NCBI RefSeq assembly: GCF_016026235.1
Contig: NZ_CP065613.1
Reading direction: 5' to 3' (one strand)
DNA: 64,000 nt
Source of the DNA: Escherichia coli
GTDB lineage: Bacteria > Pseudomonadota > Gammaproteobacteria > Enterobacterales > Enterobacteriaceae
In this document: piece by piece, positions 1 to 64,000 of the stretch
Position numbering within the stretch: position 1 is the first letter of the stretch
Layout: the number at the start of each line of letters is the position of its first letter
Program-made: the position numbers and the translations under genes
The notes under the pieces: generated by a model
Databases searched by the model: none
What the model was told of the DNA's origin: nothing
The model's input: the letters and a program-made list of their open reading frames with translations, nothing else

Positions 1-156
1 AAACGCCCAACCGGGATGCTGACCAACAGTAATATGGAAGAGATGACCAAGTTGCTGGGCGAACGCGTGATGGACCGTATGCGCCTGGGTAACAGTTTGT
101 GGGTGATCTTCAACTGGGATAGCTACCGTAGCCGGGTAACAGGTAAAGAGTATTAA
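1..156 (+). CDS. dnaC: DnaC helicase loader, 3' end only (5' part lies outside the window)
   Basis: Frame 1 translation ends ...MEEMTKLLGERVMDRMRLGNSLWVIFNWDSYRSRVTGKEY with TAA at 154..156, which I recognise as the DnaC C-terminus; order dnaC-yjjA-opgB as in K-12. Confidence 0.8.
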   Translation, partial: KRPTGMLTNSNMEEMTKLLGERVMDRMRLGNSLWVIFNWDSYRSRVTGKEY

Positions 157-201
157 TCCCCGTTTCTGGCGGTATACTGCGACACAATTCCACCTTGAGT
201 A

Positions 202-699
202 ATGATGATGAAAACTGTTAAACATCTTCTGTGCTGTGCCATTGCCGCCAGCGCATTAATTTCCACCGGGGTGCATGCTGCGTCCTGGAAAGATGCGCTC
301 TCCAGCGCCGCCAGCGAACTTGGTAACCAAAACAGCACGACACAGGAAGGCGGTTGGTCGCTCGCGTCATTAACTAACTTGCTTAGCAGCGGGAACCAGG
401 CCTTAAGCGCAGATAACATGAACAACGCCGCAGGCATTCTGCAATACTGCGCGAAGCAAAAGCTGGCGTCGGTAACCGATGCCGAAAACATCAAGAACCA
501 GGTGCTGGAAAAGCTGGGCCTGAACAGTGAAGAGCAAAAAGAAGACACCAACTATCTGGATGGCATTCAGGGTTTGCTGAAAACCAAAGATGGTCAGCAA
601 CTCAATCTGGATAACATCGGAACGACTCCGCTGGCAGAAAAGGTGAAAACCAAAGCCTGCGATCTGGTGTTAAAGCAGGGGCTGAACTTCATTTCCTGA
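202..699 (+). CDS. yjjA: YjjA, small secreted protein of unknown function
   Basis: 165-aa ORF with signal-peptide-like N-terminus (MMMKTVKHLLCCAIAASALISTGVHA); sits between dnaC and opgB; true start may be one of the three consecutive ATGs. Confidence 0.8.
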   Translation: MMMKTVKHLLCCAIAASALISTGVHAASWKDALSSAASELGNQNSTTQEGGWSLASLTNLLSSGNQALSADNMNNAAGILQYCAKQKLASVTDAENIKNQVLEKLGLNSEEQKEDTNYLDGIQGLLKTKDGQQLNLDNIGTTPLAEKVKTKACDLVLKQGLNFIS

Positions 700-952
700 A
701 CCGCGAAACGCCGCGTTTTAGCTGTTACCCGGCTGACGCGGCTCTCTCCTGCCCTTTTCCCTGCTTCTGGACGGTTTTCCCCCTGTTACACGGGAAGCGA
801 CCGCGATCAAAAAAGTCTGTTTATAAACTAATTCCTAACAACATCGCATTTTTTTGACACTAGAATTGCAGCAATATGGCGACGCCATTACATTGTGCTT
901 CTCAAAAAGCTTAAACGTTGGCTAAACGGCCCGGTTTAGTGAGGATCGCCCG

Positions 953-3244
953 TTGTCAGAACTACTCTCTTTCGCCCTTTTTCTCGCCTCTGTGCTAATT
1001 TACGCATGGAAAGCGGGACGTAACACCTGGTGGTTTGCAGCCACATTAACGGTGCTGGGGCTATTTGTCGTTTTAAATATCACCCTGTTTGCCAGCGACT
1101 ATTTTACTGGCGATGGTATTAACGACGCGGTTCTCTATACCTTAACCAACAGCCTGACCGGTGCTGGCGTCAGCAAATACATCCTGCCGGGTATCGGCAT
1201 TGTGCTGGGGCTGACAGCGGTGTTCGGTGCGCTGGGCTGGATCCTGCGCCGTCGTCGCCATCATCCGCACCATTTTGGTTACAGCCTGCTGGCGCTCTTA
1301 CTGGCGCTGGGTTCGGTGGACGCCAGCCCGGCATTTCGTCAGATAACGGAACTGGTGAAATCCCAGTCACGCGATGGCGACCCGGACTTTGCGGCTTATT
1401 ATAAAGAGCCGTCGAAAACTATCCCTGACCCGAAACTCAACCTGGTTTATATCTACGGCGAAAGTCTCGAGCGGACCTATTTTGATAACGAAGCTTTCCC
1501 GGATCTCACGCCTGAACTGGGCGCGTTGAAAAATGAAGGCCTGGATTTCAGCCACACGCAGCAGCTGCCAGGAACGGATTACACGATTGCGGGCATGGTG
1601 GCTTCTCAGTGCGGCATACCGCTGTTTGCCCCCTTTGAAGGCAACGCCTCCGCCTCTGTCTCCAGCTTCTTCCCGCAGAACATCTGTCTGGGCGATATCC
1701 TGAAAAACTCGGGTTATCAGAACTATTTCGTGCAGGGCGCGAATCTGCGTTTTGCCGGTAAAGATGTGTTCCTGAAGTCGCATGGCTTCGACCACTTATA
1801 CGGCTCAGAAGAGCTGAAAAGCGTGGTGGCCGACCCGCACTATCGCAACGACTGGGGATTCTACGACGATACCGTTCTCGATGAAGCGTGGAAAAAGTTT
1901 GAAGAGCTTTCCCGCTCAGGTCAGCGATTCTCACTGTTTACCCTGACAGTCGATACCCATCACCCGGATGGTTTTATCTCGCGTACCTGTAACCGCAAAA
2001 AATATGATTTTGACGGTAAGCCGAACCAGTCATTCAGCGCGGTAAGTTGCAGCCAGGAGAATATCGCGGCGTTTATCAACAAAATCAAAGCGTCACCGTG
2101 GTTTAAAGATACCGTCATCGTCGTCTCTTCTGACCATTTAGCGATGAACAACACGGCGTGGAAATACCTCAATAAGCAGGATCGCAATAACCTGTTTTTT
2201 GTCATCCGTGGCGACAAGCCGCAGCAAGAGACGCTGGCAGTGAAGCGTAACACGATGGATAACGGCGCGACGGTGCTGGACATTCTCGGTGGCGATAACT
2301 ATCTCGGACTTGGTCGTAGCAGTTTATCCGGGCAGTCGATGTCGGAAATCTTCCTCAATATCAAAGAGAAAACATTGGCGTGGAAGCCGGATATCATCCG
2401 CCTGTGGAAATTCCCTAAAGAGATGAAAGAGTTCACCATCGACCAGCAGAAAAACATGATTGCCTTCTCGGGTAGCCATTTCCGTTTGCCGCTGCTGTTG
2501 CGGGTTTCAGACAAACGCGTGGAACCGCTGCCGGAAAGCGAATACTCAGCACCGCTGCGTTTCCAGCTGGCCGATTTCGCTCCACGCGACAATTTCGTCT
2601 GGGTTGACCGTTGCTATAAGATGGCACAACTCTGGGCTCCGGAACTGGCACTTTCCACCGACTGGTGTGTCTCGCAAGGGCAGCTTGGCGGTCAGCAAAT
2701 TGTCCAGCATGTTGACAAAACAACATGGAAGGGCAAAACGGCATTTAAAGATACGGTCATCGACATGGCGCGTTACAAAGGCAATGTCGATACGCTGAAG
2801 ATTGTTGATAACGATATTCGCTACAAAGCCGACAGTTTCATCTTTAACGTCGCCGGTGCGCCAGAAGAGGTGAAACAGTTTAGCGGAATTTCCCGTCCGG
2901 AGTCGTGGGGCCGCTGGTCCAACGCGCAACTGGGCGATGAAGTAAAAATCGAGTACAAGCATCCGCTGCCGAAGAAATTTGACCTGGTGATTACCGCCAA
3001 AGCATACGGCAATAACGCCAGCCGTCCTATTCCGGTACGCGTAGGCAATGAAGAACAAACCCTTGTGCTGGGCAATGAAGTGACCACCACCACACTGCAT
3101 TTCGATAACCCAACCGATGCCGACACACTGGTAATTGTGCCGCCGGAACCTGTCTCAACCAACGAAGGGAATATCCTCGGACACTCGCCGCGTAAGCTCG
3201 GGATCGGCATGGTGGAAATTAAAGTGGTGGAACGTGAAGGATAA
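953..3244 (+). CDS. opgB: Phosphoglycerol transferase I (osmoregulated periplasmic glucan biosynthesis)
   Basis: 763-aa ORF ([28 protein letters not shown]...) recognised as OpgB/MdoB; TTG start at 953; N-terminal membrane segments plus sulfatase-like domain. Confidence 0.9.
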
Positions 3245-3256
3245 TTCCTGACTGAT

Positions 3257-3285
3257 GTGTAGGTCGCATAAGGTGCGACCTACAC
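3257..3285. other. Perfect 12-bp-stem hairpin (gtgtaggtcgca / tgcgacctacac, 5-nt loop) between convergent opgB and lgoD; REP-like, no U-tract
   Basis: Inverted repeat read directly from the sequence; the tail ctgcggcctaca resembles the end of REP elements. Confidence 0.35.
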
Positions 3286-3382
3286 ACCTTCTGCGGCCTA
3301 CAAAACATCATTGAGAAACAGAAAAAAACAGCGCCCAACATTTCCTCGGACGCTGCATGGCAACTTTAATAATCTCGCCTTA

Positions 3383-4403
3383 TCAGAAAGTAATTACACC
3401 CTTAATCAACTCACGATTGTTAATCACATCGCGCTCGTAGGTTTCTGCCAGCGTGGCGAACGGATAGCGATGGGTTAACATCATGTCAGCAGTGATTTTT
3501 CCTTCCGCCATCAGTCGACCGACTTTAGCAAAATCTTCCGGCGTGGCGTTGCGGCTACCCATCATCGTCGTTTCTTTTTTATGGAATTCCGGATCGGAGA
3601 ACTGCAACTCACCTTTAAACAGGCCGACAAATACCACCGTGCCGCCGTGACGAATCAAATTCACGGTGTTATTCATCGCATGTTGATTACCTGTCGCGTC
3701 GATCACTTTCTGCGCCAGCGAACCACCAAACTGCGCCCGTAGCTGCGCGTCAAAATCTTCGGCTGACGGGTCCAGTAAAGGTAATTCCAGACGCGTTGCC
3801 ACATGTTCACGGCGCGCCGGACTGGTATCCGCCACCACCACCTGTGCGCCATCGGCTTTAGCGATTGCCGCCGCGCCCAGACCGATTGGCCCCGCCCCGA
3901 CCACCAGCACCTGCTCGCCGGGAGCAATGGCTGCGCGACGCACCGCATGAGCGCTAATAGCGAAAGGTTCAATCAATGCTGCCGCCTGCGGGCAAAATGT
4001 TCGCCACCGGCACGCTCAAATACTCACTAAAACCGCCATCCTGATGCACGCCAATGACTGAAATTTTTTCACAGCAATTGGTACGCCCGCTTTTACACGC
4101 CGGACATTGCTGACAGGCAACATAAGGGATCACAGCAACTTGCTGACCATTTTTAAGATCAGCAATATTTTTACCCAGCCCAACAATCTCCCCACATATT
4201 TCATGGCCTAAAACCCGTGGATAACTAAAAAATGGTTGATTTCCACCCCAGGCATGAATATCGGTACCGCAAATCCCGACAGACTTAATTTTTATTAATG
4301 CTTCATTGTCACCCGGAATAGGTATCTCGCGTTGTTTCCAGACTAATTCTTTCGGCTGCTGGCAAATTAAAACATTCATCGTAGACATGATTCGGCTCTC
4401 CAT
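3383..4403 (-). pseudogene. lgoD: L-galactonate-5-dehydrogenase (zinc-dependent MDR family), reading frame split in two
   Basis: Two adjacent minus-strand ORFs (3969..4403, 144 aa, Zn-ADH N-terminal domain; 3383..3976, 197 aa, Rossmann domain GAGPIGLG) in different frames that together equal one LgoD/YjjN-length protein; the frame switch lies around 3966..4000 next to an A4/T4 run. Confidence 0.7.
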
Positions 4404-4526
4404 TTTTTGTTGCCTTAGATATCAATGAAAATGAAAAATGGCAGCGGAACGGAAAATCTGTTTTGTGAAAACACACGCATAAAAATGTTTTAAATCGGGT
4501 TTTAATGGACTCACAAGGAGGAAAAT

Positions 4527-5441
4527 ATGAGTCGTTCACAAAATTTACGCCACAATGTGATTAACCAGGTCATTGATGATATGGCGCGGGGTCATATCCC
4601 TTCCCCACTTCCATCGCAAAGTGCGCTGGCGGAAATGTACAACATCAGCCGCACTACAGTGCGTCATATTCTCAGCCACTTACGTGAATGCGGCGTCTTA
4701 ACGCAGGTTGGAAACGACTATGTGATTGCGCGTAAACCTGACCATGATGACGGTTTCGCCTGTACTACCGCTTCAATGAGTGAACAAAACAAAGTGTTTG
4801 AGCAGGCTTTTTTCACGATGATAAACCAGCGCCAGTTACGCCCTGGGGAAACTTTTTCTGAACTGCAACTGGCTCGGGCCGCGGGTGTCAGCCCGGTTGT
4901 AGTAAGAGAATATCTTTTAAAATTCGGCCGTTATAATCTTATTCAAAGCGAAAAGCGCGGCCAGTGGAGCATGAAGCAATTCGATCAATCCTACGCCGAG
5001 CAGCTGTTTGAACTACGCGAAATGCTCGAAACACATTCACTTCAGCACTTTCTCAACCTGCCTGATCATGATCCCCGCTGGCTGCAGGCGAAAACCATGC
5101 TCGAACGTCATCGGCTACTGCGTGACAACATCGGCAATAGCTTTCGCATGTTCTCGCAACTTGACAGAGATTTTCACTCCTTACTGCTTTCAGCTGCCGA
5201 CAATATCTTTTTTGATCAATCTCTTGAGATCATCTCAGTCATCTTTCATTTTCACTATCAATGGGACGAAAGCGATCTTAAACAGCGCAATATCATTGCC
5301 GTCGATGAGCATATGACCATTCTCAGCGCTCTGATTTGCCGCAGTGACCTTGATGCCACCCTTGCGCTCCGTAACCATTTGAATTCAGCTAAACAATCAA
5401 TGATTCGATCCATTAATGAGAACACGCGTTATGCTCATTAA
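4527..5441 (+). CDS. lgoR: GntR-family regulator of L-galactonate catabolism
   Basis: 304-aa ORF with N-terminal winged-helix (GntR-like) region; order lgoD-lgoR-lgoT as in K-12 yjjN-yjjM-yjiZ. Confidence 0.85.
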   Translation: MSRSQNLRHNVINQVIDDMARGHIPSPLPSQSALAEMYNISRTTVRHILSHLRECGVLTQVGNDYVIARKPDHDDGFACTTASMSEQNKVFEQAFFTMINQRQLRPGETFSELQLARAAGVSPVVVREYLLKFGRYNLIQSEKRGQWSMKQFDQSYAEQLFELREMLETHSLQHFLNLPDHDPRWLQAKTMLERHRLLRDNIGNSFRMFSQLDRDFHSLLLSAADNIFFDQSLEIISVIFHFHYQWDESDLKQRNIIAVDEHMTILSALICRSDLDATLALRNHLNSAKQSMIRSINENTRYAH

Positions 5442-5654
5442 GTACGGATTAAAAACAGCAAACTATTAGCGGTGCACGGTTTTATCAAAAGATAAATACC
5501 GGGAAATTCCCGCTTACCTATGCTCACAATCAGTCGACTAAAAATGTTTTTGTGAGCGGTAGTAAAGTCCTAAAACTTTAACCTGCCGTTAATGTCAACC
5601 TTGCGTAATGCACAATTACGTAAACAATTAAAATTATAAATACAGGAGTCCGGC

Positions 5655-7016
5655 GTGGAAAAAGAAAATATCACCCTCGATCCGCGTTCTTCATTTACTC
5701 CATCTTCGTCGGCAGATATTCCCGTGCCACCAGATGGATTAGTTCAACGCAGTACCCGAATTAAACGCATTCAAACCACCGCCATGTTGTTATTATTTTT
5801 TGCGGCGGTAATCAATTATCTCGACCGCAGTTCGCTGTCGGTAGCAAATTTAACGATTCGTGAAGAATTGGGATTAAGTGCCACCGAAATCGGCGCTTTG
5901 CTCTCCGTGTTTTCACTCGCTTACGGGATTGCGCAACTTCCTTGCGGCCCACTATTGGATCGTAAAGGCCCACGCCTGATGCTGGGACTGGGGATGTTCT
6001 TCTGGTCACTGTTCCAGGCCATGTCTGGCATGGTGCACAGCTTTACGCAGTTCGTGTTGGTGCGTATCGGTATGGGGATTGGTGAAGCGCCGATGAACCC
6101 ATGTGGCGTAAAAGTCATTAACGACTGGTTCAACATCAAAGAGCGCGGACGCCCGATGGGCTTCTTCAACGCAGCTTCTACCATTGGCGTTGCCGTAAGC
6201 CCACCGATTCTGGCGGCGATGATGCTGGTGATGGGCTGGCGTGGGATGTTTATTACCATTGGTGTGCTGGGGATTTTTCTCGCCATTGGCTGGTATATGC
6301 TCTATCGCAACCGCGAGCACGTAGAACTGACTGCCGTTGAACAAGCTTATCTCAATGCAGGTAGCGTCAATGCCCGCCGAGATCCGCTCAGTTTTGCCGA
6401 ATGGCGCAGCCTGTTCCGTAACCGCACAATGTGGGGAATGATGCTCGGATTCAGTGGCATCAACTACACTGCGTGGCTGTATCTGGCCTGGCTTCCTGGT
6501 TACCTGCAAACAGCCTATAACCTGGATTTAAAAAGCACAGGGTTGATGGCGGCTATCCCTTTCCTGTTTGGGGCTGCCGGGATGCTGGTCAACGGTTACG
6601 TTACTGACTGGCTGGTCAAAGGGGGAATGGCTCCGATTAAAAGCCGTAAGATCTGCATTATTGCCGGGATGTTCTGTTCTGCCGCCTTTACGCTGGTCGT
6701 ACCGCAAGCGACAACATCCATGACGGCGGTTCTGCTGATTGGCATGGCACTGTTCTGTATTCACTTTGCCGGAACATCCTGCTGGGGCTTGATCCACGTC
6801 GCAGTTGCTTCTCGCATGACGGCGTCGGTGGGCAGTATCCAGAACTTTGCCAGCTTCATCTGCGTCTCTTTTGCGCCGATCATTACTGGTTTTATTGTTG
6901 ATACCACCCACTCATTCCGTCTGGCACTAATCATCTGCGGTTGCGTCACCGCAGCGGGAGCACTGGCGTACATCTTCCTGGTTCGTCAGCCGATCAACGA
7001 CCCGCGTAAAGATTAA
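5655..7016 (+). CDS. lgoT: MFS transporter, L-galactonate:H+ symporter
   Basis: 453-aa ORF with 12 predicted TM segments (MFS); GTG start; position between lgoR and tsr. Confidence 0.85.
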   Translation: MEKENITLDPRSSFTPSSSADIPVPPDGLVQRSTRIKRIQTTAMLLLFFAAVINYLDRSSLSVANLTIREELGLSATEIGALLSVFSLAYGIAQLPCGPLLDRKGPRLMLGLGMFFWSLFQAMSGMVHSFTQFVLVRIGMGIGEAPMNPCGVKVINDWFNIKERGRPMGFFNAASTIGVAVSPPILAAMMLVMGWRGMFITIGVLGIFLAIGWYMLYRNREHVELTAVEQAYLNAGSVNARRDPLSFAEWRSLFRNRTMWGMMLGFSGINYTAWLYLAWLPGYLQTAYNLDLKSTGLMAAIPFLFGAAGMLVNGYVTDWLVKGGMAPIKSRKICIIAGMFCSAAFTLVVPQATTSMTAVLLIGMALFCIHFAGTSCWGLIHVAVASRMTASVGSIQNFASFICVSFAPIITGFIVDTTHSFRLALIICGCVTAAGALAYIFLVRQPINDPRKD

Positions 7017-7023
7017 ACTCCCT

Positions 7024-7058
7024 ATGCCCGATAACATTTTGCTTATCGGGCATTTTTA
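7024..7058. terminator. Rho-independent terminator for lgoT, possibly bidirectional with tsr
   Basis: Stem atgcccgataa / ttatcgggcat with 8-nt loop followed by TTTT, between lgoT stop (7016) and tsr stop (7065). Confidence 0.5.
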
Positions 7059-7064
7059 TGGCGA

Positions 7065-8729
7065 TTAAAACGTTTCCCAGTTCTCCCCGCTATCTGCCAC
7101 TGCCATTTTACGCGGCGTAGCTGGCGTCACGTTTTTTACCACAGCCGATGTTTCACGCTGCTGTTGCTGCTGTTGCTGAATCCGGAACACTGCCACAGCT
7201 TCGGTCAGGCGACTGGCCTGCTCTTCCAGCGCGGCGGCGGCAGCGGCAGATTCTTCCACCAGCGCAGCGTTCTGTTGAGTTACCCGGTCCATCTCAGCAA
7301 CCGCTAAGCCAACCTGATCGATACCACGGCTCTGCTCATCAGAAGCAGAAGCAATTTCGCCCATAATGTCCGTCACGCGGGTCACGGCACTGACAATCTC
7401 CGCCATTGTTTCCCCTGCGCTTTCGACCAGCGTAGAGCCAACATCTACTTTCCCCACCGAGTCTTCAATCAGGCTTTTAATTTCACGAGCCGCCTGAGCG
7501 CTGCGCTGGGCCAGATTACGCACTTCACCCGCGACCACCGCAAAACCGCGCCCTTGCTCACCCGCGCGCGCTGCTTCAACCGCCGCGTTCAAAGCCAGAA
7601 TATTGGTCTGGAAGGCAATGCCGTCAATTACGCTGATAATATCGGCGATTTTCTGCGAACTGGTGGAGATATCGCGCATAGTCTGCACCACGTTATCTAC
7701 CACTTTGCCGCCGCGTTGCGCCGTTTCAGAAGCACTTAACGCCAGGTGGCTGGCCTGGCGCGCATTTTCGGCGTTCTGTTTCACCGTTGCGGTCAGTTGC
7801 TCCATGCTGGCTGCCGTCTCTTCCAGCGAAGCGGCCTGTTGCTCGGTGCGCGAAGAGAGATCGTTATTGCCGGTAGCGATTTCGCTGGCACCGCTATAGA
7901 TGGCATTGGCCCCGTTGCGCACATCACCGACGGTACGCATCAGCTCTCCCTGCATATGGCGCAAACTCTCTGCCAGTTGCCCCATCTCATTAGAGCCATC
8001 CACCTCAATCGGTTTCACCAGATCGCCGCCTGCAATATGACGAATGCTGTCAATCAGGCGATTCATTGGCGCTACCAACGAGGCTTTAATACCGAACCAG
8101 ACGGCGAAGATGACTGCCAGTACGACGATCATCACGCCCACCAGAATCCACATCGCCTGGCTGTAGGAGGCATTATTATCGCTGACGGCGATATCATAGA
8201 GCCGATCGTTTTGCTCCATGTAAGCCACATACTGCTTCTCGAAACCGTCCTGATATCCCTGGGTCGGCTGATCAAAGAACTCGTTGATTTTGCCTGCACC
8301 TAACAGTTGGATCAGCTCCGCCAGCGCATTGTGATAAATATCGTAATTACGTTTGATCTCTGCCGCTGCGGCGGTGCTCTGACGCGGGTCACGCGGCAAC
8401 GCTTCGTAATCCGCCCAGTTTTTTTCCGCCTGTTTCAGCGAAATACTGGCACTCTCCATCAGCTCAGCAACGGTTGAACCGCTACCAATATTATTCTGAT
8501 CCATCATGTAGCGGATACCCGCGCGGTTGAGGGTGTTACGCGTCTGCAACAACGCGACCCAGCTGCCATTCAGCGTGGATTGCTGCTGGCGAATGGTTTG
8601 TAAAACAGTGAAATTTTCTTTGTCATTCTTTAAGGCATTAAAGAACAGACCGCCTGATGTCAGTTGTAAAAGGCCAAAAACGGCCAAAACCAGCAGTAAG
8701 CTGGTCACAATTTTGATACGTTTTAACAT
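7065..8729 (-). CDS. tsr: Methyl-accepting chemotaxis protein I (serine chemoreceptor)
   Basis: 554-aa [30 protein letters not shown]... with HAMP and MCP signalling domains and C-terminal NWETF pentapeptide; contains a Q7 tract ([10 protein letters not shown]) encoded by (CTG/TTG)7 at 7158..7178. Confidence 0.9.
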
Positions 8730-8877
8730 GGTTTCTCTTTCCTGTGGACCGATGCAAGATTTTCGGCCAGGAAAGGAAAAACTTTATGAATATCCCGCGG
8801 AGATTACGCCGAGTAATTTTATTCACACTCTGAATTTAAAAAGCCATTATTTACATAAATTACTCACAATATAAATA

Positions 8878-8893
8878 TGTGATATGAATCACA
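8878..8893. promoter_or_regulatory. Consensus CRP-binding site TGTGA-N6-TCACA in the tsr-btsT intergenic region
   Basis: tgtgatatgaatcaca read directly; lies inside a longer palindrome aaatatgtgatatgaatcacatattt; established CRP consensus. Confidence 0.55.
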
Positions 8894-8941
8894 TATTTAT
8901 CGTCACTTAAACGACGCCTTTGCCGCTCAACCGCAAAACTG

Positions 8942-8970
8942 ACCGCTTACATCCCTAAAATAACCACTCA
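8942..8970 (+). promoter_or_regulatory. BtsR (YehT) LytTR-type binding site: direct repeat ACCGCTTA-N13-ACCACTCA upstream of btsT
   Basis: Two 8-bp direct repeats with a 13-bp spacer, matching the ACC(G/A)CT(C/T)A-N13 motif reported for the yjiY promoter. Confidence 0.5.
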
Positions 8971-9105
8971 GTTATTTACCTTACTTTACGCGCGCGTAAC
9001 TCTGGCAACATCACTACAGGATAGCGGTCAATTTACCTCCTCAAACGCAACGCAAACCTAGAACGGCTTCGGCCAACTATTAATCAATACATGCCAGGTT
9101 TTACT

Positions 9106-11256
9106 ATGGATACTAAAAAGATATTCAAGCACATACCCTGGGTGATTCTCGGAATCATCGGTGCATTCTGCCTCGCGGTAGTTGCATTACGTCGGGGGGA
9201 GCACGTCAGCGCCCTGTGGATCGTGGTCGCCTCTGTGTCGGTGTATCTGGTGGCGTATCGCTACTACAGTCTGTACATCGCCCAGAAGGTGATGAAACTC
9301 GACCCCACGCGCGCGACGCCTGCGGTTATTAACAACGACGGTCTGAACTACGTTCCGACCAACCGTTACGTGTTGTTTGGTCACCACTTCGCCGCTATCG
9401 CCGGTGCTGGTCCGCTGGTGGGTCCGGTTCTCGCCGCGCAGATGGGCTACCTGCCTGGCACGCTGTGGCTGCTGGCGGGGGTCGTGCTGGCCGGTGCGGT
9501 TCAGGACTTTATGGTGCTGTTTATCTCCTCTCGCCGTAATGGCGCATCTCTTGGTGAGATGATCAAAGAAGAGATGGGACCAGTACCGGGGACTATCGCG
9601 CTGTTTGGCTGTTTCTTAATCATGATCATCATCCTCGCCGTCCTGGCGCTGATTGTGGTTAAAGCCCTGGCCGAAAGTCCGTGGGGTGTCTTCACCGTTT
9701 GCTCAACCGTACCGATTGCGCTGTTTATGGGTATCTACATGCGCTTTATCCGTCCGGGGCGTGTGGGTGAAGTCTCTGTCATTGGTATCGTGCTGCTGGT
9801 TGCCTCTATCTACTTCGGTGGCGTGATTGCTCACGATCCGTACTGGGGTCCGGCACTGACCTTTAAAGACACCACCATTACCTTCGCGCTGATTGGCTAT
9901 GCGTTTGTTTCCGCACTGCTGCCGGTGTGGCTGATCCTCGCACCGCGCGACTATCTGGCAACCTTCCTGAAAATCGGCGTTATCGTCGGCCTGGCGCTGG
10001 GTATCGTGGTGCTGAACCCGGAACTGAAAATGCCTGCGATGACCCAGTACATTGACGGTACTGGCCCGCTGTGGAAAGGCGCTCTGTTCCCGTTCCTGTT
10101 CATCACCATCGCCTGTGGTGCGGTATCTGGCTTCCACGCGCTGATCTCTTCCGGTACGACGCCGAAACTGCTGGCTAACGAAACCGACGCGCGTTTCATT
10201 GGCTACGGCGCAATGCTGATGGAGTCCTTCGTGGCGATTATGGCGCTGGTTGCTGCGTCCATCATCGAACCGGGTCTTTACTTCGCGATGAATACCCCGC
10301 CTGCGGGCCTTGGCATCACCATGCCTAACCTGCATGAAATGGGTGGCGAGAACGCGCCGATCATCATGGCGCAGCTGAAAGACGTTACCGCACACGCGGC
10401 GGCGACCGTCAGCTCCTGGGGCTTCGTGATTTCGCCAGAGCAGATCCTGCAAACCGCGAAAGACATTGGTGAGCCTTCTGTCCTGAACCGTGCAGGTGGT
10501 GCGCCGACGCTGGCGGTAGGTATCGCTCATGTGTTCCACAAAGTGCTGCCGATGGCTGACATGGGCTTCTGGTATCACTTCGGTATTCTGTTCGAAGCCC
10601 TGTTCATCCTGACCGCGCTGGATGCGGGTACCCGTTCTGGCCGCTTTATGCTGCAAGACCTGCTGGGTAACTTCATCCCGTTCCTGAAAAAAACCGACTC
10701 TCTGGTTGCCGGTATCATCGGTACTGCGGGCTGTGTGGGTCTGTGGGGCTACCTGCTGTATCAGGGCGTGGTCGATCCGCTGGGCGGCGTTAAGAGCCTG
10801 TGGCCGCTGTTCGGTATCTCCAACCAGATGCTGGCAGCCGTAGCGCTGGTACTGGGCACCGTTGTGCTGATTAAGATGAAGCGCACCCAATACATCTGGG
10901 TAACTGTTGTTCCGGCTGTATGGCTGCTTATCTGCACCACTTGGGCGCTGGGTCTGAAACTGTTCAGCACCAACCCGCAGATGGAAGGCTTCTTCTACAT
11001 GGCAAGCCAGTACAAAGAGAAGATTGCTAACGGTACTGACCTGACGGCGCAGCAGATTGCCAACATGAACCACATCGTTGTGAACAACTACACCAACGCG
11101 GGCCTGAGTATTCTGTTCCTGATTGTGGTGTACAGCATCATCTTCTACGGTTTCAAAACCTGGCTTGCGGTGCGTAACAGCGACAAACGTACTGACAAAG
11201 AAACACCGTACGTTCCAATCCCGGAAGGCGGCGTGAAGATCTCTTCGCACCACTAA
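9106..11256 (+). CDS. btsT: Pyruvate/H+ symporter of the CstA family
   Basis: ORF recognised as BtsT/YjiY (MDTKKIFKHIPWVILGIIGAFCLAVVAL...); ORF track starts 5 codons upstream (9091); many TM segments. Confidence 0.9.
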   Translation: MDTKKIFKHIPWVILGIIGAFCLAVVALRRGEHVSALWIVVASVSVYLVAYRYYSLYIAQKVMKLDPTRATPAVINNDGLNYVPTNRYVLFGHHFAAIAGAGPLVGPVLAAQMGYLPGTLWLLAGVVLAGAVQDFMVLFISSRRNGASLGEMIKEEMGPVPGTIALFGCFLIMIIILAVLALIVVKALAESPWGVFTVCSTVPIALFMGIYMRFIRPGRVGEVSVIGIVLLVASIYFGGVIAHDPYWGPALTFKDTTITFALIGYAFVSALLPVWLILAPRDYLATFLKIGVIVGLALGIVVLNPELKMPAMTQYIDGTGPLWKGALFPFLFITIACGAVSGFHALISSGTTPKLLANETDARFIGYGAMLMESFVAIMALVAASIIEPGLYFAMNTPPAGLGITMPNLHEMGGENAPIIMAQLKDVTAHAAATVSSWGFVISPEQILQTAKDIGEPSVLNRAGGAPTLAVGIAHVFHKVLPMADMGFWYHFGILFEALFILTALDAGTRSGRFMLQDLLGNFIPFLKKTDSLVAGIIGTAGCVGLWGYLLYQGVVDPLGGVKSLWPLFGISNQMLAAVALVLGTVVLIKMKRTQYIWVTVVPAVWLLICTTWALGLKLFSTNPQMEGFFYMASQYKEKIANGTDLTAQQIANMNHIVVNNYTNAGLSILFLIVVYSIIFYGFKTWLAVRNSDKRTDKETPYVPIPEGGVKISSHH

Positions 11257-11264
11257 CCGTGTTT

Positions 11265-11292
11265 AGCCCCGCTTCGGCGGGGCTTTGTTCTT
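11265..11292 (+). terminator. Rho-independent terminator after btsT
   Basis: Hairpin agccccgc-ttcg-gcggggct followed by ttgttctt. Confidence 0.6.
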
Positions 11293-11305
11293 ATCAGAGT
11301 GAACT

Positions 11306-11509
11306 ATGTTTGGTAACTTAGGACAGGCAAAAAAATATCTCGGCCAGGCGGCAAAGATGTTGATTGGCATTCCAGACTACGACAACTACGTCGAGCATAT
11401 GAAGACCAACCATCCCGACAAGCCGTACATGAGCTATGAAGAATTCTTCCGCGAACGCCAGAACGCGCGCTACGGCGGCGATGGTAAAGGCGGTATGCGC
11501 TGTTGTTAA
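11306..11509 (+). CDS. yjiX: Small conserved protein YjiX
   Basis: 67-aa [55 protein letters not shown]...; immediately downstream of btsT as in K-12. Confidence 0.8.
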
Positions 11510-11519
11510 TGGAGAGAGC

Positions 11520-12476
11520 ATGAACCCGATTGCAGTTACCCTACTCACCGGTTTTTTAGGCGCGGGAAAAACCACCCTGCTGCGCCATATTCTTAACGAA
11601 CAACACGGCTACAAGATTGCCGTGATTGAAAACGAATTCGGCGAAGTCTCCGTTGATGATCAACTAATTGGCGACCGCGCCACGCAGATCAAAACGCTGA
11701 CCAACGGCTGCATCTGCTGTTCGCGCTCCAACGAGCTGGAAGACGCACTACTCGACCTGCTGGATAATCTCGACAAGGGCAATATTCAGTTTGACCGTCT
11801 GGTCATTGAATGCACCGGCATGGCCGATCCCAGCCCGATTATTCAGACCTTTTTCTCCCATGAGATTTTATGCCAGCGTTACCTGCTGGACGGTGTGATT
11901 GCGCTGGTGGATGCGGTACATGCCGACGAGCAGATGAACCAGTTCACCATCGCTCAGTCCCAGGTTGGCTACGCCGACCGTATTCTGCTGACCAAAACCG
12001 ACGTCGCAGGCGAAGCAGAAAAACTGCGTGAACGCCTGGCGCGCATCAACGCCCGTGCACCGGTCTACACCGTCACCCACGGCGACATCGACCTGGGCCT
12101 GCTGTTCAACACCAACGGTTTTATGCTGGAAGAGAACGTCGTCAGCACCAAACCGCGTTTCCACTTTATCGCGGATAAACAAAACGATATTTCGTCGATT
12201 GTGGTGGAACTGGATTACCCGGTAGATATCAGCGAAGTTTCCCGGGTGATGGAAAACCTGCTTCTGGAATCGGCAGATAAACTGCTGCGTTACAAAGGGA
12301 TGCTGTGGATTGACGGCGAACCTAACCGCCTGCTGTTCCAGGGCGTCCAGCGCCTCTACAGCGCCGACTGGGACCGCCCGTGGGGCGATGAAAAACCGCA
12401 TAGCACAATGGTGTTTATCGGGATTCAGTTGCCGGAGGAAGAGATTCGGGCAGCGTTTGCGGGGTTGAGGAAGTAA
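11520..12476 (+). CDS. yjiA: COG0523-family P-loop GTPase (metal chaperone-like)
   Basis: Walker A GFLGAGKTT near the N-terminus and CXCC motif (GCICCS); start taken at ATG 11520 (MNPIAVTLLTGFLGAGKTT), giving 318 aa; the longer ORF-track start at 11436 overlaps yjiX. Confidence 0.85.
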   Translation: MNPIAVTLLTGFLGAGKTTLLRHILNEQHGYKIAVIENEFGEVSVDDQLIGDRATQIKTLTNGCICCSRSNELEDALLDLLDNLDKGNIQFDRLVIECTGMADPSPIIQTFFSHEILCQRYLLDGVIALVDAVHADEQMNQFTIAQSQVGYADRILLTKTDVAGEAEKLRERLARINARAPVYTVTHGDIDLGLLFNTNGFMLEENVVSTKPRFHFIADKQNDISSIVVELDYPVDISEVSRVMENLLLESADKLLRYKGMLWIDGEPNRLLFQGVQRLYSADWDRPWGDEKPHSTMVFIGIQLPEEEIRAAFAGLRK

Positions 12477-12487
12477 TTTTGGATGAT

Positions 12488-12518
12488 GGCCGCCATGGGG
12501 CGGCCTGAATTATTTTTT
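12488..12518 (+). terminator. Rho-independent terminator after yjiA
   Basis: Hairpin ggccgcc-atgg-ggcggcc followed by tgaattattttttg. Confidence 0.55.
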
Positions 12519-12812
12519 GTTCTGATCGCGCAGCATCGCTTCACGTAAAATTGCGTTCAGGCGAGTTTGATAGCCTTTACCTGGTCGCTTCAACCATTCC
12601 ATCACATCAGCATCAATACGCACCGAAGCCTGAGTTTTCAATGGCCGATAAAACTTACCGCGTTCGGCGTTAGACCATTGCTCATCGCTGGAAGGTGGGA
12701 TATCACTGTAATCAATATCTTCGTCGGATTTATTCGCCAGCGCCTTCAGTTCGGCCTCATGCTGCACATCGAGTGTAGAGGAGGTCCCTCGTTTATGTTT
12801 AACCATGCTCAT
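12510..12812 (-). CDS. BrnA-like antitoxin (ribbon-helix-helix C-terminal domain)
   Basis: Internal start MSMVKHKRG... chosen; C-terminal SVRIDADVMEWLKRPGKGYQTRLNAILREAML is the BrnA signature; start overlaps the stop of the upstream toxin gene by 14 bp. Confidence 0.65.
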   Translation of the reverse strand: MSMVKHKRGTSSTLDVQHEAELKALANKSDEDIDYSDIPPSSDEQWSNAERGKFYRPLKTQASVRIDADVMEWLKRPGKGYQTRLNAILREAMLRDQNKK

Positions 12813-13113
12813 AGCGATTCCTCTCTTTACGATCTGCTTTTCGTGCACTGATGATTCGAATAATTTCATTTCCGCTTTCGAAACGGATGGTATGCGCAAC
12901 CAGAATAACCACGATGCCGTAAACCAGGCCGATTGTCTGCCAGCGATACTCACCGTTTTCTATGCGTTCTTGCTGTGACAAATGTTGTGGATCATCAAAC
13001 AATAACACCGCATCTTCAAAGCGGATGCCATGTTTCACCCGATTACTTTTGGCCTTGTTTTCATCCCATTCAAACTCCATTGGCATAATTGCCATCCCTA
13101 ATTGTATATACAA
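12799..13113 (-). CDS. BrnT-like toxin (DUF497, RelE-fold ribonuclease family)
   Basis: MEFEWDENKAKSNRVKHGIRFEDA...ISARKADRKER matches the conserved BrnT pattern (WDExK...KHG...ISxRKAxxKER); start ambiguous between 13113 and the internal Met around 13083. Confidence 0.7.
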   Translation of the reverse strand: MYIQLGMAIMPMEFEWDENKAKSNRVKHGIRFEDAVLLFDDPQHLSQQERIENGEYRWQTIGLVYGIVVILVAHTIRFESGNEIIRIISARKADRKERNRYEHG

Positions 13114-13284
13114 AAATGTATCTACAATTATTCTGCAATTATAGCGTTGATGTTGGAAATAGCATCACGTTTCGAATAATCAACCATAAAATTGACAATG
13201 AGTAAGTTGGACTTGATTCATCCAATAGAATTTCTCGCCTGACATGGCACACTAAACACCTCGCTGTCGGGTAATGACTCCAAC

Positions 13285-13787
13285 TTACTGATAGTGTTTT
13301 ATGTTCAGATAATGCCCGATGACCTTGTCATGCAGCTCCACCGATTTTGAGAACGACAGTGACTTCCGTCCCAGCCTTGCCAGATGTTGTCTCAGATTCA
13401 GATTATGTCGCTCAATGCGCTGAGTGTAACGCTTGCTGATAACGTGCAGCTTTCCCTTCAGGCGTGATTCATACAGCGGCCAGCCATCCGTCATCTATAC
13501 TACGACCTCAAAGGCCGACAGCAGGCTCAGAAGACGCTCCAGTGTGGCCAGAGTGCGTTCACCGAAGACGTGGCCACAACCGTCCTCCGTATCCTGTCAT
13601 ACGCGTAAAACAGCCAGCGCTGACGTGATTTAGCACCGACGTAGCCCCAATGTTCGTCCATTTCAGCGCAGACAATCACATCACTGCCCGGTTGTATGCG
13701 CGAGGTTACCGACTGCGGCCTGAGTTTTTTAAGTGACGTAAAACCGTGTTGAGGCCAACGCCCATAATGCGTGCACTGGCGCGACAT
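13285..13787 (-). pseudogene. insB: IS1 insB', disrupted
   Basis: InsB-homologous frame split into 13527..13787 and 13285..13494 by a frameshift and an amber codon. Confidence 0.7.
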
Positions 13788-13981
13788 CCGACGCCATTCA
13801 TGGCCATATCAATGATTTTCTGGTGCGTACCGGGCTGAGAGGCGGTGTAAGTGAACTGCAGTTGCCATGTTTTACGGCAATGAGAGCAGAGATAGCGCTG
13901 ATGTCCGGCAGTGCTTTTGCCGTTACGCACCACGCCTTCAGTAGCGGAGCAGGAAGCACATCTGATGGAAATGGAAGCCAC
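13706..13981 (-). CDS. insA: IS1 InsA
   Basis: 91-aa [46 protein letters not shown]... (zinc finger plus HTH). Confidence 0.85.
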
Positions 13982-14295
13982 GCAAGCACCTTAAAATCAC
14001 CATCATACACTAAATCAGTAAGTTGGCAGCATTACCAAATTTTAATTACACTTAAGGTGTATATTTTCTATGCAAGCCATCAATTAAAGAGGTGTAATGT
14101 TCTGATGACTATTTGTAATCGTTATACATTCTGACCTGGAGTCAGAAGGTATTTCTCTGTCTGTGTATTCGCAGGCAGTGTGGTTGATTACATGAAATTC
14201 AGTACATTTGTCCTTCTCGCCTGCCTTTCGTCATTACCGACGGTATTGAATTTCGTTTTCCCCATTGGGGTTCTCCGGACAAGGAGTTGTTTGTT

Positions 14296-15528
14296 ATGCC
14301 ACGTTTTTTTGCCCGCCATGCCGCCACGCTGTTTTTCCCGATGGCGTTGATTTTGTATGACTTTGCTGCGTATCTGTCGACGGACCTGATCCAGCCAGGG
14401 ATCATTAATGTGGTCCGTGATTTTAATGCCGATGTCAGTCTGGCCCCGGCTGCCGTCAGTCTCTATCTCGCTGGAGGCATGGCATTGCAGTGGCTGCTGG
14501 GGCCGCTTTCCGACAGGGTTGGCCGCAGGCCGGTGCTGATTACCGGGGCGCTAATATTTACCCTTGCCTGCGCTGCGACAATGTTCACAACGTCTATGAC
14601 ACAGTTTCTTATCGCGCGTGCAATTCAGGGCACCAGTATCTGTTTTATTGCCACCGTTGGTTATGTCACGGTGCAGGAGGCGTTCGGACAGACAAAAGGG
14701 ATCAAGTTGATGGCGATTATCACCTCCATCGTACTGATTGCGCCGATTATTGGCCCGCTTTCCGGCGCAGCTCTGATGCACTTTGTGCACTGGAAAGTCC
14801 TTTTTGCCATCATTGCGGTTATGGGTTTTATCTCATTTGTTGGCTTACTGCTGGCGATGCCAGAGACGGTGAAGCGCGGCGCGGTTCCATTTAGCGCCAA
14901 AAGCGTCTTGCGCGATTTTCGTAATGTCTTTTGCAATCGGCTGTTCCTCTTTGGCGCAGCAACCATCTCTTTAAGCTATATCCCCATGATGAGTTGGGTG
15001 GCTGTCTCGCCGGTGATCCTGATCGACGCGGGCGGCTTAACAACTTCGCAGTTCGCCTGGACACAGGTTCCGGTGTTCGGCGCGGTGATTGTCGCGAATG
15101 CCATCGTGGCGCGTTTCGTTAAAGATCCGACCGAACCGCGCTTTATCTGGCGTGCCGTACCCCTTCAACTGGTTGGCCTCGCGCTGTTGATTATCGGCAA
15201 TCTGCTGTCACCGCACGTCTGGCTGTGGTCGGTGCTGGGCACCAGTCTGTATGCTTTCGGGATTGGTTTGATTTTCCCGACCTTATTCCGCTTTACGCTG
15301 TTTTCCAATAACTTACCGAAAGGGACCGTCTCCGCATCGCTGAATATGGTGATCCTGATGGTGATGTCTGTCTCGGTCGAAATCGGCCGCTGGCTGTGGT
15401 TTAACAGCGGTCGCTTGCCGTTTCATCTGTTAGCCGTTGTGGCAGGCGTTATCGTCGTTTTCACCCTGGCCGGATTGCTTAATCGCGTGCGCCAACATCA
15501 GGCTGCCGAGCTGGCGGAGGAGCGGTGA
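14296..15528 (+). CDS. mdtM: Multidrug efflux MFS transporter MdtM
   Basis: ORF recognised as MdtM/YjiO ([43 protein letters not shown]...); ORF track uses TTG 14287; IS1 end lies 260 bp upstream. Confidence 0.9.
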
Positions 15529-15568
15529 TTTTTGCGCGATCCTGCCGTCAGGCTCTATTCTTAACATT

Positions 15569-16849
15569 ATGAATAAACTCATTGAACTCAGACGCGCCAA
15601 AATGTTGGCGCTCTCTTTACTGCTTATCGCCGCTGCTACCTTTGTCGTTACGCTGTTTTTGCCGCCCAATTTTTGGGTGAGCGGCGTGAAGGCGATTGCT
15701 GAAGCGGCGATGGTCGGCGCGCTGGCGGACTGGTTTGCGGTGGTGGCGCTGTTTCGCCGCGTGCCGATTCCGATCATTTCTCGTCATACGGCGATTATTC
15801 CGCGTAATAAAGACCGGATTGGCGAAAATCTCGGCCAGTTCGTGCAGGAAAAATTTCTCGATACCCAATCGCTGGTGGCATTGATTCGACGTCACGAACC
15901 GGCGTTGTTGATTGGCAACTGGTTTAGTCAGCCAGAAAACGCCCGCCGCGTTGGTCAGCATCTGTTGCAGATCATGAGCGGTTTTCTTGAACTAACCGAT
16001 GATGCGCGTATTCAGCGCCTGCTTAAGCGCGCGGTCCACCGGGCGATTGATAAAGTCGATCTTTCTGGCACCAGTGCGTTGATGCTGGAGAGTATGACTA
16101 AAAACGATCGTCATCAGGTGCTGCTGGATACGCTGATCGCACAGTTGATCGCCCTTCTCCAGCGCGATAAATCGCGCAAGTTTATTGCCCAGCAAATTGT
16201 TCGCTGGCTGGAGAGCGAGCATCCACTGAAAGCCAAAATTTTGCCCACTGAATGGCTGGGCGAACATAGCGCGGAGTTGGTTTCTGACGCGGTGAATTCT
16301 TTGCTTGATGATATCAGCCGCGATCGTGCGCATCAGATCCGCCATGCGTTTGATCGCGCTACCTTCGCCCTGATCGAGAAACTGAAAAACGATCCGGAAA
16401 TGGCGGCGCGAGCCGATGCCGTAAAAAGCTATCTGAAAGAAGATGAAGCTTTTAACCGCTATCTCAGTGAATTGTGGGGGGATTTACGGGAATGGCTGAA
16501 AGCGGATATCAACAGTGAAGATTCTCGTGTGAAAGAACGTATCGCGCGGGCTGAACAATGGTTTGGCGAAACGTTAATTGCCGATGATGCCTTGCGGGCG
16601 TCGTTAAATGGTCATCTGGAACAAGCCGCACACCGCATTGCGCCTGAGTTTTCCGCATTCCTGACTCGCCATATCAGCGACACGGTAAAAAGCTGGGACG
16701 CACGGGATATGTCGCGGCAAATCGAGTTAAATATCGGCAAAGATCTCCAGTTTATCCGTGTCAACGGTACGCTGGTTGGCGGTTGTATTGGACTTATTTT
16801 GTATTTGCTGTCGCAGCTCCCGGCCTTGTTCCCCCTCGGCAATTTATAG
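15569..16849 (+). CDS. yjiN: DUF445-family inner-membrane protein YjiN
   Basis: Start taken at [27 protein letters not shown] (426 aa); ORF track extends to 15437. Confidence 0.8.
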
Positions 16850-16964
16850 AAATCCATGAAAAACTAAGTGGCTAACCGCGAGAGAGATCAAATAAACCAC
16901 ACTAAAAGAATGGTAATAATGTGGCCTCTTTTCATTATCTCCCGTGGTACGGGGAAGGAAAATC

Positions 16965-18893
<1,929 letters not shown>

Positions 18894-19064
18894 AAGAGTA
18901 TCTGTTTTTATTTCACTCCACGGTCGGCGTCATACAAACCCGCAAGGCGTTGCAGGCAGCTGGTATGACTTTTCGCGTCAGCGATATTCCCCGTGATTTA
19001 CGCGGCGGCTGCGGGTTATGCATTTGGCTGACCTGTCCGCCTGGCGAGGAAATTCAATGGGTGA

Positions 19065-20072
<1,008 letters not shown>

Positions 20073-20139
20073 CAGGCTGGCATATTTCACCTTTTTGTTA
20101 TTAACTTGTTAACAACAAAAATGACATACAAGGTTAAAC

Positions 20140-21318
20140 ATGCCTTCGTCCTCGCATCCCGTAGAACGCTTTTCTTTCAGCACCGCGCTTTTCGGGATGC
20201 TGGTTCTGACCTTAGGTATGGGATTAGGTCGCTTCCTTTATACGCCTATGTTGCCCGTCATGATGGCGGAAGGGGCGTTTTCATTTAGCCAGCTCTCGTG
20301 GATTGCCAGCGGCAACTATGCGGGGTATCTGGCTGGCAGTCTGCTATTTTCGTTTGGCGCATTTCACCAGCCGTCGCGCCTGCGCCCATTTCTGTTGGTT
20401 TCTGCCCTGGCGAGCGGGTTGTTGATCCTCGTAATGGCATGGTTGCCGCCATTTATTCTGGTGTTATTGATTCGCTTCCTGGCGGGTGTCGCCAGCGCCG
20501 GTATGCTGATTTTTGGTTCGACGCTGATTATGCAGCACACGCGCCATCCTTTTGTGCTGGCAGCTTTGTTTTCTGGCGTTGGCATTGGCATTGCACTGGG
20601 CAACGAATATGTTCTGGCAGGCCTGCATTTTGCCTTCTCCTCGCAAACGTTATGGCAAGGCGCCGGGGCGCTTTCTGGCATGATGCTGATTGCACTTACG
20701 CTTTTAATGCCCTCGAAAAAACACGCCATCGCACCAATGCCATTGGCAAAAACGGAGCAACAGATAATGAGCTGGTGGTTACTGGCTATTCTGTACGGCC
20801 TTGCGGGATTTGGTTATATCATCGTCGCGACTTACCTGCCGCTCATGGCGAAAGATGCAGGCTCACCATTGTTAACCGCCCATCTCTGGACGTTAGTCGG
20901 CTTATCAATTGTGCCAGGCTGCTTTGGCTGGCTATGGGCAGCAAAACGTTGGGGGGCTTTGCCTTGCCTGACGGCGAATTTGCTGGTGCAGGCTATCAGT
21001 GTGCTGCTTACTCTCGCCAGCGACTCTCCTCTCTTGCTTATCATTAGTAGTATCGGTTTTGGCGGTACCTTTATGGGCACGACATCTCTGGTGATGACTA
21101 TCGCCCGCCAACTGAGCGTTCCGGGAAATCTCAATCTTTTAGGCTTTGTGACGCTCATTTACGGCATTGGACAAATCCTCGGCCCGGCGCTGACCAGTAT
21201 GCTCGGCAATGGAACATCGGCGCTTGCCGGCGCCACTCTCTGCGGCGCGGCGGCGTTGTTTATTGCTGCGCTTATCAGCACAGTACAATTATTTAAGCTG
21301 CAAGTGGTCACTTCATGA
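20140..21318 (+). CDS. yjiJ: MFS transporter YjiJ
   Basis: 392-aa hydrophobic ORF with 12 predicted TM segments; conserved position next to kptA. Confidence 0.8.
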
Positions 21319-21330
21319 GGAGTGTTTCCC

Positions 21331-21885
21331 TTACCACTCAAGAAATTCGACCGCAACCGTTGATGTCAGCCAGACCCCGTTTTCCGCTTGCCAGAAAGGG
21401 AGGCCTCGTTTCGCCATTTCCTGTGCTTTGACGGTTAAAATAACCGGCGATCCGTGTCTTGCTCCCACTTTGCGTGCCGTTGCTTCATCAGCAGAGAGAT
21501 GTACGTAGTGACGCTCACCTGCAATCAGCCCCTGTTTTTTTATCTCGTCAAGGAAACGGCTTGCCGTACCGTGGTAGAGAAACTGTGGCGGTGTTTTTTC
21601 GGCAAAGGAAATAGCGACCTGCGAAGTCGAATGCCCCTGAACCGCGCGGATGCACCTACCATCACTGGAATAACTAAAACGCTTTTTATCGCTGGTGGCA
21701 ACCACGGTATCCAGCAATGCACGGGTTAACCGCTTGCCCGCTTTTTGGGCACAGAGTATGAGCTTATCGATATCCGCCCATCCTTCACGGTCCAGTACGA
21801 TACCAATCGCCTCCGGTTTGTGTCGGAGGACAAAACTTAAAAACTTGCTCGTATCCGCCAGCTCTTTTTCGTTGTACTTTGCCAT
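21331..21885 (-). CDS. kptA: RNA 2'-phosphotransferase (Tpt1 family)
   Basis: 184-aa [45 protein letters not shown]... recognised as KptA. Confidence 0.85.
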
Positions 21886-22135
21886 CGCGTTTTCGTCCCT
21901 GGATTATCTGTTTTTTATTTACTATGTCATTGTCACTGGGTTTATGAATTTTCTGCAACTCAATCCTGCGTAGAACCTTTTCCACACAGCGTAATTTTAC
22001 CGCTATGCAAAAAACGCATAGTCAGAAACATACTTGCATTTTCCCCATACCCACATGGCTTATAAGGTTTTTCAGCTCCAGGAATTTTCCTGGCTCAAGC
22101 AACACACAAACACAAAAAAAACAATGGGGATTGTT

Positions 22136-22819
22136 ATGACACAACAAGGGGATGCTGTAGCCGGGGAGCTGGCGACAGAAAAAGTGGGCATTAAAGGGTA
22201 TCTGGCTTTTTTTCTCACCATAATCTTTTTTTCCGGTGTTTTTTCCGGGACAGACAGTTGGTGGCGCGTTTTTGATTTTTCCGTTCTGAACGGATCGTTT
22301 GGGCAACTGCCTGGTGCGAACGGAGCCACCACCTCGTTTCGCGGCGCGGGTGGCGCGGGGGCTAAAGATGGCTTTCTCTTTGCGCTGGAGCTGGCACCGT
22401 CAGTCATTCTCTCTCTGGGGATTATTTCAATTACCGATGGTCTTGGCGGATTACGCGCCGCGCAGCAGTTAATGACGCCAGTGCTAAAACCGTTGTTGGG
22501 CATTCCAGGGATCTGCTCGCTGGCGCTGATCGCTAACCTGCAAAACACCGATGCCGCCGCAGGTATGACCAAAGAGCTGGCGCAGGAAGGTGAAATTACC
22601 GAACGCGATAAAGTGATTTTCGCCGCATATCAAACCAGCGGTAGCGCCATTATCACCAACTACTTCTCTTCCGGCGTCGCGGTGTTTGCCTTTTTGGGCA
22701 CGTCCGTAATCGTACCTTTAGCAGTCATCCTGGTGTTTAAATTTGTCGGAGCCAACATTTTGCGCGTCTGGCTTAACTTCGAAGAACGTCGCAACCCAAC
22801 GCAAGGAGCGCAAGCATGA
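22136..22819 (+). CDS. yjiH: Inner-membrane protein YjiH (nucleoside-recognition domain)
   Basis: Start taken at ATG 22136 (MTQQGDAVAGELATEKVGIKGYLAFFL..., 227 aa); ORF track extends to 22034. Confidence 0.75.
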   Translation: MTQQGDAVAGELATEKVGIKGYLAFFLTIIFFSGVFSGTDSWWRVFDFSVLNGSFGQLPGANGATTSFRGAGGAGAKDGFLFALELAPSVILSLGIISITDGLGGLRAAQQLMTPVLKPLLGIPGICSLALIANLQNTDAAAGMTKELAQEGEITERDKVIFAAYQTSGSAIITNYFSSGVAVFAFLGTSVIVPLAVILVFKFVGANILRVWLNFEERRNPTQGAQA

Positions 22820-48655: not shown

Positions 48656-48768
48656 GGTCAAAGCCGGTATCATTAACCAGAGTCATCGTGACCTGTACTG
48701 CGGCTGGATGATCTCCTGCTACTGCAACTGCTAGGCGACCGCGGCTCCCTTCAGGTAGTCTGTTGTGG

Positions 48769-49607
<839 letters not shown>

Positions 49608-49662
49608 AGGATAACGCGCCCTGAGTTTCCCGATTATCGAAAACTGTTCAGGGAGTCTGACA

Positions 49663-49934
49663 TCAAGAGCGCGGTAGCCTTTTTAATATTTCATTTTCCA
49701 TTTCAATACGTTGTAGCTTTTTCCTGAGCTCACGGATTTCAATTTGTTCCGGGGTAATGGGGGAGGCTTTTGGTGTTTTTCCCTGCCGCTCATCACGTAA
49801 TTGTTTCACCCATCGCGTCATTGTGGAAAGGCCGACATCCATAGCGCTGGCTGCATCTGCCACGGTGTATTTCTGGTCAACGACCAGTTGAGCGGATTCG
49901 CGTTTAAACTCTGCGCTGAAATTTCTTTTTTCAT
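49663..49934 (-). pseudogene. insN: IS911 orfA (insN-like), frame-disrupted
   Basis: Body ...[57 protein letters not shown]... matches IS911 OrfA, but the ATG at 49934 is out of frame and the A6G slippery heptamer reads ttaaaaagg (one A short), ending the frame as ...EILKRLPRS*. Confidence 0.7.
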
Positions 49935-50171
49935 TATGGCACCTGTGTTGTTCTGAGGTGAGCATATCACCTCTGTTCAGGTAGCTAAATTTAGTGTGCC
50001 ACCTCAAGGTTCTTAGTGAGCCGTTTTTAAAAGATATGATAATATATTATTGTTTATAAATTGTTGATGTTTGATTTAGTAGTATATAAAGTTCACCAAC
50101 TTTATTAGGCTTTCCTTTTATCTCTACTTACTGGGTGCCAGAAACTTTAAATTTTAAACGGAGGGGGCATT

Positions 50172-50993
50172 TTGTTTAAAGCAAATCATGTTCCGGTATT
50201 AATGTATCATCATGTCAGCCATTGCCCAGGACTGGTTACACTTTCTCCCGAGACATTCCGGAAACAAATGAAATGGTTGGCTGAAAACAACTGGAAAACA
50301 CTGTCATCAGATGAACTGGAGTTTTTTTATCGGGGCGGAAAACTTCCCCGTAAAAGCGTTATGTTGACATTTGATGATGGATACCTTGACAACTGGTTTC
50401 AGGTATATCCTTTATTAAACGAGTTTAATCTCAAGGCACATATTTTTTTAATTACCAGTTTTATTGGAAATGGTCCGGTTCGTCACTCTCCTGGAAAGGA
50501 ATATTCTCATCGCGATTGCGAACATCAAATAGCAACCGGGAATGCTGATAATGTTATGCTTCGCTGGTCTGAAGTGAACGAAATGTTGCAATCTGGTCTG
50601 GTCGAATTTCATGTTCATACACATACTCATACACGTTGGGATAAAAAGTTCACTTCACGAGAAGAACAGTGTAAACATCTTCGGCAGGACTTATTGAGCG
50701 GGAGAGAATATTTAAAAAAAATGACAGGAAAATGCAGTAAACATTTGTGTTGGCCGGAAGGTTATTATAACAAGGATTATATTCAGATCGCTGAAGAACT
50801 TGGATTCCATTATTTATATACAACAGAAAGAAGAATGAATGCTCCAACTAAAGGAACTACACGGATAGGAAGAATAAGCACCAAGGAACGGGAAAATTGC
50901 GTATGGCTGAAAAGACGACTTTTTTATTATACAACACCGTTTTTTTCATCGTTGCTGGCCCTTCATAAGGGGCCAAGATTACCGGATGACTAA
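50172..50993 (+). CDS. shf: Polysaccharide deacetylase-family protein (Shf-like)
   Basis: 273-aa ORF with NodB-type motif (MLTFDDGYLDNW); first gene of a four-gene cluster whose order deacetylase - glycosyltransferase - VirK-like - LpxM-like equals the shf-rfbU(capU)-virK-msbB2 operon of Shigella/EAEC/EHEC plasmids; TTG start preceded by gagggggc. Confidence 0.65.
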   Translation: MFKANHVPVLMYHHVSHCPGLVTLSPETFRKQMKWLAENNWKTLSSDELEFFYRGGKLPRKSVMLTFDDGYLDNWFQVYPLLNEFNLKAHIFLITSFIGNGPVRHSPGKEYSHRDCEHQIATGNADNVMLRWSEVNEMLQSGLVEFHVHTHTHTRWDKKFTSREEQCKHLRQDLLSGREYLKKMTGKCSKHLCWPEGYYNKDYIQIAEELGFHYLYTTERRMNAPTKGTTRIGRISTKERENCVWLKRRLFYYTTPFFSSLLALHKGPRLPDD

Positions 50994-50995
50994 TA

Positions 50996-52084
50996 ATGAA
51001 TATACTATTTACGGAATCATCACCGAATATAGGTGGTCAGGAATTACAGGCTGTTGCTCAAATGAAGGCCCTGAAGAAAATGGGGCATTCAGTTCTGCTT
51101 GTCTGCAGGGAGAACAGCAAAATTGCTTTTGAAGCCAGTAAGTTTGGAATTGATATCACATTCGCGTTATTTCGAAACAGTCTTCACATCCCTACTGCAT
51201 GGAGATTACTCGGAATAGTTCATGGTTTTCAGCCCAATGCAATCGTTTGTCACAGTGGGCATGATAGCAATATTGTTGGTTTAGTACGGTTATTCACTTG
51301 GAAACATCCATTCAGAATTATCAGGCAAAAGACATATTTGACACGAAAAACAAAAGTTTTTTCAATAAATCATTTTTGCGATGAGGTGATTGTTCTCGGA
51401 ACAAGTATGAAGACACATCTGGAGCAGGAAGGATGTCGAACCCGGGTTACTGTTGTGCCTCCAGGCTTTGATTTCCAGAAATTATACGTTGATTCCCGAA
51501 ACAGTTTGCCTCCAAATGTTCTTTCTTGGCTGGCGTCCCGAAGGGGATGCCCCGTTATTGCTCAGGTAGGAATGTTGCGCCCGGAAAAAGGGCACGAATT
51601 TATGTTGAATTTACTGTTCCATTTAAAAATGAATGGACGACAGTTCTGTTGGTTGATTGTGGGGTCTGGTTCGCCTGAACTGCGGGAGCATTTACAGTAT
51701 CAGATTGACAGTATGGGCATGCATGATGATGTTTTTATTGCTGACAATGTTTTTCCTGCCGCCCCCGTATATCGGGTTGCCAGTCTGGTGGTTCTGCCTT
51801 CAGAAAACGAATCGTTTGGTATGGTACTGGCAGAAGCATCGGCATTTTCTGTGCCTGTACTGGCCAGTCAGATTGGTGGAATCCCTGATGTTATTCAGAA
51901 CAACCAGACCGGGACATTGTTACCAGCAGGTAATAAGCACGCATGGATGTGCGCCCTGAATGATTTTTTTAATGACCCTGGGCGTTTTTATCAGATGGCT
52001 CGCCTGGCAAAACAGGATATAGAAGAGCGGTTTGATATTAATAAAACTGCGTTAAAAATACTCACATTAGCGAAGCAAAAGTAA
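50996..52084 (+). CDS. capU: Family-1 (GT4-type) glycosyltransferase (CapU/RfbU-like)
   Basis: 362-aa ORF with retaining-GT C-terminal features (ESFGMVLAEA..., ...GGIPDVI...); second gene of the cluster. Confidence 0.65.
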   Translation: MNILFTESSPNIGGQELQAVAQMKALKKMGHSVLLVCRENSKIAFEASKFGIDITFALFRNSLHIPTAWRLLGIVHGFQPNAIVCHSGHDSNIVGLVRLFTWKHPFRIIRQKTYLTRKTKVFSINHFCDEVIVLGTSMKTHLEQEGCRTRVTVVPPGFDFQKLYVDSRNSLPPNVLSWLASRRGCPVIAQVGMLRPEKGHEFMLNLLFHLKMNGRQFCWLIVGSGSPELREHLQYQIDSMGMHDDVFIADNVFPAAPVYRVASLVVLPSENESFGMVLAEASAFSVPVLASQIGGIPDVIQNNQTGTLLPAGNKHAWMCALNDFFNDPGRFYQMARLAKQDIEERFDINKTALKILTLAKQK

Positions 52085-52088
52085 CAAT

Positions 52089-53039
52089 ATGTTTTCTATA
52101 AGTAACTTATCATTTATCGGTTTCCTTAAAAGGATTATTTTTTCCTCAGATTCACTACCGGGGAAGTGGGAACACAGAAAATTTCGGTTCATGTACATTT
52201 TGCGATGTTCTATAAATCCGGTTGTCAGTATTCGATATTATTATGAACTGCGTTCCTTGCCGTGCATTGAGGATATTCTGGCAATACACCCCACGTTGCC
52301 AGCAAGAATTCATCGCCCTTATTTGCATAAAGGGGGGCGCGCCTGGACCCGTGGACAATATATTCTTGAGCATTATCGCTTTGTGCAAAATTTGCCAGAA
52401 AAATATTCTAAATTTTTGTTTCCACAAAAATCGGTATCATTAGTCCAATTCATCGGGAAAGATGGAGAGAATTTTGATATCCAGTGTTCTCCCAGTGGTT
52501 TTGACCGGGAAGGAGAGTTGATGTTGTCATTGTTTTACAATAAAACAGTTATTGCCCGGTTAACATTTTCAGTCATTCTGACTCAAAATGGACACATTGC
52601 TTTTATTGGCGGATTACAGGGAGCCCCTAAAAATACCGGACCTGATGTTATTCGGTGCGCAACCCGGGCCTGTTATGGGATTTTCCCAAAACGGATTATT
52701 TTTGAAGCATTTTGTGCGTTGATGAAAGCTTGCAATATCTCTGAGTGTCTGGCAGTCAGTGAGCACAGTCATGTTTTCCGGCAATTGAGATACTGGTATC
52801 AGAAACGCAAAACCTTTGTTGCGGTCTATAGTGATTTCTGGGAGTCTGTAGCAGGAAAAACCTGTGGTGACTGGTACAGATTACCAACCCAGGTGATTCG
52901 AAAGCCGCTAAGCGATATAGCCAGTAAAAAACGCTCTGAGTACCGAAAACGATACGCTTTGCTGGATTATATCCATGAAACTACTATCCGCTCTTTGGAT
53001 GCATATCCTGTACACTCAGAACATCAGAATTTAAATTAA
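52089..53039 (+). CDS. virK: VirK-like protein (DUF535 family)
   Basis: 316-aa ORF; assignment rests mainly on its position between the glycosyltransferase and the lipid A acyltransferase. Confidence 0.55.
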   Translation: MFSISNLSFIGFLKRIIFSSDSLPGKWEHRKFRFMYILRCSINPVVSIRYYYELRSLPCIEDILAIHPTLPARIHRPYLHKGGRAWTRGQYILEHYRFVQNLPEKYSKFLFPQKSVSLVQFIGKDGENFDIQCSPSGFDREGELMLSLFYNKTVIARLTFSVILTQNGHIAFIGGLQGAPKNTGPDVIRCATRACYGIFPKRIIFEAFCALMKACNISECLAVSEHSHVFRQLRYWYQKRKTFVAVYSDFWESVAGKTCGDWYRLPTQVIRKPLSDIASKKRSEYRKRYALLDYIHETTIRSLDAYPVHSEHQNLN

Positions 53040-53103
53040 GGTTTGATGTATCCTCTGAATAAAACAGTAATGATAATTTTGGTAGAGGCATTCGCACTAA
53101 ATA

Positions 53104-54048
53104 ATGAAAAAATATAAATCTGAGTTTATTCCTGAATTTAAGAAAAATTACCTTTCCCCTGTTTACTGGTCTACATGGTTCCTTTTGGGAATGATTGCAG
53201 GTATTTCAATGTTTCCCCCTTCATTCAGAGATCCTGTCTTGGCAAAAATAGGGCGTTGGGCGGGCAGATTGAGCAAAAAAGCTCGTCGCAGGGCGACGAT
53301 TAATTTATCGCTTTGTTTCCCGGAAAAGAGTGATACAGAACGGGAAATAATTGTCGACAAAATGTTTGCCACAGCATTGCAATCCATAGTGATGATGGCA
53401 GAACTGGCAATTCGTGGTCCGGAAAAGTTCCAGAAACGAGTGTTCTGGAAAGGCCTCGAAATTCTTGAGGAAATTCGACACAATAATAGAAATGTGATTT
53501 TTCTGGTTCCCCATGGCTGGAGCGTGGATATTCCTGCAATGTTGCTGGCAGCTCAGGGAAAAAAAATGGCCGCCATGTTTCATCAGCAACGAAATCCAGT
53601 GATTGATTATGTCTGGAATTCAGTACGGCGTAAATTCGGGGGGCGCTTACATGCCCGGGAGGATGGGATAAAACCATTTATTCAGTCAGTACGCCAGGGA
53701 TACTGGGGATATTACCTCCCAGATCAGGATCATGGTCCTGAATACAGTGAATTTGCTGATTTTTTTGCGACCTATAAAGCGACATTACCAATCATTGGAC
53801 GTCTGATGAACATCAGTCAGGCTATGATTATACCACTTTTCCCGGTTTATGATGAAAAAAAACATCTCCTGACTATTGAAATTCGGCCACCAATGGATGC
53901 TTGCATTGCCAGCGCGGACAATAAAATGATTGCCCGACAAATGAACAAAACAGTGGAAATTTTGGTGGGGCCACATCCGGAACAGTATGTCTGGGTTTTA
54001 AAATTGTTAAAAACACGCAAATCAAACGAAGCGGACCCGTACCCTTGA
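53104..54048 (+). CDS. msbB2: Lipid A late (secondary) acyltransferase, LpxM/MsbB paralogue (MsbB2-like)
   Basis: 314-aa ORF with long collinear similarity to E. coli LpxM as I recall it (EFIPEF..., RRRATINLSLCFPEKSDTEREIIVDKMFATA, MMAELAIRGPEKFQ, VIFLVPHGWSVDIPAMLLAAQGKKMAAMFH, FGGRLHAREDGIKPFIQSVRQGYWGYYLPDQDHGPEYSEFADFFATYKATLP). Confidence 0.8.
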   Translation: MKKYKSEFIPEFKKNYLSPVYWSTWFLLGMIAGISMFPPSFRDPVLAKIGRWAGRLSKKARRRATINLSLCFPEKSDTEREIIVDKMFATALQSIVMMAELAIRGPEKFQKRVFWKGLEILEEIRHNNRNVIFLVPHGWSVDIPAMLLAAQGKKMAAMFHQQRNPVIDYVWNSVRRKFGGRLHAREDGIKPFIQSVRQGYWGYYLPDQDHGPEYSEFADFFATYKATLPIIGRLMNISQAMIIPLFPVYDEKKHLLTIEIRPPMDACIASADNKMIARQMNKTVEILVGPHPEQYVWVLKLLKTRKSNEADPYP

Positions 54049-54228
54049 AATTATAAAGTACAAGTATTTCCACTAGTTGTTTGTAAGCGTACAGCCTGAA
54101 CCGTCTGGTCAGAATCTGACGAATTAGACAAAGTGGTGTCCACCAAATAAGTAGTGGGAACCAATGAGGTAGCCTGAGTTTAACGGACACTCCTTCCTGA
54201 AATAGAATGGCATCAGAAGGAGCTAATA

Positions 54229-54528
54229 ATGAGCAGAAAAACCCAACGTTACTCTAAAGAGTTCAAAGCCGAAGCTGTCAGAACGGTTCTTGAAAATCAA
54301 CTTTCGATCAGTGAAGGCGCTTCCCGATTATCTCTTCCTGAAGGCACTTTAGGACAATGGGTTACCGCCGCCAGAAAAGGGCTCGGTACTCCTGGTTCCC
54401 GCACGGTGGCTGAACTGGAATCTGAAATTCTGCAACTGCGTAAGGCGTTAAATGAAGCTCGCCTTGAGCGAGATATATTAAAAAAAGCAACGTATTTTGC
54501 ACAGGAGTCGCTGAAAAATACGCGTTAA
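54229..54528 (+). CDS. IS600 OrfA
   Basis: 99-aa HTH protein. Confidence 0.8.
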   Translation: MSRKTQRYSKEFKAEAVRTVLENQLSISEGASRLSLPEGTLGQWVTAARKGLGTPGSRTVAELESEILQLRKALNEARLERDILKKATYFAQESLKNTR

Positions 54529-54563
54529 TCGAACAATGGCGACAACAATTTCCCATTGAAGCG

Positions 54564-55382
54564 ATGTGTCAGGTATTTGGTGTATCCAGGAGCGGTTATT
54601 ACAACTGGGTACAGCATGAACCCTCAGACAGAAAACAAAGTGATGAGCGGCTAAAACTGGAGATTAAGGTGGCACATATCCGCACTCGCGAAACATATGG
54701 AACCCGGCGGCTCCAGACGGAGCTGGCAGAGAATGGCATCATCGTTGGTCGTGACCGACTGGCACGTCTTCGTAAGGAGCTAAGGCTACGCTGTAAGCAG
54801 AAACGCAAGTTCAGAGCGACTACGAACTCGAACCACAATCTGCCAGTTGCGCCAAATCTGCTGAACCAGACGTTCGCTCCTACAGCACCAAATCAGGTCT
54901 GGGTGGCGGACCTGACGTATGTTGCCACACAGGAGGGATGGTTGTACCTCGCTGGCATCAAAGATGTTTATACGTGCGAAATTGTCGGCTACGCCATGGG
55001 AGAGCGCATGACAAAAGAGCTGACAGGTAAAGCCCTGTTTATGGCGCTCAGGAGCCAGCGCCCACCTGCCGGGCTAATCCACCACTCTGATCGAGGTTCA
55101 CAGTACTGCGCATACGATTACCGGGTCATACAGGAGCAGTTTGGTCTGAAAACATCAATGTCGCGTAAAGGTAACTGTTACGACAACGCTCCGATGGAAA
55201 GCTTCTGGGGAACGCTGAAAAATGAGAGCCTGAGCCACTATCGTTTTAATAACCGGGATGAAGCCATCTCAGTAATACGGGAATACATTGAGATTTTCTA
55301 CAATCGTCAGCGTCGTCACTCTCGTCTGGGGAATATCTCCCCGGCAGCCTTCAGGGAAAAATATCATCAGATGGCTGCTTAA
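54564..55382 (+). CDS. IS600 OrfB (DDE integrase core; normally made as OrfAB fusion)
   Basis: 272-aa ORF with DDE motif. Confidence 0.8.
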   Translation: MCQVFGVSRSGYYNWVQHEPSDRKQSDERLKLEIKVAHIRTRETYGTRRLQTELAENGIIVGRDRLARLRKELRLRCKQKRKFRATTNSNHNLPVAPNLLNQTFAPTAPNQVWVADLTYVATQEGWLYLAGIKDVYTCEIVGYAMGERMTKELTGKALFMALRSQRPPAGLIHHSDRGSQYCAYDYRVIQEQFGLKTSMSRKGNCYDNAPMESFWGTLKNESLSHYRFNNRDEAISVIREYIEIFYNRQRRHSRLGNISPAAFREKYHQMAA

Positions 55383-55529
55383 AAAAAGAACAACTGGTAG
55401 TGTCCGCTATTGCCAGTACACCTCAACATTCCACCATGCATTCCGATTAACGCCGCATAGCCAGTTGAACTTTGCTACTTTGTGAGAGGTAGTACCTTCT
55501 ATCCAGTGCGAATTTAATTAATGGAATAA

Positions 55530-57533
55530 ATGATTATGAGTGAAAATGATACAATCCCAAAGAAGTCTACAAGTCAGATTAACAAAGCGGTATTCTTTAC
55601 ATCTGCTTTGCTAATTTTCCTTCTTGTCGCCTTTGCCGCCGTATTCCCGGATGTCGCCGACAAAAATTTTAAACTACTTCAGCAACAAATCTTCACGAAT
55701 GCCAGCTGGTTCTACATCCTTGCTGTGGCCCTGATTTTACTGAGTGTCACGTTCCTTGGACTCTCACGCTACGGTGATATCAAGCTGGGCCCGGACCATG
55801 CGCAGCCTGATTTCAGCTACCACTCCTGGTTTGCGATGCTTTTTTCGGCAGGGATGGGGATCGGCCTGATGTTCTTTGGCGTTGCCGAACCTGTAATGCA
55901 TTATCTTTCGCCACCCGTAGGCACTCCAGAAACCGTTGCGGCAGCTAAGGAAGCAATGCGTCTGACCTTTTTCCACTGGGGACTGCACGCATGGGCAATT
56001 TATGCCATTGTGGCGCTGATTCTGGCGTTCTTCAGTTACCGTCACGGTCTGCCTTTAACTCTGCGCTCCGCACTCTATCCCATTATTGGCGATCGCATAT
56101 ACGGACCTGTAGGACATGCGGTTGATATTTTCGCTGTTATAGGCACGGTCTTTGGCGTTGCGACATCACTGGGTTACGGTGTTTTGCAGGTGAATGCCGG
56201 TTTGAACCATCTTTTCGGGGTGCCCATCAATGAAACGGTGCAGGTAATTCTGATCGTGGTCATCACGGGGTTAGCGACGATTTCAGTGGTGTCCGGTCTG
56301 GATAAGGGAATACGTATCCTGTCTGAACTCAATCTGGGTCTGGCTTTGTTGCTCCTGGCGCTGGTCCTGTGTCTGGGACCAACCGTGCTTCTGCTGAAGT
56401 CATTTGTGGAAAATACGGGCGGTTATCTTTCGGAACTGGTGAGTAAAACGTTCAACCTTTACGCGTATGAGCCCAAGTCGAGCAACTGGCTGGGGGGCTG
56501 GACATTACTGTACTGGGGATGGTGGCTTTCATGGTCGCCGTTTGTGGGGATGTTCATCGCACGGGTCTCCCGCGGGCGAACCATTCGCGAGTTTGTCACC
56601 GGCGTGCTGTTTGTTCCCGCGGGTTTTACGCTAATGTGGATGACGGTGTTTGGTAACAGCGCGATCTATCTCATTATGAACCAGGGGGCCACAGACCTCG
56701 CCAATACTGTTCAGCAGGATGTGGCGCTGGCCCTGTTTAATTTCCTGGAGCATTTCCCGTTCTCTTCTGTGCTGTCATTCATTGCAATGGCGATGGTCAT
56801 CGTCTTCTTTGTAACGTCTGCTGATTCGGGGGCAATGGTTGTGGATACTCTGGCATCAGGTGGAGTGGCAAACACACCCGTCTGGCAGCGAATATTCTGG
56901 GCCTCGCTCATGGGCATTGTTGCAATTGCGCTTCTCCTTGCCGGAGGGCTAAGTGCGCTGCAAACGGTGACAATAGCGAGTGCATTGCCCTTCTCAGTGA
57001 TCTTACTAATATCTATATACGGACTTTTAAAAGCTTTGCGCCGGGATTTGACCAAGCGTGAAAGCCTGAGCATGGCGACAATTGCTCCTACGGCTGCACG
57101 TAACCCAATTCCTTGGCAGAGAAGGTTACGCAATATCGCGTATCTGCCGAAGCGATCTCTTGTGAAACGTTTTATGGACGACGTTATCCAGCCCGCCATG
57201 ACGCTGGTTCAGGAGGAACTGAACAAGCAGGGGACGATAAGCCACATTAGTGATGCAGTCGACGATCGTATTCGTCTTGAAGTCGATTTGGGCAACGAGC
57301 TGAATTTTATATATGAAGTGAGGCTTCGCGGGTATATCTCACCGACCTTCGCGCTCGCCGCAATGGATAATGATGAGCAGCAGACTGAACAACATCGATA
57401 TTATCGCGCTGAGGTTTATCTCAAAGAAGGCGGTCAAAATTATGATGTGATGGGCTGGAACCAGGAACAGCTGATTAATGACATACTGGACCAGTACGAA
57501 AAACACCTGCACTTCCTGCACCTGGTTCGTTAA
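55530..57533 (+). CDS. BCCT-family transporter, BetT-like (choline / quaternary-amine uptake)
   Basis: 667-aa ORF collinear with E. coli BetT as I recall it (GPxxxxPEFSxxSW, AAGIGIxLMFFxVAEP, ARISRGRTIR, SADSGA..., long cytoplasmic C-terminal tail ending ...DILDQYEKHLHFLHLVR vs BetT ...DILDQYERHLNFIHL); start may be ATG 55536. Confidence 0.8.
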   Translation: MIMSENDTIPKKSTSQINKAVFFTSALLIFLLVAFAAVFPDVADKNFKLLQQQIFTNASWFYILAVALILLSVTFLGLSRYGDIKLGPDHAQPDFSYHSWFAMLFSAGMGIGLMFFGVAEPVMHYLSPPVGTPETVAAAKEAMRLTFFHWGLHAWAIYAIVALILAFFSYRHGLPLTLRSALYPIIGDRIYGPVGHAVDIFAVIGTVFGVATSLGYGVLQVNAGLNHLFGVPINETVQVILIVVITGLATISVVSGLDKGIRILSELNLGLALLLLALVLCLGPTVLLLKSFVENTGGYLSELVSKTFNLYAYEPKSSNWLGGWTLLYWGWWLSWSPFVGMFIARVSRGRTIREFVTGVLFVPAGFTLMWMTVFGNSAIYLIMNQGATDLANTVQQDVALALFNFLEHFPFSSVLSFIAMAMVIVFFVTSADSGAMVVDTLASGGVANTPVWQRIFWASLMGIVAIALLLAGGLSALQTVTIASALPFSVILLISIYGLLKALRRDLTKRESLSMATIAPTAARNPIPWQRRLRNIAYLPKRSLVKRFMDDVIQPAMTLVQEELNKQGTISHISDAVDDRIRLEVDLGNELNFIYEVRLRGYISPTFALAAMDNDEQQTEQHRYYRAEVYLKEGGQNYDVMGWNQEQLINDILDQYEKHLHFLHLVR

Positions 57534-57580
57534 TAGCAACATGCCGTCCTGGGGGCGGCAATTATTATCCCGGCCGCAAT

Positions 57581-58873
57581 ATGAGGGAATGCAGAATGAT
57601 TTCACGCTGGAAATGGATGCTGAAGCAGACAATTAAAAAACTATGGTTCAGGGCAACGTTATTCGCAATTGTCGCGATAATAACGGCCCTTTTATCAATT
57701 CTTTTTAAATCAATGATACCTGAGTCGGTTTCCGTGAAGGTTGGTGCGGAAGCAGTCGATAACATTCTGAACATACTGGCATCGAGTATGCTGGCAGTGA
57801 CCACATTTTCGCTGAGTATCATGGTCACAGCCTACGGTTCAGCCACTACTAATGTGACTCCCAGAGCTACGCGTTTAGTTGTTGAAGACGTCACCACACA
57901 AAATGTACTGGCCACCTTCATCGGTTCTTTTCTCTTCAGTCTGGTAGGGATTATTGCCCTCAATATGGGAGCTTATGGAGAAAGGGGGAGAGTCATTTTA
58001 TTCATTGTCACACTGGTTGTCATTGCCTTAATCCTCATCACATTGCTTCGCTGGATACAGCATTTGACCTCTCTGGGGAGGGTTGGTGAGACAACGGCAC
58101 AAGTAGAACAGGCGGCCATCGAAACATTTATTGCGAGAGCAAGAAATCCCTGTCTCGGCGGATATCCATGGCTTGAGAACAATGAACAGCCGAAAGGAAC
58201 GGTTGCAGTTTATCCGAAGAAGATTGGCTATGTTGAATATATTGATATGGTGAAACTTAGCAAGCTGCTGACCAATGATCCCCGTCATGTATACCTCGTG
58301 GCGCAGCCAGGCAGTTTCATACATCCGTCCATGCCAGTTTTGTACCTGAGTCAGGGCCAGGAGTCGTCAATCAACACCGATTTACTTGAGACGATTATTG
58401 TCTCGGATGCACGTTCATTTGCTCAGGATCCTCGATTTTGTCTTAGCGTCATGGCCGAAATAGCCTGCCGGGCCCTTTCCCCTGCAGTGAACGATCCTGG
58501 AACCGCCATTGATGTCATTGGCAGAGGTGTTCGTATACTTTCCACTTACGCGCAGAATAAATCTGATGAAATAGAAGTGAAATATCCTTCAGTACATGTT
58601 GCACCACTTCAGAATAACGATCTACTGGAAGACTTTTTCTCACCTGTCGCGCGCGATGGTGCCAGTATGAGGGAGATTCAGATAAGAGTCCTTAAAGGAC
58701 TGTCGATGCTGAGTAAAGGTTGGCCTGAGATATTTGCTGAAGCCGCACATATCCTGGCATTTGAAACATTAGAGCATGCAACTCGTGCTGACCATATAGA
58801 TTCTGATAGATATCTAATAAAATCAACTTATTATAATTTATTTAGTGGCGAATATTCTAATAAAAAAACATAG
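57581..58873 (+). CDS. DUF2254-family membrane protein
   Basis: 430-aa ORF with N-terminal TM segments and a large soluble C-terminal domain; family call from memory, moderate. Confidence 0.5.
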   Translation: MRECRMISRWKWMLKQTIKKLWFRATLFAIVAIITALLSILFKSMIPESVSVKVGAEAVDNILNILASSMLAVTTFSLSIMVTAYGSATTNVTPRATRLVVEDVTTQNVLATFIGSFLFSLVGIIALNMGAYGERGRVILFIVTLVVIALILITLLRWIQHLTSLGRVGETTAQVEQAAIETFIARARNPCLGGYPWLENNEQPKGTVAVYPKKIGYVEYIDMVKLSKLLTNDPRHVYLVAQPGSFIHPSMPVLYLSQGQESSINTDLLETIIVSDARSFAQDPRFCLSVMAEIACRALSPAVNDPGTAIDVIGRGVRILSTYAQNKSDEIEVKYPSVHVAPLQNNDLLEDFFSPVARDGASMREIQIRVLKGLSMLSKGWPEIFAEAAHILAFETLEHATRADHIDSDRYLIKSTYYNLFSGEYSNKKT

Positions 58874-59118
58874 CTGCAGAGCAAGCAATTCGGTTGTTGG
58901 CAAGTCAAGGGCAAAGCATTCGCGTGAGAATGGGCGTATGCTTTGTGCCAAAAGCAAACGTTGCTAATTCTGCACTGTTCAGCGATGGCGCAGTAGCGAC
59001 AGGCACTGCCACTGTCCAGTCGGCAAAAGCGAACACTTTGCCACTGCGGGGATAAACTGATTGAAGCTCTCGCGCAAAATCACTTATTCTTTTGACAATA
59101 AAATGTAGGAGATGGGTC

Positions 59119-64000: not shown

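What the first reader, a model, noticed from the sequence alone, without database searches (positions are those of the whole stretch)
3383..4403. lgoD (L-galactonate dehydrogenase) reading frame is broken
The Zn-ADH N-terminal domain and the Rossmann domain of one LgoD-length protein lie in different frames (ORFs 3969..4403 and 3383..3976), with the switch next to a short A/T homopolymer around 3993..3997. The flanking lgoR and lgoT look intact. This is either a genuine inactivation of L-galactonate catabolism or a homopolymer sequencing error.
Basis: seen in the sequence. Interest (0 to 1): 0.35.

Follow-up and report, generated by a model that had tools for sequence, protein, structure and literature searches.

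The report
lgoD pseudogene: 17-bp slippage deletion
The L-galactonate dehydrogenase gene lgoD of this enteroinvasive E. coli is genuinely broken, by a 17-base deletion between two 7-base repeats rather than by a homopolymer sequencing error, which is an ordinary case of gene decay in a Shigella-like lineage.

Summary
On the minus strand of 3383..4403, lgoD (yjjN) is split into an ADH_N fragment (139 codons, 3969..4388) and a Rossmann-domain frame (3383..3976). The proposed cause does not hold. Alignment with intact alleles shows a clean 17-bp deletion that removed one copy of the 7-bp direct repeat CCCGCAG plus the 10 bp between the copies. The TTTT run at 3994..3997 is unchanged. The rest of the gene is identical to intact lgoD of NCTC86 and FDAARGOS_943.

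The deletion is real. The same junction occurs in at least 20 separately assembled public contigs. One of them, from EIEC O143:H26 strain 4608-58, is 100% identical to window 1..10388. None of 5,387 complete RefSeq E. coli genomes carries the deletion. lgoR, lgoT and the divergent promoter region are intact.

LgoD stops after residue 134, before the NAD-binding domain, so L-galactonate can probably no longer be oxidised to D-tagaturonate. This consequence is inferred, not tested. The window is rich in IS elements and has a truncated fim operon. Published metabolic models predict loss of L-galactonate growth in S. dysenteriae and S. flexneri. This is routine reductive evolution and of low interest.

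The parts
3969..4388 (-). 5' remnant of lgoD. It holds codons 1-134 of LgoD (ADH_N, the zinc-binding catalytic/GroES-like domain), then 5 out-of-frame codons (GGSID) and TGA at 3971..3969. The mechanical ORF in the finding starts 5 codons further upstream, at 4403.
   Evidence: The exact 139-aa product is public as STM01206.1.
3383..3976 (-). 3' remnant of lgoD in the +1 frame: LgoD residues about 144-340, the Rossmann/NAD-binding domain with GAGPIG, plus the C-terminal tail. This frame is open from 4015. The first possible start is the TTG at 3976..3974.
   Evidence: DNA is identical to intact NCTC86 and FDAARGOS_943 lgoD.
3986..3992 (-). Deletion junction: the single retained copy of the 7-bp direct repeat CCCGCAG. 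Intact alleles read CCCGCAG-ACGGTATTGA-CCCGCAG here. One repeat copy plus the 10-bp spacer (17 bp) is missing.
3994..3997 (-). It is unchanged relative to intact alleles and is not the lesion.
4389..4526 (.). Divergent lgoD / lgoR-lgoT control region. It is identical to NCTC86 and differs from K-12 at 2 positions.
4527..5441 (+). lgoR (yjjM), GntR/FCD-family regulator, intact. The protein is identical to that of NCTC86.
5655..7016 (+). lgoT (yjjL), MFS L-galactonate:H+ symporter, intact. The protein is identical to that of FDAARGOS_943.

Best explanation
lgoD is a recent, lineage-specific pseudogene. A replication-slippage (microhomology) deletion between two 7-bp direct repeats, CCCGCAG, spaced 17 bp apart removed one repeat copy and the 10-bp spacer. 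This shifts the frame after codon 134 and ends translation 5 codons later. The product keeps only the N-terminal zinc-binding domain. [quoted passage not shown] The regulator LgoR and the transporter LgoT remain intact.

The lineage is enteroinvasive E. coli of the O143:H26 4608-58 type, which is undergoing Shigella-like reductive evolution.

Shown here: the lesion, its repeat context, its reproducibility across assemblies, and its absence from other E. coli. Inferred: the slippage mechanism, the loss of enzyme activity and of growth on L-galactonate, and neutral decay as the cause.
For: The three-way alignment shows one 17-bp gap flanked by CCCGCAG and no other difference from NCTC86 lgoD. 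FDAARGOS_943, the nearest complete genome (99.85% over 34.6 kb), differs inside lgoD only by these 17 bp. Intact lgoD holds only three 7-mers repeated within 30 nt, and the deletion coincides exactly with one of them, period 17.

The exact 139-aa truncated product is on at least 20 contigs. These include Logan assemblies of SRR17652784 and SRR13627093, the MiSeq/CLC draft of EIEC 4608-58 (JTCO01000048.1), and the longest carrier, a 4.56-Mb contig. All three loci fetched carry the junction and are 99.98% identical or better to the window (PMC4319576). An 85-bp junction query matches all 5,387 RefSeq complete genomes, and in the best-ranked hits listed it does so only as two pieces spanning 102 bp, so none of them has the deletion (no hit at 99% or above).

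Pfam places ADH_N in fragment 1 and ADH_zinc_N in fragment 2. YjjN/LgoD is the L-galactonate to D-tagaturonate oxidoreductase (Kuivanen & Richard 2014, as cited). The window carries IS1 copies, a truncated fimD and IS600. L-galactonate growth is a core E. coli phenotype that models predict to be lost in S. dysenteriae, S. flexneri and a third of S. sonnei.
Against: No read-level data and no phenotype could be examined. The second frame has a possible TTG start that overlaps the upstream stop, and gene callers annotate it as a CDS, so residual expression of a Rossmann fragment cannot be formally excluded. Neutral decay and selected loss cannot be told apart from one locus.
Confidence: 0.93

Rival explanations
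1. Sequencing or assembly artefact: the gene is intact in the cell, and a homopolymer miscall or an assembly error produced the apparent frameshift.
For: An A/T run of 4 lies 1-2 nt from the junction. The longest contig carrying the truncated product is 4.56 Mb.
Against: The difference is 17 bp, not 1-2 bp, and the TTTT run is unchanged. The same junction appears in an Illumina MiSeq/CLC assembly (JTCO01, PMC4319576), in two Logan assemblies of other SRA runs, and in at least 16 further similar places.
Confidence: 0.02
2. The split gene still works. Either the two fragments are both made (the TTG at 3976 re-initiating by coupling to the overlapping TGA at 3969..3971) and reassemble, or a +1 ribosomal frameshift between 4015 and 3971 yields a fused protein that lacks 6 linker residues.
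For: The break falls at the boundary between ADH_N and the Rossmann domain. The second frame is open from 4015 and overlaps the first. Gene callers predict both ORFs.
Against: In medium-chain dehydrogenases the catalytic domain is built from the N-terminal segment plus the C-terminal tail (established fold knowledge), so a cut here separates parts of a single domain. Only a weak AGG lies upstream of a TTG start, and by inspection the overlap has no known +1 slippery motif. The split arrangement is absent from 5,387 other genomes, so selection does not maintain it as an architecture.
Confidence: 0.03
3. The lesion is the same, but the cause is selection: loss of L-galactonate oxidation is pathoadaptive in enteroinvasive lineages, not neutral decay.
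For: Models predict loss of L-galactonate growth in S. dysenteriae, in S. flexneri (0% of strains) and in 33% of S. sonnei, although it is a core E. coli phenotype. Hawkey et al. report significantly overlapping phenotype losses among Shigella and EIEC. Only the enzyme is hit here; the transporter and regulator are spared.
Against: lgoD is also broken in several different ways in other E. coli contigs, for example by IS1 insertion, by another truncation, and by replacement of the neighbouring lgoT. That pattern suggests generally weak purifying selection. The closest relative, FDAARGOS_943, shares the IS1 at 13.3 kb and the shf-capU-virK-lpxM island but keeps lgoD intact. No phenotype links LgoD to virulence in the papers searched.
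Confidence: 0.1

Closest known systems
E. coli K-12 lgoD (yjjN, b4358), L-galactonate 5-dehydrogenase/oxidoreductase of the zinc-dependent medium-chain dehydrogenase family
   Same: The chromosomal position is the same, between opgB and the divergent lgoR-lgoT. Outside the deletion only a handful of synonymous-type nucleotide differences separate it from K-12, and it is 100% identical to the NCTC86 allele, which encodes the same protein, WP_000106030.1. The Pfam domains are the same.
   Different: 17 bp are missing at codons 134-140. The frame is shifted, a stop follows 5 codons later, and the two domains lie in different frames.
Catabolic pseudogenes of Shigella and EIEC (convergent metabolic reduction, Hawkey et al. 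2020, PMC7373316)
   Same: The lineage carries expanded IS1 and IS600 and has lost fim genes. It has lost a core E. coli carbon-source pathway that models also predict to be lost in S. dysenteriae and S. flexneri.
   Different: The lesion here is a small repeat-mediated deletion, not an IS insertion. It is private to the 4608-58-type lineage and is absent from its closest complete relative.
Slipped-strand (short direct repeat) deletions, the classical spontaneous deletion class described for lacI in E. coli (from general knowledge, not tested here)
   Same: Exactly one repeat copy plus the intervening sequence is lost, the repeat is 7 bp, and the spacing is short.
   Different: Nothing distinctive. 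It is a textbook example.
RspB (PDB 4ilk), the closest solved homologue of LgoD
   Same: It aligns with LgoD residues 4-340 at E = 2e-48, including the interdomain segment that carries the deletion.
   Different: It is a paralogue with a different substrate and is used here only to place the domain boundary.

Membership tests
lgoD/yjjN orthologue | Conserved position between opgB and divergent lgoR-lgoT | tested here: met
lgoD/yjjN orthologue | Near-identity to characterised K-12 lgoD DNA | tested here: met
   identical to NCTC86 and within a few substitutions of K-12, outside the 17-bp gap.
lgoD/yjjN orthologue | ADH_N plus ADH_zinc_N domains in one 340-residue polypeptide | tested here: not met
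   Both domains are present but in two frames, and the stop comes after 139 codons. It is a pseudogene of the family, not a functional member.
lgoD/yjjN orthologue | NAD-dependent L-galactonate to D-tagaturonate activity; growth on L-galactonate | not testable with these tools
   Needs an enzyme assay or a growth test.
Repeat-mediated (slippage) deletion pseudogene | Deletion equals one copy of a short direct repeat plus the spacer | tested here: met
   CCCGCAG x2 at period 17 in intact alleles, with one copy retained at 3986..3992.
Repeat-mediated (slippage) deletion pseudogene | Length not divisible by 3, with a premature stop | tested here: met
   17 bp deleted; TGA at 3971..3969.
Repeat-mediated (slippage) deletion pseudogene | Reproducible in independent sequencing data | tested here: met
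   At least 20 contigs from NCBI and Logan; 3 were fetched and all carry the junction. Raw reads were not inspected.
Homopolymer indel / homopolymer sequencing error | A 1-2 nt length change inside a mononucleotide run | tested here: not met
   The TTTT run at 3994..3997 is unchanged and the gap is 17 nt.
Programmed frameshift or naturally split gene | The split architecture is conserved across lineages | tested here: not met
   0 of 5,387 complete E. coli genomes have the junction.
Programmed frameshift or naturally split gene | Recognisable slippery site or stimulator in the overlap | tested here: inconclusive
   Checked only by inspecting 4015..3969. No prfB-like or other known +1 motif was seen, and no dedicated tool was available.

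The most novel reading that the evidence does not exclude
Loss of the LgoD step, with the transporter and regulator retained, is a selected (pathoadaptive) change. It would have arisen independently in this EIEC lineage, in S. flexneri and in S. dysenteriae, making L-galactonate/hexuronate metabolism a convergent target during the transition to an invasive lifestyle.
Probability: 0.08. Interest if true: 0.4.

Novelty: new member of a known kind. Interest (0 to 1): 0.12.

Why it matters
It matters mainly for annotation and for phenotype prediction. Isolates of this EIEC O143:H26-type lineage should be scored as lgoD-negative and L-galactonate non-utilising. The two CDSs that some pipelines call as 'putative zinc-binding dehydrogenase' should be merged into one pseudogene. 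The 17-bp junction is a clean lineage marker, absent from 5,387 complete E. coli genomes. It also adds one data point to the convergent erosion of carbon-source pathways in Shigella and EIEC. It opens no new biological question.

Tried and rejected
- **Homopolymer slip at 3993..3997:** rejected by the alignment.
- **The deletion allele in RefSeq complete E. coli genomes:** none was found with the whole-gene query or with the 85-bp junction query.
- **The 144-aa ORF from the upstream ATG at 4403:** it is not in the protein collection. Only the 139-aa product from the annotated start is present.
- **Literature searches for lgoD/yjjN:** these returned mostly unrelated hits, because 'LgOD' is used in immunology papers. 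No paper found describes this allele.
- **Functional split gene or recoding:** considered and rejected as unlikely.
- **Metagenome and GTDB-representative scans for the junction:** deliberately not run. The Logan and NCBI contigs already settle whether the deletion is real, and the scans are expensive.
- **Structure prediction:** not run, because the domain boundaries were clear from Pfam and the RspB alignment.

Full report
**Observation.** One is 3969..4403 (144 aa, MESRIMSTMNV...ANILPAGGSID*). The other is 3383..3976 (197 aa, (M)IEPFAISAHAV...GVITF*). They overlap by 8 nt and lie in different frames. Pfam places ADH_N (the GroES-like zinc-binding domain) at residues 26-133 of the first and ADH_zinc_N (the Rossmann domain) at residues 30-157 of the second. 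Intact K-12 LgoD has both in one 340-residue chain. The neighbours are yjjA, opgB, lgoR, lgoT and tsr, in the same order as in E. coli K-12 and NCTC86. The gene identity and the broken frame are therefore confirmed.

**What the lesion is.** I aligned the window's gene with intact lgoD from NCTC86 and from a K-12 derivative. The alignment shows one gap of 17 nt and nothing else relative to NCTC86.

- Intact alleles read ...ACATTTTG CCCGCAG ACGGTATTGA CCCGCAG GCGGCAGC...
- The window reads ...ACATTTTG CCCGCAG GCGGCAGC...

Exactly one copy of a 7-bp direct repeat and the 10-bp spacer are missing. The retained copy is at 3986..3992. From the annotated ATG (4388) to the stop (3383) there are 1006 nt, which is 1023 minus 17. 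Intact lgoD contains only three 7-mers repeated within 30 nt, and the deletion coincides with one of them. That is what slipped-strand mispairing between short direct repeats predicts. The mechanism is inferred; the repeat context is shown.

**Real or artefact.** The exact 139-aa truncated product (from the annotated start) is in the public protein collection as STM01206.1. The exact 197-aa second ORF is there as STM01209.1.

The 139-aa product is encoded on at least 20 contigs. They include Logan assemblies of SRR17652784 and SRR13627093, JTCO01000048.1 of GCA_000805835.1, and a longest carrier of 4.56 Mb. All three loci I fetched contain the junction. They are 99.98-100% identical to the window, and JTCO01000048.1 is 100.000% identical over window 1..10388. 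JTCO01 is the Illumina MiSeq/CLC draft of enteroinvasive E. coli O143:H26 strain 4608-58 (PMC4319576).

A 17-nt gap that recurs across different runs and assemblers is not a homopolymer or platform error. I did not see raw reads.

**Distribution.** A whole-gene query found lgoD in 5,395 of 5,426 complete RefSeq E. coli genomes. The best identity was 98.4%, which is the value expected with the 17-nt gap. An 85-bp query centred on the junction matched 5,387 genomes, and in the best-ranked hits listed it did so only as two pieces spanning 102 bp, so none of them has the deletion.

The closest complete genome is FDAARGOS_943, at 99.85% over window 1..34641. It shares the IS1 at 13.3 kb and the downstream shf-capU-virK-lpxM island, but its lgoD is intact. 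Inside the gene the only difference is the 17 bp. The deletion is therefore recent and private to the 4608-58-type lineage, and no secondary decay has accumulated.

**Consequence (inferred).** Translation stops after LgoD residue A134 plus five foreign residues. The fragment keeps the zinc-ligand region. It lacks the GAGPIG NAD-binding fold and the C-terminal tail, which in medium-chain dehydrogenases folds back into the catalytic domain (established fold knowledge; the closest solved homologue is RspB 4ilk).

[quoted passage not shown] The lgoRT and lgoD operons are divergent. lgoR, lgoT and the intergenic control region are intact. The predicted phenotype is therefore loss of growth on L-galactonate through loss of the enzyme alone.

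**Rivals.**

- *Functional split gene or +1 recoding.* The second frame is open from 4015, and a TTG overlaps the upstream stop. However, there is no good Shine-Dalgarno sequence and no known slippery motif. The cut separates two parts of one structural domain, and no other genome shows this arrangement. I rate this at about 3%.
- *Selected rather than neutral loss.* This cannot be decided here. Hawkey et al. 2020 list growth on L-galactonate as a core E. coli phenotype. Their models predict it to be absent in S. dysenteriae Sd197 and S. flexneri 2a, in 0% of strain models of those two species, and in about a third of S. sonnei. They also report that EIEC lineages lose subsets of the phenotypes that Shigella loses. 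Against selection, lgoD is also broken in other ways in other E. coli contigs: an IS1 insertion that removes lgoR and the 5' end of lgoD, a different truncation that leaves a 104-aa N fragment, and a locus in which lgoT is replaced. This points to generally relaxed constraint.

**Context in the window.** The region looks like a Shigella/EIEC-type chromosome.

- IS1 copies lie at 13269..14037, 36213..36981 and 38019..38786.
- fimD is cut after about 382 codons at the second IS1, and the fec operon follows.
- An IS-flanked polysaccharide deacetylase-capU-virK-lpxM cluster lies at 50172..54048, with IS600 next to it.
- IS content differs even from FDAARGOS_943, which has an IS5 and an IS1 that the window lacks around 57.8-58.9 kb.

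**Verdict.** This is a real, well-defined, lineage-specific pseudogene of a well-characterised gene, produced by a textbook mutational mechanism in a lineage known for gene decay. Interest is low. Its value lies in annotation, in phenotype prediction and as a clonal marker.

Noticed in passing
window 13269..14037 and 14313: An IS1 copy sits between the brnT/brnA toxin-antitoxin pair and mdtM, at the same site as in FDAARGOS_943. Just inside the mdtM start, FDAARGOS_943 has 8 extra bases (CCGCCATG) and its mdtM is annotated as frameshifted. The window lacks them and has an open mdtM frame (14287..15528).
   Followed up: partly
window 33036..38786: The type 1 fimbrial operon is truncated. fimH, fimG and fimF are present. 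fimD is open for only about 382 codons (35014..36162) and then abuts an IS1 (36213..36981). A second IS1 lies at 38019..38786. fimC and the upstream fim genes were not seen at this position.
   Followed up: partly
window 39023..46568: A complete ferric-citrate uptake operon (fecIRABCDE) lies directly after the IS1-disrupted fim region. Other E. coli such as MS15047 and NCTC9040 have the same fim-IS-fec arrangement.
   Followed up: partly
window 50172..55382: An IS-flanked cluster encodes a polysaccharide deacetylase (shf-like), capU, virK and a second lpxM/msbB-type acyltransferase, followed by IS600. From general knowledge, these genes are usually associated with the Shigella/EIEC invasion plasmid. 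Here, as in FDAARGOS_943, they are chromosomal.
   Followed up: partly
window 57581..58945 versus L003 44634..47670: The DUF2254 gene is uninterrupted in the window (430-aa ORF) but is split by an IS5 in FDAARGOS_943. That genome also has an extra IS1 just downstream. IS content therefore differs between very close relatives, which indicates ongoing transposition.
   Followed up: partly
L008, L010, L011 (other E. coli contigs carrying a 227-aa LgoD C-fragment): lgoD is broken independently in other lineages. L011 has an IS1 insertion that removes lgoR and the 5' end of lgoD. L010 has a different truncation that leaves a 104-aa N fragment. In L008 a Na+/H+ exchanger gene replaces lgoT. The 227-aa fragment is listed in 169 blocks of the collection.
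   Followed up: partly
window 22114: There is a 1-nt indel relative to FDAARGOS_943 about 22 nt upstream of the yjiH start. It is intergenic.
   Followed up: no

Follow-up and report, generated by a model that had tools for sequence, protein, structure and literature searches.

Introduction

The pentapeptide-tether linkers of the high-abundance chemoreceptors were reportedly studied by Li & Hazelbauer in 2006 and by Bartelli & Hazelbauer in 2011. Through the linker, or tether, CheR and CheB reach a higher local concentration close to the methylation sites, and adaptation is altered when the linker length is changed by engineering (Ortega & Krell, 2020, PMC7390727; TPM model, PMC10561060). Tar tethers of 22, 29, 34 and 46 residues have been compared, and the fitted peak of CheR position shifts by 0.128 ± 0.048 nm per residue (PMC10561060). 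For Tsr, R516 is given as the tethering point and I517 as the first tether residue (PMC10561060), and the residues after 517 are regarded as non-conserved (PMC4692393). The Tsr tether has been taken as 30 residues, with the K-12 tail quoted, and it has been argued that this tether, being shorter than the 34 residues of Tar, fits the closer methylation sites (PMC10561060). According to a recent preprint, linkers of this kind differ greatly in length and a conserved feature of them has never been reported.

Here, we describe the tsr gene of a 64 000-nucleotide stretch of Escherichia coli DNA (the window, by which we mean the whole stretch that was analysed) and a repeat within it whose copy number changes the length of the Tsr tether. 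The gene, the protein and the 554-residue allele are already known and are annotated in thousands of genomes; the allele is an ordinary length variant. A search of the accessible literature found no published description of a glutamine-length polymorphism in Tsr, the nearest account being that which quotes the K-12 tail (PMC10561060). What we add is small: the tight conservation of Tsr tail length among orthologues and the status of K-12 as an outlier.

The gene and its locus

The features of the window that are discussed below are as follows, with residue numbers referring to the window protein.

7065..8729, minus strand: tsr, serine chemoreceptor (methyl-accepting chemotaxis protein I), 554 aa, stop codon included; from the open reading frame and profile matches
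7068..7082, minus strand: NWETF pentapeptide, residues 550–554, CheR/CheB docking site; from the sequence, with the docking role taken from PMC7390727 and PMC10561060
7080..7181, minus strand: C-terminal variable tail (tether), comprising I517, the glutamine tract and the rest of the linker (residues 517–550 region); from the drop in conservation
7158..7178, minus strand: Q7 tract, Tsr residues 518–524; about 2.3–2.4 perfect copies of the 9-bp unit CAGCAACAG

The window protein scores 1222.7 bits on the Tsr equivalog of NCBIfam (NF011615, PRK15041), for which the cut-off is 947, and its residues 1–554 cover the 554-position profile from end to end. The second-ranked family, Tar (PRK15048), scores 752.7 bits and lies under its cut-off of 900. 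The Pfam domains follow in the order TarH (PF02203, residues 1–176), HAMP (PF00672, 217–263) and MCPsignal (PF00015, 327–484), and the C-terminus reads SGENWETF, which fits the xWxxF pentapeptide. In an alignment of 86 sequences W551, E552 and F554 are invariant and N550 and T553 are invariant or nearly so. The gene is matched in 5387 of 5426 complete E. coli genomes, and the annotated tsr of many of these is 100% identical to it. It lies between a reading frame at 5655–7016 with 449 of 453 residues identical to K-12 LgoT and another at 9091–11256 with identity to K-12 BtsT at 425 of the 426 residues in the part compared, so that the order btsT–tsr–lgoT is that of K-12. Serine sensing and signalling to CheA can be predicted for the window protein from its identity of ∼98–99% to K-12 Tsr.

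The repeat and its place in the protein

The plus strand at 7158–7178 reads CTGCTGTTGCTGCTGTTGCTG, i.e. (CTG/TTG)7. On the minus strand this gives the codons CAG CAA CAG CAG CAA CAG CAG, seven glutamines in frame in the 554-residue reading frame, preceded by GTG TTC CGG ATT and followed by CGT GAA ACA; the poly-glutamine tract proposed from the sequence alone is thus confirmed. The (YTG)7 pattern is found a single time in the window, and 100 dinucleotide-preserving shuffles yield no instance of it. The sequence-only reading had called it a trinucleotide repeat and, while the (YTG)7 string is there, the unit is not 3 bp long. Tandem Repeats Finder (TRF) describes the tract with a period of 9 (2.4 copies, 100% match, score 44) better than with a period of 3 (78% match, score 30), and we therefore treat it as a repeat of a 9-bp unit, CAG-CAA-CAG, and not as a pure trinucleotide repeat. 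The layout is CAGCAACAG CAGCAACAG CAG, in which the 12-mer CAGCAACAGCAG occurs twice as overlapping direct repeats with an offset of 9 nt. With TRF run on the whole 64-kb window, this site is the sole tandem repeat scoring at least 40.

The tract was also said to lie just before NWETF. It forms instead the helix-proximal start of the Tsr tail, at the tether base, and the pentapeptide follows 25 residues downstream. In the window protein, 33 residues separate R516 from NWETF. In the 86-sequence alignment, positions as far as F515 show little or no variation, and R516 and I517 are kept in 93–96% of the sequences. Column conservation, calculated over 81 sequences, is at least 0.83 through residue 517 and 0.2–0.8 from 518 onwards, R540 and K541 excepted, with values of 0.35–0.78 over the tract itself (518–524). 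The glutamines thus fall within the stretch of low conservation that separates the conserved end of the helix from the pentapeptide.

A different physical role would follow if the glutamines prolonged the C-terminal methylation helix and lay outside the disordered chain. A change of three residues either way (∼0.45 nm, 300°) would then shift and rotate the exit of the tether or change the stability of the helix end, and the consequence would be other than a simple change in contour length. The AlphaFold2 monomer (86 sequences, mean pLDDT 69.7, pTM 0.33) does have a single helix from 390 to 528 that runs through the tract, and the motif found at this position in orthologues, IQQEQQRAR[DE], is rich in Gln, Glu and Arg and compatible with a helix. 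However, the tract is modelled as helix at a pLDDT of only ∼47–63 in a monomer of pTM 0.33, which makes the model weak evidence. The mean pLDDT falls from 63 (511–520) to 47 (521–530) and ∼33 beyond, and is below 50 from 528 to 554. Conservation also collapses exactly at residue 518, and the literature takes I517 onwards as unstructured tether (PMC10561060). We consider such an effect at the helix end quite unlikely; the glutamines themselves may be either helical or disordered. The disorder of the linker can be followed directly by EPR; to our knowledge, such evidence is in the literature for Tar only.

Alleles in complete E. coli genomes

The tsr gene of MG1655 (b4355) encodes 551 residues and reads ATT CAG CAA CAG CAG CGT across the tract, that is Q4; the sequence-only reading had correctly expected a shorter run in K-12 (551 against 554 residues). 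We surveyed 5426 complete E. coli genomes, of which 5382 have the region, as judged by a match to a 121-nt query with the tract at its centre. Alleles were counted by megablast with 30-nt allele-specific queries (for Q7, ATT + tract + CGTGAA), and these counts are of near-exact matches because megablast requires an exact word of 28 nt. The Q7 30-mer is found exactly in 3800 of the 5382 genomes, and blastn of the same 30-mer adds 262 genomes with one mismatch and one genome with two. The single-mismatch genomes include synonymous CAA variants, Q5-H-Q tracts and some Q8-H-Q tracts of ten codons. The Q4 30-mer is found exactly in 1208 genomes, including clinical, animal and environmental isolates. 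Q10 is carried by ∼60–70 genomes, LF82 and NRG857C among them. This last count is approximate: ∼68 genomes give the 27/30 partial match that is the signature of Q10, and at least 60 span the full 130 bp of a flanked 130-nt Q10 query, from which only the listed matches with the full span were used, as its identity bands are unusable as counts because Q4 genomes align to it in split form at high identity. With a synthetic Q13 query, Q7 genomes aligned as two overlapping pieces and occupied the top of the matches listed. The ∼43 of 5382 genomes that lie outside the counted classes probably carry Q4, with a SNP within the 30-mer.

By length, roughly 75% of the genomes are thus Q7, about 22–23% Q4 and about 1–2% Q10; these shares are not population frequencies, because the database is biased by laboratory K-12 and B derivatives and by outbreak clones. 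An even-step sample of 60 genomes gave 45 with the span of the window (121 bp, or 118 bp in alignments that end 3 nt early), 14 shorter by 9 bp (112 or 109 bp) and one longer by 9 bp (130 bp). No indel of only 3 or 6 bp was seen in this sample or among the alleles read directly. The proposed polymorphism in repeat length is therefore real, with Q4, Q7 and Q10 coexisting in E. coli. The sequence-only reading had held that an identical Q7 tract in K-12 and in most strains would speak against it; about three quarters of the genomes do have the Q7 length but K-12 differs, and so the claim stands. The window carries the common, majority-length form and K-12 is the outlier.

Direct reading of 18 loci gave proteins of 551 (Q4), 554 (Q7) and 557 (Q10) residues. 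The Q10 codons are CAG CAA CAG CAG CAA CAG CAG CAA CAG CAG, and the three tracts of 12, 21 and 30 nt differ by whole 9-bp steps. Point variants were also read. Two keep the Q7 length, one with a synonymous change of CAG to CAA and one with a Q5-H-Q tract (CAG to CAT), and a third, of ten codons, has a Q8-H-Q tract. All 19 tsr alleles read have an intact reading frame of 551, 554 or 557 residues. A phase-variable contingency locus was considered and rejected: the unit is 9 bp and every allele (19 of 19) keeps the frame.

Repeats are error-prone on some sequencing technologies, although a tract of 21 nt poses no difficulty on any platform. Among the Q4 genomes, K-12 and B derivatives are over-represented, as would be expected if the length difference were a sequencing or assembly artefact or a mutation confined to laboratory K-12. 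Against this, the differences are always exactly 9 bp, in frame and consistent within lineages, Q4 is present in 1208 genomes from clinical, animal and environmental sources as well as on a separate APEC haplotype, and the window allele is identical to that in thousands of independent assemblies. We regard an artefact as extremely improbable and have rejected it.

Recurrence of the length changes

To follow the length alleles on their backgrounds, 19 tsr sequences were compared pairwise with the tract removed, leaving 1644 nt each. BEN2908 (Q4) and BCE049 (Q7) have no differences over these 1644 nt, while the Q4 alleles of K-12 and BEN2908 are separated by 28 differences. ECO21 (Q4) has as its nearest relative Z0117EC0036 (Q10), at ten differences. 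Alleles of Q10 length stand on three backgrounds, and Q4 and Q10 are each found on at least three haplotypes. Strain 94-3024, with the Q10 length, is the nearest in the sample to the window allele (15 differences), and the two have the tail KNVTPATP...SGENWETF in common. The BEN2908 type of Q4, an 'EAS' haplotype with GAA GCA in the flank, is found in 71 genomes, including APEC O1. These comparisons support recurrent changes in length on otherwise identical or unrelated haplotypes.

The tract had been called slippage-prone, and the BEN2908/BCE049 pair and the spread of Q4 and Q10 over at least three haplotypes each bear this out. It is the slipping unit that has to be revised, from one codon to 9 bp, or three glutamines. 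We infer slippage as the mutational mechanism. The same pattern could arise by intragenic recombination in place of repeated slippage, but for BEN2908 this is unlikely: the nearest distinguishing site, a flank SNP, lies just 7 nt 3′ of the tract, and for Q4 to have come from a K-12-type donor, the recombined segment would have to be implausibly short. Repeated slippage is thus the simplest reading. The 12-nt CAGCAACAGCAG, duplicated at an offset of 9 nt, would allow replication slippage to drop or gain whole 9-bp units. Changes of a single codon presumably occur seldom: with CAA codons interrupting the run, no more than two CAG codons stand in a row, whereas a shift by 9 nt pairs 12 nt perfectly. 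Slippage by whole units would yield tracts of 4, 7 or 10 glutamines, for which the tail has 30, 33 or 36 residues, and would always keep the frame. K-12 and the B strains would carry a derived deletion of one unit, the APEC O1/BEN2908 lineage would have lost one unit separately and a few lineages would have duplicated one.

Tail length in other Enterobacteriaceae

To collect orthologues, the N-terminal 260 residues, which are specific to Tsr, were searched against one genome of each species; this gave 80 loci from Citrobacter, Enterobacter, Salmonella, Leclercia, Kluyvera, Buttiauxella and other genera. The near outgroups were Escherichia sp. E1V33 and one divergent species representative labelled E. 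coli; the search listed no locus under the names E. albertii, E. fergusonii or E. marmotae. The motif xVxVF[RH] ends at residue 516 in all 80 orthologues, and the tail from there to the pentapeptide has 33 residues in 47 of the 80 and 32–34 residues in 72 of the 80, with a range of 30–36 and one tail of 48. The commonest total length is 554 residues. The Q7 tail of E. coli (33 residues) has the commonest orthologue length; Q4 gives 30 and Q10 gives 36, and a tail of 30 residues is found among the orthologues in two Trabulsiella only. The narrow spread of tail lengths in the other species could itself reflect that there are no repeats to slip on, instead of selection.

At the position of the tract, the orthologues read IQQEQQRAR[DE] or similar, the nearest Escherichia sequences reading IQQ[TA]QQRQHE. 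None of the 80 Tsr orthologues from other Enterobacteriaceae has a glutamine run longer than three. The pure poly-glutamine tract and its slippage-prone repeat thus appear to be specific to E. coli when set against the 80 other species sampled. Most parsimoniously, the Q7 length would be ancestral in E. coli and the K-12 allele a derived deletion of 9 bp. We take the window allele as the norm and that of K-12 as derived because about 75% of strains have the Q7 length and a tail of 33 residues is typical of the orthologues.

Predicted effect on adaptation

Tails of 30, 33 and 36 residues were put into Equation 7 of PMC10561060 together with the quoted distances of the Tsr sites, a model for Tar being extrapolated to Tsr. 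With the central parameters, the CheR density at the Tsr sites for 33 residues relative to 30 is 0.73–0.94; across the published fits the same ratio runs from 0.39 to 1.1, the equation being based on Tar and its parameters uncertain. Our best guess from this model is that the functional effect would be small, a change of ∼10% in tether length giving a slight shift in where tethered CheR and CheB concentrate on the methylation helices. Any tuning of adaptation kinetics, as suggested by the sequence-only reading, would probably be of small size. On this view the polymorphism would be close to neutral, with at most weak stabilizing selection for ∼33 residues.

The copy number of the unit could alternatively act as a knob, with 30, 33 or 36 residues selected in each lineage or niche for the reach of CheR and CheB and hence for how fast or how precisely the cell adapts to serine. 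Tar tether length does measurably move CheR relative to the methylation sites (0.128 nm per residue over 22–46 residues; PMC10561060), the changes are recurrent and the derived alleles numerous (Q4 in 1208 genomes, 71 of them in the APEC/ExPEC lineage, and Q10 in strains of the LF82/NRG857C type), and the tight conservation of tail length across genera suggests that length matters. Yet the predicted effect of three residues either way is modest, and counts from a database of isolates mirror clonal sampling (laboratory K-12 and B derivatives, outbreak clones) and not fitness. Q4, moreover, has no repeat structure from which it could readily revert, unlike a reversible knob. Adaptive tuning is in our judgement rather unlikely, and a nearly neutral polymorphism is preferred.

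Discussion

The reading that we hold to be probable is that an in-frame 9-bp tandem repeat at the junction of helix and tail gives rise by slippage to the alleles Q4, Q7 and Q10, of which Q7 would be the ancestral majority form, with a small effect on function. A stronger version would have stabilizing selection acting at ∼33 residues, a 9-bp repeat unique to E. coli stepping the tail between 30, 33 and 36 residues, and a shortened tether in K-12 and B strains that makes their adaptation measurably different. We think this unlikely; if it were true, the K-12/B receptor behind essentially all quantitative models of chemotaxis would differ in serine adaptation from that of most wild E. coli.

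There is a practical caveat for work on the receptor. Almost every chemotaxis experiment or model uses the K-12 Tsr, with its tether of 30 residues, whereas a tether of 33 is found in about three quarters of the sequenced E. coli genomes and in most orthologues. With the common allele, the comparison with Tar becomes one of 33 against 34 residues, and the argument from tether geometry (PMC10561060) is weakened as a result. Q4, Q7 and Q10 also form a natural allelic series for models of tether length in Tsr.

Comparison with known systems

The closest relative is K-12 Tsr (b4355, NP_418775.1), with which the window protein shares its gene, locus, domain architecture and NWETF pentapeptide. Outside the tract, 24 of 1644 aligned nucleotides differ, and the tail has a few substitutions (T to N, A to T and E to G). 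The window allele has one extra 9-bp unit, giving Q7 in place of Q4, 554 residues in place of 551 and a tether of 33 residues in place of 30.

Like the in-frame coding VNTRs (minisatellite-like) that slipped-strand mispairing generates in bacteria, the tract has perfect tandem copies, alleles that differ by whole units and homoplasic changes. It differs from them in its very low copy number (1.3–3.3 units) and in having no on/off frame shift. With a single unit, the Q4 allele retains practically no repeat and would be expected to be stable.

As in the pentapeptide-tether linkers described for Tar and Tsr, the window protein has a variable stretch of ∼30–35 residues between the signalling-domain helix and xWxxF. 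The linkers of the literature differ greatly in length, whereas that of Tsr has 33 ± 1 residues in 72 of the 80 orthologues examined here, and the E. coli alleles vary around it in steps of three residues.

Repeats within the tsr coding sequence

The penultimate codon of the glutamine tract carries an identical CAG-to-CAT change (Gln to His) in three of the fetched E. coli tsr loci (L015, L016 and L017). The change is found on 7-codon and 10-codon alleles alike, and the tsr haplotypes that bear it are 13–30 differences apart. This distribution across allele lengths and haplotypes suggests either expansion of the tract on a His-bearing allele or recombination. The gene also contains a second repeat:

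Window 7231–7249, minus strand: period-6 repeat GCGGCA, 3.2 copies, inside tsr, at about residues 495–500 of Tsr

It encodes an AAAAAA run which, in contrast to the glutamine tract, is invariant or nearly so in the alignment of 86 Tsr sequences; no length variation of the repeat was seen.

Presence and genomic setting of tsr in E. coli

A tsr match was absent from 39–44 of the 5,426 complete E. coli genomes searched, and three matches in the same searches were on plasmid-labelled records. In E. coli PCN061 (NZ_CP006636.1) an IS1A insertion divides the match into two pieces, and the gene is annotated there as fragments. The neighbours of tsr vary between E. coli strains (the window and the fetched loci L001–L018), as follows.

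Downstream, lgoT/lgoR: window (lgoT at 5655–7016), K-12, O111 and ST131
Downstream, TRAP-transporter permeases: BEN2908, ST69, BCE049 and Z0117EC0036
Upstream, btsT: window (9091–11256) and K-12
Upstream, hpaR: loci L006–L008 and L014
Upstream, MurR/RpiR regulator: loci L016 and L017

These strain-to-strain differences in the flanking genes thus mean that tsr lies at a junction where gene content varies. In strain CT265 (L016, NZ_CP095795.1, 1966–3327) the annotation gives the lgoT gene downstream of tsr as a pseudogene, interrupted by an internal stop.

Unusual orthologues in other species

An enterobacterial-type tsr was found on a contig titled 'Chryseobacterium sp. 18061' (L081, CACSKA010000015.1); it has 80% identity across the sensing domain and its product ends in ...GDNWETF, and the likely explanation is contamination or mislabelling of the assembly. 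The Trabulsiella orthologues (L072 and L076) end in DSWESF instead of NWETF and have the shortest tails between residue 516 and the C-terminal pentapeptide, at 30 residues in a protein of 551 residues. The sole large departure from the 30–36-residue range is the Tsr of Cedecea sulfonylureivorans (L073), with a tail of 48 residues in a protein of 569 residues.

What the first reader, a model, noticed from the sequence alone, without database searches (positions are those of the whole stretch)
8878..8970. btsT control region carries a perfect CRP palindrome and a BtsR direct repeat
A consensus TGTGA-N6-TCACA site (8878..8893) inside a 26-bp palindrome and an ACCGCTTA-N13-ACCACTCA direct repeat (8942..8970) lie upstream of btsT. 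These agree with published CRP dependence and BtsS/BtsR (LytTR) activation of yjiY/btsT, so the regulatory architecture looks conserved here.
Basis: partly seen in the sequence, partly recalled or inferred. Interest (0 to 1): 0.2.

Follow-up and report, generated by a model that had tools for sequence, protein, structure and literature searches.

The report
Known CRP and BtsR sites upstream of btsT
This is the already-described control region of the E. coli pyruvate transporter gene btsT, with a catabolite-regulator (CRP) site and repeats for the pyruvate-response regulator BtsR; both motifs are real and strongly conserved, so the finding is correct but ordinary.

Summary
Both motifs are at the stated coordinates. 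TGTGATATGAATCACA (8878..8893) is the only perfect CRP core in the 64 kb window. ACCGCTTA-N13-ACCACTCA (8942..8970) is an exact match to the YehT/BtsR motif as I recall it.

The window is E. coli, with tsr (7065..8729, -) diverging from btsT (9106..11256, +). A published "yjiY YehT binding site" oligo equals window 8917..8974 base for base. Published work also reports tight CRP binding to a site 132.5 bp upstream of the tsr sigma-28 promoter, which is this site, with no effect on tsr. Other papers state that btsT needs cAMP-CRP and BtsS/BtsR.

Comparative data add support:
- In 77 of 77 Enterobacterales species loci, a CRP-like site sits at a fixed distance from the BtsR octamers, whatever gene lies upstream.
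- In about 2,066 E. coli genomes the hpa operon separates tsr from this site. The site stays with btsT.

Modest extras:
- There are three conserved octamers (+44, +64, +84/85 from the CRP site), not two. The first is degenerate in this haplotype (GCCGCTCA, 8922..8929).
- A conserved TGnCAnnAT block (9003..9011) is a likely extended -10. It would put CRP near -132.5.

Verdict: already known, low interest.

The parts
7065..8729 (-). tsr (serine chemoreceptor) coding sequence, divergent neighbour of btsT
   Evidence: ORF list. RefSeq annotation of the 100% identical strain.
8760..8786 (-). tsr sigma-28 (FliA) promoter, TAAAGTTT-N11-GCCGAAAA. It implies a tsr start near 8753.
   Evidence: One mismatch to the sigma-28 consensus, the only hit in the window, expected 0.05. 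Consistent with the 132.5-bp distance given in PMC2859248.
8878..8893 (.). CRP-binding core TGTGATATGAATCACA, centre 8885.5, embedded in a perfect palindrome 8871..8900
   Evidence: CRP binding in vitro to the K-12 tsr regulatory fragment is published, and the K-12-derived locus L004 has the identical site. A CRP-like core sits at the same offset from the octamers in 77 of 77 species loci.
8922..8929 (+). Upstream, degenerate third octamer GCCGCTCA, at +44 from the CRP core. It is an exact ACCGCTCA in the other two E. coli haplotypes and exact in 54 of 77 species.
   Evidence: It is included in the published YehT-site oligo. BtsR binding to it is inferred, not shown.
8942..8949 (+). BtsR (YehT) octamer ACCGCTTA, the promoter-distal half of the published direct repeat
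   Evidence: Exact in 68 of 77 species loci at +64 from the CRP core.
8963..8970 (+). BtsR (YehT) octamer ACCACTCA, the promoter-proximal half of the published direct repeat
   Evidence: Exact in 54 of 77 and one mismatch in 23 of 77 species loci at +84/85.
8974..8996 (+). Conserved block ATTTACC..ACTTTACGCGCGCG between the octamers and the candidate -10. Its role is unknown; it covers the -35 region but matches TTGACA poorly.
   Evidence: Per-column conservation.
9003..9011 (+). Candidate extended -10 element TGgCAACAT (family pattern TGnCAnnAT). The predicted transcription start is about 9018.
   Evidence: Found 39-40 bp after the third octamer and 122-125 bp after the CRP core in 66 of 78 sequences, while leader length varies from 56 to 90 nt. 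This is an inference; no start-site data could be retrieved.
9018..9105 (+). Predicted btsT leader, with a GGCUUCGGCC hairpin (9065..9074) and a ribosome-binding AGG (9096..9098)
   Evidence: G-C to A-U covariation at 9065/9074. The overall fold is no more stable than shuffled sequence.
9106..11256 (+). btsT (yjiY) coding sequence, pyruvate/H+ symporter, 716 aa
   Evidence: RefSeq annotation of the identical sequence. ORF list. 90-100% identical orthologues in 80 species loci.

Best explanation
This is the regulatory region of the E. coli pyruvate/H+ symporter gene btsT (yjiY). It integrates two signals.

Pyruvate signal: phosphorylated BtsR, the LytTR response regulator of the pyruvate sensor BtsS, binds an array of ACC[G/A]CT[C/T]A octamers spaced two helical turns apart. 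These are 8942..8949, 8963..8970, and probably the weaker 8922..8929. From there BtsR activates a weak promoter just downstream that lacks a -35 element.

Carbon-starvation signal: cAMP-CRP binds the perfect core at 8878..8893, 28 bp upstream of the array, and acts as a co-activator. btsT is therefore induced only when pyruvate is present and preferred carbon sources are absent.

What is shown and what is inferred:
- Shown by others: CRP binds the K-12 tsr regulatory fragment that carries this predicted site, and does not affect tsr; btsT expression depends on CRP and on BtsS/BtsR; the 8917..8974 stretch is the YehT-binding fragment.
- Shown here: the motifs, their significance, and their rigid conserved geometry.
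- Inferred: the core promoter is the conserved extended -10, TGgCAACAT at 9003..9011, giving a start near 9018. That places the octamers near -92.5, -72.5 and -51.5 and CRP near -132.5. CRP would then work in a class III-like way (DNA bending, or help to BtsR or the alpha subunit C-terminal domain) rather than by class I or II contact.
For: - Motifs are exact and unique in the window.
- The window is 100% or 99.2% identical to E. coli strains in which the downstream gene is annotated btsT.
- The published YehT-site oligo equals 8917..8974.
- Published tight CRP binding at 132.5 bp from the tsr promoter, with no effect on tsr, agrees with the sigma-28 promoter at 8760..8786.
- CRP and BtsS/BtsR dependence of btsT is stated in PMC5431176 and PMC10653868. 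Conservation of the BtsR motif across gamma-proteobacteria is published in PMC5552118.
- Three E. coli upstream haplotypes (tsr-adjacent 2751 genomes, hpaC-adjacent 2066, 180-aa hypothetical gene 362) all keep a perfect TGTGA-N6-TCACA exactly 64 bp before ACCGCTTA, although the flanks differ.
- In the hpa haplotype, tsr keeps its sigma-28 promoter but has no CRP site. The site lies 11 kb away, next to btsT.
- 77 of 77 species loci have the CRP-like core (74 with at most 1 mismatch), with octamers at +44, +64 and +84/85. The sequence between these blocks is essentially unconserved.
- TGnCAnnAT sits at fixed spacing in 66 of 78 sequences.
Against: - The primary paper (Kraxenberger et al. 2012) could not be read here, so the published start site and any mutational test of this CRP site are unknown to me.
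- No start-site data were retrieved, so all positions relative to +1 are predictions.
- CRP near -132.5 is unusually far upstream. CRP dependence could in principle be partly indirect.
- The third octamer has a mismatch at its first base in this haplotype, and no binding data for it were seen.
- The species loci are all related Enterobacterales, so the counts are not independent events.
Confidence: 0.85

Rival explanations
1. The CRP palindrome is the regulatory site of the divergent tsr gene, activating or repressing its sigma-28 promoter, and is only incidentally near btsT.
For: It lies in the shared tsr-btsT intergenic region, 132.5 bp from the tsr start. It was first predicted and tested as a 'tsr' CRP site.
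Against: - Hollands et al. detected no effect of CRP on tsr expression.
- In 2066 hpa-type E. coli genomes, tsr retains its sigma-28 promoter with no CRP site nearby, while the perfect site stays beside btsT.
- Across species the site keeps a fixed distance to the BtsR octamers whatever the upstream gene is.
Confidence: 0.03
2. The site binds CRP but has no direct role at btsT. The CRP dependence of btsT would be indirect, for example through btsSR expression, cAMP-dependent pyruvate overflow, or other factors. The site would be one of the many non-regulatory high-affinity CRP sites.
For: - The predicted position (about -132.5) is outside the classical class I and II positions.
- I saw no site-directed test of this site.
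- The papers I could read state only a dependence on CRP.
Against: - The core is maintained in 77 of 77 species at an offset of 43-45 bp to the first octamer, while adjacent sequence is randomised.
- Three E. coli haplotypes with different flanks keep it perfect and in register.
- A functionless site would not hold both its sequence and single-base spacing.
Confidence: 0.08
3. The 30-bp palindrome acts at the RNA or DNA-structure level, as a hairpin terminator or cruciform, rather than as a protein site.
For: Perfect 13-nt arms with a 4-nt gap.
Against: - It is AT-rich with no following T-run, and the terminator scan found nothing in 8600..9200.
- The extended arms are not conserved in other haplotypes or species, where only the TGTGA/TCACA core is kept.
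- No gene ends here in the tsr-adjacent haplotype.
Confidence: 0.02

Closest known systems
E. coli K-12 yjiY/btsT promoter (Kraxenberger et al. 2012, J Bacteriol 194:4272; motif recalled from memory, paper not held here)
   Same: The CRP core and both octamers are identical to the K-12-derived strain DH1. The 58-bp YehT-site oligo is identical. The flanking genes tsr, btsT, yjiX and yjiA are the same.
   Different: Nothing of substance: the intergenic region is 99.2% identical to the K-12 derivative. Seen across species, the array has three octamers rather than the two described.
LytTR-regulator promoters (YpdB at yhjX, AgrA at agr P2/P3, ComE, PlnC)
   Same: Short direct repeats of 8-11 nt separated by 11-13 nt, just upstream of a weak promoter, as summarised in PMC4847170.
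   Different: Here the periodic array appears to have three members at 20-21 bp intervals, and it is coupled to an upstream CRP site at fixed distance.
CRP co-dependent (class III) promoters, such as those where CRP sits upstream of a primary activator (own knowledge: araBAD, malK, acs P2)
   Same: A consensus CRP site lies well upstream of a second, signal-specific activator. Expression needs both.
   Different: The partner is a LytTR response regulator. The predicted distance (about -132.5) is longer than most characterised cases, and the mechanism has not been tested.
cstA promoter (paralogous pyruvate/peptide transporter)
   Same: It drives a CstA-family transporter under cAMP-CRP activation and CsrA translational control (PMC7730263).
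   Different: cstA is not BtsR-dependent and responds to stationary phase and Fis. It has no octamer array.

Membership tests
CRP-binding site | Match to the inverted-repeat core TGTGA-N6-TCACA | tested here: met
   Perfect match at 8878..8893, unique in the window, expected 0.05.
CRP-binding site | CRP-cAMP binds the DNA | not testable with these tools
   Published gel shifts show tight binding to the K-12 tsr regulatory fragment, with the predicted site 132.5 bp from the tsr promoter (PMC2859248). The K-12-derived sequence is identical at the site.
CRP-dependent promoter, class I or class II | Site centred near -41.5 (class II) or -61.5/-72.5/-82.5/-92.5 (class I) relative to the start | tested here: inconclusive
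   No mapped start was available. With the conserved extended -10 (9003..9011) the centre is about -132.5. With the unconserved TAACTC alternative it is about -124. Neither is a class I or II position.
CRP-dependent promoter | Expression lost in crp/cya mutants or repressed by glucose | not testable with these tools
   Stated for yjiY/btsT in PMC5431176 and PMC10653868, citing Kraxenberger 2012.
BtsR (YehT) LytTR binding site | Two direct repeats ACC[G/A]CT[C/T]A separated by 13 bp (motif recalled from the 2012 abstract) | tested here: met
   Exact match at 8942..8970, with 0 of 100 shuffles giving one.
BtsR (YehT) LytTR binding site | Identity with the experimentally used YehT-binding fragment of PyjiY | tested here: met
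   The oligo from PMC4847170 Table 1 equals window 8917..8974 with 0 mismatches.
BtsR (YehT) LytTR binding site | Located upstream of a btsT orthologue and conserved among species that have BtsS/BtsR | tested here: met
   Octamers with at most 1 mismatch in 77 of 77 (second and third) and 76 of 77 (first) species loci. Published conservation in PMC5552118.
BtsR (YehT) LytTR binding site | BtsR binding and BtsS/BtsR-dependent induction by pyruvate | not testable with these tools
   Published for E. coli and Salmonella.
General LytTR-site architecture | Repeats of 9-11 nt with 11-13 nt spacers | tested here: met
   8-nt cores with 12- or 13-nt spacers: start-to-start 20 or 21 bp in all 77 loci for the first pair and 76 of 77 for the second pair (one at 22 bp). 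Definition quoted from PMC4847170.

The most novel reading that the evidence does not exclude
The btsT promoter may not be a two-repeat LytTR site. It may be a rigid module conserved across Enterobacterales: a CRP core, then 28 bp, then three BtsR octamers on one DNA face (20-21 bp apart), then 31-32 bp, then an extended -10 with no -35.

On this reading the first octamer is a functional BtsR site that is weakened (A to G) in the K-12-type haplotype. E. coli lineages would then differ in btsT inducibility. The differences would come from the tsr-adjacent, hpa-adjacent (which also carries an ERIC element in the leader) and O157-type upstream contexts.
Probability: 0.4. Interest if true: 0.3.

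Novelty: already known. Interest (0 to 1): 0.15.

Why it matters
It matters little beyond confirmation, because the CRP plus BtsS/BtsR control of btsT is published.

The comparative results do tidy up two loose ends. First, they assign the strong "tsr" CRP site of Hollands et al., which had no detectable effect on tsr, to btsT. Second, they suggest the BtsR array has a third, conserved member and a fixed geometry with CRP. That gives a concrete, testable model for how a LytTR regulator and CRP co-activate a promoter.

Tried and rejected
- **Primary papers not held.** Kraxenberger 2012 was tried by DOI, PMC id and PubMed id, and Behr 2014 by PMC id. The motif definition and CRP dependence therefore rest on citing papers and on my memory of the abstract.
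- **No mapped btsT start found.** Conway 2014 has no supplements held. Mendoza-Vargas 2009 and Kim 2012 supplements have no yjiY entry. Thomason 2015 is not held. The Salmonella yehUT paper has none.
- **Consensus promoter scan uninformative.** It found only two weak sigma-70-like hits upstream of the CRP site, no more than in shuffles, and no terminator.
- **TAACTC/AACTCT (8997..9003) with TTTACC as -35 rejected.** I considered it as the core promoter and set it aside because the hexamer is not conserved between species, whereas TGnCAnnAT is.
- **Rfam:** no family anywhere in the 64 kb window.
- **Leader folding** (9010..9125) is no better than shuffles, z = +0.87.
- **AACTGA/TCAGTT inverted repeat** flanking the octamers (I3) is not conserved in other species and is treated as chance.
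- **CsrA-like ACAGGAUAG at 9016..9024** reads CAGCATA in most other species, so I do not claim it as a conserved CsrA site.
- **A CsrA/yjiY literature search** returned nothing specific.

Full report
**1. The observation**

The sequence reads ...ATAAATATGTGATATGAATCACATATTTAT... TGTGA is at 8878..8882 and TCACA at 8889..8893. A pattern search finds this as the only perfect TGTGA-N6-TCACA in the 64 kb window, against 0.05 expected.

It has perfect 13-nt arms at 8871..8883 and 8888..8900.

ACCGCTTA (8942..8949), 13 bp, then ACCACTCA (8963..8970) is the only exact ACCRCTYA-N13-ACCRCTYA in the window, and no shuffle produced one. Single octamers are frequent (11 in the window), so it is the pair that carries the signal.

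**2. Where this is**

The 381-bp intergenic stretch is 100% identical to E. coli strain 720632 and 99.2% identical to the K-12 derivative DH1. In those records the flanking genes are, in order:
- lgoT
- tsr (window 7065..8729, minus strand)
- btsT (window 9106..11256, plus strand)
- yjiX
- yjiA

.

The ORF list starts btsT at an upstream in-frame ATG (9091). That ATG is not conserved in other species, so the annotated start at 9106 stands.

On the minus strand, TAAAGTTT-N11-GCCGAAAA (8786..8760) matches the sigma-28 consensus with one mismatch and is unique in the window. This is the tsr promoter.

**3. What is published**

I could not open the primary paper, Kraxenberger et al. 2012. From memory of its abstract, it reports that YehT binds two direct repeats ACC[G/A]CT[C/T]A separated by 13 bp in the yjiY promoter, and that expression depends on cAMP/CRP.

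Papers I could read support this:
- PMC4847170 lists an oligo called "yjiY YehT bs". It equals window 8917..8974 without a mismatch.
- PMC5431176 and PMC10653868 state that YehT/BtsR-mediated yjiY/btsT transcription also requires cAMP-CRP, and that CsrA acts post-transcriptionally.
- PMC5552118 reports that the BtsR motif is conserved upstream of yjiY in many gamma-proteobacteria.

Independently, Hollands et al. (PMC2859248) made three findings:
- CRP binds the K-12 tsr regulatory fragment "much tighter" than the aer fragment.
- The predicted site is 132.5 bp upstream of the sigma-28 tsr promoter.
- They could detect no effect of CRP on tsr expression.

With the sigma-28 -10 ending at 8760, a start at 8753 puts the site centre at 8885.5, which is exactly the centre of the palindrome here. 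So CRP binding in vitro to the fragment carrying this predicted site is published, and the site was left without a target on the tsr side.

**4. Whose site is it? Evidence within E. coli**

Only 2751 of 5426 complete E. coli genomes carry this whole intergenic region. In 2066 genomes the 11-gene hpa (4-hydroxyphenylacetate) cluster lies between tsr and btsT. In 362 genomes, mostly O157, a 180-aa hypothetical gene lies there.

In both alternative haplotypes a perfect CRP core (TGTGATCTCAATCACA or TGTGATCATCATCACA) sits immediately after the inserted gene's end. It lies exactly 64 bp, start to start, before ACCGCTTA, as in the window. The 44 bp in between are the same length but differ at many positions.

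In the hpa haplotype, tsr keeps its sigma-28 promoter but has only 118 bp of upstream DNA and no CRP site. The perfect site is 11 kb away, beside btsT. This assigns the site to btsT and disposes of the tsr alternative.

**5. Evidence across species**

A scan for btsT orthologues returned 80 loci from different species: Escherichia, Salmonella, Citrobacter, Klebsiella, Raoultella, Kluyvera, Enterobacter, Kosakonia, Pluralibacter, Erwinia, Rahnella and others. Of these, 77 have at least 300 bp of upstream sequence.

All 77 have a CRP-like core 195-365 bp before the start codon: 28 are perfect, 46 have one mismatch and 3 have two mismatches. About 0.01 per locus would be expected by chance (my calculation).

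The upstream neighbour varies: tsr adjacent, tsr about 1 kb away, hpaC, the 180-aa gene, or none of these.

Relative to the first base of the CRP core, ACCRCTYA octamers occur as follows:

| Octamer | Offset from CRP core start | Exact | One mismatch | Two mismatches |
|---|---|---|---|---|
| First | +44 (68 loci; +43 to +45 overall) | 54 | 22 | 1 |
| Second | +64 (63 loci; +63 to +65 overall) | 68 | 9 | 0 |
| Third | +84/85 (65 loci; +83 to +86 overall) | 54 | 23 | 0 |

Start-to-start spacings are 20 bp (72 loci) or 21 bp (5) for the first pair. For the second pair they are 20 bp (53), 21 bp (23) or 22 bp (1).

Column-wise information content is high over the CRP half-sites and the three octamers and near zero between them. 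The conserved unit is therefore a CRP site plus three octamers on one face of the helix.

In the window, and in K-12, the first octamer is GCCGCTCA (8922..8929), one mismatch. In the other two E. coli haplotypes it is an exact ACCGCTCA. The published oligo spans all three octamers, starting 5 bp before the first and ending 4 bp after the third. The third site may therefore be known to that laboratory, but the accessible papers speak of a two-part motif.

**6. Core promoter (inference)**

Downstream of the third octamer the alignment shows three conserved blocks: ATTTACC (8974..8980), ACTTTACGCGCGCG (8983..8996), and most strongly TCTGGCAaGATC.

The last block fits an extended -10, TGnCAnnAT. 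TG, A at hexamer position 2, and AT at positions 5-6 are nearly invariant. In the window it reads TGGCAACAT, 9003..9011.

It lies 39-40 bp after the start of the third octamer and 122-125 bp after the CRP core in 66 of 78 sequences. By contrast, the distance from it to the start codon varies from 56 to 90 nt, or about 210 nt with an inserted repeat element. Rigid spacing to the activator sites and loose spacing to the gene is what a -10 element would show.

The alternative hexamer, TAACTC at 8997..9002, is not conserved.

If the start is about 9018, the octamers are centred near -92.5, -72.5 and -51.5, and CRP near -132.5. No -35-like hexamer is present, which suits an activator-dependent promoter. 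I found no start-site data to check this.

**7. Mechanism**

The best-supported reading is the published one. BtsR, activated by BtsS on sensing external pyruvate, binds the octamer array and recruits RNA polymerase. cAMP-CRP bound at 8878..8893 is required in addition, so that btsT is expressed only without preferred carbon sources.

The distance of CRP from the predicted start excludes the usual class I or II contacts. The single-base conservation of the CRP-to-octamer spacing argues for a stereospecific complex, such as DNA bending that aids BtsR loading or alpha-subunit contacts. This last step is inference.

Rivals are listed with their weights: a tsr site, an indirect CRP effect, and a structural palindrome. 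The first and third are contradicted by the comparative data and by the absence of terminator features.

**8. Comparison and novelty**

This is the known btsT/yjiY promoter, and the finding is correct and already described.

The features defining a CRP site and a BtsR/LytTR site that can be tested on sequence are met. Binding and genetic dependence are published but cannot be tested here. The class I or II position test is not met under either candidate start.

New, minor points:
- The orphan "tsr" CRP site is assigned to btsT.
- There is a third conserved octamer, degenerate in the K-12-type haplotype.
- There is a candidate extended -10.
- The insertion polymorphism ends precisely at the upstream edge of the CRP site.

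**9. Verdict**

- Observation: confirmed.
- Interpretation: supported.
- Novelty: already known.
- Interest: 0.15.
- Most novel reading not excluded: a rigid module of CRP, three BtsR sites and an extended -10, with lineage-specific weakening of the first site. Probability about 0.4, interest about 0.3 if true.

Noticed in passing
window 8871..8878 (upstream edge of the CRP site); L003 2915..2955; L002 2892..2955: The DNA just upstream of the btsT CRP site is a pan-genome insertion point. 2751 E. coli genomes have tsr directly adjacent, 2066 have the 11-gene hpa operon, and 362 (mostly O157) have a 180-aa hypothetical gene. In each case the inserted block ends, with a hairpin, within a few bases of the CRP core.
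   Followed up: yes
L003 3152..3292 (corresponds to an insertion after window about 9074): The hpa-type haplotype (2063 genomes) carries a roughly 125-bp insertion in the btsT leader, right after the GGCTTCGGCC hairpin. It contains GTGAATCCCCGGGAGCTTACAA and CAGTAAGTGACAGGGGTGAACG. These match the standard ERIC1R (reverse complement) and ERIC2 primer sequences, recalled from memory, at 20 of 22 and 19 of 22 bases. It is therefore an ERIC/IRU repeat that would be transcribed within the btsT mRNA leader. Similar long leaders occur in L005, L007, L017 and L077.
   Followed up: partly
window 8922..8929: A third BtsR-type octamer lies 20 bp upstream of the published pair. It is conserved in 76 of 77 species loci with at most one mismatch, and it carries an A to G change at its first base in this K-12-type haplotype and in E. 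albertii.
   Followed up: yes
window 8986..8999 and 8974..8981 / 9031..9038: TTACGCGCGCGTAA is a perfect 14-bp palindrome with a (CG)4 core in the predicted -35/-10 spacer. The CGCGCG run is conserved across genera. ATTTACCT occurs twice, 57 bp apart, and both copies fall in conserved blocks. No function is assigned.
   Followed up: partly
window 9065..9074: A small GGC-UUCG-GCC hairpin (UUCG tetraloop) in the predicted leader is present in about 40 of 63 aligned species. It shows G-C to A-U covariation at the third pair (GGC/GCC versus AGC/GCT). The whole-leader fold is not significantly stable.
   Followed up: partly
window 9091..9093: There is an in-frame ATG five codons upstream of the annotated btsT start, and the mechanical ORF list begins there. 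It is specific to Escherichia and overlaps the ribosome-binding region, so it is probably not the start.
   Followed up: yes
window 8760..8786 (minus strand): The tsr sigma-28 promoter, TAAAGTTT-N11-GCCGAAAA, is retained unchanged in haplotypes where the hpa cluster or another gene follows it.
   Followed up: yes
L085 6323..6338: A one-mismatch CRP-like site (TGTTAATTAGATCACA) lies in the hpaR-hpaG intergenic region of the hpa island. It presumably belongs to the catabolite-repressed hpaG promoter.
   Followed up: no
window 11306..11509 and 11520..12476: yjiX and yjiA follow btsT closely on the same strand. The Salmonella yehUT study (PMC3875573) found that the orthologous neighbours are co-regulated with cstA1/btsT, which suggests an operon driven by this control region.
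   Followed up: no

Follow-up and report, generated by a model that had tools for sequence, protein, structure and literature searches.

An IS1-marked scar between yjiA and mdtM, a common allele of the immigration control region in Escherichia coli

Introduction

The 19,389 bp between yjiA and mdtM in Escherichia coli K-12 MG1655 carry mrr, hsdR, hsdM, hsdS, symE/symR, mcrB, mcrC, yjiV', yjiT, yjiS, yjiR, rpnD' and ytiE, whereas in the stretch of E. coli DNA analysed here (64,000 nucleotides; hereafter the window) the same two genes lie only 1,819 bp apart (12477-14295). How did this interval become so short, what did it contain before, and is the short form peculiar to one strain? The site is the immigration control region (ICR), of which yjiA is the conserved left anchor; the ICR of E. 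coli and other Enterobacteriaceae was reportedly the subject of work by Sibley and Raleigh in 2004. It was defined by way of the "empty site" of the restrictionless E. coli C, it is also defence "hotspot 36", with brnAT, symE/symR and rpn named among its toxin-antitoxin (TA) residents, and a Type I system is present in only 36% of ICR loci (PMC12707154). An earlier sequence-only reading of the window had identified the locus as this known hypervariable region, an identification that our analysis supports, and had proposed that a TA pair and an IS1 took the place of the K-12 restriction genes. Here, we compare the window with K-12, with intact alleles of the same cassette class and with 5,426 complete E. 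coli genomes, and arrive at a different origin for the TA pair.

Results

The gene order btsT-yjiX-yjiA ... mdtM-yjiN-yjiM matches that of K-12 and places the interval at the ICR position. To the left, btsT (9106-11256) and yjiX (11306-11509) were assigned from the open reading frame list and family searches, and yjiA (11520-12476, plus strand), encoding a CobW-family GTPase, matched the equivalog NCBIfam NF008578 at 680 bits. The first gene to the right of the IS1-marked junction (hereafter the scar) is mdtM (14296-15528, plus strand), encoding an MFS multidrug efflux pump and matching the equivalog NF011932 at 855 bits. The RefSeq annotation of a genome 99.85% identical over this locus (6 of 4,093 positions differ) concurs for both anchors and gives the same gene coordinates.

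Within the 1,819 bp, brnA, brnT and one IS1 were the sole supported genes. The end of yjiA at 12476, the start of mdtM at 14296 and the gene content given by the sequence-only reading all proved correct. The antitoxin gene brnA (12510-12812, minus strand; 100 aa, intact) matched Pfam PF14384, BrnA_antitoxin, at 3.1e-17, and its product is annotated in RefSeq as a "BrnA antitoxin family protein"; the toxin gene brnT (12799-13086, minus strand; 95 aa, intact) matched PF04365, BrnT_toxin, at 4.7e-24. Both domains of a BrnT/BrnA pair are thus present, with brnT upstream of brnA and a 14-nt overlap between them. In the convergent yjiA/brnA gap, a GC-rich hairpin (12488-12505) with seven G-C pairs, a 4-nt loop and a T-rich tail after it looks like a terminator. 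A native AT-rich spacer of 183 bp (13087-13269) follows brnT, then the IS1 (13270-14036, minus strand), and finally 259 bp of native mdtM upstream DNA (14037-14295, plus strand), which includes a ytiE-like mini-ORF (14104-14133). No Type I (hsdRMS) or Type IV (mrr, mcrBC, gmrSD) gene was found among interval ORFs of at least 40 aa, PADLOC returned no match for BrnT or BrnA, and an Rfam scan of 11000-16000 gave no RNA family. The yjiA-mdtM locus retains no restriction or modification gene.

Elsewhere in the window, a family scan of the ORFs that reach 150 aa within 35-37 kb and 47-64 kb named IS transposases, a truncated fimbrial usher and regulators, whereas 37016-37309 gave no match. The near-relative annotation of 30-55 kb lists IS elements, transport and fimbrial genes, capU, virK and lpxM (LPS/virulence-island genes), and regulators. 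Over 30000-54999 no complete E. coli genome was collinear with the window; the best match covered 95% of it in 6 pieces. Restriction genes were absent from the scanned ORFs and the annotated 30-55 kb alike, but most of the genome lies beyond these 64 kb, which do not suffice to tell the restriction phenotype of the strain as a whole.

Alignment to MG1655 over yjiA..mdtM, a check proposed with the sequence-only reading, showed that homology ends at the yjiA stop codon and restarts exactly at the outer end of the IS1. To locate the missing DNA, we therefore used two intact alleles, those of the O6:K2:H1 strain C 691-04A (L003) and of MEI005 (L004), which share the order yjiA, brnA, brnT, Mrr-type endonuclease, hsdM, hsdS, hsdR, symE, yjiS, yjiR, rpnD, mdtM. 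An Mrr_cat domain and a hit to a PADLOC Type IV model identify the endonuclease, and the three hsd products match the PADLOC Type I models for the methyltransferase, specificity and restriction subunits. In these alleles, the spacer that follows brnT in the window sits between brnT and the divergent endonuclease gene. The left flank of the window aligned base for base with both up to 13269, which is 13 bp before the endonuclease start codon, and the right flank was collinear with both, as well as with K-12, from 14037 on. In L003 the breakpoints fall at 16793 (left end) and 28064 (right start), leaving 11,270 bp that are missing from the window, and L004 agrees. Since both flanks align base-exactly to an intact allele 11,270 bp apart, and the breakpoints coincide exactly with the ends of the IS element, the IS1 marks a deletion, one of the two origins (deletion or replacement) that the sequence-only reading had drawn from the lack of a target-site duplication.

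The brnTA segment (12477-13269) is not confined to the short allele. It adjoins yjiA in 2,112 of 5,426 complete E. coli genomes (39%), is nearly full length in 1,780 of these, and lies on the chromosome in all places but one (2,111 of 2,112). The scar allele accounts for about 1,100 of these genomes, and the rest (~1,000) have restriction cassettes. The pair is therefore a leftover resident of the site rather than a replacement for what was lost. The sequence-only reading had named, as an arrangement that would count against it, brnTA standing next to yjiA with hsd genes elsewhere; brnTA does stand there, but with hsd directly beside it. Among the matches listed, the closest intact allele was 98.5% identical over brnTA and the spacer, and because of this distance the direct parent of the scar allele would appear to be either unsampled or old.

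The nature of the lost Type I system was addressed through its restriction subunit. HsdR of L003 has 1,087 aa and shows only 25-31% identity, in short helicase motifs, to the HsdR proteins of K-12 (type IA) and CFT073 (type IB). HsdR identity is well above 50% within a Type I family and low between families, and the values found here thus indicate that the lost system belonged to neither IA nor IB and would represent a third family. By elimination with the inventory of a review (PMC12707154), it is probably type ID. The CFT073 ICR system has been assigned to type IB (PMC2481252), and we had considered that class for the parent cassette as well. We dropped it, as the CFT073 locus is a different allele (yjiA, DUF262, hsdR of 810 aa from the "EcoAI/FtnUII family", hsdM, hsdS, symE, GmrSD, rpn, yjiN) and the HsdR comparisons give a third family. 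K-12 is unsuited as a comparator for lost gene content, because the lost genes would have been the Mrr_cat endonuclease and this third-family Type I system and not EcoKI and McrBC. The proposal that EcoKI-type, Mcr and Mrr restriction may be lacking at the site accordingly holds for the absence of the K-12-type genes and fails for the identity of those that were lost.

Elements of the IS1 family are ~768 bp long, with imperfect terminal inverted repeats of ~23 bp, and carry insA and then insB', which is read in the -1 frame; frameshifting at a slippery A6C motif yields the InsAB' transposase. The scar element, of an IS1F-like subtype, conforms to this architecture: its terminal inverted repeats are 23 nt long (IRR, 13270-13292; IRL, 14014-14036) with arms that are 87% complementary, insA is intact (13706-13981; NF033558 and a Zn-finger domain), and the slippery motif TTAAAAAAC is present. 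Relative to the IS1 copies found elsewhere in the window, its insB has lost 1 bp and gained a TGG>TAG stop. Since this 767-bp copy carries both lesions, its transposase is predicted to be non-functional and the element a pseudogene, and RefSeq notes the IS1 of a near-relative as "frameshifted; internal stop". A simple IS1 insertion is flanked by a target-site duplication of 8-10 bp. We found no direct repeat of any length at the flanks of the scar IS1 (TCGCTGTCG / AAATTTTAA), which are unrelated to each other.

The window has three IS1 copies, and fragments of IS2, IS3 and IS4 as well. The scar IS1 is 98.6% identical to the copy adjoining fecI (38019-38786) and 91.9% identical to the other one. 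Because the TAG stop is common to the scar IS1 and the copy adjoining fecI, either the scar IS1 was defective before it moved, with transposase acting in trans, or gene conversion carried the stop from one copy to another. A motif resembling an IS1 end (13 of 14 positions) occurs in the spacer at 13197-13210 and is also present in IS1-free alleles; by a rough estimate such a match is about what would be expected by chance.

We then asked how widespread the scar allele is. With a 4.1-kb yjiA-mdtM query that includes the IS1, and counting genomes in which one place covers at least 80% of it, 1,101 of 5,426 complete E. coli genomes (~20%) carry the allele. The content of the locus had been taken to define the restriction phenotype of the strain; the allele does not define a strain, being fixed in about a fifth of complete genomes. 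Each of the 40 scar matches listed is a single collinear piece at 99.8-99.9% identity, and many of the listed carriers are NDM or ESBL isolates. In a wider public assembly collection the exact BrnT protein occurs in 45,052 blocks; in each of the 10 places displayed, what comes after brnT is either IS1 genes or an IS1-sized gap without gene calls. Beyond the scar IS1, the DNA differs in 3 of these 10 places: one (L019) has a further deletion reaching iraD/uxuR, another (L021) is joined to the dcm-vsr region, and the third (L018) to a decarboxylase/permease cluster. The scar IS1 thus still acts as a substrate for later rearrangements.

Finally, we searched for an intermediate. A chimeric query of the two hypothetical junctions found no genome, among the 5,426, in which IS1 lies at one or the other end-point of an island that is still complete, and so the order of events is undocumented. 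Partial matches to this query were independent IS1 insertions, in brnT of Ec-91 and, as IS1A, near rpnD of E. coli B/BL21. Taken together, the decayed insB, the lack of an intermediate and the 98.5% identity of the closest intact allele among the matches listed point to an old, fixed allele rather than a strain-specific event.

Discussion

Our results suggest that the short yjiA-mdtM interval very probably arose by an IS1-associated deletion of ~11.3 kb from an allele carrying brnTA, an Mrr-type endonuclease and a Type I cassette. IS1 would have removed 11,270 bp, beginning 13 bp ahead of the endonuclease start codon and stopping 259 bp short of mdtM, and one copy stayed at the joint, where no target-site duplication is present. 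Of the possible mechanisms, we consider intramolecular IS1 transposition the likeliest; this is the classical "adjacent deletion", which leaves one IS copy and no target-site duplication; on this route one of the two ends of the deletion would be the original insertion site. The IS1 has since decayed to a pseudogene, and the short form is now frequent in E. coli. Still in place are an intact and possibly active brnTA operon, together with its promoter region, and the mdtM gene behind 259 bp of its native upstream DNA. ClpXP-dependent restriction alleviation, known for types IA and IB, permits loss of chromosomal hsd genes without cell death, and by analogy the loss of the Type I system here would be expected to have been survivable as well.

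The same product could have come from homologous recombination if two IS1 copies had stood in direct repeat, the first close to the Mrr-type gene and the second upstream of mdtM. IS1 insertions do recur nearby, as in Ec-91 and E. coli B/BL21, and the window has two further copies, but none of the 5,426 complete genomes has IS1 at either exact end-point together with an intact island, and the scar IS1 has no obvious mosaic structure. We consider this route possible, though doubtful. Far less credible is the view of the sequence-only reading that a K-12-like island was replaced by an incoming cassette of TA pair and IS1. The ICR does act as a replaceable cassette (PMC4498929, PMC12707154), and the short allele, once formed, probably spread between lineages via homologous recombination in its conserved flanks. 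However, brnTA with the same spacer adjoins yjiA in ~1,000 genomes with a full restriction cassette and is chromosomal in all but one of the 2,112 places; the spacer runs uninterrupted to the IS1 end and the right flank is native mdtM upstream DNA, which leaves the IS1 as the only foreign DNA in the interval. Replacement is therefore highly improbable as the origin of the allele.

Lastly, a window with three IS1 copies and fragments of three other IS types invites the suspicion, raised with the sequence-only reading, that the short interval is an assembly artefact caused by collapse across IS1 copies. The very same junctions are found in 1,101 complete genomes, each assembled independently, as well as in other public assemblies, and the scar IS1 has private mutations relative to the other copies, including the 1-bp deletion. 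Since so many independent assemblies share the junctions, misassembly is excluded for practical purposes. An IS1-associated deletion, most likely by adjacent deletion, thus remains the reading that we favour.

Does the remnant have a role of its own? BrnT/BrnA systems consist of a ribonuclease toxin neutralised by its antitoxin, with autoregulation at an operator. The spacer contains a palindrome with 14-nt arms (13099-13130) just upstream of brnT, which is probably a BrnA operator combined with the promoter. In other ICR alleles brnA is always kept, and brnT, unlike that of the window, is often truncated, or else internally deleted or hit by IS1; loss of the toxin ahead of the antitoxin is what would be expected of a TA pair. 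The pattern suggests, although it does not prove, that brnTA may constrain how far deletions extend toward yjiA. On the other side of the scar, the IRL end of the IS1 offers an outward TTGGCA, followed after 18 nt by TACACT in the flank (14023-14052), a weak match to consensus. It is conceivable, although we think it unlikely, that the scar is non-neutral, either because these two hexamers form a hybrid promoter for mdtM or because addiction to brnTA limits erosion at the yjiA edge. If the former were true, the putative promoter would alter how the MdtM efflux pump is expressed in carriers of the allele, a fifth of E. coli.

Variability of the locus and the residency of brnAT are already published, and the phenomenon and all of its components are known; the window reveals no new kind of system or mechanism, but an old allele, widespread in E. 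coli, of a hypervariable locus that is already well described. Its practical value is modest: like this strain, about one-fifth of sequenced E. coli are devoid of Type I and Type IV restriction at the classical hsd locus, which bears on transformability, phage host range and plasmid uptake. More speculatively, and in our view improbably, the absence of restriction at the ICR may have helped carrier lineages to gain plasmids. Our literature search found no paper describing this particular scar allele.

Comparison with known systems

Among characterised events, the scar resembles an IS1 adjacent deletion: a single IS1 with intact terminal repeats lies on a novel joint, has no target-site duplication, and separates flanks that are 11.3 kb apart in intact alleles. 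It differs in that the event in the window is deduced from its product and that the IS1 is by now a predicted pseudogene. BrnT/BrnA was reportedly first characterised, as a type II TA system, in Brucella abortus. The pair in the window, which is known here from sequence, is like the Brucella system in its two Pfam domains, in a toxin gene that precedes the antitoxin gene and overlaps it, and in an upstream palindrome.

Like other ICR alleles, the locus occupies the same chromosomal site beside yjiA and holds a variable cassette; unlike them, it is without any restriction or modification gene, has lost the "framework" genes yjiS, yjiR and rpnD, and carries an IS1 on its junction. A published parallel is E. 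coli C (NZ_CP020543.1), whose locus of ~6 kb contains yjiA, DUF262, a 5' fragment of hsdR, yjiS, yjiR, rpn and mdtM. Both are ICRs without a working restriction system that formed by deletion from a full cassette. However, E. coli C derives from the IB/GmrSD class, which is intact in CFT073; it has no IS at the joint, keeps yjiS-yjiR-rpn and is without brnTA. The gene content of the two loci rules out that the window allele is the published "empty site" of E. coli C itself. ATCC 8739, of the same class as E. coli C, has been eroded by IS3 and represents a third form of erosion. Because the window allele belongs to another cassette class, has also lost yjiS, yjiR and rpnD, and measures 1.8 kb against ~6 kb, it appears to be an independent and more extreme emptying of the ICR than the one in E. 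coli C. It would thus add a second "empty" form of separate derivation, probably made by IS1 from a cassette of brnTA, an Mrr-type endonuclease and a third-family Type I system.

Rearrangements at the Scar IS1 and within brnT

The IS1 pseudogene that lies on the deletion junction between brnT and mdtM (the scar IS1, window 13270-14036) is being reused by subsequent rearrangements. In three public assemblies the brnT-IS1 joint is retained and the DNA past the IS1 is different: a decarboxylase/permease cluster in L018, iraD-uxuR in L019, and dcm-vsr in L021. The arrangement in L019 involves an additional deletion of roughly 11 kb, with loss of mdtM to hypT.

Breakpoints of cassettes in the immigration control region (ICR; yjiA to mdtM) are also located within brnT. 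Three other ICR alleles carry an intact brnA beside yjiA and a disrupted brnT; in Ec-91 (L005) the toxin gene is disrupted by an IS1 insertion, in GF43 (L010) it is truncated to 63 nt and adjoins a Fic/GmrSD/Type I cassette, and in WP8-S17-ESBL-08 (L011) a pseudogene fragment of ~100 nt, apparently the product of truncation or internal deletion, occupies its position.

Putative regulatory sites were found on both sides of the scar IS1. Immediately upstream of the brnT start codon is a near-perfect palindrome, TAATTGTATATACA-AAAA-TGTATCTACAATTA (window 13099-13130), which is a candidate BrnA operator. On the mdtM side, an outward-facing TTGGCA within the left inverted repeat (IRL) of the scar IS1 and a TACACT in the flank, 18 nt apart (window 14023-14052), possibly form a hybrid promoter directed at ytiE and mdtM, with a consensus match of only 9/12. 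The ytiE mini-gene (window 14098-14133) has GTT at the position of the K-12 GTG start, and an in-frame ATG is kept two codons downstream, at 14104.

Other IS1 Copies and Variable Content of the Window

A second IS1 (window 36214-36981), IS1A/B-like and 91.9% identical to the scar copy, abuts a truncated fimD of which only the C-terminal 382 codons remain (window 35014-36162). This element, too, lacks a target-site duplication, its flanks being GGTCGAATAACG and AGACTCCTTGAG. Downstream of the shortened fimD are fimH, fimG, and fimF; since fimC, fimI, fimA, fimE, and fimB are absent at this site in the window, the strain is not expected to produce type 1 fimbriae.

A third IS1 (window 38019-38786, 768 bp) adjoins fecI, is 98.6% identical to the scar IS1, and likewise has no target-site duplication. 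Both copies have the same TGG-to-TAG stop in insB, and the 1-bp deletion of the scar IS1 is absent from the fecI-side copy. The common stop implies that this IS1 subtype was either mobilised in trans once inactivated or homogenised via gene conversion. This defective copy is also annotated beside fecI in E. coli MS15047.

The stretch at window 30000-54999 is rich in IS elements (two IS1, IS2, IS3 fragments, and a frameshifted IS4), and no collinear match to it was found among the complete E. coli genomes of the collection searched, the best having 95% coverage in six pieces. The strain may belong to a lineage with a heavy IS load, possibly one resembling Shigella.

In CFT073 (L025, 13169-13354), mdtM is missing and an rpn gene directly adjoins yjiN; therefore, mdtM is itself part of the island's variable content, as already noted by a 2025 review of the ICR (PMC12707154).

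Follow-up and report, generated by a model that had tools for sequence, protein, structure and literature searches.

What do two small, overlapping genes on the minus strand encode at the yjiA edge of a documented defence island, and what role might they play there? The question is raised by positions 12510–13113 of a 64,000-nucleotide stretch of Escherichia coli DNA (GCF_016026235.1, NZ_CP065613.1; this whole stretch is referred to as the window). A reading made from the sequence only had taken the pair for a BrnT/BrnA-type toxin–antitoxin module at a defence hotspot. Profile searches, structure comparison and comparison of loci across genomes and genera were used to follow up this reading. 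The locus is very probably a chromosomal type II toxin–antitoxin operon of the BrnT/BrnA family, and it is an ordinary feature in that it is already known and already annotated as BrnT/BrnA in RefSeq.

Two overlapping genes of the BrnT/BrnA family

In the mechanical ORF list, positions 12510–13113 are the outer limits of two maximal frames, one of 147 aa with a GTG start (12510–12953, minus strand) and one of 104 aa with a TTG start (12799–13113, minus strand). The overlapping pair is present in the window as earlier described, and the peptides quoted for it were recovered from the ORF list and its translations. The suspicion that both frames were over-extended proved correct: the starts assigned here, at 13086 for brnT and at 12812 for brnA, give shorter proteins. 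For brnT, the conserved start is the ATG at 13086, from which the protein begins MPMEFEW; PGAP uses the same start, and the N-terminus of the toxin chain in PDB entry 7VD7, PMEFEW, matches it. An in-frame ATG slightly upstream is missing from Salmonella. For brnA, the start at 12812 (MSMVKHK) lies 7 nt after a conserved Shine–Dalgarno sequence, GAGAGGAA. The coding features are as follows.

12799–13086, minus strand: brnT, encoding a 95-aa BrnT-family protein, a predicted RelE/BECR-fold ribonuclease toxin (Pfam and PDB matches, RefSeq identity).
12510–12812, minus strand: brnA, encoding a 100-aa BrnA-family antitoxin (Pfam, 7VD7_B match, tandem C-terminal model).
BrnA residues ~14–57: putative toxin-binding segment; residues ~59–100: predicted C-terminal ribbon–helix–helix (RHH) DNA-binding domain.
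12799–12812, minus strand: ATGAGCATGGTTAA, 14 bp shared by the end of brnT with its stop and the beginning of brnA.
12818–12826, minus strand: AGAGAGGAA, Shine–Dalgarno sequence of brnA, within the 3' end of brnT and conserved in Salmonella.

The layout is that of a type II toxin–antitoxin operon, with small, adjacent, co-oriented genes that overlap and with the Shine–Dalgarno sequence of brnA inside brnT. The order proposed earlier, toxin and then antitoxin with a 14-bp overlap, agrees with both the ORF list and the PGAP annotation; starting brnA at its second ATG, as the Salmonella annotation does, would shorten the overlap to 8 bp. Loci of Citrobacter, Enterobacter and Klebsiella also have the 14-bp overlap, and the architecture of 95 aa plus 100 aa recurs with it in other genera, always in the region equivalent to the immigration control region discussed below. 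Such an overlap implies translational coupling of brnT and brnA.

For the upstream gene, the profile-HMM search returned a full-length match to Pfam PF04365 (BrnT_toxin, formerly DUF497), covering residues 7–88 and model positions 1–77 of 77 (E = 4.7e-24, 84.9 bits), and the product is 100% identical to the RefSeq entry 'BrnT family toxin' WP_001297643.1. For the downstream gene, the match to PF14384 (BrnA_antitoxin, DUF4415) was likewise full length, covering residues 37–93 and model positions 1–68 of 68 (E = 3.1e-17). Both family assignments of the sequence-only reading are thereby supported. An NCBIfam scan of the two proteins returned no family for either, and NCBI names BrnT/BrnA proteins by other means. 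Homologues of BrnA form over 1,800 clusters; their sources call them 'BrnA antitoxin family protein' or 'DUF4415', and they come from genera that include Citrobacter, Salmonella, Enterobacter, Klebsiella and Raoultella.

Against the sequences of solved structures, phmmer matched BrnT to 7VD7_A (E = 4e-52, ~85% identity) and to Brucella BrnT, 3U97 (E = 1.6e-4; the alignment is gapped in mid-toxin). A RelE-like fold, in which a four-stranded antiparallel sheet packs against short helices, is predicted for BrnT through its homology to 7VD7_A and 3U97 alone. The RNase activity of Brucella BrnT requires D6, E7, K9, R41 and E78 (review PMC5086665), and in the phmmer alignment with 3U97 these five residues align identically with D8, E9, K11, R48 and E88 of the toxin described here. 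By homology, free BrnT would be a small RelE-like (BECR-fold) RNase that cleaves RNA and halts translation. Residues 14–57 of BrnA match 7VD7_B, the antitoxin chain co-crystallised with the toxin (E = 1.4e-16). Through this match a toxin-binding segment can be assigned to BrnA, which would neutralise BrnT by wrapping this N-terminal/central stretch around it.

The two chains of 7VD7, deposited as 'toxin' and 'antitoxin', cover toxin residues 2–95 and antitoxin residues 14–57. Each differs by one residue from a Salmonella Infantis product cross-referenced to LT2 STM4528 or STM4529, and from these one-residue differences the entry appears to be the complex of the Salmonella orthologue. In Salmonella enterica, STM4528/STM4529 share with the window genes their lengths, the toxin-then-antitoxin order with overlap, the candidate operator palindrome and a location between mrr/hsd and yjiA, with identities of 85% for the toxin and 84% for the antitoxin. 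They differ in ~15% of residues and in the presence of mrr-hsdRMS-symE, which is deleted here. A literature search returned no functional study of the E. coli module or of the Salmonella orthologue; by full-text search, no paper on the 7VD7 structure was found, and STM4528/STM4529 appeared only in large-scale mutant screens.

The founding member of PF04365/PF14384 is reportedly the Brucella abortus BrnT/BrnA pair (PDB 3U97) of Heaton et al. 2012. With this pair the present module shares the Pfam families, the toxin-first operon, the RHH antitoxin, predicted here to be autoregulating as well, and the five RNase residues; it differs in its distant sequence, in that Brucella is an alphaproteobacterium and in its genomic context. 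Toxicity and neutralisation would be expected in E. coli by analogy with Brucella BrnTA, from which they are extrapolated over a distant similarity (E = 1.6e-4). Modules of the same family and with the same gene order occur in Acinetobacter, where the toxin is ~58% identical. There they are plasmid-borne (563 plasmid records, many of them small), whereas the E. coli module is chromosomal and single-copy; plasmid maintenance is the natural reading of the Acinetobacter modules. RelE/RelB and HigB/HigA resemble BrnTA in pairing a small RNase toxin with a protein antitoxin that also represses the operon, and HigBA is, like BrnTA, toxin-first. Their Pfam families are others than those of BrnT and BrnA. 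As mRNA interferases, RelE and HigB depend on the ribosome, a trait that BrnT may or may not share, and the C-terminal position of the predicted DNA-binding domain sets BrnA apart.

The candidate operator and the predicted antitoxin DNA-binding domain

Upstream of brnT, and downstream of brnA, four features were assigned.

13099–13130, minus strand: TAATTGTAGATACA-TTTT-TGTATATACAATTA, candidate BrnA/BrnTA operator, a palindrome with 14-nt arms that match at 13 of 14 positions.
13092–13099, minus strand: AGGGATGG, Shine–Dalgarno-like sequence of brnT with an AGGGA core.
13138–13143, minus strand: TATAAT, candidate -10 box of brnTA, conserved in E. coli, Salmonella and Citrobacter.
12488–12505, no strand assigned: G+C-rich hairpin GGCCGCC-ATGG-GGCGGCC of 7 pairs, all G-C, between the convergent genes yjiA and brnA.

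The arms of the palindrome (13099–13112 and 13117–13130) lie directly upstream of the brnT ribosome-binding site, so placed that the palindrome sits between the -10 box and the Shine–Dalgarno sequence. Salmonella and Citrobacter have it in perfect form, and the core is kept in five genera (E. coli, Salmonella, Citrobacter, Enterobacter and Klebsiella, the last represented by Klebsiella oxytoca), with flanks that diverge to the point of being unalignable. The AGGGA core of the brnT Shine–Dalgarno sequence is conserved in four of the five, with one base missing in K. oxytoca. Between E. coli and Salmonella, the ~75 bp adjoining brnT are nearly invariant, and the distal intergenic DNA is unalignable. 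Because synonymous sites in the adjacent genes are saturated (dS 1.5–3.8), conservation of the palindrome indicates constraint. The palindrome fits an operator to which BrnA would bind. In Brucella, BrnTA assembles as a 2:2 tetramer, which binds its own promoter and represses it (PMC5086665), and the conserved palindrome agrees with this behaviour.

A scan for consensus sigma-70 promoters called none on the minus strand. The TATAAT box has no good -35 element near it, which is why the scan made no call there, and we infer the brnTA promoter from the conserved TATAAT alone. From a promoter just upstream of 13130, a single transcript would carry the toxin gene first and the antitoxin gene second. 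A CRP-like TGTGA motif upstream of the -10 box was considered and rejected, as its second half-site is poor and its spacing to the -10 box unsuitable. At the other end of the operon, the hairpin at 12488–12505 is terminator-like for yjiA; its T-run lies on the plus strand only, and the brnTA transcript probably ends there too. An Rfam scan of the whole window returned no RNA family.

If BrnA binds this palindrome, its C-terminus would be the part expected to do so. For the full-length BrnA monomer, the AlphaFold model was poor (pLDDT 62) and was left out of the fold search; a poor monomer model is expected, since an RHH domain folds only as a dimer and the N-terminus folds on the toxin. An artificial single-chain tandem of residues 56–100 was then modelled, from a shallow alignment of homologues. 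The tandem model showed strand–helix–helix (beta-alpha-alpha) twice, with a pLDDT of ~71 (70–85 in the folded parts) and a pTM of 0.60. Its best Foldseek matches in the PDB were F-plasmid relaxosome chains of ~110–120 residues, at a probability of 0.95–1.0 and a TM score of ~0.62, with E-values of only ~0.01. The match remains in a PDB entry without TraM, and we take the chains to be most likely TraY, a natural tandem RHH protein. When the BrnA alignment profile was searched against PDB sequences, 7VD7_B was the sole match, with no solved RHH protein among the results. According to a survey of the RelE/ParE superfamily, BrnA of Brucella carries a C-terminal RHH domain. Taken together, the tandem model with its relaxosome fold matches and the published statement on BrnA support, with moderate confidence, the earlier proposal that the BrnA C-terminus forms an RHH dimer. 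In the mechanism proposed here, this domain would dimerise, and the complex, seated on the palindrome at 13099–13130, would repress its own operon. Should BrnA no longer be supplied, for instance because the locus is lost, host expression is blocked or BrnA is proteolysed, free BrnT would arrest growth.

Genomic position, distribution and selection

The local gene order is opgB, lgoDRT, tsr, btsT, yjiX, yjiA (11436–12476, plus strand), brnA/brnT, IS1, mdtM (14287–15528, plus strand) and yjiN. Between yjiA and mdtM/yjiN lies the enteric immigration control region, which is documented as a defence island; the site in the window is its yjiA edge. In other E. coli, yjiA and brnTA are followed by a gene for an Mrr-like endonuclease, a type I restriction–modification (R-M) system, symE, yjiS, yjiR and an rpn gene. 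In Salmonella, mrr-hsdRMS-symE lies beside brnTA; in Citrobacter the module adjoins yjiA, in Enterobacter it adjoins yjiN, and in K. oxytoca it is found near symE-hsdR-hsdS. In the window, the space next to brnT is occupied by an insertion sequence.

13270–14036: IS1, full length; terminal inverted repeats intact, 9-bp target duplication absent.

Homology to an hsd-bearing strain ends at 13269 and resumes at 14036, with IS1 filling the gap. Relative to strain Ecol_542, ~11.3 kb of cargo is lost, comprising the Mrr-like endonuclease gene, hsdM, hsdS, hsdR, symE, yjiS, yjiR and rpn; most simply, this restriction cargo would have been lost through an IS1-mediated deletion. The deletion associated with IS1 does not reach brnT, ending 183 bp before it and sparing the candidate promoter and operator. 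The exact brnT-IS1-mdtM junction is common to 1108 of 5426 complete E. coli genomes, so that a large lineage retains no restriction genes in the immigration control region. In a related strain, PGAP lists the IS1 transposase as frameshifted with an internal stop. What is left of the island in the window is brnTA and IS1, with no defence gene. Thus the 'defence hotspot' of the sequence-only reading holds for the map position, which is that of a documented island, and does not hold for the content of the interval in this strain.

IS1 also features elsewhere in the window. Two more copies, at 36212–36982 and 38019–38791, share 92% and 98% identity with the IS1 of strain D2 and sit directly upstream of the genes for ferric citrate uptake at 39023–46568, among which fecI and fecA were confirmed by NCBIfam; the fec region is IS-bounded. 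A truncated fimD, encoding the type 1 fimbrial usher, lies at 35014–36162 (minus strand); the C-terminal 382 residues are left (profile positions 496–877 of 877), the remnant ends at the IS1 copy at 36212–36982, and fimH is downstream, judged from a related genome. The upstream fim genes are not at their K-12 place, and the strain may therefore lack type 1 fimbriae. A four-gene cluster at 50172–54048 (plus strand) encodes a polysaccharide deacetylase with a PgaB-like N-terminal domain, a GT4 glycosyltransferase, the product of a third ORF that had no match in NCBIfam, and a second lipid A myristoyltransferase, of the LpxM/MsbB family (E = 4e-133). A related genome, where IS elements are found close by, labels these genes polysaccharide deacetylase, capU, virK and lpxM; the cluster resembles shf-capU-virK-msbB2 of Shigella and EAEC virulence plasmids.

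Distribution was examined with a query restricted to the module, which matched 2112 of the 5426 complete E. coli genomes, in 1780 of them, roughly a third of the total, at full length. The full-length module is always single copy and chromosomal in all but one record, and the full-length records sampled were annotated by PGAP as 'BrnT family toxin' and 'BrnA antitoxin family protein'. K-12 and ~60% of complete genomes are without brnTA; in K-12 both genes are absent and mrr abuts yjiA. Some E. coli lineages have a disrupted brnT or an orphan brnA whose brnT partner is deleted or replaced. In E. coli SA186, for example, an orphan brnA (8006–8308) precedes genes for Fic, GmrSD and type I R-M. 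Plasmids of Acinetobacter commonly carry more distant BrnT relatives, at ~58% identity.

Purifying selection on the two genes is strong: the E. coli–Salmonella comparison gives a dN/dS of 0.024 (brnT) and 0.062 (brnA).

Two matches that might have suggested mobility were set aside. The lone E. coli 'plasmid' match was rejected as evidence of plasmid origin, as it carries the chromosomal genes mdtM-yjiN-yjiM-yjiL next to brnTA. This record, NZ_LT985269.1 (RCS63_p), is 22 kb long and typed as a mobilizable plasmid; it holds chromosomal ytiA-yjiL-yjiM-yjiN-mdtM together with brnTA in a segment adjoining sul2, aph(3'')-Ib and aph(6)-Id, and is either a captured chromosomal segment or an assembly artefact. 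The single match in the phage collection (AFYI01000007.1) is a 501-kb chromosomal contig of Salmonella Infantis and hence no evidence of phage carriage; the search of that collection returned no true phage with brnTA.

Role of the module

What could such a pair do at this place? Most likely, it has long resided at the yjiA edge of the immigration control region as a module that maintains itself by addiction. The data favour a resident module by its fixed position amid turnover of the cargo, by the loss of the toxin before the antitoxin in some lineages and by survival of the nearby deletion. The pattern of loss, in which brnA is orphaned or a deletion spares the promoter and operator, fits an addictive module.

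An alternative is that the module is primarily an anti-phage abortive-infection system and so contributes to the function of the island instead of being carried in it as a passenger. When a phage shut off host expression, BrnA would run out, and the BrnT thus freed would destroy RNA before the phage cycle could be completed. Its place inside a documented defence island, its occurrence elsewhere beside an Mrr-like enzyme, type I R-M, SymE, GmrSD and Fic, and the reported defence roles of other RelE/ParE-superfamily toxins all speak for this. However, PADLOC-DB v2.0.0 contained no family matching BrnT or BrnA at E ≤ 0.01, BrnT appears in the RelE/ParE survey solely as an RNase in vitro, with no data on defence, and the literature search found no paper tying BrnTA to phage defence in E. 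coli. Moreover, a position conserved while true defence cargo turns over is the opposite of what is typical of defence cargo, and K-12 and ~60% of complete genomes do without the module. The suggestion in the sequence-only reading that the pair might act in phage abortive infection or in stabilisation of the island thus found no direct support, there being no PADLOC match, functional paper or phage-borne relative. A dedicated phage-defence role for brnTA is possible, and abortive infection as its primary function is unlikely.

The module could instead be a decayed or domesticated remnant, its toxin attenuated or non-toxic and its toxin–antitoxin activity gone, with BrnA serving as a small transcription factor. 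Chromosomal toxin–antitoxin modules often show no phenotype on deletion (PMC7280312), and the lineages with brnA alone or a disrupted brnT would be in keeping with decay. Against this stand the two intact ORFs in the window, the conservation of all five known catalytic residues, the dN/dS of brnT, sustained over the E. coli–Salmonella divergence, and the conservation of the Shine–Dalgarno sequences, the overlap and the operator. We regard such a remnant as highly improbable. That the frames are open by chance, or a mis-called piece of a neighbouring gene, might be thought from a purely mechanical ORF list with several other overlapping frames in the interval, but it is already refuted by full-length profile matches (E of 1e-17 to 1e-24), a solved orthologous complex, more than 1,800 homologous clusters and strongly purifying selection.

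A bolder reading, which we consider improbable, is that brnTA is an ancient, positionally fixed 'edge guard' of the immigration control region and not a mere passenger. If so, the guard might work in one of two ways. Post-segregational killing would block deletions and cassette replacements extending across the end of the island nearest yjiA, which would explain both the deletion that stops 183 bp short of brnT and the orphan antitoxins left after toxin loss. Alternatively, the module would be an abortive-infection back-up for the neighbouring restriction systems, in which case the ~20% of complete E. coli genomes from which the restriction cargo is deleted would have no other defence function remaining.

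The finding has little significance beyond correct annotation, as the family, the fold, the mode of neutralisation and the autoregulation are established. What it adds for E. coli is a picture of brnTA as staying in place at the yjiA edge while the rest of the defence island changes quickly. As the module survives in a common lineage without the restriction genes of the island, this lineage would offer a natural test of whether toxin–antitoxin pairs protect island borders.

Follow-up and report, generated by a model that had tools for sequence, protein, structure and literature searches.

InsA binds in the inverted repeat of IS1, and the ends of this insertion sequence have reportedly supplied hybrid promoters to blaTEM-1, in work by Prentki from 1986, and to acrEF in Salmonella, in work by Olliver from 2005. 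For restriction loci, one of the closest described cases is E. coli C, whose 'empty' immigration control region was reportedly described by Sibley and Raleigh in 2004. This region, found between yjiA and yjiN, is a hypervariable defence island and a known recombination hot region, and its restriction-less 'empty' form in E. coli C has been reviewed (PMC12707154). An IS1 hybrid promoter has also been described for afaA in ST131 (PMC8764528). Such promoters form where an outward -35 in the IS1 inverted repeat is combined with a suitably distant -10 (PMC8764528; PMC9330008 Table 1), and the outcome depends on the distance to the -10, with expression going up at afaA, down at osmB and remaining unchanged at ugd (PMC8764528). 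Deletions that arise via intramolecular transposition are typical of IS1 and leave the element without direct repeats (PMC9330008).

We analysed a 64,000-nucleotide stretch of E. coli DNA (the window; contig NZ_CP065613.1 of assembly GCF_016026235.1) in which an IS1 element at 13270–14036 lies between brnT and the multidrug efflux gene mdtM. Rather than having inserted there recently, this element is probably what an old IS1-associated deletion left behind, now fixed and inactive. The window resembles E. coli C in having the same yjiA to mdtM/yjiN island without functional hsd, mcr or mrr genes. The E. coli C locus (L016:21502–27448; yjiA-DUF262-hsdR'-yjiS-yjiR-rpnD-mdtM) retains a DUF262 gene, a truncated hsdR, yjiS, yjiR and rpnD, and IS1 is absent there. 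The window, in contrast, holds just brnAT and IS1 without the framework genes yjiS, yjiR and rpnD, and is thus emptier than E. coli C. Identity of the window with the published 'empty site' was rejected, since the gene content of E. coli C differs and includes no IS1.

The IS1 element between brnT and mdtM

Genes in this part of the window are ordered btsT-yjiX-yjiA-brnA-brnT-IS1-mdtM-yjiN. The element is a 767-bp IS1 of IS1F type on the minus strand (13270–14036), recognised from its inverted repeats and from its identity to annotated copies. Its IRR (GGTAATGACTCCAACTTACTGAT; 13270–13292, plus strand) forms the left side and its IRL (GGTAATGCTGCCAACTTACTGAT; 14014–14036, minus strand) the right side, and both fit the degenerate IS1 terminal-repeat pattern with 0 mismatches (expected type GGTGATGCTGCCAACTTACTGAT, about 23 bp). 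Inverted-repeat matches numbered six in the window, corresponding to three IS1 copies, compared with 0 expected in shuffled sequences. Identity to annotated E. coli IS1 copies was 99.9–100%, and end-to-end alignment of the 767-bp element gave 9 differences from K-12 IS1F and 72 from IS1A. Together with a match of insA to its family model, these results bear out the first-pass annotation in placing an IS1 terminus at 14036. The gap from there to mdtM, which had been put at 260 bp, is 259 bp (14037–14295), and the proximity itself stands.

Both insA and insB of this copy lie on the minus strand and are transcribed away from mdtM. The insA ORF is intact (13706–13981, minus strand, 91 aa; NCBIfam IS1 transposase model transpos_IS1), with Ala replacing Pro9 of InsA relative to the other IS1 copies examined. 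The A6C slippery motif TTAAAAAAC is present at 13724–13732 on the minus strand, and the insB frame (13285–13787, minus strand) is recognisable and, by alignment to IS1 copies and by RefSeq annotation, broken. A Trp codon of insB has become an in-frame TAG at 13495–13497, a change common to all IS1F-type copies examined, and 1 bp is deleted at 13572|13573, as it also is in the NCTC86 copy at the same locus. RefSeq labels this locus 'frameshifted; internal stop' in near-identical genomes. Because of the TAG and the 1-bp deletion in insB, the element is unable to encode a functional InsAB' transposase of its own; it is IS1 by descent but a dead copy. The IS1F of K-12, next to fecI, is alike in having the same Trp-to-TAG stop in insB and only these 9 differences over 768 bp. 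It occupies a different locus, and the window copy additionally has the 1-bp deletion and InsA Pro9Ala.

The other two IS1 copies of the window are of different isoforms and lie about 1 kb apart (36214–39544), an IS1A-like copy at 36214–36981 and an IS1F-type copy at 38019–38786, the latter upstream of fecI as in K-12. At 35014–36981, the FimD usher is reduced to its C-terminal 381 residues, cut next to the IS1A-like copy, and the type 1 fimbrial operon is truncated because fimD is cut off there. In K-12, genes amounting to about 25 kb separate fim from fec, more than the window can accommodate here, which suggests a second IS1-bounded deletion. Further along (50172–54048) is a chromosomal cluster whose ORF lengths match the deacetylase, capU, virK and lpxM (msbB-type) genes of FDAARGOS_943, which are IS-flanked on both sides in that genome; 50996–52084 is a glycosyltransferase, and 53104–54048 matches LpxM/MsbB. 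The deacetylase-capU-virK-lpxM cluster is plasmid-borne in Shigella and EAEC.

Junctions, missing island and distribution

The left junction (13269|13270) joins the brnT flank to IRR, and the right junction (14036|14037, ambiguous by one C) joins IRL to native DNA upstream of mdtM. The flanking 9 bp differ between the two sides (left TCGCTGTCG, right AAATTTTAA), and no target-site duplication of 8–9 bp flanks the IS1 at 13270–14036, as expected if the element occupies a deletion junction. Its left flank is a toxin-antitoxin pair on the minus strand (12510–13086), composed of brnA (12510–12812) and brnT (12799–13086) and identified by Pfam BrnA_antitoxin and BrnT_toxin and by RefSeq annotation of near-identical genomes. 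The brnTA pair lies directly downstream of yjiA.

In the genomes E05, D7 and MEI005, brnTA is present and IS1 absent, and collinearity with the window ends at 13269 and resumes at 14037. The same gene set lies between the two junction points in all three, over 11,270 bp in E05 and 11,336 bp in D7 (about 11.3 kb). It comprises an Mrr-like nuclease, the type I genes hsdM/hsdS/hsdR, symE, yjiS, yjiR and rpnD, and the interval also takes in the first, rpnD-proximal 207 bp of the 466-bp rpnD-mdtM spacer. The first gene that the window lacks relative to these genomes encodes an Mrr_cat domain, and its start codon is 14 bp past the junction. By this comparison, a deletion of about 11.3 kb would have removed yjiS, yjiR, rpnD and the immigration control region in its entirety. 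The deleted content is read from relatives and not from a direct ancestor, because the brnTA flanks of E05, D7 and MEI005, which serve as proxies, are only 97.2–98.5% identical to the window. The first-pass annotation had stated that IS1 takes the place of the DNA usually found upstream of mdtM. That was right in so far as only 259 bp of the 466-bp spacer are left, but it missed the scale and nature of the change, an apparent deletion of about 11.3 kb that is not strain-specific.

The model implied by that statement, a simple insertion of IS1 upstream of mdtM with the rest unchanged, agrees with an element that is complete to both ends and with right-hand DNA that is the native mdtM upstream sequence. 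It is nevertheless scarcely credible, given that there is no 9-bp target duplication, that the left flank is brnT and not the rpnD side of the spacer, that about 11.3 kb of the collinear relatives is missing, and that 0 genomes have IS1 at this site flanked by native DNA on both sides.

For population counts we used 5,426 complete E. coli genomes, of which 1,112 (about a fifth) have the brnT|IS1 left junction and 450 the exact IS1|mdtM-upstream right junction. NCTC86 is among the 450; it has the structure of the window, with an IS1 that differs at 2 positions. An alternative right junction was found in 661 genomes, the two right-junction counts adding up to about 1,112. These 661 genomes share the left junction; their IS1F-type copy measures 768 bp, and directly next to its IRL comes a 270-bp duplicate of the yghX-3'/yghW-5' region. 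The closest genome, FDAARGOS_943, carries both junctions of the window at 100% identity; its mdtM is frameshifted, and it diverges from the window past about 34 kb. A large E. coli lineage has inherited the same junctions, and the yjiA-brnAT-IS1 haplotype, which is paired with two unrelated right junctions, would have a single origin. The three IS1 copies in the window, IS1 being a classic cause of misjoins, could raise the suspicion that the junction is an assembly artefact from collapsed IS1 repeats; since hundreds of independent complete genomes reproduce both junctions to the base, the probability of this is negligible.

In the 661 genomes with the alternative right junction, the yghX/yghW duplicate (about 270 bp) is fused in frame to mdtM, as for example in EC529 (L009:4059–4330) and also in L010 and L017. 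The first 7 codons of the fusion (16 if the yghW ATG is used) come from yghW, as presumably does the promoter, and the native yghX-yghW locus remains in these genomes.

We hold it quite possible, if not quite probable, that an adjacent deletion started at the IRL end through intramolecular transposition of IS1, with the element anchored at the brnT side and IRL as the end that made the new joints, since one brnT|IRR junction occurs with two unrelated IRL-side junctions. The IS1 adjacent deletions of Turlan and Chandler (1995), as cited in PMC9330008, share with this locus an element kept at the junction without flanking direct repeats, and one unchanged flank with the other joined to a distant AT-rich site (here AAATTTTAA). 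Unlike those laboratory deletions, the event in the window appears to be ancient and fixed in its lineage, with an element that is now dead.

RecA-dependent recombination between two directly repeated IS1 copies, one near brnT and one in the rpnD-mdtM spacer, would give the identical product, with one IS1, no matching flank repeats and both junctions at IS1 ends. IS1 is abundant in the genomes concerned (median 10–11 places per genome), and the island is, as noted above, hot for recombination (PMC12707154). Synthetic junction queries for single-insertion intermediates (IS1 with a 9-bp duplication and the island present) detected none at either site in the 5,426 genomes. The mdtM-site query gave 0 matches in these genomes, and the brnT-site query gave one, to an IS1 end of 93% identity that lies some 200 bp out of register relative to the start of the Mrr-like nuclease gene. 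Because no intermediate occurs among the 5,426 genomes, a deletion made by transposase is indistinguishable from IS1 × IS1 recombination. Recombination nonetheless seems somewhat unlikely, as neither single insertion was found in any genome, and one left junction with two unrelated right junctions is more economical with a single active IRL end; neither point is decisive.

The mdtM 5' region and a candidate hybrid promoter

The window carries an intact mdtM (14296–15528, plus strand) encoding an MFS multidrug efflux protein of 410 aa. It matches the MdtM equivalog model NF011932 over its full length (855 bits, against a cut-off of 700), and 399 of the 410 residues (97%) are identical to those of K-12. 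Annotations of NCTC86 and of further junction-bearing genomes likewise show the gene as intact.

The 259 bp between IS1 and mdtM (14037–14295, plus strand) are, by alignment, the retained mdtM-proximal part of the native 466-bp rpnD-mdtM spacer, and they align from base one to the mdtM-proximal spacer in 4,014 genomes. Identity to IS1-free alleles is 93.6–98.6%, the first 39 bp are invariant across nine genomes, and haplotype-specific SNPs lie at 14076, 14167 and 14171. The comparison of 14037–14295 with K-12 that the first-pass annotation had proposed found the stretch retained and differing mainly by an 11-bp insertion in K-12. This insertion, TTGCAGTCTCG, lies about 85–95 bp upstream of the mdtM ATG and is absent from the eight other genomes compared. 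A 56-aa ORF at 14180–14350, which overlaps the start of mdtM, was rejected as a gene because the K-12 insertion falls inside it.

Retained upstream of mdtM are the ytiE leader ORF, a hairpin and the mdtM ribosome-binding site. The ytiE homolog (14099–14134, plus strand), assigned from the K-12 annotation (b4823, 11 aa) and from alignments, carries GTT where the GTG start would be (14101 G>T) and keeps an in-frame ATG at 14105. Among the genomes compared, 14101 G>T was found elsewhere only in FDAARGOS_943, where mdtM is frameshifted. The hairpin (14129–14147, plus strand) overlaps the stop codon of ytiE and, with a T-rich tract after it, is terminator-like. Its stem is conserved and its loop varies, reading CCGAA in K-12/O157 and CTGGA in other strains. 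Hairpin and ytiE together resemble a leader-peptide attenuator, possibly for mdtM. An Rfam scan of 12400–14600 returned only a sub-threshold chance match and no family for the hairpin, and the stability of the leader RNA fold is only slightly above that of shuffled sequences (z = -2.2).

Chromosomal luciferase fusions of ytiE are translated and robustly expressed in K-12 (bioRxiv 10.1101/2021.07.02.450978), so an active native promoter must be present upstream of ytiE. No transcription start for mdtM or ytiE was located in the literature searched (TSS, Cappable-seq and 3'-end supplements and papers on MdtM physiology, the large tables probably being covered incompletely). The top-scoring candidate in the native spacer is TTGATT-16-TACACT. 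The junction cuts the spacer of this candidate, whose -35 lies just past that point, in the deleted DNA. The window has a candidate hybrid promoter at this place (14023–14052, plus strand; consensus and PWM), with a -35 TTGGCA in IRL (14023–14028), an 18-nt spacer and the native -10 TACACT (14047–14052). It matches 9 of 12 consensus positions and scores 11.7, compared with 11.1 for the native candidate, on a rough sigma-70 PWM of consensus frequencies; the 18-nt spacer is suboptimal. Consensus promoter matches numbered 5 against 1.9 +/- 1.6 expected in shuffled sequences, chance matches being common. Complete outward promoters inside IS1 near IRL were rejected, with scores of at most 5.7.

A hybrid IS1/native promoter for ytiE-mdtM, with an effect on mdtM expression, is plausible from these matches. 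Tentatively, we propose that the deletion endpoint fell in the spacer of the most likely native promoter of mdtM. The native -35 TTGATT and everything upstream of it would have been replaced by IRL, whose outward TTGGCA would make a hybrid promoter of similar predicted strength, with TACACT, ytiE, the hairpin and the ribosome-binding site all retained. Under this proposal ytiE-mdtM would still be transcribed, from a -35 that overlaps the insA promoter in a repeat bound by InsA. IS1 has an inward promoter-like site there by consensus, CTGCCA-16-TATGAT (14002–14029, minus strand). The outward TTGGCA and the inward -35 CTGCCA are the same base pairs (14023–14029) on opposite strands, and the two sites would compete because TTGGCAG is the reverse complement of the inward -35. 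The candidate shares with the fusion promoters of blaTEM-1, acrEF and afaA an IS1 -35-like hexamer 16–18 nt from a -10-like hexamer of the flank, here upstream of an efflux gene. It differs from them in that the window candidate (18 nt, a sequence match) seems to stand in for a native -35 whose predicted quality is similar.

IS1 would be regulatorily neutral if the native mdtM promoter lay wholly within the retained 259 bp. The 93.6–98.6% identity of this stretch and its first 39 bp, invariant in nine genomes, are in keeping with neutrality, as are the preserved ytiE, hairpin and ribosome-binding site, the intact mdtM and a weaker candidate, TTTTAA-16-TATTTT, that lies wholly inside the retained DNA. 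We consider neutrality unlikely, since ytiE starts 62 bp from the junction, so that a contained promoter would need a 5' UTR of at most 27 nt, and the only candidates there score far lower than the native one (5.6 vs 11.1). It is distinctly unlikely that the native promoter was removed, that the hybrid site is non-functional and that mdtM is poorly expressed and drifting to loss. This is what one might read from a native candidate, TTTACA-16-GATATT (9/12), that lies entirely in the deleted DNA, from the mutated GTG start of ytiE in the sub-lineage of the window and from the frameshifted mdtM of FDAARGOS_943, the closest genome. Yet the mdtM of the window is intact and 97% identical to that of K-12, and the gene is annotated as intact in NCTC86 and others, though the junction must predate the divergence of these strains.

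IS1 beside mdtM in the E. coli lineage

The mechanisms involved are textbook IS1 biology, and an event of this known kind is unsurprising to a specialist. In a fuller scenario, replacement of the native -35 by IRL would make ytiE-mdtM depend on a -35 shared with the insA promoter, so that efflux would track IS1/InsA load, and loss of the restriction genes, rpnD, yjiR and yjiS would perhaps allow more plasmid uptake; we regard this combination as highly improbable.

The value of the finding is mainly for annotation. IS1 beside mdtM, in about one-fifth of complete E. coli genomes, marks loss of the restriction island, whether or not the mdtM 5' region is replaced as well, and is not to be taken as a recent insertion or as a resistance-linked promoter-up mutation without RNA data. 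Many carbapenem-resistant clinical isolates now belong to the lineage with the deletion. Should the hybrid promoter prove real, the locus would be a natural, long-fixed example of an IS end standing in for a housekeeping -35. The absence of the restriction genes of the island and of rpnD from a widespread lineage could affect its acceptance of foreign DNA.

What the first reader, a model, noticed from the sequence alone, without database searches (positions are those of the whole stretch)
50172..54048. Chromosomal shf-capU-virK-msbB2-like operon next to the fec islet
Four co-directional, tightly spaced genes encode a NodB-type polysaccharide deacetylase, a GT4 glycosyltransferase, a VirK-like protein and an LpxM/MsbB-type lipid A late acyltransferase. 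This order is the signature of the shf-rfbU(capU)-virK-msbB2 (ecf) operon, which I know from Shigella invasion plasmids, EAEC pAA and EHEC pO157. Here it lies in the chromosome between an IS911-like element and IS600, beside fecE. A chromosomal copy would give a plasmid-independent second lipid A acylation and envelope-modification capacity, and whether and how it is regulated in this context is unknown.
Basis: partly seen in the sequence, partly recalled or inferred. Interest (0 to 1): 0.7.

Follow-up and report, generated by a model that had tools for sequence, protein, structure and literature searches.

The report
Known chromosomal shf-capU-virK-msbB2 operon
This is an intact chromosomal copy of a well-known four-gene operon that remodels the bacterial outer-membrane lipopolysaccharide; the same copy at the same site beside the fec iron-uptake genes was published for E. 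coli 042 in 2010 and sits in roughly 390 closed E. coli chromosomes, so it is ordinary apart from a short stretch of capU copied from a Shigella-type invasion plasmid.

Summary
Four intact, co-directional ORFs lie at 50172-54048, separated by 2, 4 and 64 nt. They encode a CE4 deacetylase (Shf), a GT4 glycosyltransferase (CapU/RfbU), VirK (DUF535) and an LpxM-type acyltransferase (MsbB2). They sit between a defective IS911-like element and IS600, downstream of fecE, in firmly chromosomal DNA.

The proteins are 93-99% identical to Shigella pINV Shf/RfbU/VirK/MsbB2 and 96-98% to pAA. One detail is wrong: pO157's ecf operon is only 59-70% identical and has an EptC-like gene where virK would be.

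The finding is not new. EAEC 042 has the same locus in the same order (published 2010). In complete E. coli genomes, 429 of 5,426 hold most of the operon, mostly on the chromosome. The published PhoP box of the shf promoter is conserved at 50051-50067, so PhoPQ control is the likely regulation.

The one new item is a clean 700-858 bp tract inside capU (51190-51889) that carries the pINV allele: 26 of 26 informative sites, flanked by 28 and 25 chromosomal-type sites. It is absent from all 5,426 complete genomes searched. Interest is low.

The parts
48761..50006 (-). Defective IS911-like (IS3 family) element. Its left inverted repeat ends at 50006/7, directly upstream of the operon. orfA is 49663-50007 and orfB is split into 49008-49607 and 48769-49011.
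   Evidence: 97% identical to K-12 IS911B-1 and 90% to IS911B. ORFs. IAI39 and 042 annotate the equivalent as 'IS3 family transposase, frameshifted'. About 100 bp of this end is also present upstream of shf on pCP301 and pAA.
50008..50150 (+). Promoter and 5' leader cassette of the operon. It contains the PhoP box TGTTTA-TAAAT-TGTTGA at 50051-50067, and a -10-like TAGTAT at 50080-50085, 12 nt after the box.
   Evidence: The box hexamers are identical to the published pCP301 shf box tTGTTTAtgaatTGTTgAt, which PhoP binds in EMSA (PMC5775216). It is the only match to the consensus with at most 1 mismatch in the 64-kb window. Alignment. The -10 is inferred by position relative to the Shigella TAAATT mapped by primer extension (PMC12562796).
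50172..50993 (+). shf (SfpgdA): CE4 polysaccharide deacetylase, 273 aa, with no signal peptide or transmembrane segment.
   Evidence: Pfam PF01522, E 2e-28. Closest solved structures are the PgaB/BpsB N-terminal domains. TFDD at residue 66 and HTHTH at 149; maximum Kyte-Doolittle 19-aa window 1.02. 99.3% identical to IAI39 and 95.2% to pCP301.
50996..52084 (+). capU (rfbU, Sfgtr4; homologue of pO157 wabB): GT4 glycosyltransferase, 362 aa.
   Evidence: GT4 families and Pfam PF13439/PF00534. EX7E motif at residue 272. 98.6% identical to pCP301, 96.4% to chromosomal copies and 59% to the pO157 RfbU-like protein.
51190..51889 (+). pINV-type recombination (gene-conversion) tract inside capU. The breakpoints lie within 51146-51190 and 51889-52005.
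   Evidence: 79 informative sites read C x28, P x26, C x25 (C = chromosomal type, P = pINV type). The tract has 1-2 differences from pINV copies against 28-29 from chromosomal copies and pAA. No complete E. coli genome matches the operon better than 99.2%.
52089..53039 (+). virK: DUF535 protein, paralogue of YbjX, 316 aa.
   Evidence: PF04393, 300 bits. 100% identical to VirK of FDAARGOS_943, which carries the same protein accession as EAEC 042 VirK. No solved structure found by sequence.
53104..54048 (+). msbB2: LpxM paralogue (lauroyl-Kdo2-lipid IVA myristoyltransferase), 314 aa.
   Evidence: TIGR02208 at 443.5 bits against a cut-off of 336. HX4D motif (HGWSVD) at residue 137. Homology to LpxM of A. 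baumannii, 5kn7. 99.7-100% identical to chromosomal copies and 96.5% to pCP301.
54083..54164 (.). 82-bp terminal fragment of an IS66-family element. It marks the right end of the shared module; homology with pCP301 stops at 54082.
   Evidence: 100% match to the DNA just upstream of an IS66 tnpA in strain 54214, L003 5250-5331.
54165..55425 (+). IS600, with orfA at 54229-54528 and orfB at 54564-55382.
   Evidence: 100% and 99.4% matches to IS600 copies. Terminal repeats read. ORFs.

Best explanation
The region is an intact chromosomal copy of the horizontally acquired, low-G+C shf-capU(rfbU)-virK-msbB2 envelope-remodelling operon. It lies inside the leuX-associated island (KpLE2 type), between fecIRABCDE and a BCCT transporter, and is bounded by IS3-family elements. 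It is the same locus already described on the EAEC 042 chromosome.

Shown here: gene identities, intactness, chromosomal position, conservation of the published PhoP box, and purifying selection on all four genes.

Inferred from published work on the plasmid copies: phospho-PhoP binds the box at 50051-50067 under low Mg2+, acid pH or cationic peptides and drives one transcript through all four genes. MsbB2 then adds the last secondary acyl chain to penta-acylated lipid A, backing up LpxM. CapU transfers GlcNAc from UDP-GlcNAc to the LPS inner core, as WabB does on HepIII of the R3 core.

My own inference, not tested: Shf has no export signal and is reported to bind the transferase, so it most likely deacetylates that GlcNAc on the cytoplasmic side to give GlcN. 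VirK, a YbjX paralogue, supports outer-membrane barrier function by an unknown reaction.

In this particular genome, about 0.7-0.86 kb of capU was replaced by recombination with a Shigella/EIEC pINV-type allele.
For: Four intact ORFs with the right families. 93-100% protein identity to prototypes. Identical gene order on the chromosomes of IAI39, FDAARGOS_943, strain 54214 and EAEC 042. 429 of 5,426 complete genomes hold at least 80% of the operon; all matches together give 526 places on chromosomes against 121 on plasmids.

EAEC 042 paper: a chromosomal four-gene shf locus, the fec locus a few genes away by locus tag, and the PhoPQ/Mg/temperature-regulated promoter present. The PhoP box is identical in both hexamers to the EMSA-verified pCP301 box. 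dN/dS against pINV copies is 0.14-0.36 for all four genes. Catalytic motifs are present: TFDD and HTHTH, EX7E, HX4D.

Shf has no signal peptide or TM segment. SfPgdA-SfGtr4 pull-down and glycosyltransferase activity are reported in PMC7355660. WabB adds GlcNAc to HepIII, and that lateral residue is variably non-acetylated (bioRxiv 10.1101/536201). Recombination tract.
Against: No expression or biochemical data exist for this copy. The promoter differs from the Shigella one by a 49-bp deletion that begins inside the mapped -10, so the start site and strength may differ. A generic sigma-70 scan finds nothing special upstream, as expected for PhoP-dependent promoters but uninformative.

Shf was published as a peptidoglycan deacetylase (SfPgdA) and as a biofilm factor in EAEC. 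That conflicts with my LPS-core reading of Shf. CapU is only 59% identical to the characterised WabB, and the core type of this host is unknown. In other strains the locus is often broken: a stop codon in capU, IS1 or IS903 insertions, partial deletions.
Confidence: 0.88

Rival explanations
1. The contig is a chimera of plasmid and chromosome, and the operon is really plasmid-borne.
For: The operon is common on plasmids: 186 plasmid records hold at least 80% of it. It is flanked by IS elements that could mislead an assembler.
Against: The window is 99.99% identical over 13 kb to a 4.56 Mb contig, and the exact CapU also occurs on a 5.07 Mb contig. The same fecE-IS3-operon-IS600-BCCT order is found on independent closed chromosomes, including IAI39 and EAEC 042. 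Ninety-five genomes hold at least 80% of the 24-kb context in one place. Core genes lie upstream.
Confidence: 0.02
2. The chromosomal copy is a silent or decaying passenger of the island and does not contribute to the envelope.
For: Related strains carry a stop codon in capU (strain 54214), IS1 or IS903 insertions, and truncations down to virK-lpxM or lpxM alone. K-12 lacks the module entirely. LpxM is expected to make MsbB2 redundant under standard conditions.
Against: All four ORFs are intact here, with catalytic motifs. The PhoP box and leader are conserved. dN/dS is 0.14-0.36. The module is retained at 99% identity in several hundred chromosomes.
Confidence: 0.1
3. Shf acts outside the cytoplasm on peptidoglycan (SfPgdA, lysozyme resistance) or on a PNAG-like exopolysaccharide (IcaB/PgaB-like, biofilm), independently of CapU, rather than deacetylating an LPS-core GlcNAc.
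For: The closest families and structures are PNAG deacetylases PgaB, BpsB and IcaB. Published phenotypes are lysozyme sensitivity and altered biofilm in shf mutants, with SfPgdA in the membrane fraction.
Against: There is no signal peptide, lipobox or TM segment, with either start codon. The PgaB C-terminal PNAG-binding domain is missing: 273 aa against a 621-position PgaB profile of which only positions 1-144 match in the best stretch. The gene is separated by 2 nt from a cytoplasmic GT4 enzyme, with which its product is reported to interact. The pO157 operon keeps the deacetylase-transferase pair while replacing virK.
Confidence: 0.3
4. The pINV-like patch in capU is not a plasmid-to-chromosome conversion in this lineage. 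It is either a consensus-polishing artefact in a strain holding two copies, or an old chromosomal allele not sampled among complete genomes.
For: Only two assemblies carry this exact CapU. One is a long-read culture-collection assembly, judging by its accession series (my own knowledge). The plasmid content of the strain is unknown.
Against: The pattern is sharp: 26 of 26 informative sites are pINV-type, with 28 and 25 chromosomal-type sites on either side and no mixed calls. Two separate accessions (STM00835.1, QPR08525.1) give the identical protein on contigs of different length. None of 5,426 complete genomes has it.
Confidence: 0.12

Closest known systems
Chromosomal shf locus of EAEC 042 (Ec042-4769 to 4772; Chaudhuri et al. 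2010, PMC2808357)
   Same: Same four genes, same order and orientation, and the same neighbours: DUF2254, BCCT, IS600 on one side, and frameshifted IS3, a hypothetical gene and fecEDCBARI on the other, in the leuX island. 042 VirK carries the same protein accession as FDAARGOS_943 VirK, which is 100% identical to the window's. The paper reports the PhoPQ-regulated promoter as present.
   Different: The window has the pINV-type tract in capU and an extra IS4-family insertion at 47363-48653. Its fim and yjh flank is deleted.
shf-rfbU-virK-msbB2 operon of Shigella/EIEC pINV (pWR100, pCP301)
   Same: Same gene order and 93-98.6% protein identity. Same PhoP box. The same IS911-like end fragment lies upstream.
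   Different: Plasmid versus chromosome. pINV has a 49-bp insertion after the position matching window 50081 that carries the mapped -10 and start site. It is followed by IS630 instead of an IS66 fragment plus IS600. DNA identity is 97-98%.
shf-capU-virK of EAEC plasmid pAA2
   Same: 98.1% DNA identity over 3.1 kb, and the same short (E. coli type) promoter version.
   Different: It lacks msbB2.
ecf operon of pO157 (ecf1, ecf2/wabB, ecf3, ecf4/msbB2)
   Same: A deacetylase, a GT4 transferase and an MsbB2-type acyltransferase in the same order, all acting on LPS.
   Different: Only 70%, 59% and 65% protein identity. The third gene is a 573-aa YijP/EptC-like protein rather than a DUF535 VirK. 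megablast finds no match.
KpLE2 element of E. coli K-12 (fec - yjhV - IS911B - IS600 fragment - IS30D)
   Same: Same island scaffold at leuX. fecR to yjhV is 99.7% identical, and the IS911 and IS600 pieces are present.
   Different: K-12 lacks window 50007-54164 (promoter, four genes, IS66 fragment) and the BCCT and DUF2254 genes. In K-12 the IS911 sequence matching window 49555 abuts the IS600 end matching window 54165.
WabH/WabN two-step incorporation of GlcN into the Klebsiella LPS core (from my own knowledge; not checked here)
   Same: A GlcNAc transferase followed by a dedicated deacetylase yields core GlcN. This is the model I propose for CapU plus Shf.
   Different: No sequence relationship was tested. 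The acceptor sugar differs (GalA in Klebsiella, HepIII in the R3 core).

Membership tests
shf-rfbU(capU)-virK-msbB2 operon | Four genes in this order on one strand, closely spaced | tested here: met
   Gaps of 2, 4 and 64 nt. Same order as pCP301 and the EAEC 042 chromosome.
shf-rfbU(capU)-virK-msbB2 operon | High identity of each product to the prototype pINV or pAA proteins | tested here: met
   95.2, 98.6, 93.0 and 96.5% to pCP301. 96.7, 96.4 and 98.4% to pAA.
shf-rfbU(capU)-virK-msbB2 operon | PhoP box in the promoter upstream of shf | tested here: met
   TGTTTATAAATTGTTGA at 50051-50067. Hexamers are identical to the published box. PhoP binding and induction were not tested for this copy.
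shf-rfbU(capU)-virK-msbB2 operon | Single PhoPQ-dependent transcript covering all four genes | not testable with these tools
   Reported for the Shigella plasmid copy. No terminator-like site lies between the genes on the + strand, apart from a weak stem inside msbB2.
pO157 ecf operon | Third gene ecf3 (YijP/EptC-like membrane protein) between wabB and msbB2 | tested here: not met
   The window has DUF535 VirK at that position. tblastn of VirK finds nothing on pO157.
LpxM/MsbB (lauroyl-Kdo2-lipid IVA myristoyltransferase) | Score above the curated equivalog cut-off, and the HX4D acyltransferase motif | tested here: met
   TIGR02208 at 443.5 bits against 336.05. HGWSVD at residue 137. Acyl-chain specificity was not tested.
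CE4 / NodB-type polysaccharide deacetylase | PF01522 domain with the Asp-Asp (TFDD) and His-His (H-S/T-x-x-H) metal and catalytic motifs | tested here: met
   PF01522, E 2e-28. TFDD at 66 and HTHTH at 149. The alignment to BpsB keeps LTFDDGY.
PgaB/IcaB PNAG deacetylases (equivalog level) | Export signal or lipobox and, for PgaB, the C-terminal PNAG-binding domain; score above the equivalog cut-off | tested here: not met
   122 bits against a cut-off of 322 (PgaB) and 77.5 against 248 (IcaB). No hydrophobic N-terminus. 273 aa against a 621-position PgaB profile.
GT4 retaining glycosyltransferases | GT-B fold families Glyco_transf_4 and Glycos_transf_1, and the EX7E motif | tested here: met
   Pfam hits on the identical protein. 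ESFGMVLAE at residue 272.
WabB (HepIII alpha-1,7-GlcNAc transferase of the R3 core) | Orthology to the characterised pO157 enzyme, and an R3-type acceptor in the host | tested here: inconclusive
   59% identity over the full length to pO157p80. The host core type lies outside the window. EAEC and Shigella authors equate RfbU with WabB.
VirK/YbjX (DUF535) | Full-length PF04393 domain | tested here: met
   300 bits, model positions 2-278 of 281.

The most novel reading that the evidence does not exclude
The chromosomal operon of this strain exchanged 0.7-0.86 kb of capU with a Shigella/EIEC invasion-plasmid copy. That would mean the two paralogous LPS-modification operons once co-resided and recombined. 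Separately, the PhoP-box promoter and leader (50008-50150) behaves as a portable cassette that also sits in front of a FimA-like fimbrial gene on unrelated plasmids. Together these would show that both the coding and the regulatory parts of this envelope module are shuffled between replicons.
Probability: 0.75. Interest if true: 0.3.

Novelty: already known. Interest (0 to 1): 0.15.

Why it matters
It matters little as a discovery. The locus, its position next to fec and its PhoPQ promoter are published, and the genes are routinely annotated.

Practically, a chromosomal msbB2 means that curing a plasmid or deleting lpxM alone will not give penta-acylated lipid A in such strains. This is relevant to detoxified vaccine or vesicle strains and to the interpretation of plasmid-cured mutants.

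About 7% of complete E. coli genomes carry a near-complete chromosomal copy (estimated), so virK, capU or shf PCR markers should not be read as plasmid markers. The capU mosaic is a small, clean example of recombination between plasmid and chromosomal paralogues.

Tried and rejected
- A generic sigma-70 promoter and terminator scan of 49900-54300 gave counts no higher than shuffles and did not pick up the PhoP-type promoter. It was uninformative.
- Goldman et al. 2008 (PMC2395013), the primary paper on Mg2+ regulation of msbB2, is not held. I relied on later papers that cite it.
- Searching papers for the assembly accession found nothing. The strain could only be labelled 'Escherichia coli' from protein records. 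My early guess that the window was a Shigella chromosome is not supported by those labels.
- VirK has no relative among solved structures by sequence.
- No tRNA lies in the window; leuX is outside it.
- The PhoP-box count alone is not significant: 1 match found against 0.82 expected in the whole window. Its weight comes from its position and its identity to the published site.
- The DNase footprint coordinates in PMC5775216 (-115 to -81) do not map onto the box if counted from either candidate start codon of shf. I used the box sequence printed in that paper's Table 5 instead.

Full report
**1. Observation**

The four ORFs exist exactly where stated: 50172-50993 (273 aa), 50996-52084 (362 aa), 52089-53039 (316 aa) and 53104-54048 (314 aa). 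All are on the + strand, with gaps of 2, 4 and 64 nt. The first ORF starts at a TTG that lies 3 nt after the GGAGGGGG run at 50161-50168. G+C drops to 0.37-0.44 across the operon, against 0.52-0.61 in the fec genes, as expected for acquired DNA.

Family assignments are clear.
- ORF1 carries Pfam PF01522 and resembles the N-terminal domain of PgaB/BpsB.
- ORF2 is a GT4 transferase.
- ORF3 is a full-length DUF535/VirK, 300 bits.
- ORF4 passes the curated LpxM equivalog cut-off, TIGR02208 at 443.5 against 336 bits.
- Catalytic motifs are present: TFDD66 and HTHTH149 in Shf, EX7E at 272 in CapU, and HX4D at 137 in MsbB2.

**2. Surroundings**

- Upstream lies fecIRABCDE (fecE at 45801-46568).
- Next comes a yjhV-like remnant carrying an extra IS4-family insertion at 47363-48653, with a 12-bp target duplication.
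- A defective IS911-like element at 48761-50006 ends 165 bp before shf.
- Downstream, homology with plasmid copies stops at 54082.
- An 82-bp IS66-family end fragment follows at 54083-54164.
- IS600 is at 54165-55425, followed by a BetT-like BCCT transporter and a DUF2254 gene.
- Further upstream are core chromosomal genes (yji genes, uxuAB, gntP, fimH to a truncated fimD), so the DNA is chromosomal.

The window is 99.992% identical over 13 kb to a 4.56 Mb contig of NCBI assembly GCA_900449985.1. The exact CapU protein occurs only there and on a 5.07 Mb contig, and both are labelled E. coli.

**3. Identity with known operons**

| Compared with | Shf | CapU | VirK | MsbB2 |
|---|---|---|---|---|
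| S. flexneri 2a pCP301 | 95.2% | 98.6% | 93.0% | 96.5% |
| pAA of EAEC 042 | 96.7% | 96.4% | 98.4% | absent |
| IAI39 chromosome | 99.3% | 96.4% | 99.7% | 99.7% |
| pO157 Sakai | 70.0% | 59.3% | no match | 65.5% |

On pO157 the gene between the transferase and msbB2 is a 573-aa protein annotated as similar to P32678, which I know as YijP/EptC.

**4. Already known**

Chaudhuri et al. [quoted passage not shown] The chromosomal one (Ec042-4769-72) has shf, rfbU, virK and msbB2, and the fec locus is Ec042-4776-82. [quoted passage not shown] A 2025 paper again cites the chromosomal virK of 042.

I checked the 042 chromosome directly. It has DUF2254, BCCT, IS600, lpxM, virK, capU, the deacetylase, a frameshifted IS3, a hypothetical gene and fecEDCBARI, inside the island that starts at tRNA-Leu (leuX). 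This is the same order as the window. IAI39, FDAARGOS_943 and strain 54214 show the same.

With an IS-free query, 567 of 5,426 complete E. coli genomes have a match and 429 hold at least 80% of the operon. All matches together give 526 places on chromosomes and 121 on plasmids. In an evenly spaced sample of the ranking, 39 of the 45 near-complete copies were on chromosome-sized records. That scales to about 390 of the 450 near-complete records.

K-12 has the same island scaffold (KpLE2: fec, yjhV, IS911B, IS600 fragment) but lacks 50007-54164. The plasmid/chromosome chimera hypothesis is refuted by these independent closed genomes. Ninety-five of them hold at least 80% of the 24-kb context in one place.

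**5. Regulation**

The published PhoP box of the pCP301 shf promoter is tTGTTTAtgaatTGTTgAt; PhoP binds it in EMSA and induces the promoter in low Mg2+, acid pH and polymyxin (PMC5775216). It is present at 50051-50067 as TGTTTATAAATTGTTGA, with both hexamers identical.

This is the only match to the PhoP consensus with at most one mismatch in the 64-kb window. One match is about what chance gives (0.82 expected), so its weight comes from position and identity to the published site.

Compared with pINV, the E. coli-type promoter (window, IAI39, pAA) lacks 49 bp after 50081. In Shigella the -10 TAAATT mapped by primer extension (PMC12562796) starts 12 nt after the box and runs into that 49-bp segment. 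At the same spacing the window has TAGTAT. I infer that PhoP-dependent initiation is kept, with a leader about 49 nt shorter. This is not shown.

**6. Mechanism**

Established knowledge of the plasmid copies supports three points.
- MsbB2 is a second lipid A late acyltransferase.
- RfbU/CapU/SfGtr4 has glycosyltransferase activity and is equated with WabB, which puts GlcNAc on HepIII of the R3 core.
- VirK and its paralogue YbjX support the outer-membrane barrier.

The role of Shf is disputed among peptidoglycan deacetylase, biofilm factor and LPS modification. Several sequence features bear on this.
- Shf has no signal peptide or TM segment.
- It lacks the PgaB C-terminal domain and scores far below the PgaB and IcaB cut-offs.
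- It ends 2 nt before the start of the transferase gene.
- It is reported to bind the transferase.
- The deacetylase-transferase pair is kept in pO157 even though virK is replaced.

I therefore favour a cytoplasmic two-step GlcNAc to GlcN decoration of the inner core. This is an inference, and the extracytoplasmic reading stays at about 0.3.

All four genes are under purifying selection between chromosomal and pINV alleles, with dN/dS of 0.14-0.36. The locus does decay in some strains: a stop codon in capU in strain 54214, IS insertions, and truncations.

**7. What is new here**

The window's operon differs from other chromosomal copies almost only in capU. At 79 sites, three chromosomal copies and five pINV copies each agree among themselves but differ from each other. 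At those sites the window reads chromosomal x28, pINV x26, chromosomal x25.

The pINV block spans 51190-51889, with breakpoints within 51146-51190 and 51889-52005. Inside it there are 1-2 differences from pINV copies against 28-29 from chromosomal copies and pAA. No complete E. coli genome matches the operon better than 99.2%, and the exact protein occurs in only two assemblies.

The simplest reading is gene conversion from a co-resident Shigella/EIEC pINV-type plasmid. A polishing artefact or an unsampled old allele is less likely but not excluded.

**8. Side observation**

The 143-bp promoter and leader cassette (50008-50150), PhoP box included, is about 95% identical to the DNA immediately upstream of a FimA-like fimbrial subunit gene on Salmonella IncF and Moellerella ColE-type plasmids. 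Homology ends just before the ribosome-binding site. On the Moellerella plasmid it is also preceded by an IS911-like inverted-repeat end.

**9. Verdict**

The finding is already known and commonly annotated, so interest is low at 0.15. The capU mosaic and the shared promoter cassette are minor new details.

Noticed in passing
window 51190-51889 (breakpoints within 51146-51190 and 51889-52005): A clean pINV-type recombination tract inside the otherwise chromosomal-type capU. 26 of 26 informative sites are pINV-type, flanked by 28 and 25 chromosomal-type sites. It is absent from 5,426 complete E. coli genomes.
   Followed up: yes
window 50008-50150; L014 2980-3118; L015 2975-3117: The shf promoter and leader cassette, including the PhoP box, is about 95% identical to the DNA directly upstream of a FimA-like fimbrial subunit gene on Salmonella IncF and Moellerella plasmids. 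Homology stops just before the ribosome-binding site. It looks like a portable regulatory cassette.
   Followed up: partly
window 50081/50082 versus L004 (pCP301): Shigella pINV carries a 49-bp segment here that the window, IAI39 and pAA lack. The mapped Shigella -10 (TAAATT) spans the junction, and the window has TAGTAT at the same spacing from the PhoP box. The two promoter versions may differ in start site and leader.
   Followed up: partly
window 35014-39022: fimD is cut to its C-terminal 382 codons at 36162 by an IS1. A second IS1 copy lies at about 38030-38800, with a 97-aa ORF (37016-37309) between them, and fecI follows at 39023. Compared with K-12, fimB to the 5' part of fimD is missing, and so, from K-12's known gene order (my own knowledge), is the roughly 20 kb yjh/sgc region. 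This strain should therefore lack type 1 fimbriae.
   Followed up: partly
window 47363-48653: An IS4-family (DDE_Tnp_1) insertion with a 12-bp target duplication in the yjhV remnant, absent from K-12. Its transposase is split into 244-aa and 200-aa ORFs in the window but is one 396-aa gene in GCA_900449985.1. This may correspond to the single indel between the two sequences.
   Followed up: partly
window 54083-54164: An 82-bp orphan end of an IS66-family element lies between the operon and IS600. It marks the right edge of the DNA shared with plasmid copies.
   Followed up: partly
L013 (K-12 MG1655 4507125-4509801) versus window 49555 and 54165: In K-12 KpLE2 the IS911B sequence matching window 49555 abuts the IS600 end matching window 54165. 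K-12 therefore looks like a rearranged derivative of the same island that lacks the shf module and the BCCT and DUF2254 genes.
   Followed up: partly
L007 37222-41648 (pO157 Sakai): The pO157 ecf operon has a 573-aa YijP/EptC-like gene in the place of virK. The deacetylase is annotated there only as a 145-aa hypothetical protein, although tblastn aligns all 273 residues of Shf at 70% identity.
   Followed up: partly
L003 23964-25052 and hits H77, H92, H119-H128: Chromosomal copies of the operon are decaying in some lineages: an internal stop in capU (strain 54214), IS1 or IS903B insertions, and truncations that leave only virK-lpxM or lpxM.
   Followed up: no

Follow-up and report, generated by a model that had tools for sequence, protein, structure and literature searches.

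In the 64-kb stretch of Escherichia coli DNA analysed here (64,000 nucleotides, hereafter the window), the gene msbB2, also called lpxM2, closes a cassette (49972-54200) that is bounded on each side by an insertion sequence (IS) and carries shf, capU, virK and msbB2 (Table 1). All four genes are intact and lie on one strand, separated by gaps of 2, 4 and 64 nucleotides, and msbB2 stands at the end of the known shf-capU(rfbU/wabB)-virK-msbB2 operon. An earlier, preliminary description of this DNA had treated msbB2 in isolation; its membership in an operon and the likely promoter upstream of shf are refinements of that picture.

Table 1. Features of the msbB2 cassette and of its boundaries, in positions of the window
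Feature	Position	Strand	Remarks
Degenerate IS3-family element, upstream cassette boundary	48654-50006	-	Transposase fragment; inner edge approximate
PhoP box TGTTTA-TAAAT-TGTTGA (TGTTTATAAATTGTTGA)	50051-50067	+	121 nt upstream of the shf TTG
Candidate -10 hexamer TAGTAT	50080-50085	+	12 nt past the PhoP box; placed by alignment to pINV
shf (= SfpgdA), first gene	50172-50993	+	ORF; polysaccharide deacetylase-family; PgaB/IcaB-type deacetylase domain matches
capU (= rfbU / wabB / Sfgtr4), second gene	50996-52084	+	ORF; GT4-family LPS glycosyltransferase, 362 aa
virK, third gene	52089-53039	+	ORF; 316 aa, DUF535; RefSeq 'virulence factor VirK' at the homologous position
msbB2 / lpxM2	53104-54048	+	314-aa ORF; second lauroyl-Kdo2-lipid IVA myristoyltransferase gene
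IS600, downstream cassette boundary	54165-55425	+	Begins 116 nt past the msbB2 stop

The upstream boundary is a remnant of an IS3-family element, which we take to be IS911-like. It is annotated in RefSeq as 'IS3 family transposase, frameshifted', and a repeat search did not find its second inverted repeat. The downstream element, IS600, is delimited by imperfect terminal inverted repeats of 27 nucleotides (54165-54191 and 55399-55425); the model for IS3-family transposases recognizes both of its reading frames, orfA and orfB, which appear in RefSeq as 'IS3-like element IS600 family transposase, frameshifted'. Farther out, the fecIRABCDE genes (39023-46568) lie on one side of the cassette; the opposite side carries genes for a BCCT transporter and a DUF2254 protein as well as acuR. 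The surroundings are eroded by ISs, with fimD truncated and several IS elements degenerate.

RefSeq places the start of shf at an ATT codon (50151), but the TTG listed in Table 1, with GGAGGGGG just before it, is the more likely start. The capU product gave matches to GT4 glycosyltransferases, every one of them under the curated NCBIfam cut-off, and is named 'putative hexosyltransferase CapU' in RefSeq. In the case of virK, the Pfam domain PF04393 (DUF535) was found on the product of equal length in relatives, and a search of NCBIfam with the virK product returned no match. No terminator-like site was found on the + strand in the intergenic gaps of the operon. Scans for consensus promoters and terminators gave counts no higher than those obtained on shuffled controls, and behind msbB2 no terminator stood out clearly. 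Additionally, inspection of the sequence before the msbB2 ATG revealed no good Shine-Dalgarno motif at the usual distance.

Family assignment of the msbB2 product

The msbB2 reading frame runs from an ATG to a TGA with zero internal stops, according both to the list of open reading frames and to a check of the sequence, and the coordinates and 314-aa length first given for it match that list exactly. Residues 10-304 of the product align with positions 2-295 of the 295 in the Pfam model PF03279 (bacterial lipid A biosynthesis acyltransferase; E = 5.9e-96). Moreover, the product scored 443.5 bits against TIGR02208, the NCBIfam equivalog model of LpxM (curated cut-off 336.05), and 522.6 bits against NF006507 (cut-off 337). 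Judging from these profile comparisons, the match to the LpxM-type family is far beyond chance.

The product could in principle be a lauroyl or palmitoleoyl transferase of the LpxL/LpxP type, a reading that draws on the shared Pfam family, PF03279, and on weaker matches to LpxL/LpxP models. It is effectively refuted by the profile scores: TIGR02207 (LpxL/LpxP) gave 175.2 bits, under its cut-off of 297.8, against the 443.5 bits for LpxM, and plasmid-borne lpxL and lpxP are only 26-30% identical to the msbB2 product. We therefore retain the LpxM-type assignment. The preliminary description had spoken of a myristoyl/lauroyl transferase; the myristoyl (LpxM) part of that name holds, whereas the lauroyl part is not supported, as the LpxM models gave 443-523 bits and the LpxL/LpxP models at most 175.

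Compared with LpxM of E. coli K-12 by BLASTP, the msbB2 product is 71% identical over its full length, its residues 2-313 aligning with residues 4-314 (E = 7e-176) and the alignment containing one gap of a single residue. Collinearity with E. coli LpxM had been claimed at the outset, together with the suggestion that the pairwise identity be calculated, and both the identity and the single short gap bear the claim out. The two proteins belong to one family and length class, share the HX4D motif and are predicted to catalyze the same reaction. The motif VIFLVPHGWSVD corresponds to residues 131-142 of the msbB2 product and contains, as H137-G-W-S-V-D142, the HX4D-type region that had been recognized there. 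Neither H137 nor D142 varies among five aligned LpxM sequences, whose alignment has 177 invariant columns, all conserved active-site blocks among them.

The sole solved relative that we found by sequence is LpxM of A. baumannii (5KN7/5KNK), a structure deposited as a lauroyl acyltransferase, which matches residues 62-305 with E = 5e-8 and low identity. The catalytic His of 5KN7 aligns with H137 of the msbB2 product, whereas a Glu replaces the Asp. Near the N terminus, residues 20-38 (VYWSTWFLLGMIAGISMFP) rank fifth among the 19-residue Kyte-Doolittle windows of the protein, with a mean of only 1.27; this plain hydropathy value would be compatible with an N-terminal hydrophobic membrane anchor.

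Distribution and origin of the second copy

Using K-12 lpxM as query (megablast, at least 95% nucleotide identity), we found the canonical gene in all but one (5425) of the 5426 complete E. coli genomes. Within the 64-kb window there is no other lpxM-like sequence, the best other tblastn match having an E value of 0.5. Among the matches listed, all three chromosomes that carry msbB2 at an identity of at least 99.5% have two lpxM-like places each, and strain FDAARGOS_943 has an msbB2 that is 100% identical to that of the window. Because the canonical lpxM is present in 5425 of the 5426 genomes, carriers of the msbB2 cassette have two lpxM copies; given the two lpxM-like places in carriers as well, it is very unlikely that msbB2 is the sole lpxM-like gene of the source genome. 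The canonical lpxM had been presumed to lie elsewhere on the chromosome, and these results support the presumption, if indirectly. The initial reading of the gene as a second LpxM-type acyltransferase finds its footing in the equivalog score, the identity to K-12 LpxM and the core status of the canonical gene.

The two copies differ markedly in their setting. The canonical lpxM lies between mepM and pyk and is near-universal, whereas msbB2 is flanked by ISs, embedded in an operon and found in a minority of strains. The block at 49500-55500 (megablast, at least 80% coverage) is chromosomal in 372 of the 5426 complete E. coli genomes, or about 7%, carriers including IAI39, CE10 and NCTC86. The best block matches are 99.2-99.4% identical (99.3% for CE10 and IAI39) and are annotated as polysaccharide deacetylase, capU, virK and lpxM, followed by IS600. 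An index of public assemblies has the exact 314-aa msbB2 product in 4098 of its blocks.

In four related loci, IS1 has deleted shf, capU and virK and left lpxM2 intact. Such a variant, keeping lpxM2 alone, would fit a selected, independent role for this gene.

The cassette has a GC content of 41% and msbB2 one of 43% (GC3 41%), compared with 50.3% for the window; the values for K-12 lpxM are 51.5% and, for GC3, 53%. The low GC content, the IS flanks and the patchy occurrence in some 7% of genomes point to horizontal acquisition of the msbB2 cassette rather than local duplication, an argument that is based on composition, flanks and distribution and not on a phylogeny. The gene had been called a paralogue, which is right as far as a second copy goes; it is better read, on the same grounds, as a horizontally acquired one. 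The LpxM of the Salmonella plasmid pLG24p2, considered as an outgroup, was dropped since it comes from another mobile copy of the cassette and does not represent the canonical lpxM.

The Shigella virulence plasmid (pINV) carries the same gene in the same operon (shf-rfbU/wabB-virK-msbB2), with the same PhoP box and the same 34-bp IS end upstream; for this Shigella operon, PMC4155660, PMC9496106 and PMC2808357 refer to D'Hauteville 2002 and Goldman 2008. The pINV copy is plasmid-borne and has IS630 downstream, whereas that of the window is chromosomal and has IS600. At the nucleotide level, identity to the S. sonnei virulence plasmid amounts to about 97.5% over the 6-kb block, with values of 96.4% for shf, 99.4% for capU, 95.9% for virK and 97.2% for msbB2. 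The msbB2 product and the MsbB2 encoded by this plasmid are 96% identical in amino acid sequence (11 residues differ), so that the Shigella precedent invoked at the outset is more than an analogy and concerns the same gene. The dN/dS ratios between the window and S. sonnei pINV (Nei-Gojobori) are lowest for shf (0.14), followed by msbB2 (0.19), virK (0.28) and capU (0.38), as would be expected if both lineages were under purifying selection.

The junction upstream of shf also connects the two copies. The outermost 34 bp of the upstream IS (49973-50006) recur on pINV immediately ahead of the shf promoter, where the right end of the IS600 abuts them. It follows from this shared IS end that the plasmid-borne and the chromosomal copy go back to one common IS-shf junction.

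Chromosomal loci of this kind have been described before. In enteroaggregative E. coli (EAEC) 042, the shf locus (Ec042-4769-4772) and the fec genes (Ec042-4776-82) are on the chromosome (Chaudhuri et al. 2010, PMC2808357). For the NMEC strain CE10 and the commensal ED1a, 'Fec, VirK, MsbB2' are listed among the contents of the leuX islands (PMC7545054). Like the cassette of the window, these loci are chromosomal, have four genes with msbB2 among them and adjoin fec. We see no difference of substance between them and the window; the surrounding IS elements and deletions vary by strain.

The shf promoter region and related operons

The whole 64-kb window was searched for PhoP boxes with the pattern (T/G)GTTTA-N5-(T/G)GTTTA, allowing at most one mismatch. 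The single match, against 0.82 expected by chance, is not significant as a count. What argues for the box, as a sequence comparison can, is rather its position and its identity with a footprinted site: in tTGTTTAtaaatTGTTgAt (50050-50068), both hexamers are identical to those of the shf site of pCP301, tTGTTTAtgaatTGTTgAt, and one spacer nucleotide is changed. On pCP301, PhoP-P binds tTGTTTAtgaatTGTTgAt upstream of shf, as demonstrated with EMSA, DNase I footprints and fusions to lacZ, and low Mg2+, acid pH and polymyxin B induce shf in dependence on phoPQ (Lin et al., PMC5775216).

In S. flexneri M90T, primer extension mapped the -10 element of shf (TAAATT) and the transcription start on pINV (PMC12562796). 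The window has TAGTAT where pINV has TAAATT, with the same 12-nt spacing to the PhoP box. Directly after TAGTAT, 49 bp of the S. sonnei pINV leader are missing from the window, and the ATG that RefSeq gives as the shf start on pINV is ATT there. The leader of FDAARGOS_943 is the same version as that of the window; the form without the 49 bp therefore looks like the chromosomal type. With a -10 element and a leader unlike those of the mapped pINV promoter, the strength and regulation of transcription in the window are only putative. According to Chaudhuri et al. (2010, PMC2808357), the shf genes on the chromosome of EAEC 042 have kept the promoter that is regulated by PhoP/Q, Mg and temperature. 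Expression of msbB2 in the window most likely proceeds from a PhoP-dependent promoter upstream of shf.

These differences raise the question of whether the chromosomal allele is regulated unlike the pINV copy, or has a subtly different substrate preference, which we consider unlikely. It would draw on the altered -10, the leader without 49 bp and the ATT in shf. If this were true, E. coli carriers, extraintestinal (ExPEC) and EAEC strains included, might adjust lipid A acylation, and with it TLR4 signalling, under the host-like conditions that induce PhoPQ, in ways not predicted from Shigella.

A similar gene order is found in the ecf operon (ecf1-4) of pO157, in which the Ecf1 deacetylase, the Ecf2 GT4 enzyme and the Ecf4 LpxM are respectively 70%, 59% and 65% identical in amino acid sequence to their counterparts in the window. 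The third gene of that operon is cptA, encoding a phosphoethanolamine transferase, whereas it is virK (DUF535) in the window. As summarized in a review, ecf4 is the second lipid A myristoyltransferase gene of E. coli O157:H7, and the ecf operon is thermoregulated via curved DNA and not by PhoP (PMC9420067). We considered the window cassette as a member of the pO157 ecf operon and rejected this, with virK in place of cptA as third gene and identities of 59-70%. Judged by gene content and identity, the ecf operon is a related module of a clearly separate lineage, and the cassette of the window is of the shf/pINV type. A plasmid of Salmonella Muenchen has the arrangement deacetylase-GT4-lpxM, without the third gene. 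In tblastn searches, the plasmid-borne matches fell into groups at 99% identity or more (E. coli plasmids), 95-99% (Shigella pINV) and about 65% (the pO157 type, on more than 500 plasmids).

Because of the nucleotide identity of the block to S. sonnei pINV and the 96% identity of the product to its MsbB2, we identify the gene as msbB2 (lpxM2), a horizontally acquired second late lipid A acyltransferase of the LpxM type and the last gene of an envelope-remodelling operon that is most likely activated by PhoP, with a probability of roughly 0.9.

Predicted function and lipid A acylation

By analogy with known systems, we infer catalytic activity, transcription of the operon and control by PhoP in this host. 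Given its 96% identity to the Shigella protein, MsbB2 would be located at the cytoplasmic face of the inner membrane. There, it would use its HX4D dyad to load the 3'-acyl chain of Kdo2-(lauroyl)-lipid IVA, a penta-acylated acceptor, with myristate taken from myristoyl-ACP, and the product would be hexa-acylated lipid A, the same reaction as that of the core enzyme, LpxM/MsbB1. Transcription of the operon most likely begins at the PhoP-activated promoter ahead of shf. When PhoPQ is switched on by low Mg2+, acid pH or cationic peptides, msbB2 would add myristoylation capacity, the canonical copy being independent of PhoPQ in this scheme. What may be expected of msbB2 is thus a PhoPQ-inducible and partly redundant myristoyltransferase capacity.

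The literature on Shigella offers the model for this scheme. MsbB1 and MsbB2 are described as paralogues that both myristoylate penta-acyl lipid A from myristoyl-ACP, and Mg2+ limitation raises msbB2 expression via PhoQ/PhoP, independently of which msbB1 is expressed (PMC9496106). The differential regulation of the two MsbB paralogues by Mg2+ is attributed to Goldman et al. 2008 in the papers that cite it (PMC2808357, PMC9496106, PMC12562796). S. flexneri lacking both msbB copies elicits 11-20-fold less TNF-alpha from human monocytes (PMC4155660). In E. coli O157:H7, according to the review's summary, the single ecf4 mutant is similar to the wild type and a phenotype appears only together with a mutation of the chromosomal lpxM (PMC9420067). 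The lack of a phenotype in this single mutant suggests that the contribution of a second copy may be small or conditional.

This last finding leads to the alternative that msbB2, although intact, is redundant or effectively silent, a hitch-hiker of an IS-bounded island with no measurable role in acylation. The universality of the canonical lpxM, the wild-type-like ecf4 mutant, the departures from the mapped pINV promoter and the heavily IS-eroded surroundings with their truncated fimD are all in keeping with it. Nevertheless, the four operon genes are intact with dN/dS of 0.14-0.38, the exact protein recurs in 4098 assembly blocks, the PhoP box is conserved and lpxM2 survived the IS1-mediated loss of shf-capU-virK in four loci, so we regard a silent gene as quite improbable, more so than an altered regulation of the chromosomal allele.

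Even less probable, in our view, is that the specificity of MsbB2 has diverged toward another acyl length or toward an acceptor modified by PagP or with PEtN or Ara4N, such that the enzyme would remodel lipid A under PhoPQ induction. One might be led to this by the 29% divergence from LpxM, by the co-regulation with the PhoP regulon and by the constant association with envelope-modifying genes in three cassette variants, which have virK, cptA or none as the third gene. However, the product scores over the LpxM equivalog cut-off, the 177 columns invariant among five LpxMs include the active-site blocks, and in the literature MsbB2 acts like lpxM, adding myristate onto penta-acyl lipid A. We therefore return to MsbB2 as a second myristoyltransferase with the reaction of LpxM.

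A second LpxM of this kind helps to keep lipid A fully hexa-acylated, the form that is the strongest activator of human TLR4/MD-2. Hexa-acylation bears on virulence as well as on the engineering of strains for vaccines and outer-membrane vesicles. For LPS detoxification, both lpxM/msbB copies need to be removed (PMC4155660). Since carriers of the island have two lpxM genes, a single lpxM knockout may not give penta-acylated lipid A in them, especially when PhoPQ is induced.

The msbB2 gene, its operon, the regulation by PhoP and the chromosomal site in E. coli are already known from work published between 2002 and 2025, the chromosomal msbB2 locus of EAEC 042 having been described in 2010 (PMC2808357). 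The only points that are not explicit in the published work we found are minor ones, namely the differences of the leader from that of pINV and the IS1 variant with lpxM2 alone.

The upstream junction and the shf leader

The boundary upstream of shf is common to the chromosomal cassette and to its counterpart on the Shigella virulence plasmid pINV. On S. sonnei pINV, the 34-bp terminal repeat of the IS3-family element found in the window sits immediately upstream of the shf promoter, where the right end of IS600 abuts it. From this common IS3-family end it follows that the chromosomal and plasmid cassettes go back to a single ancestral IS-shf junction.

Downstream of this junction the two versions differ. 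In S. sonnei pINV, 49 bp that are absent from the window directly follow the -10 position, which reads TAGTAT in the window and TAAATT, the experimentally mapped -10, in pINV. The leader of FDAARGOS_943, the closest complete genome, is of the same version as that of the window. The ATG annotated by RefSeq as the start of shf on pINV corresponds to ATT (50151) in the window. A TTG at 50172, preceded by GGAGGGGG, is kept in both; it is probably the true start.

Features of the window and of locus L016, a Salmonella Muenchen plasmid
Feature	Location	Remarks
IS1 (three copies)	13269-14036, 36213-36981, 38019-38787	
IS4-family element	47382-48673	frameshifted
IS3-family remnant	48654-50006	
34-bp terminal repeat of upstream IS3-family element	49973-50006	
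shf promoter and leader	50068-50175	compared with S. sonnei pINV
virK-msbB2 spacer	53040-53103	64 nt
IS600	54165-55425	frameshifted according to the annotation of RefSeq relatives
IS2	about 60000-61300	
Polysaccharide deacetylase, GT4 glycosyltransferase and lpxM cassette	338-3442 (L016, pLG24p2)	

Variation of the operon

Nucleotide identity to the pINV copy is 99.4% for capU (50996-52084), against 96.4% for shf, 95.9% for virK and 97.2% for msbB2, which suggests that the operon contains a patch of recombination or had a mosaic history. Within the virK-msbB2 spacer, the ATG of msbB2 has no Shine-Dalgarno-like sequence at the usual spacing, the closest GAGG being 16 nt upstream; translation of msbB2 may be of low efficiency or coupled in some other way.

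In four other chromosomes (loci L009, L010, L011 and L014, positions 5880-6006), the end of an IS1 lies 18 nt before the start codon (ATG) of lpxM2, with an identical junction in all four, and shf-capU-virK is gone, so that lpxM2 has been kept alone, without the PhoP promoter. Such solitary copies might be read from IS1 or be silent. A third variant of the cassette, without virK or cptA, adjoins an autotransporter serine protease on pLG24p2; the LpxM encoded there shares 72% identity with the window protein and 77% with LpxM of K-12.

Insertion sequences and the fimbrial region

About 14 kb of the window (34641-48654) are missing from FDAARGOS_943 (locus L001), apparently through an IS1-mediated deletion. 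This stretch contains the rest of fimF, a fimD fragment, two IS1 copies, fecIRABCDE and the IS4-family element. The DUF2254 gene (57581-58873) is intact in the window, whereas IS5 splits the FDAARGOS_943 copy.

The IS load of the window is unusually high for 64 kb, a density that recalls Shigella/EIEC-like genomes. At 33036-36981 lies a broken type 1 fimbrial operon: fimH, fimG and fimF are present, only the C-terminal 382 aa of fimD remain (35014-36162, covering positions 496-877 of the 877-position profile), an IS1 begins about 50 bp past this fragment, and fimC-fimB are absent from the stretch between the fimD fragment/IS1 and fec. Two flanking IS1 copies trap an AT-rich 1-kb segment (36982-38018, about 36% GC) that contains short ORFs only, such as one of 97 aa on the minus strand (37016-37309).
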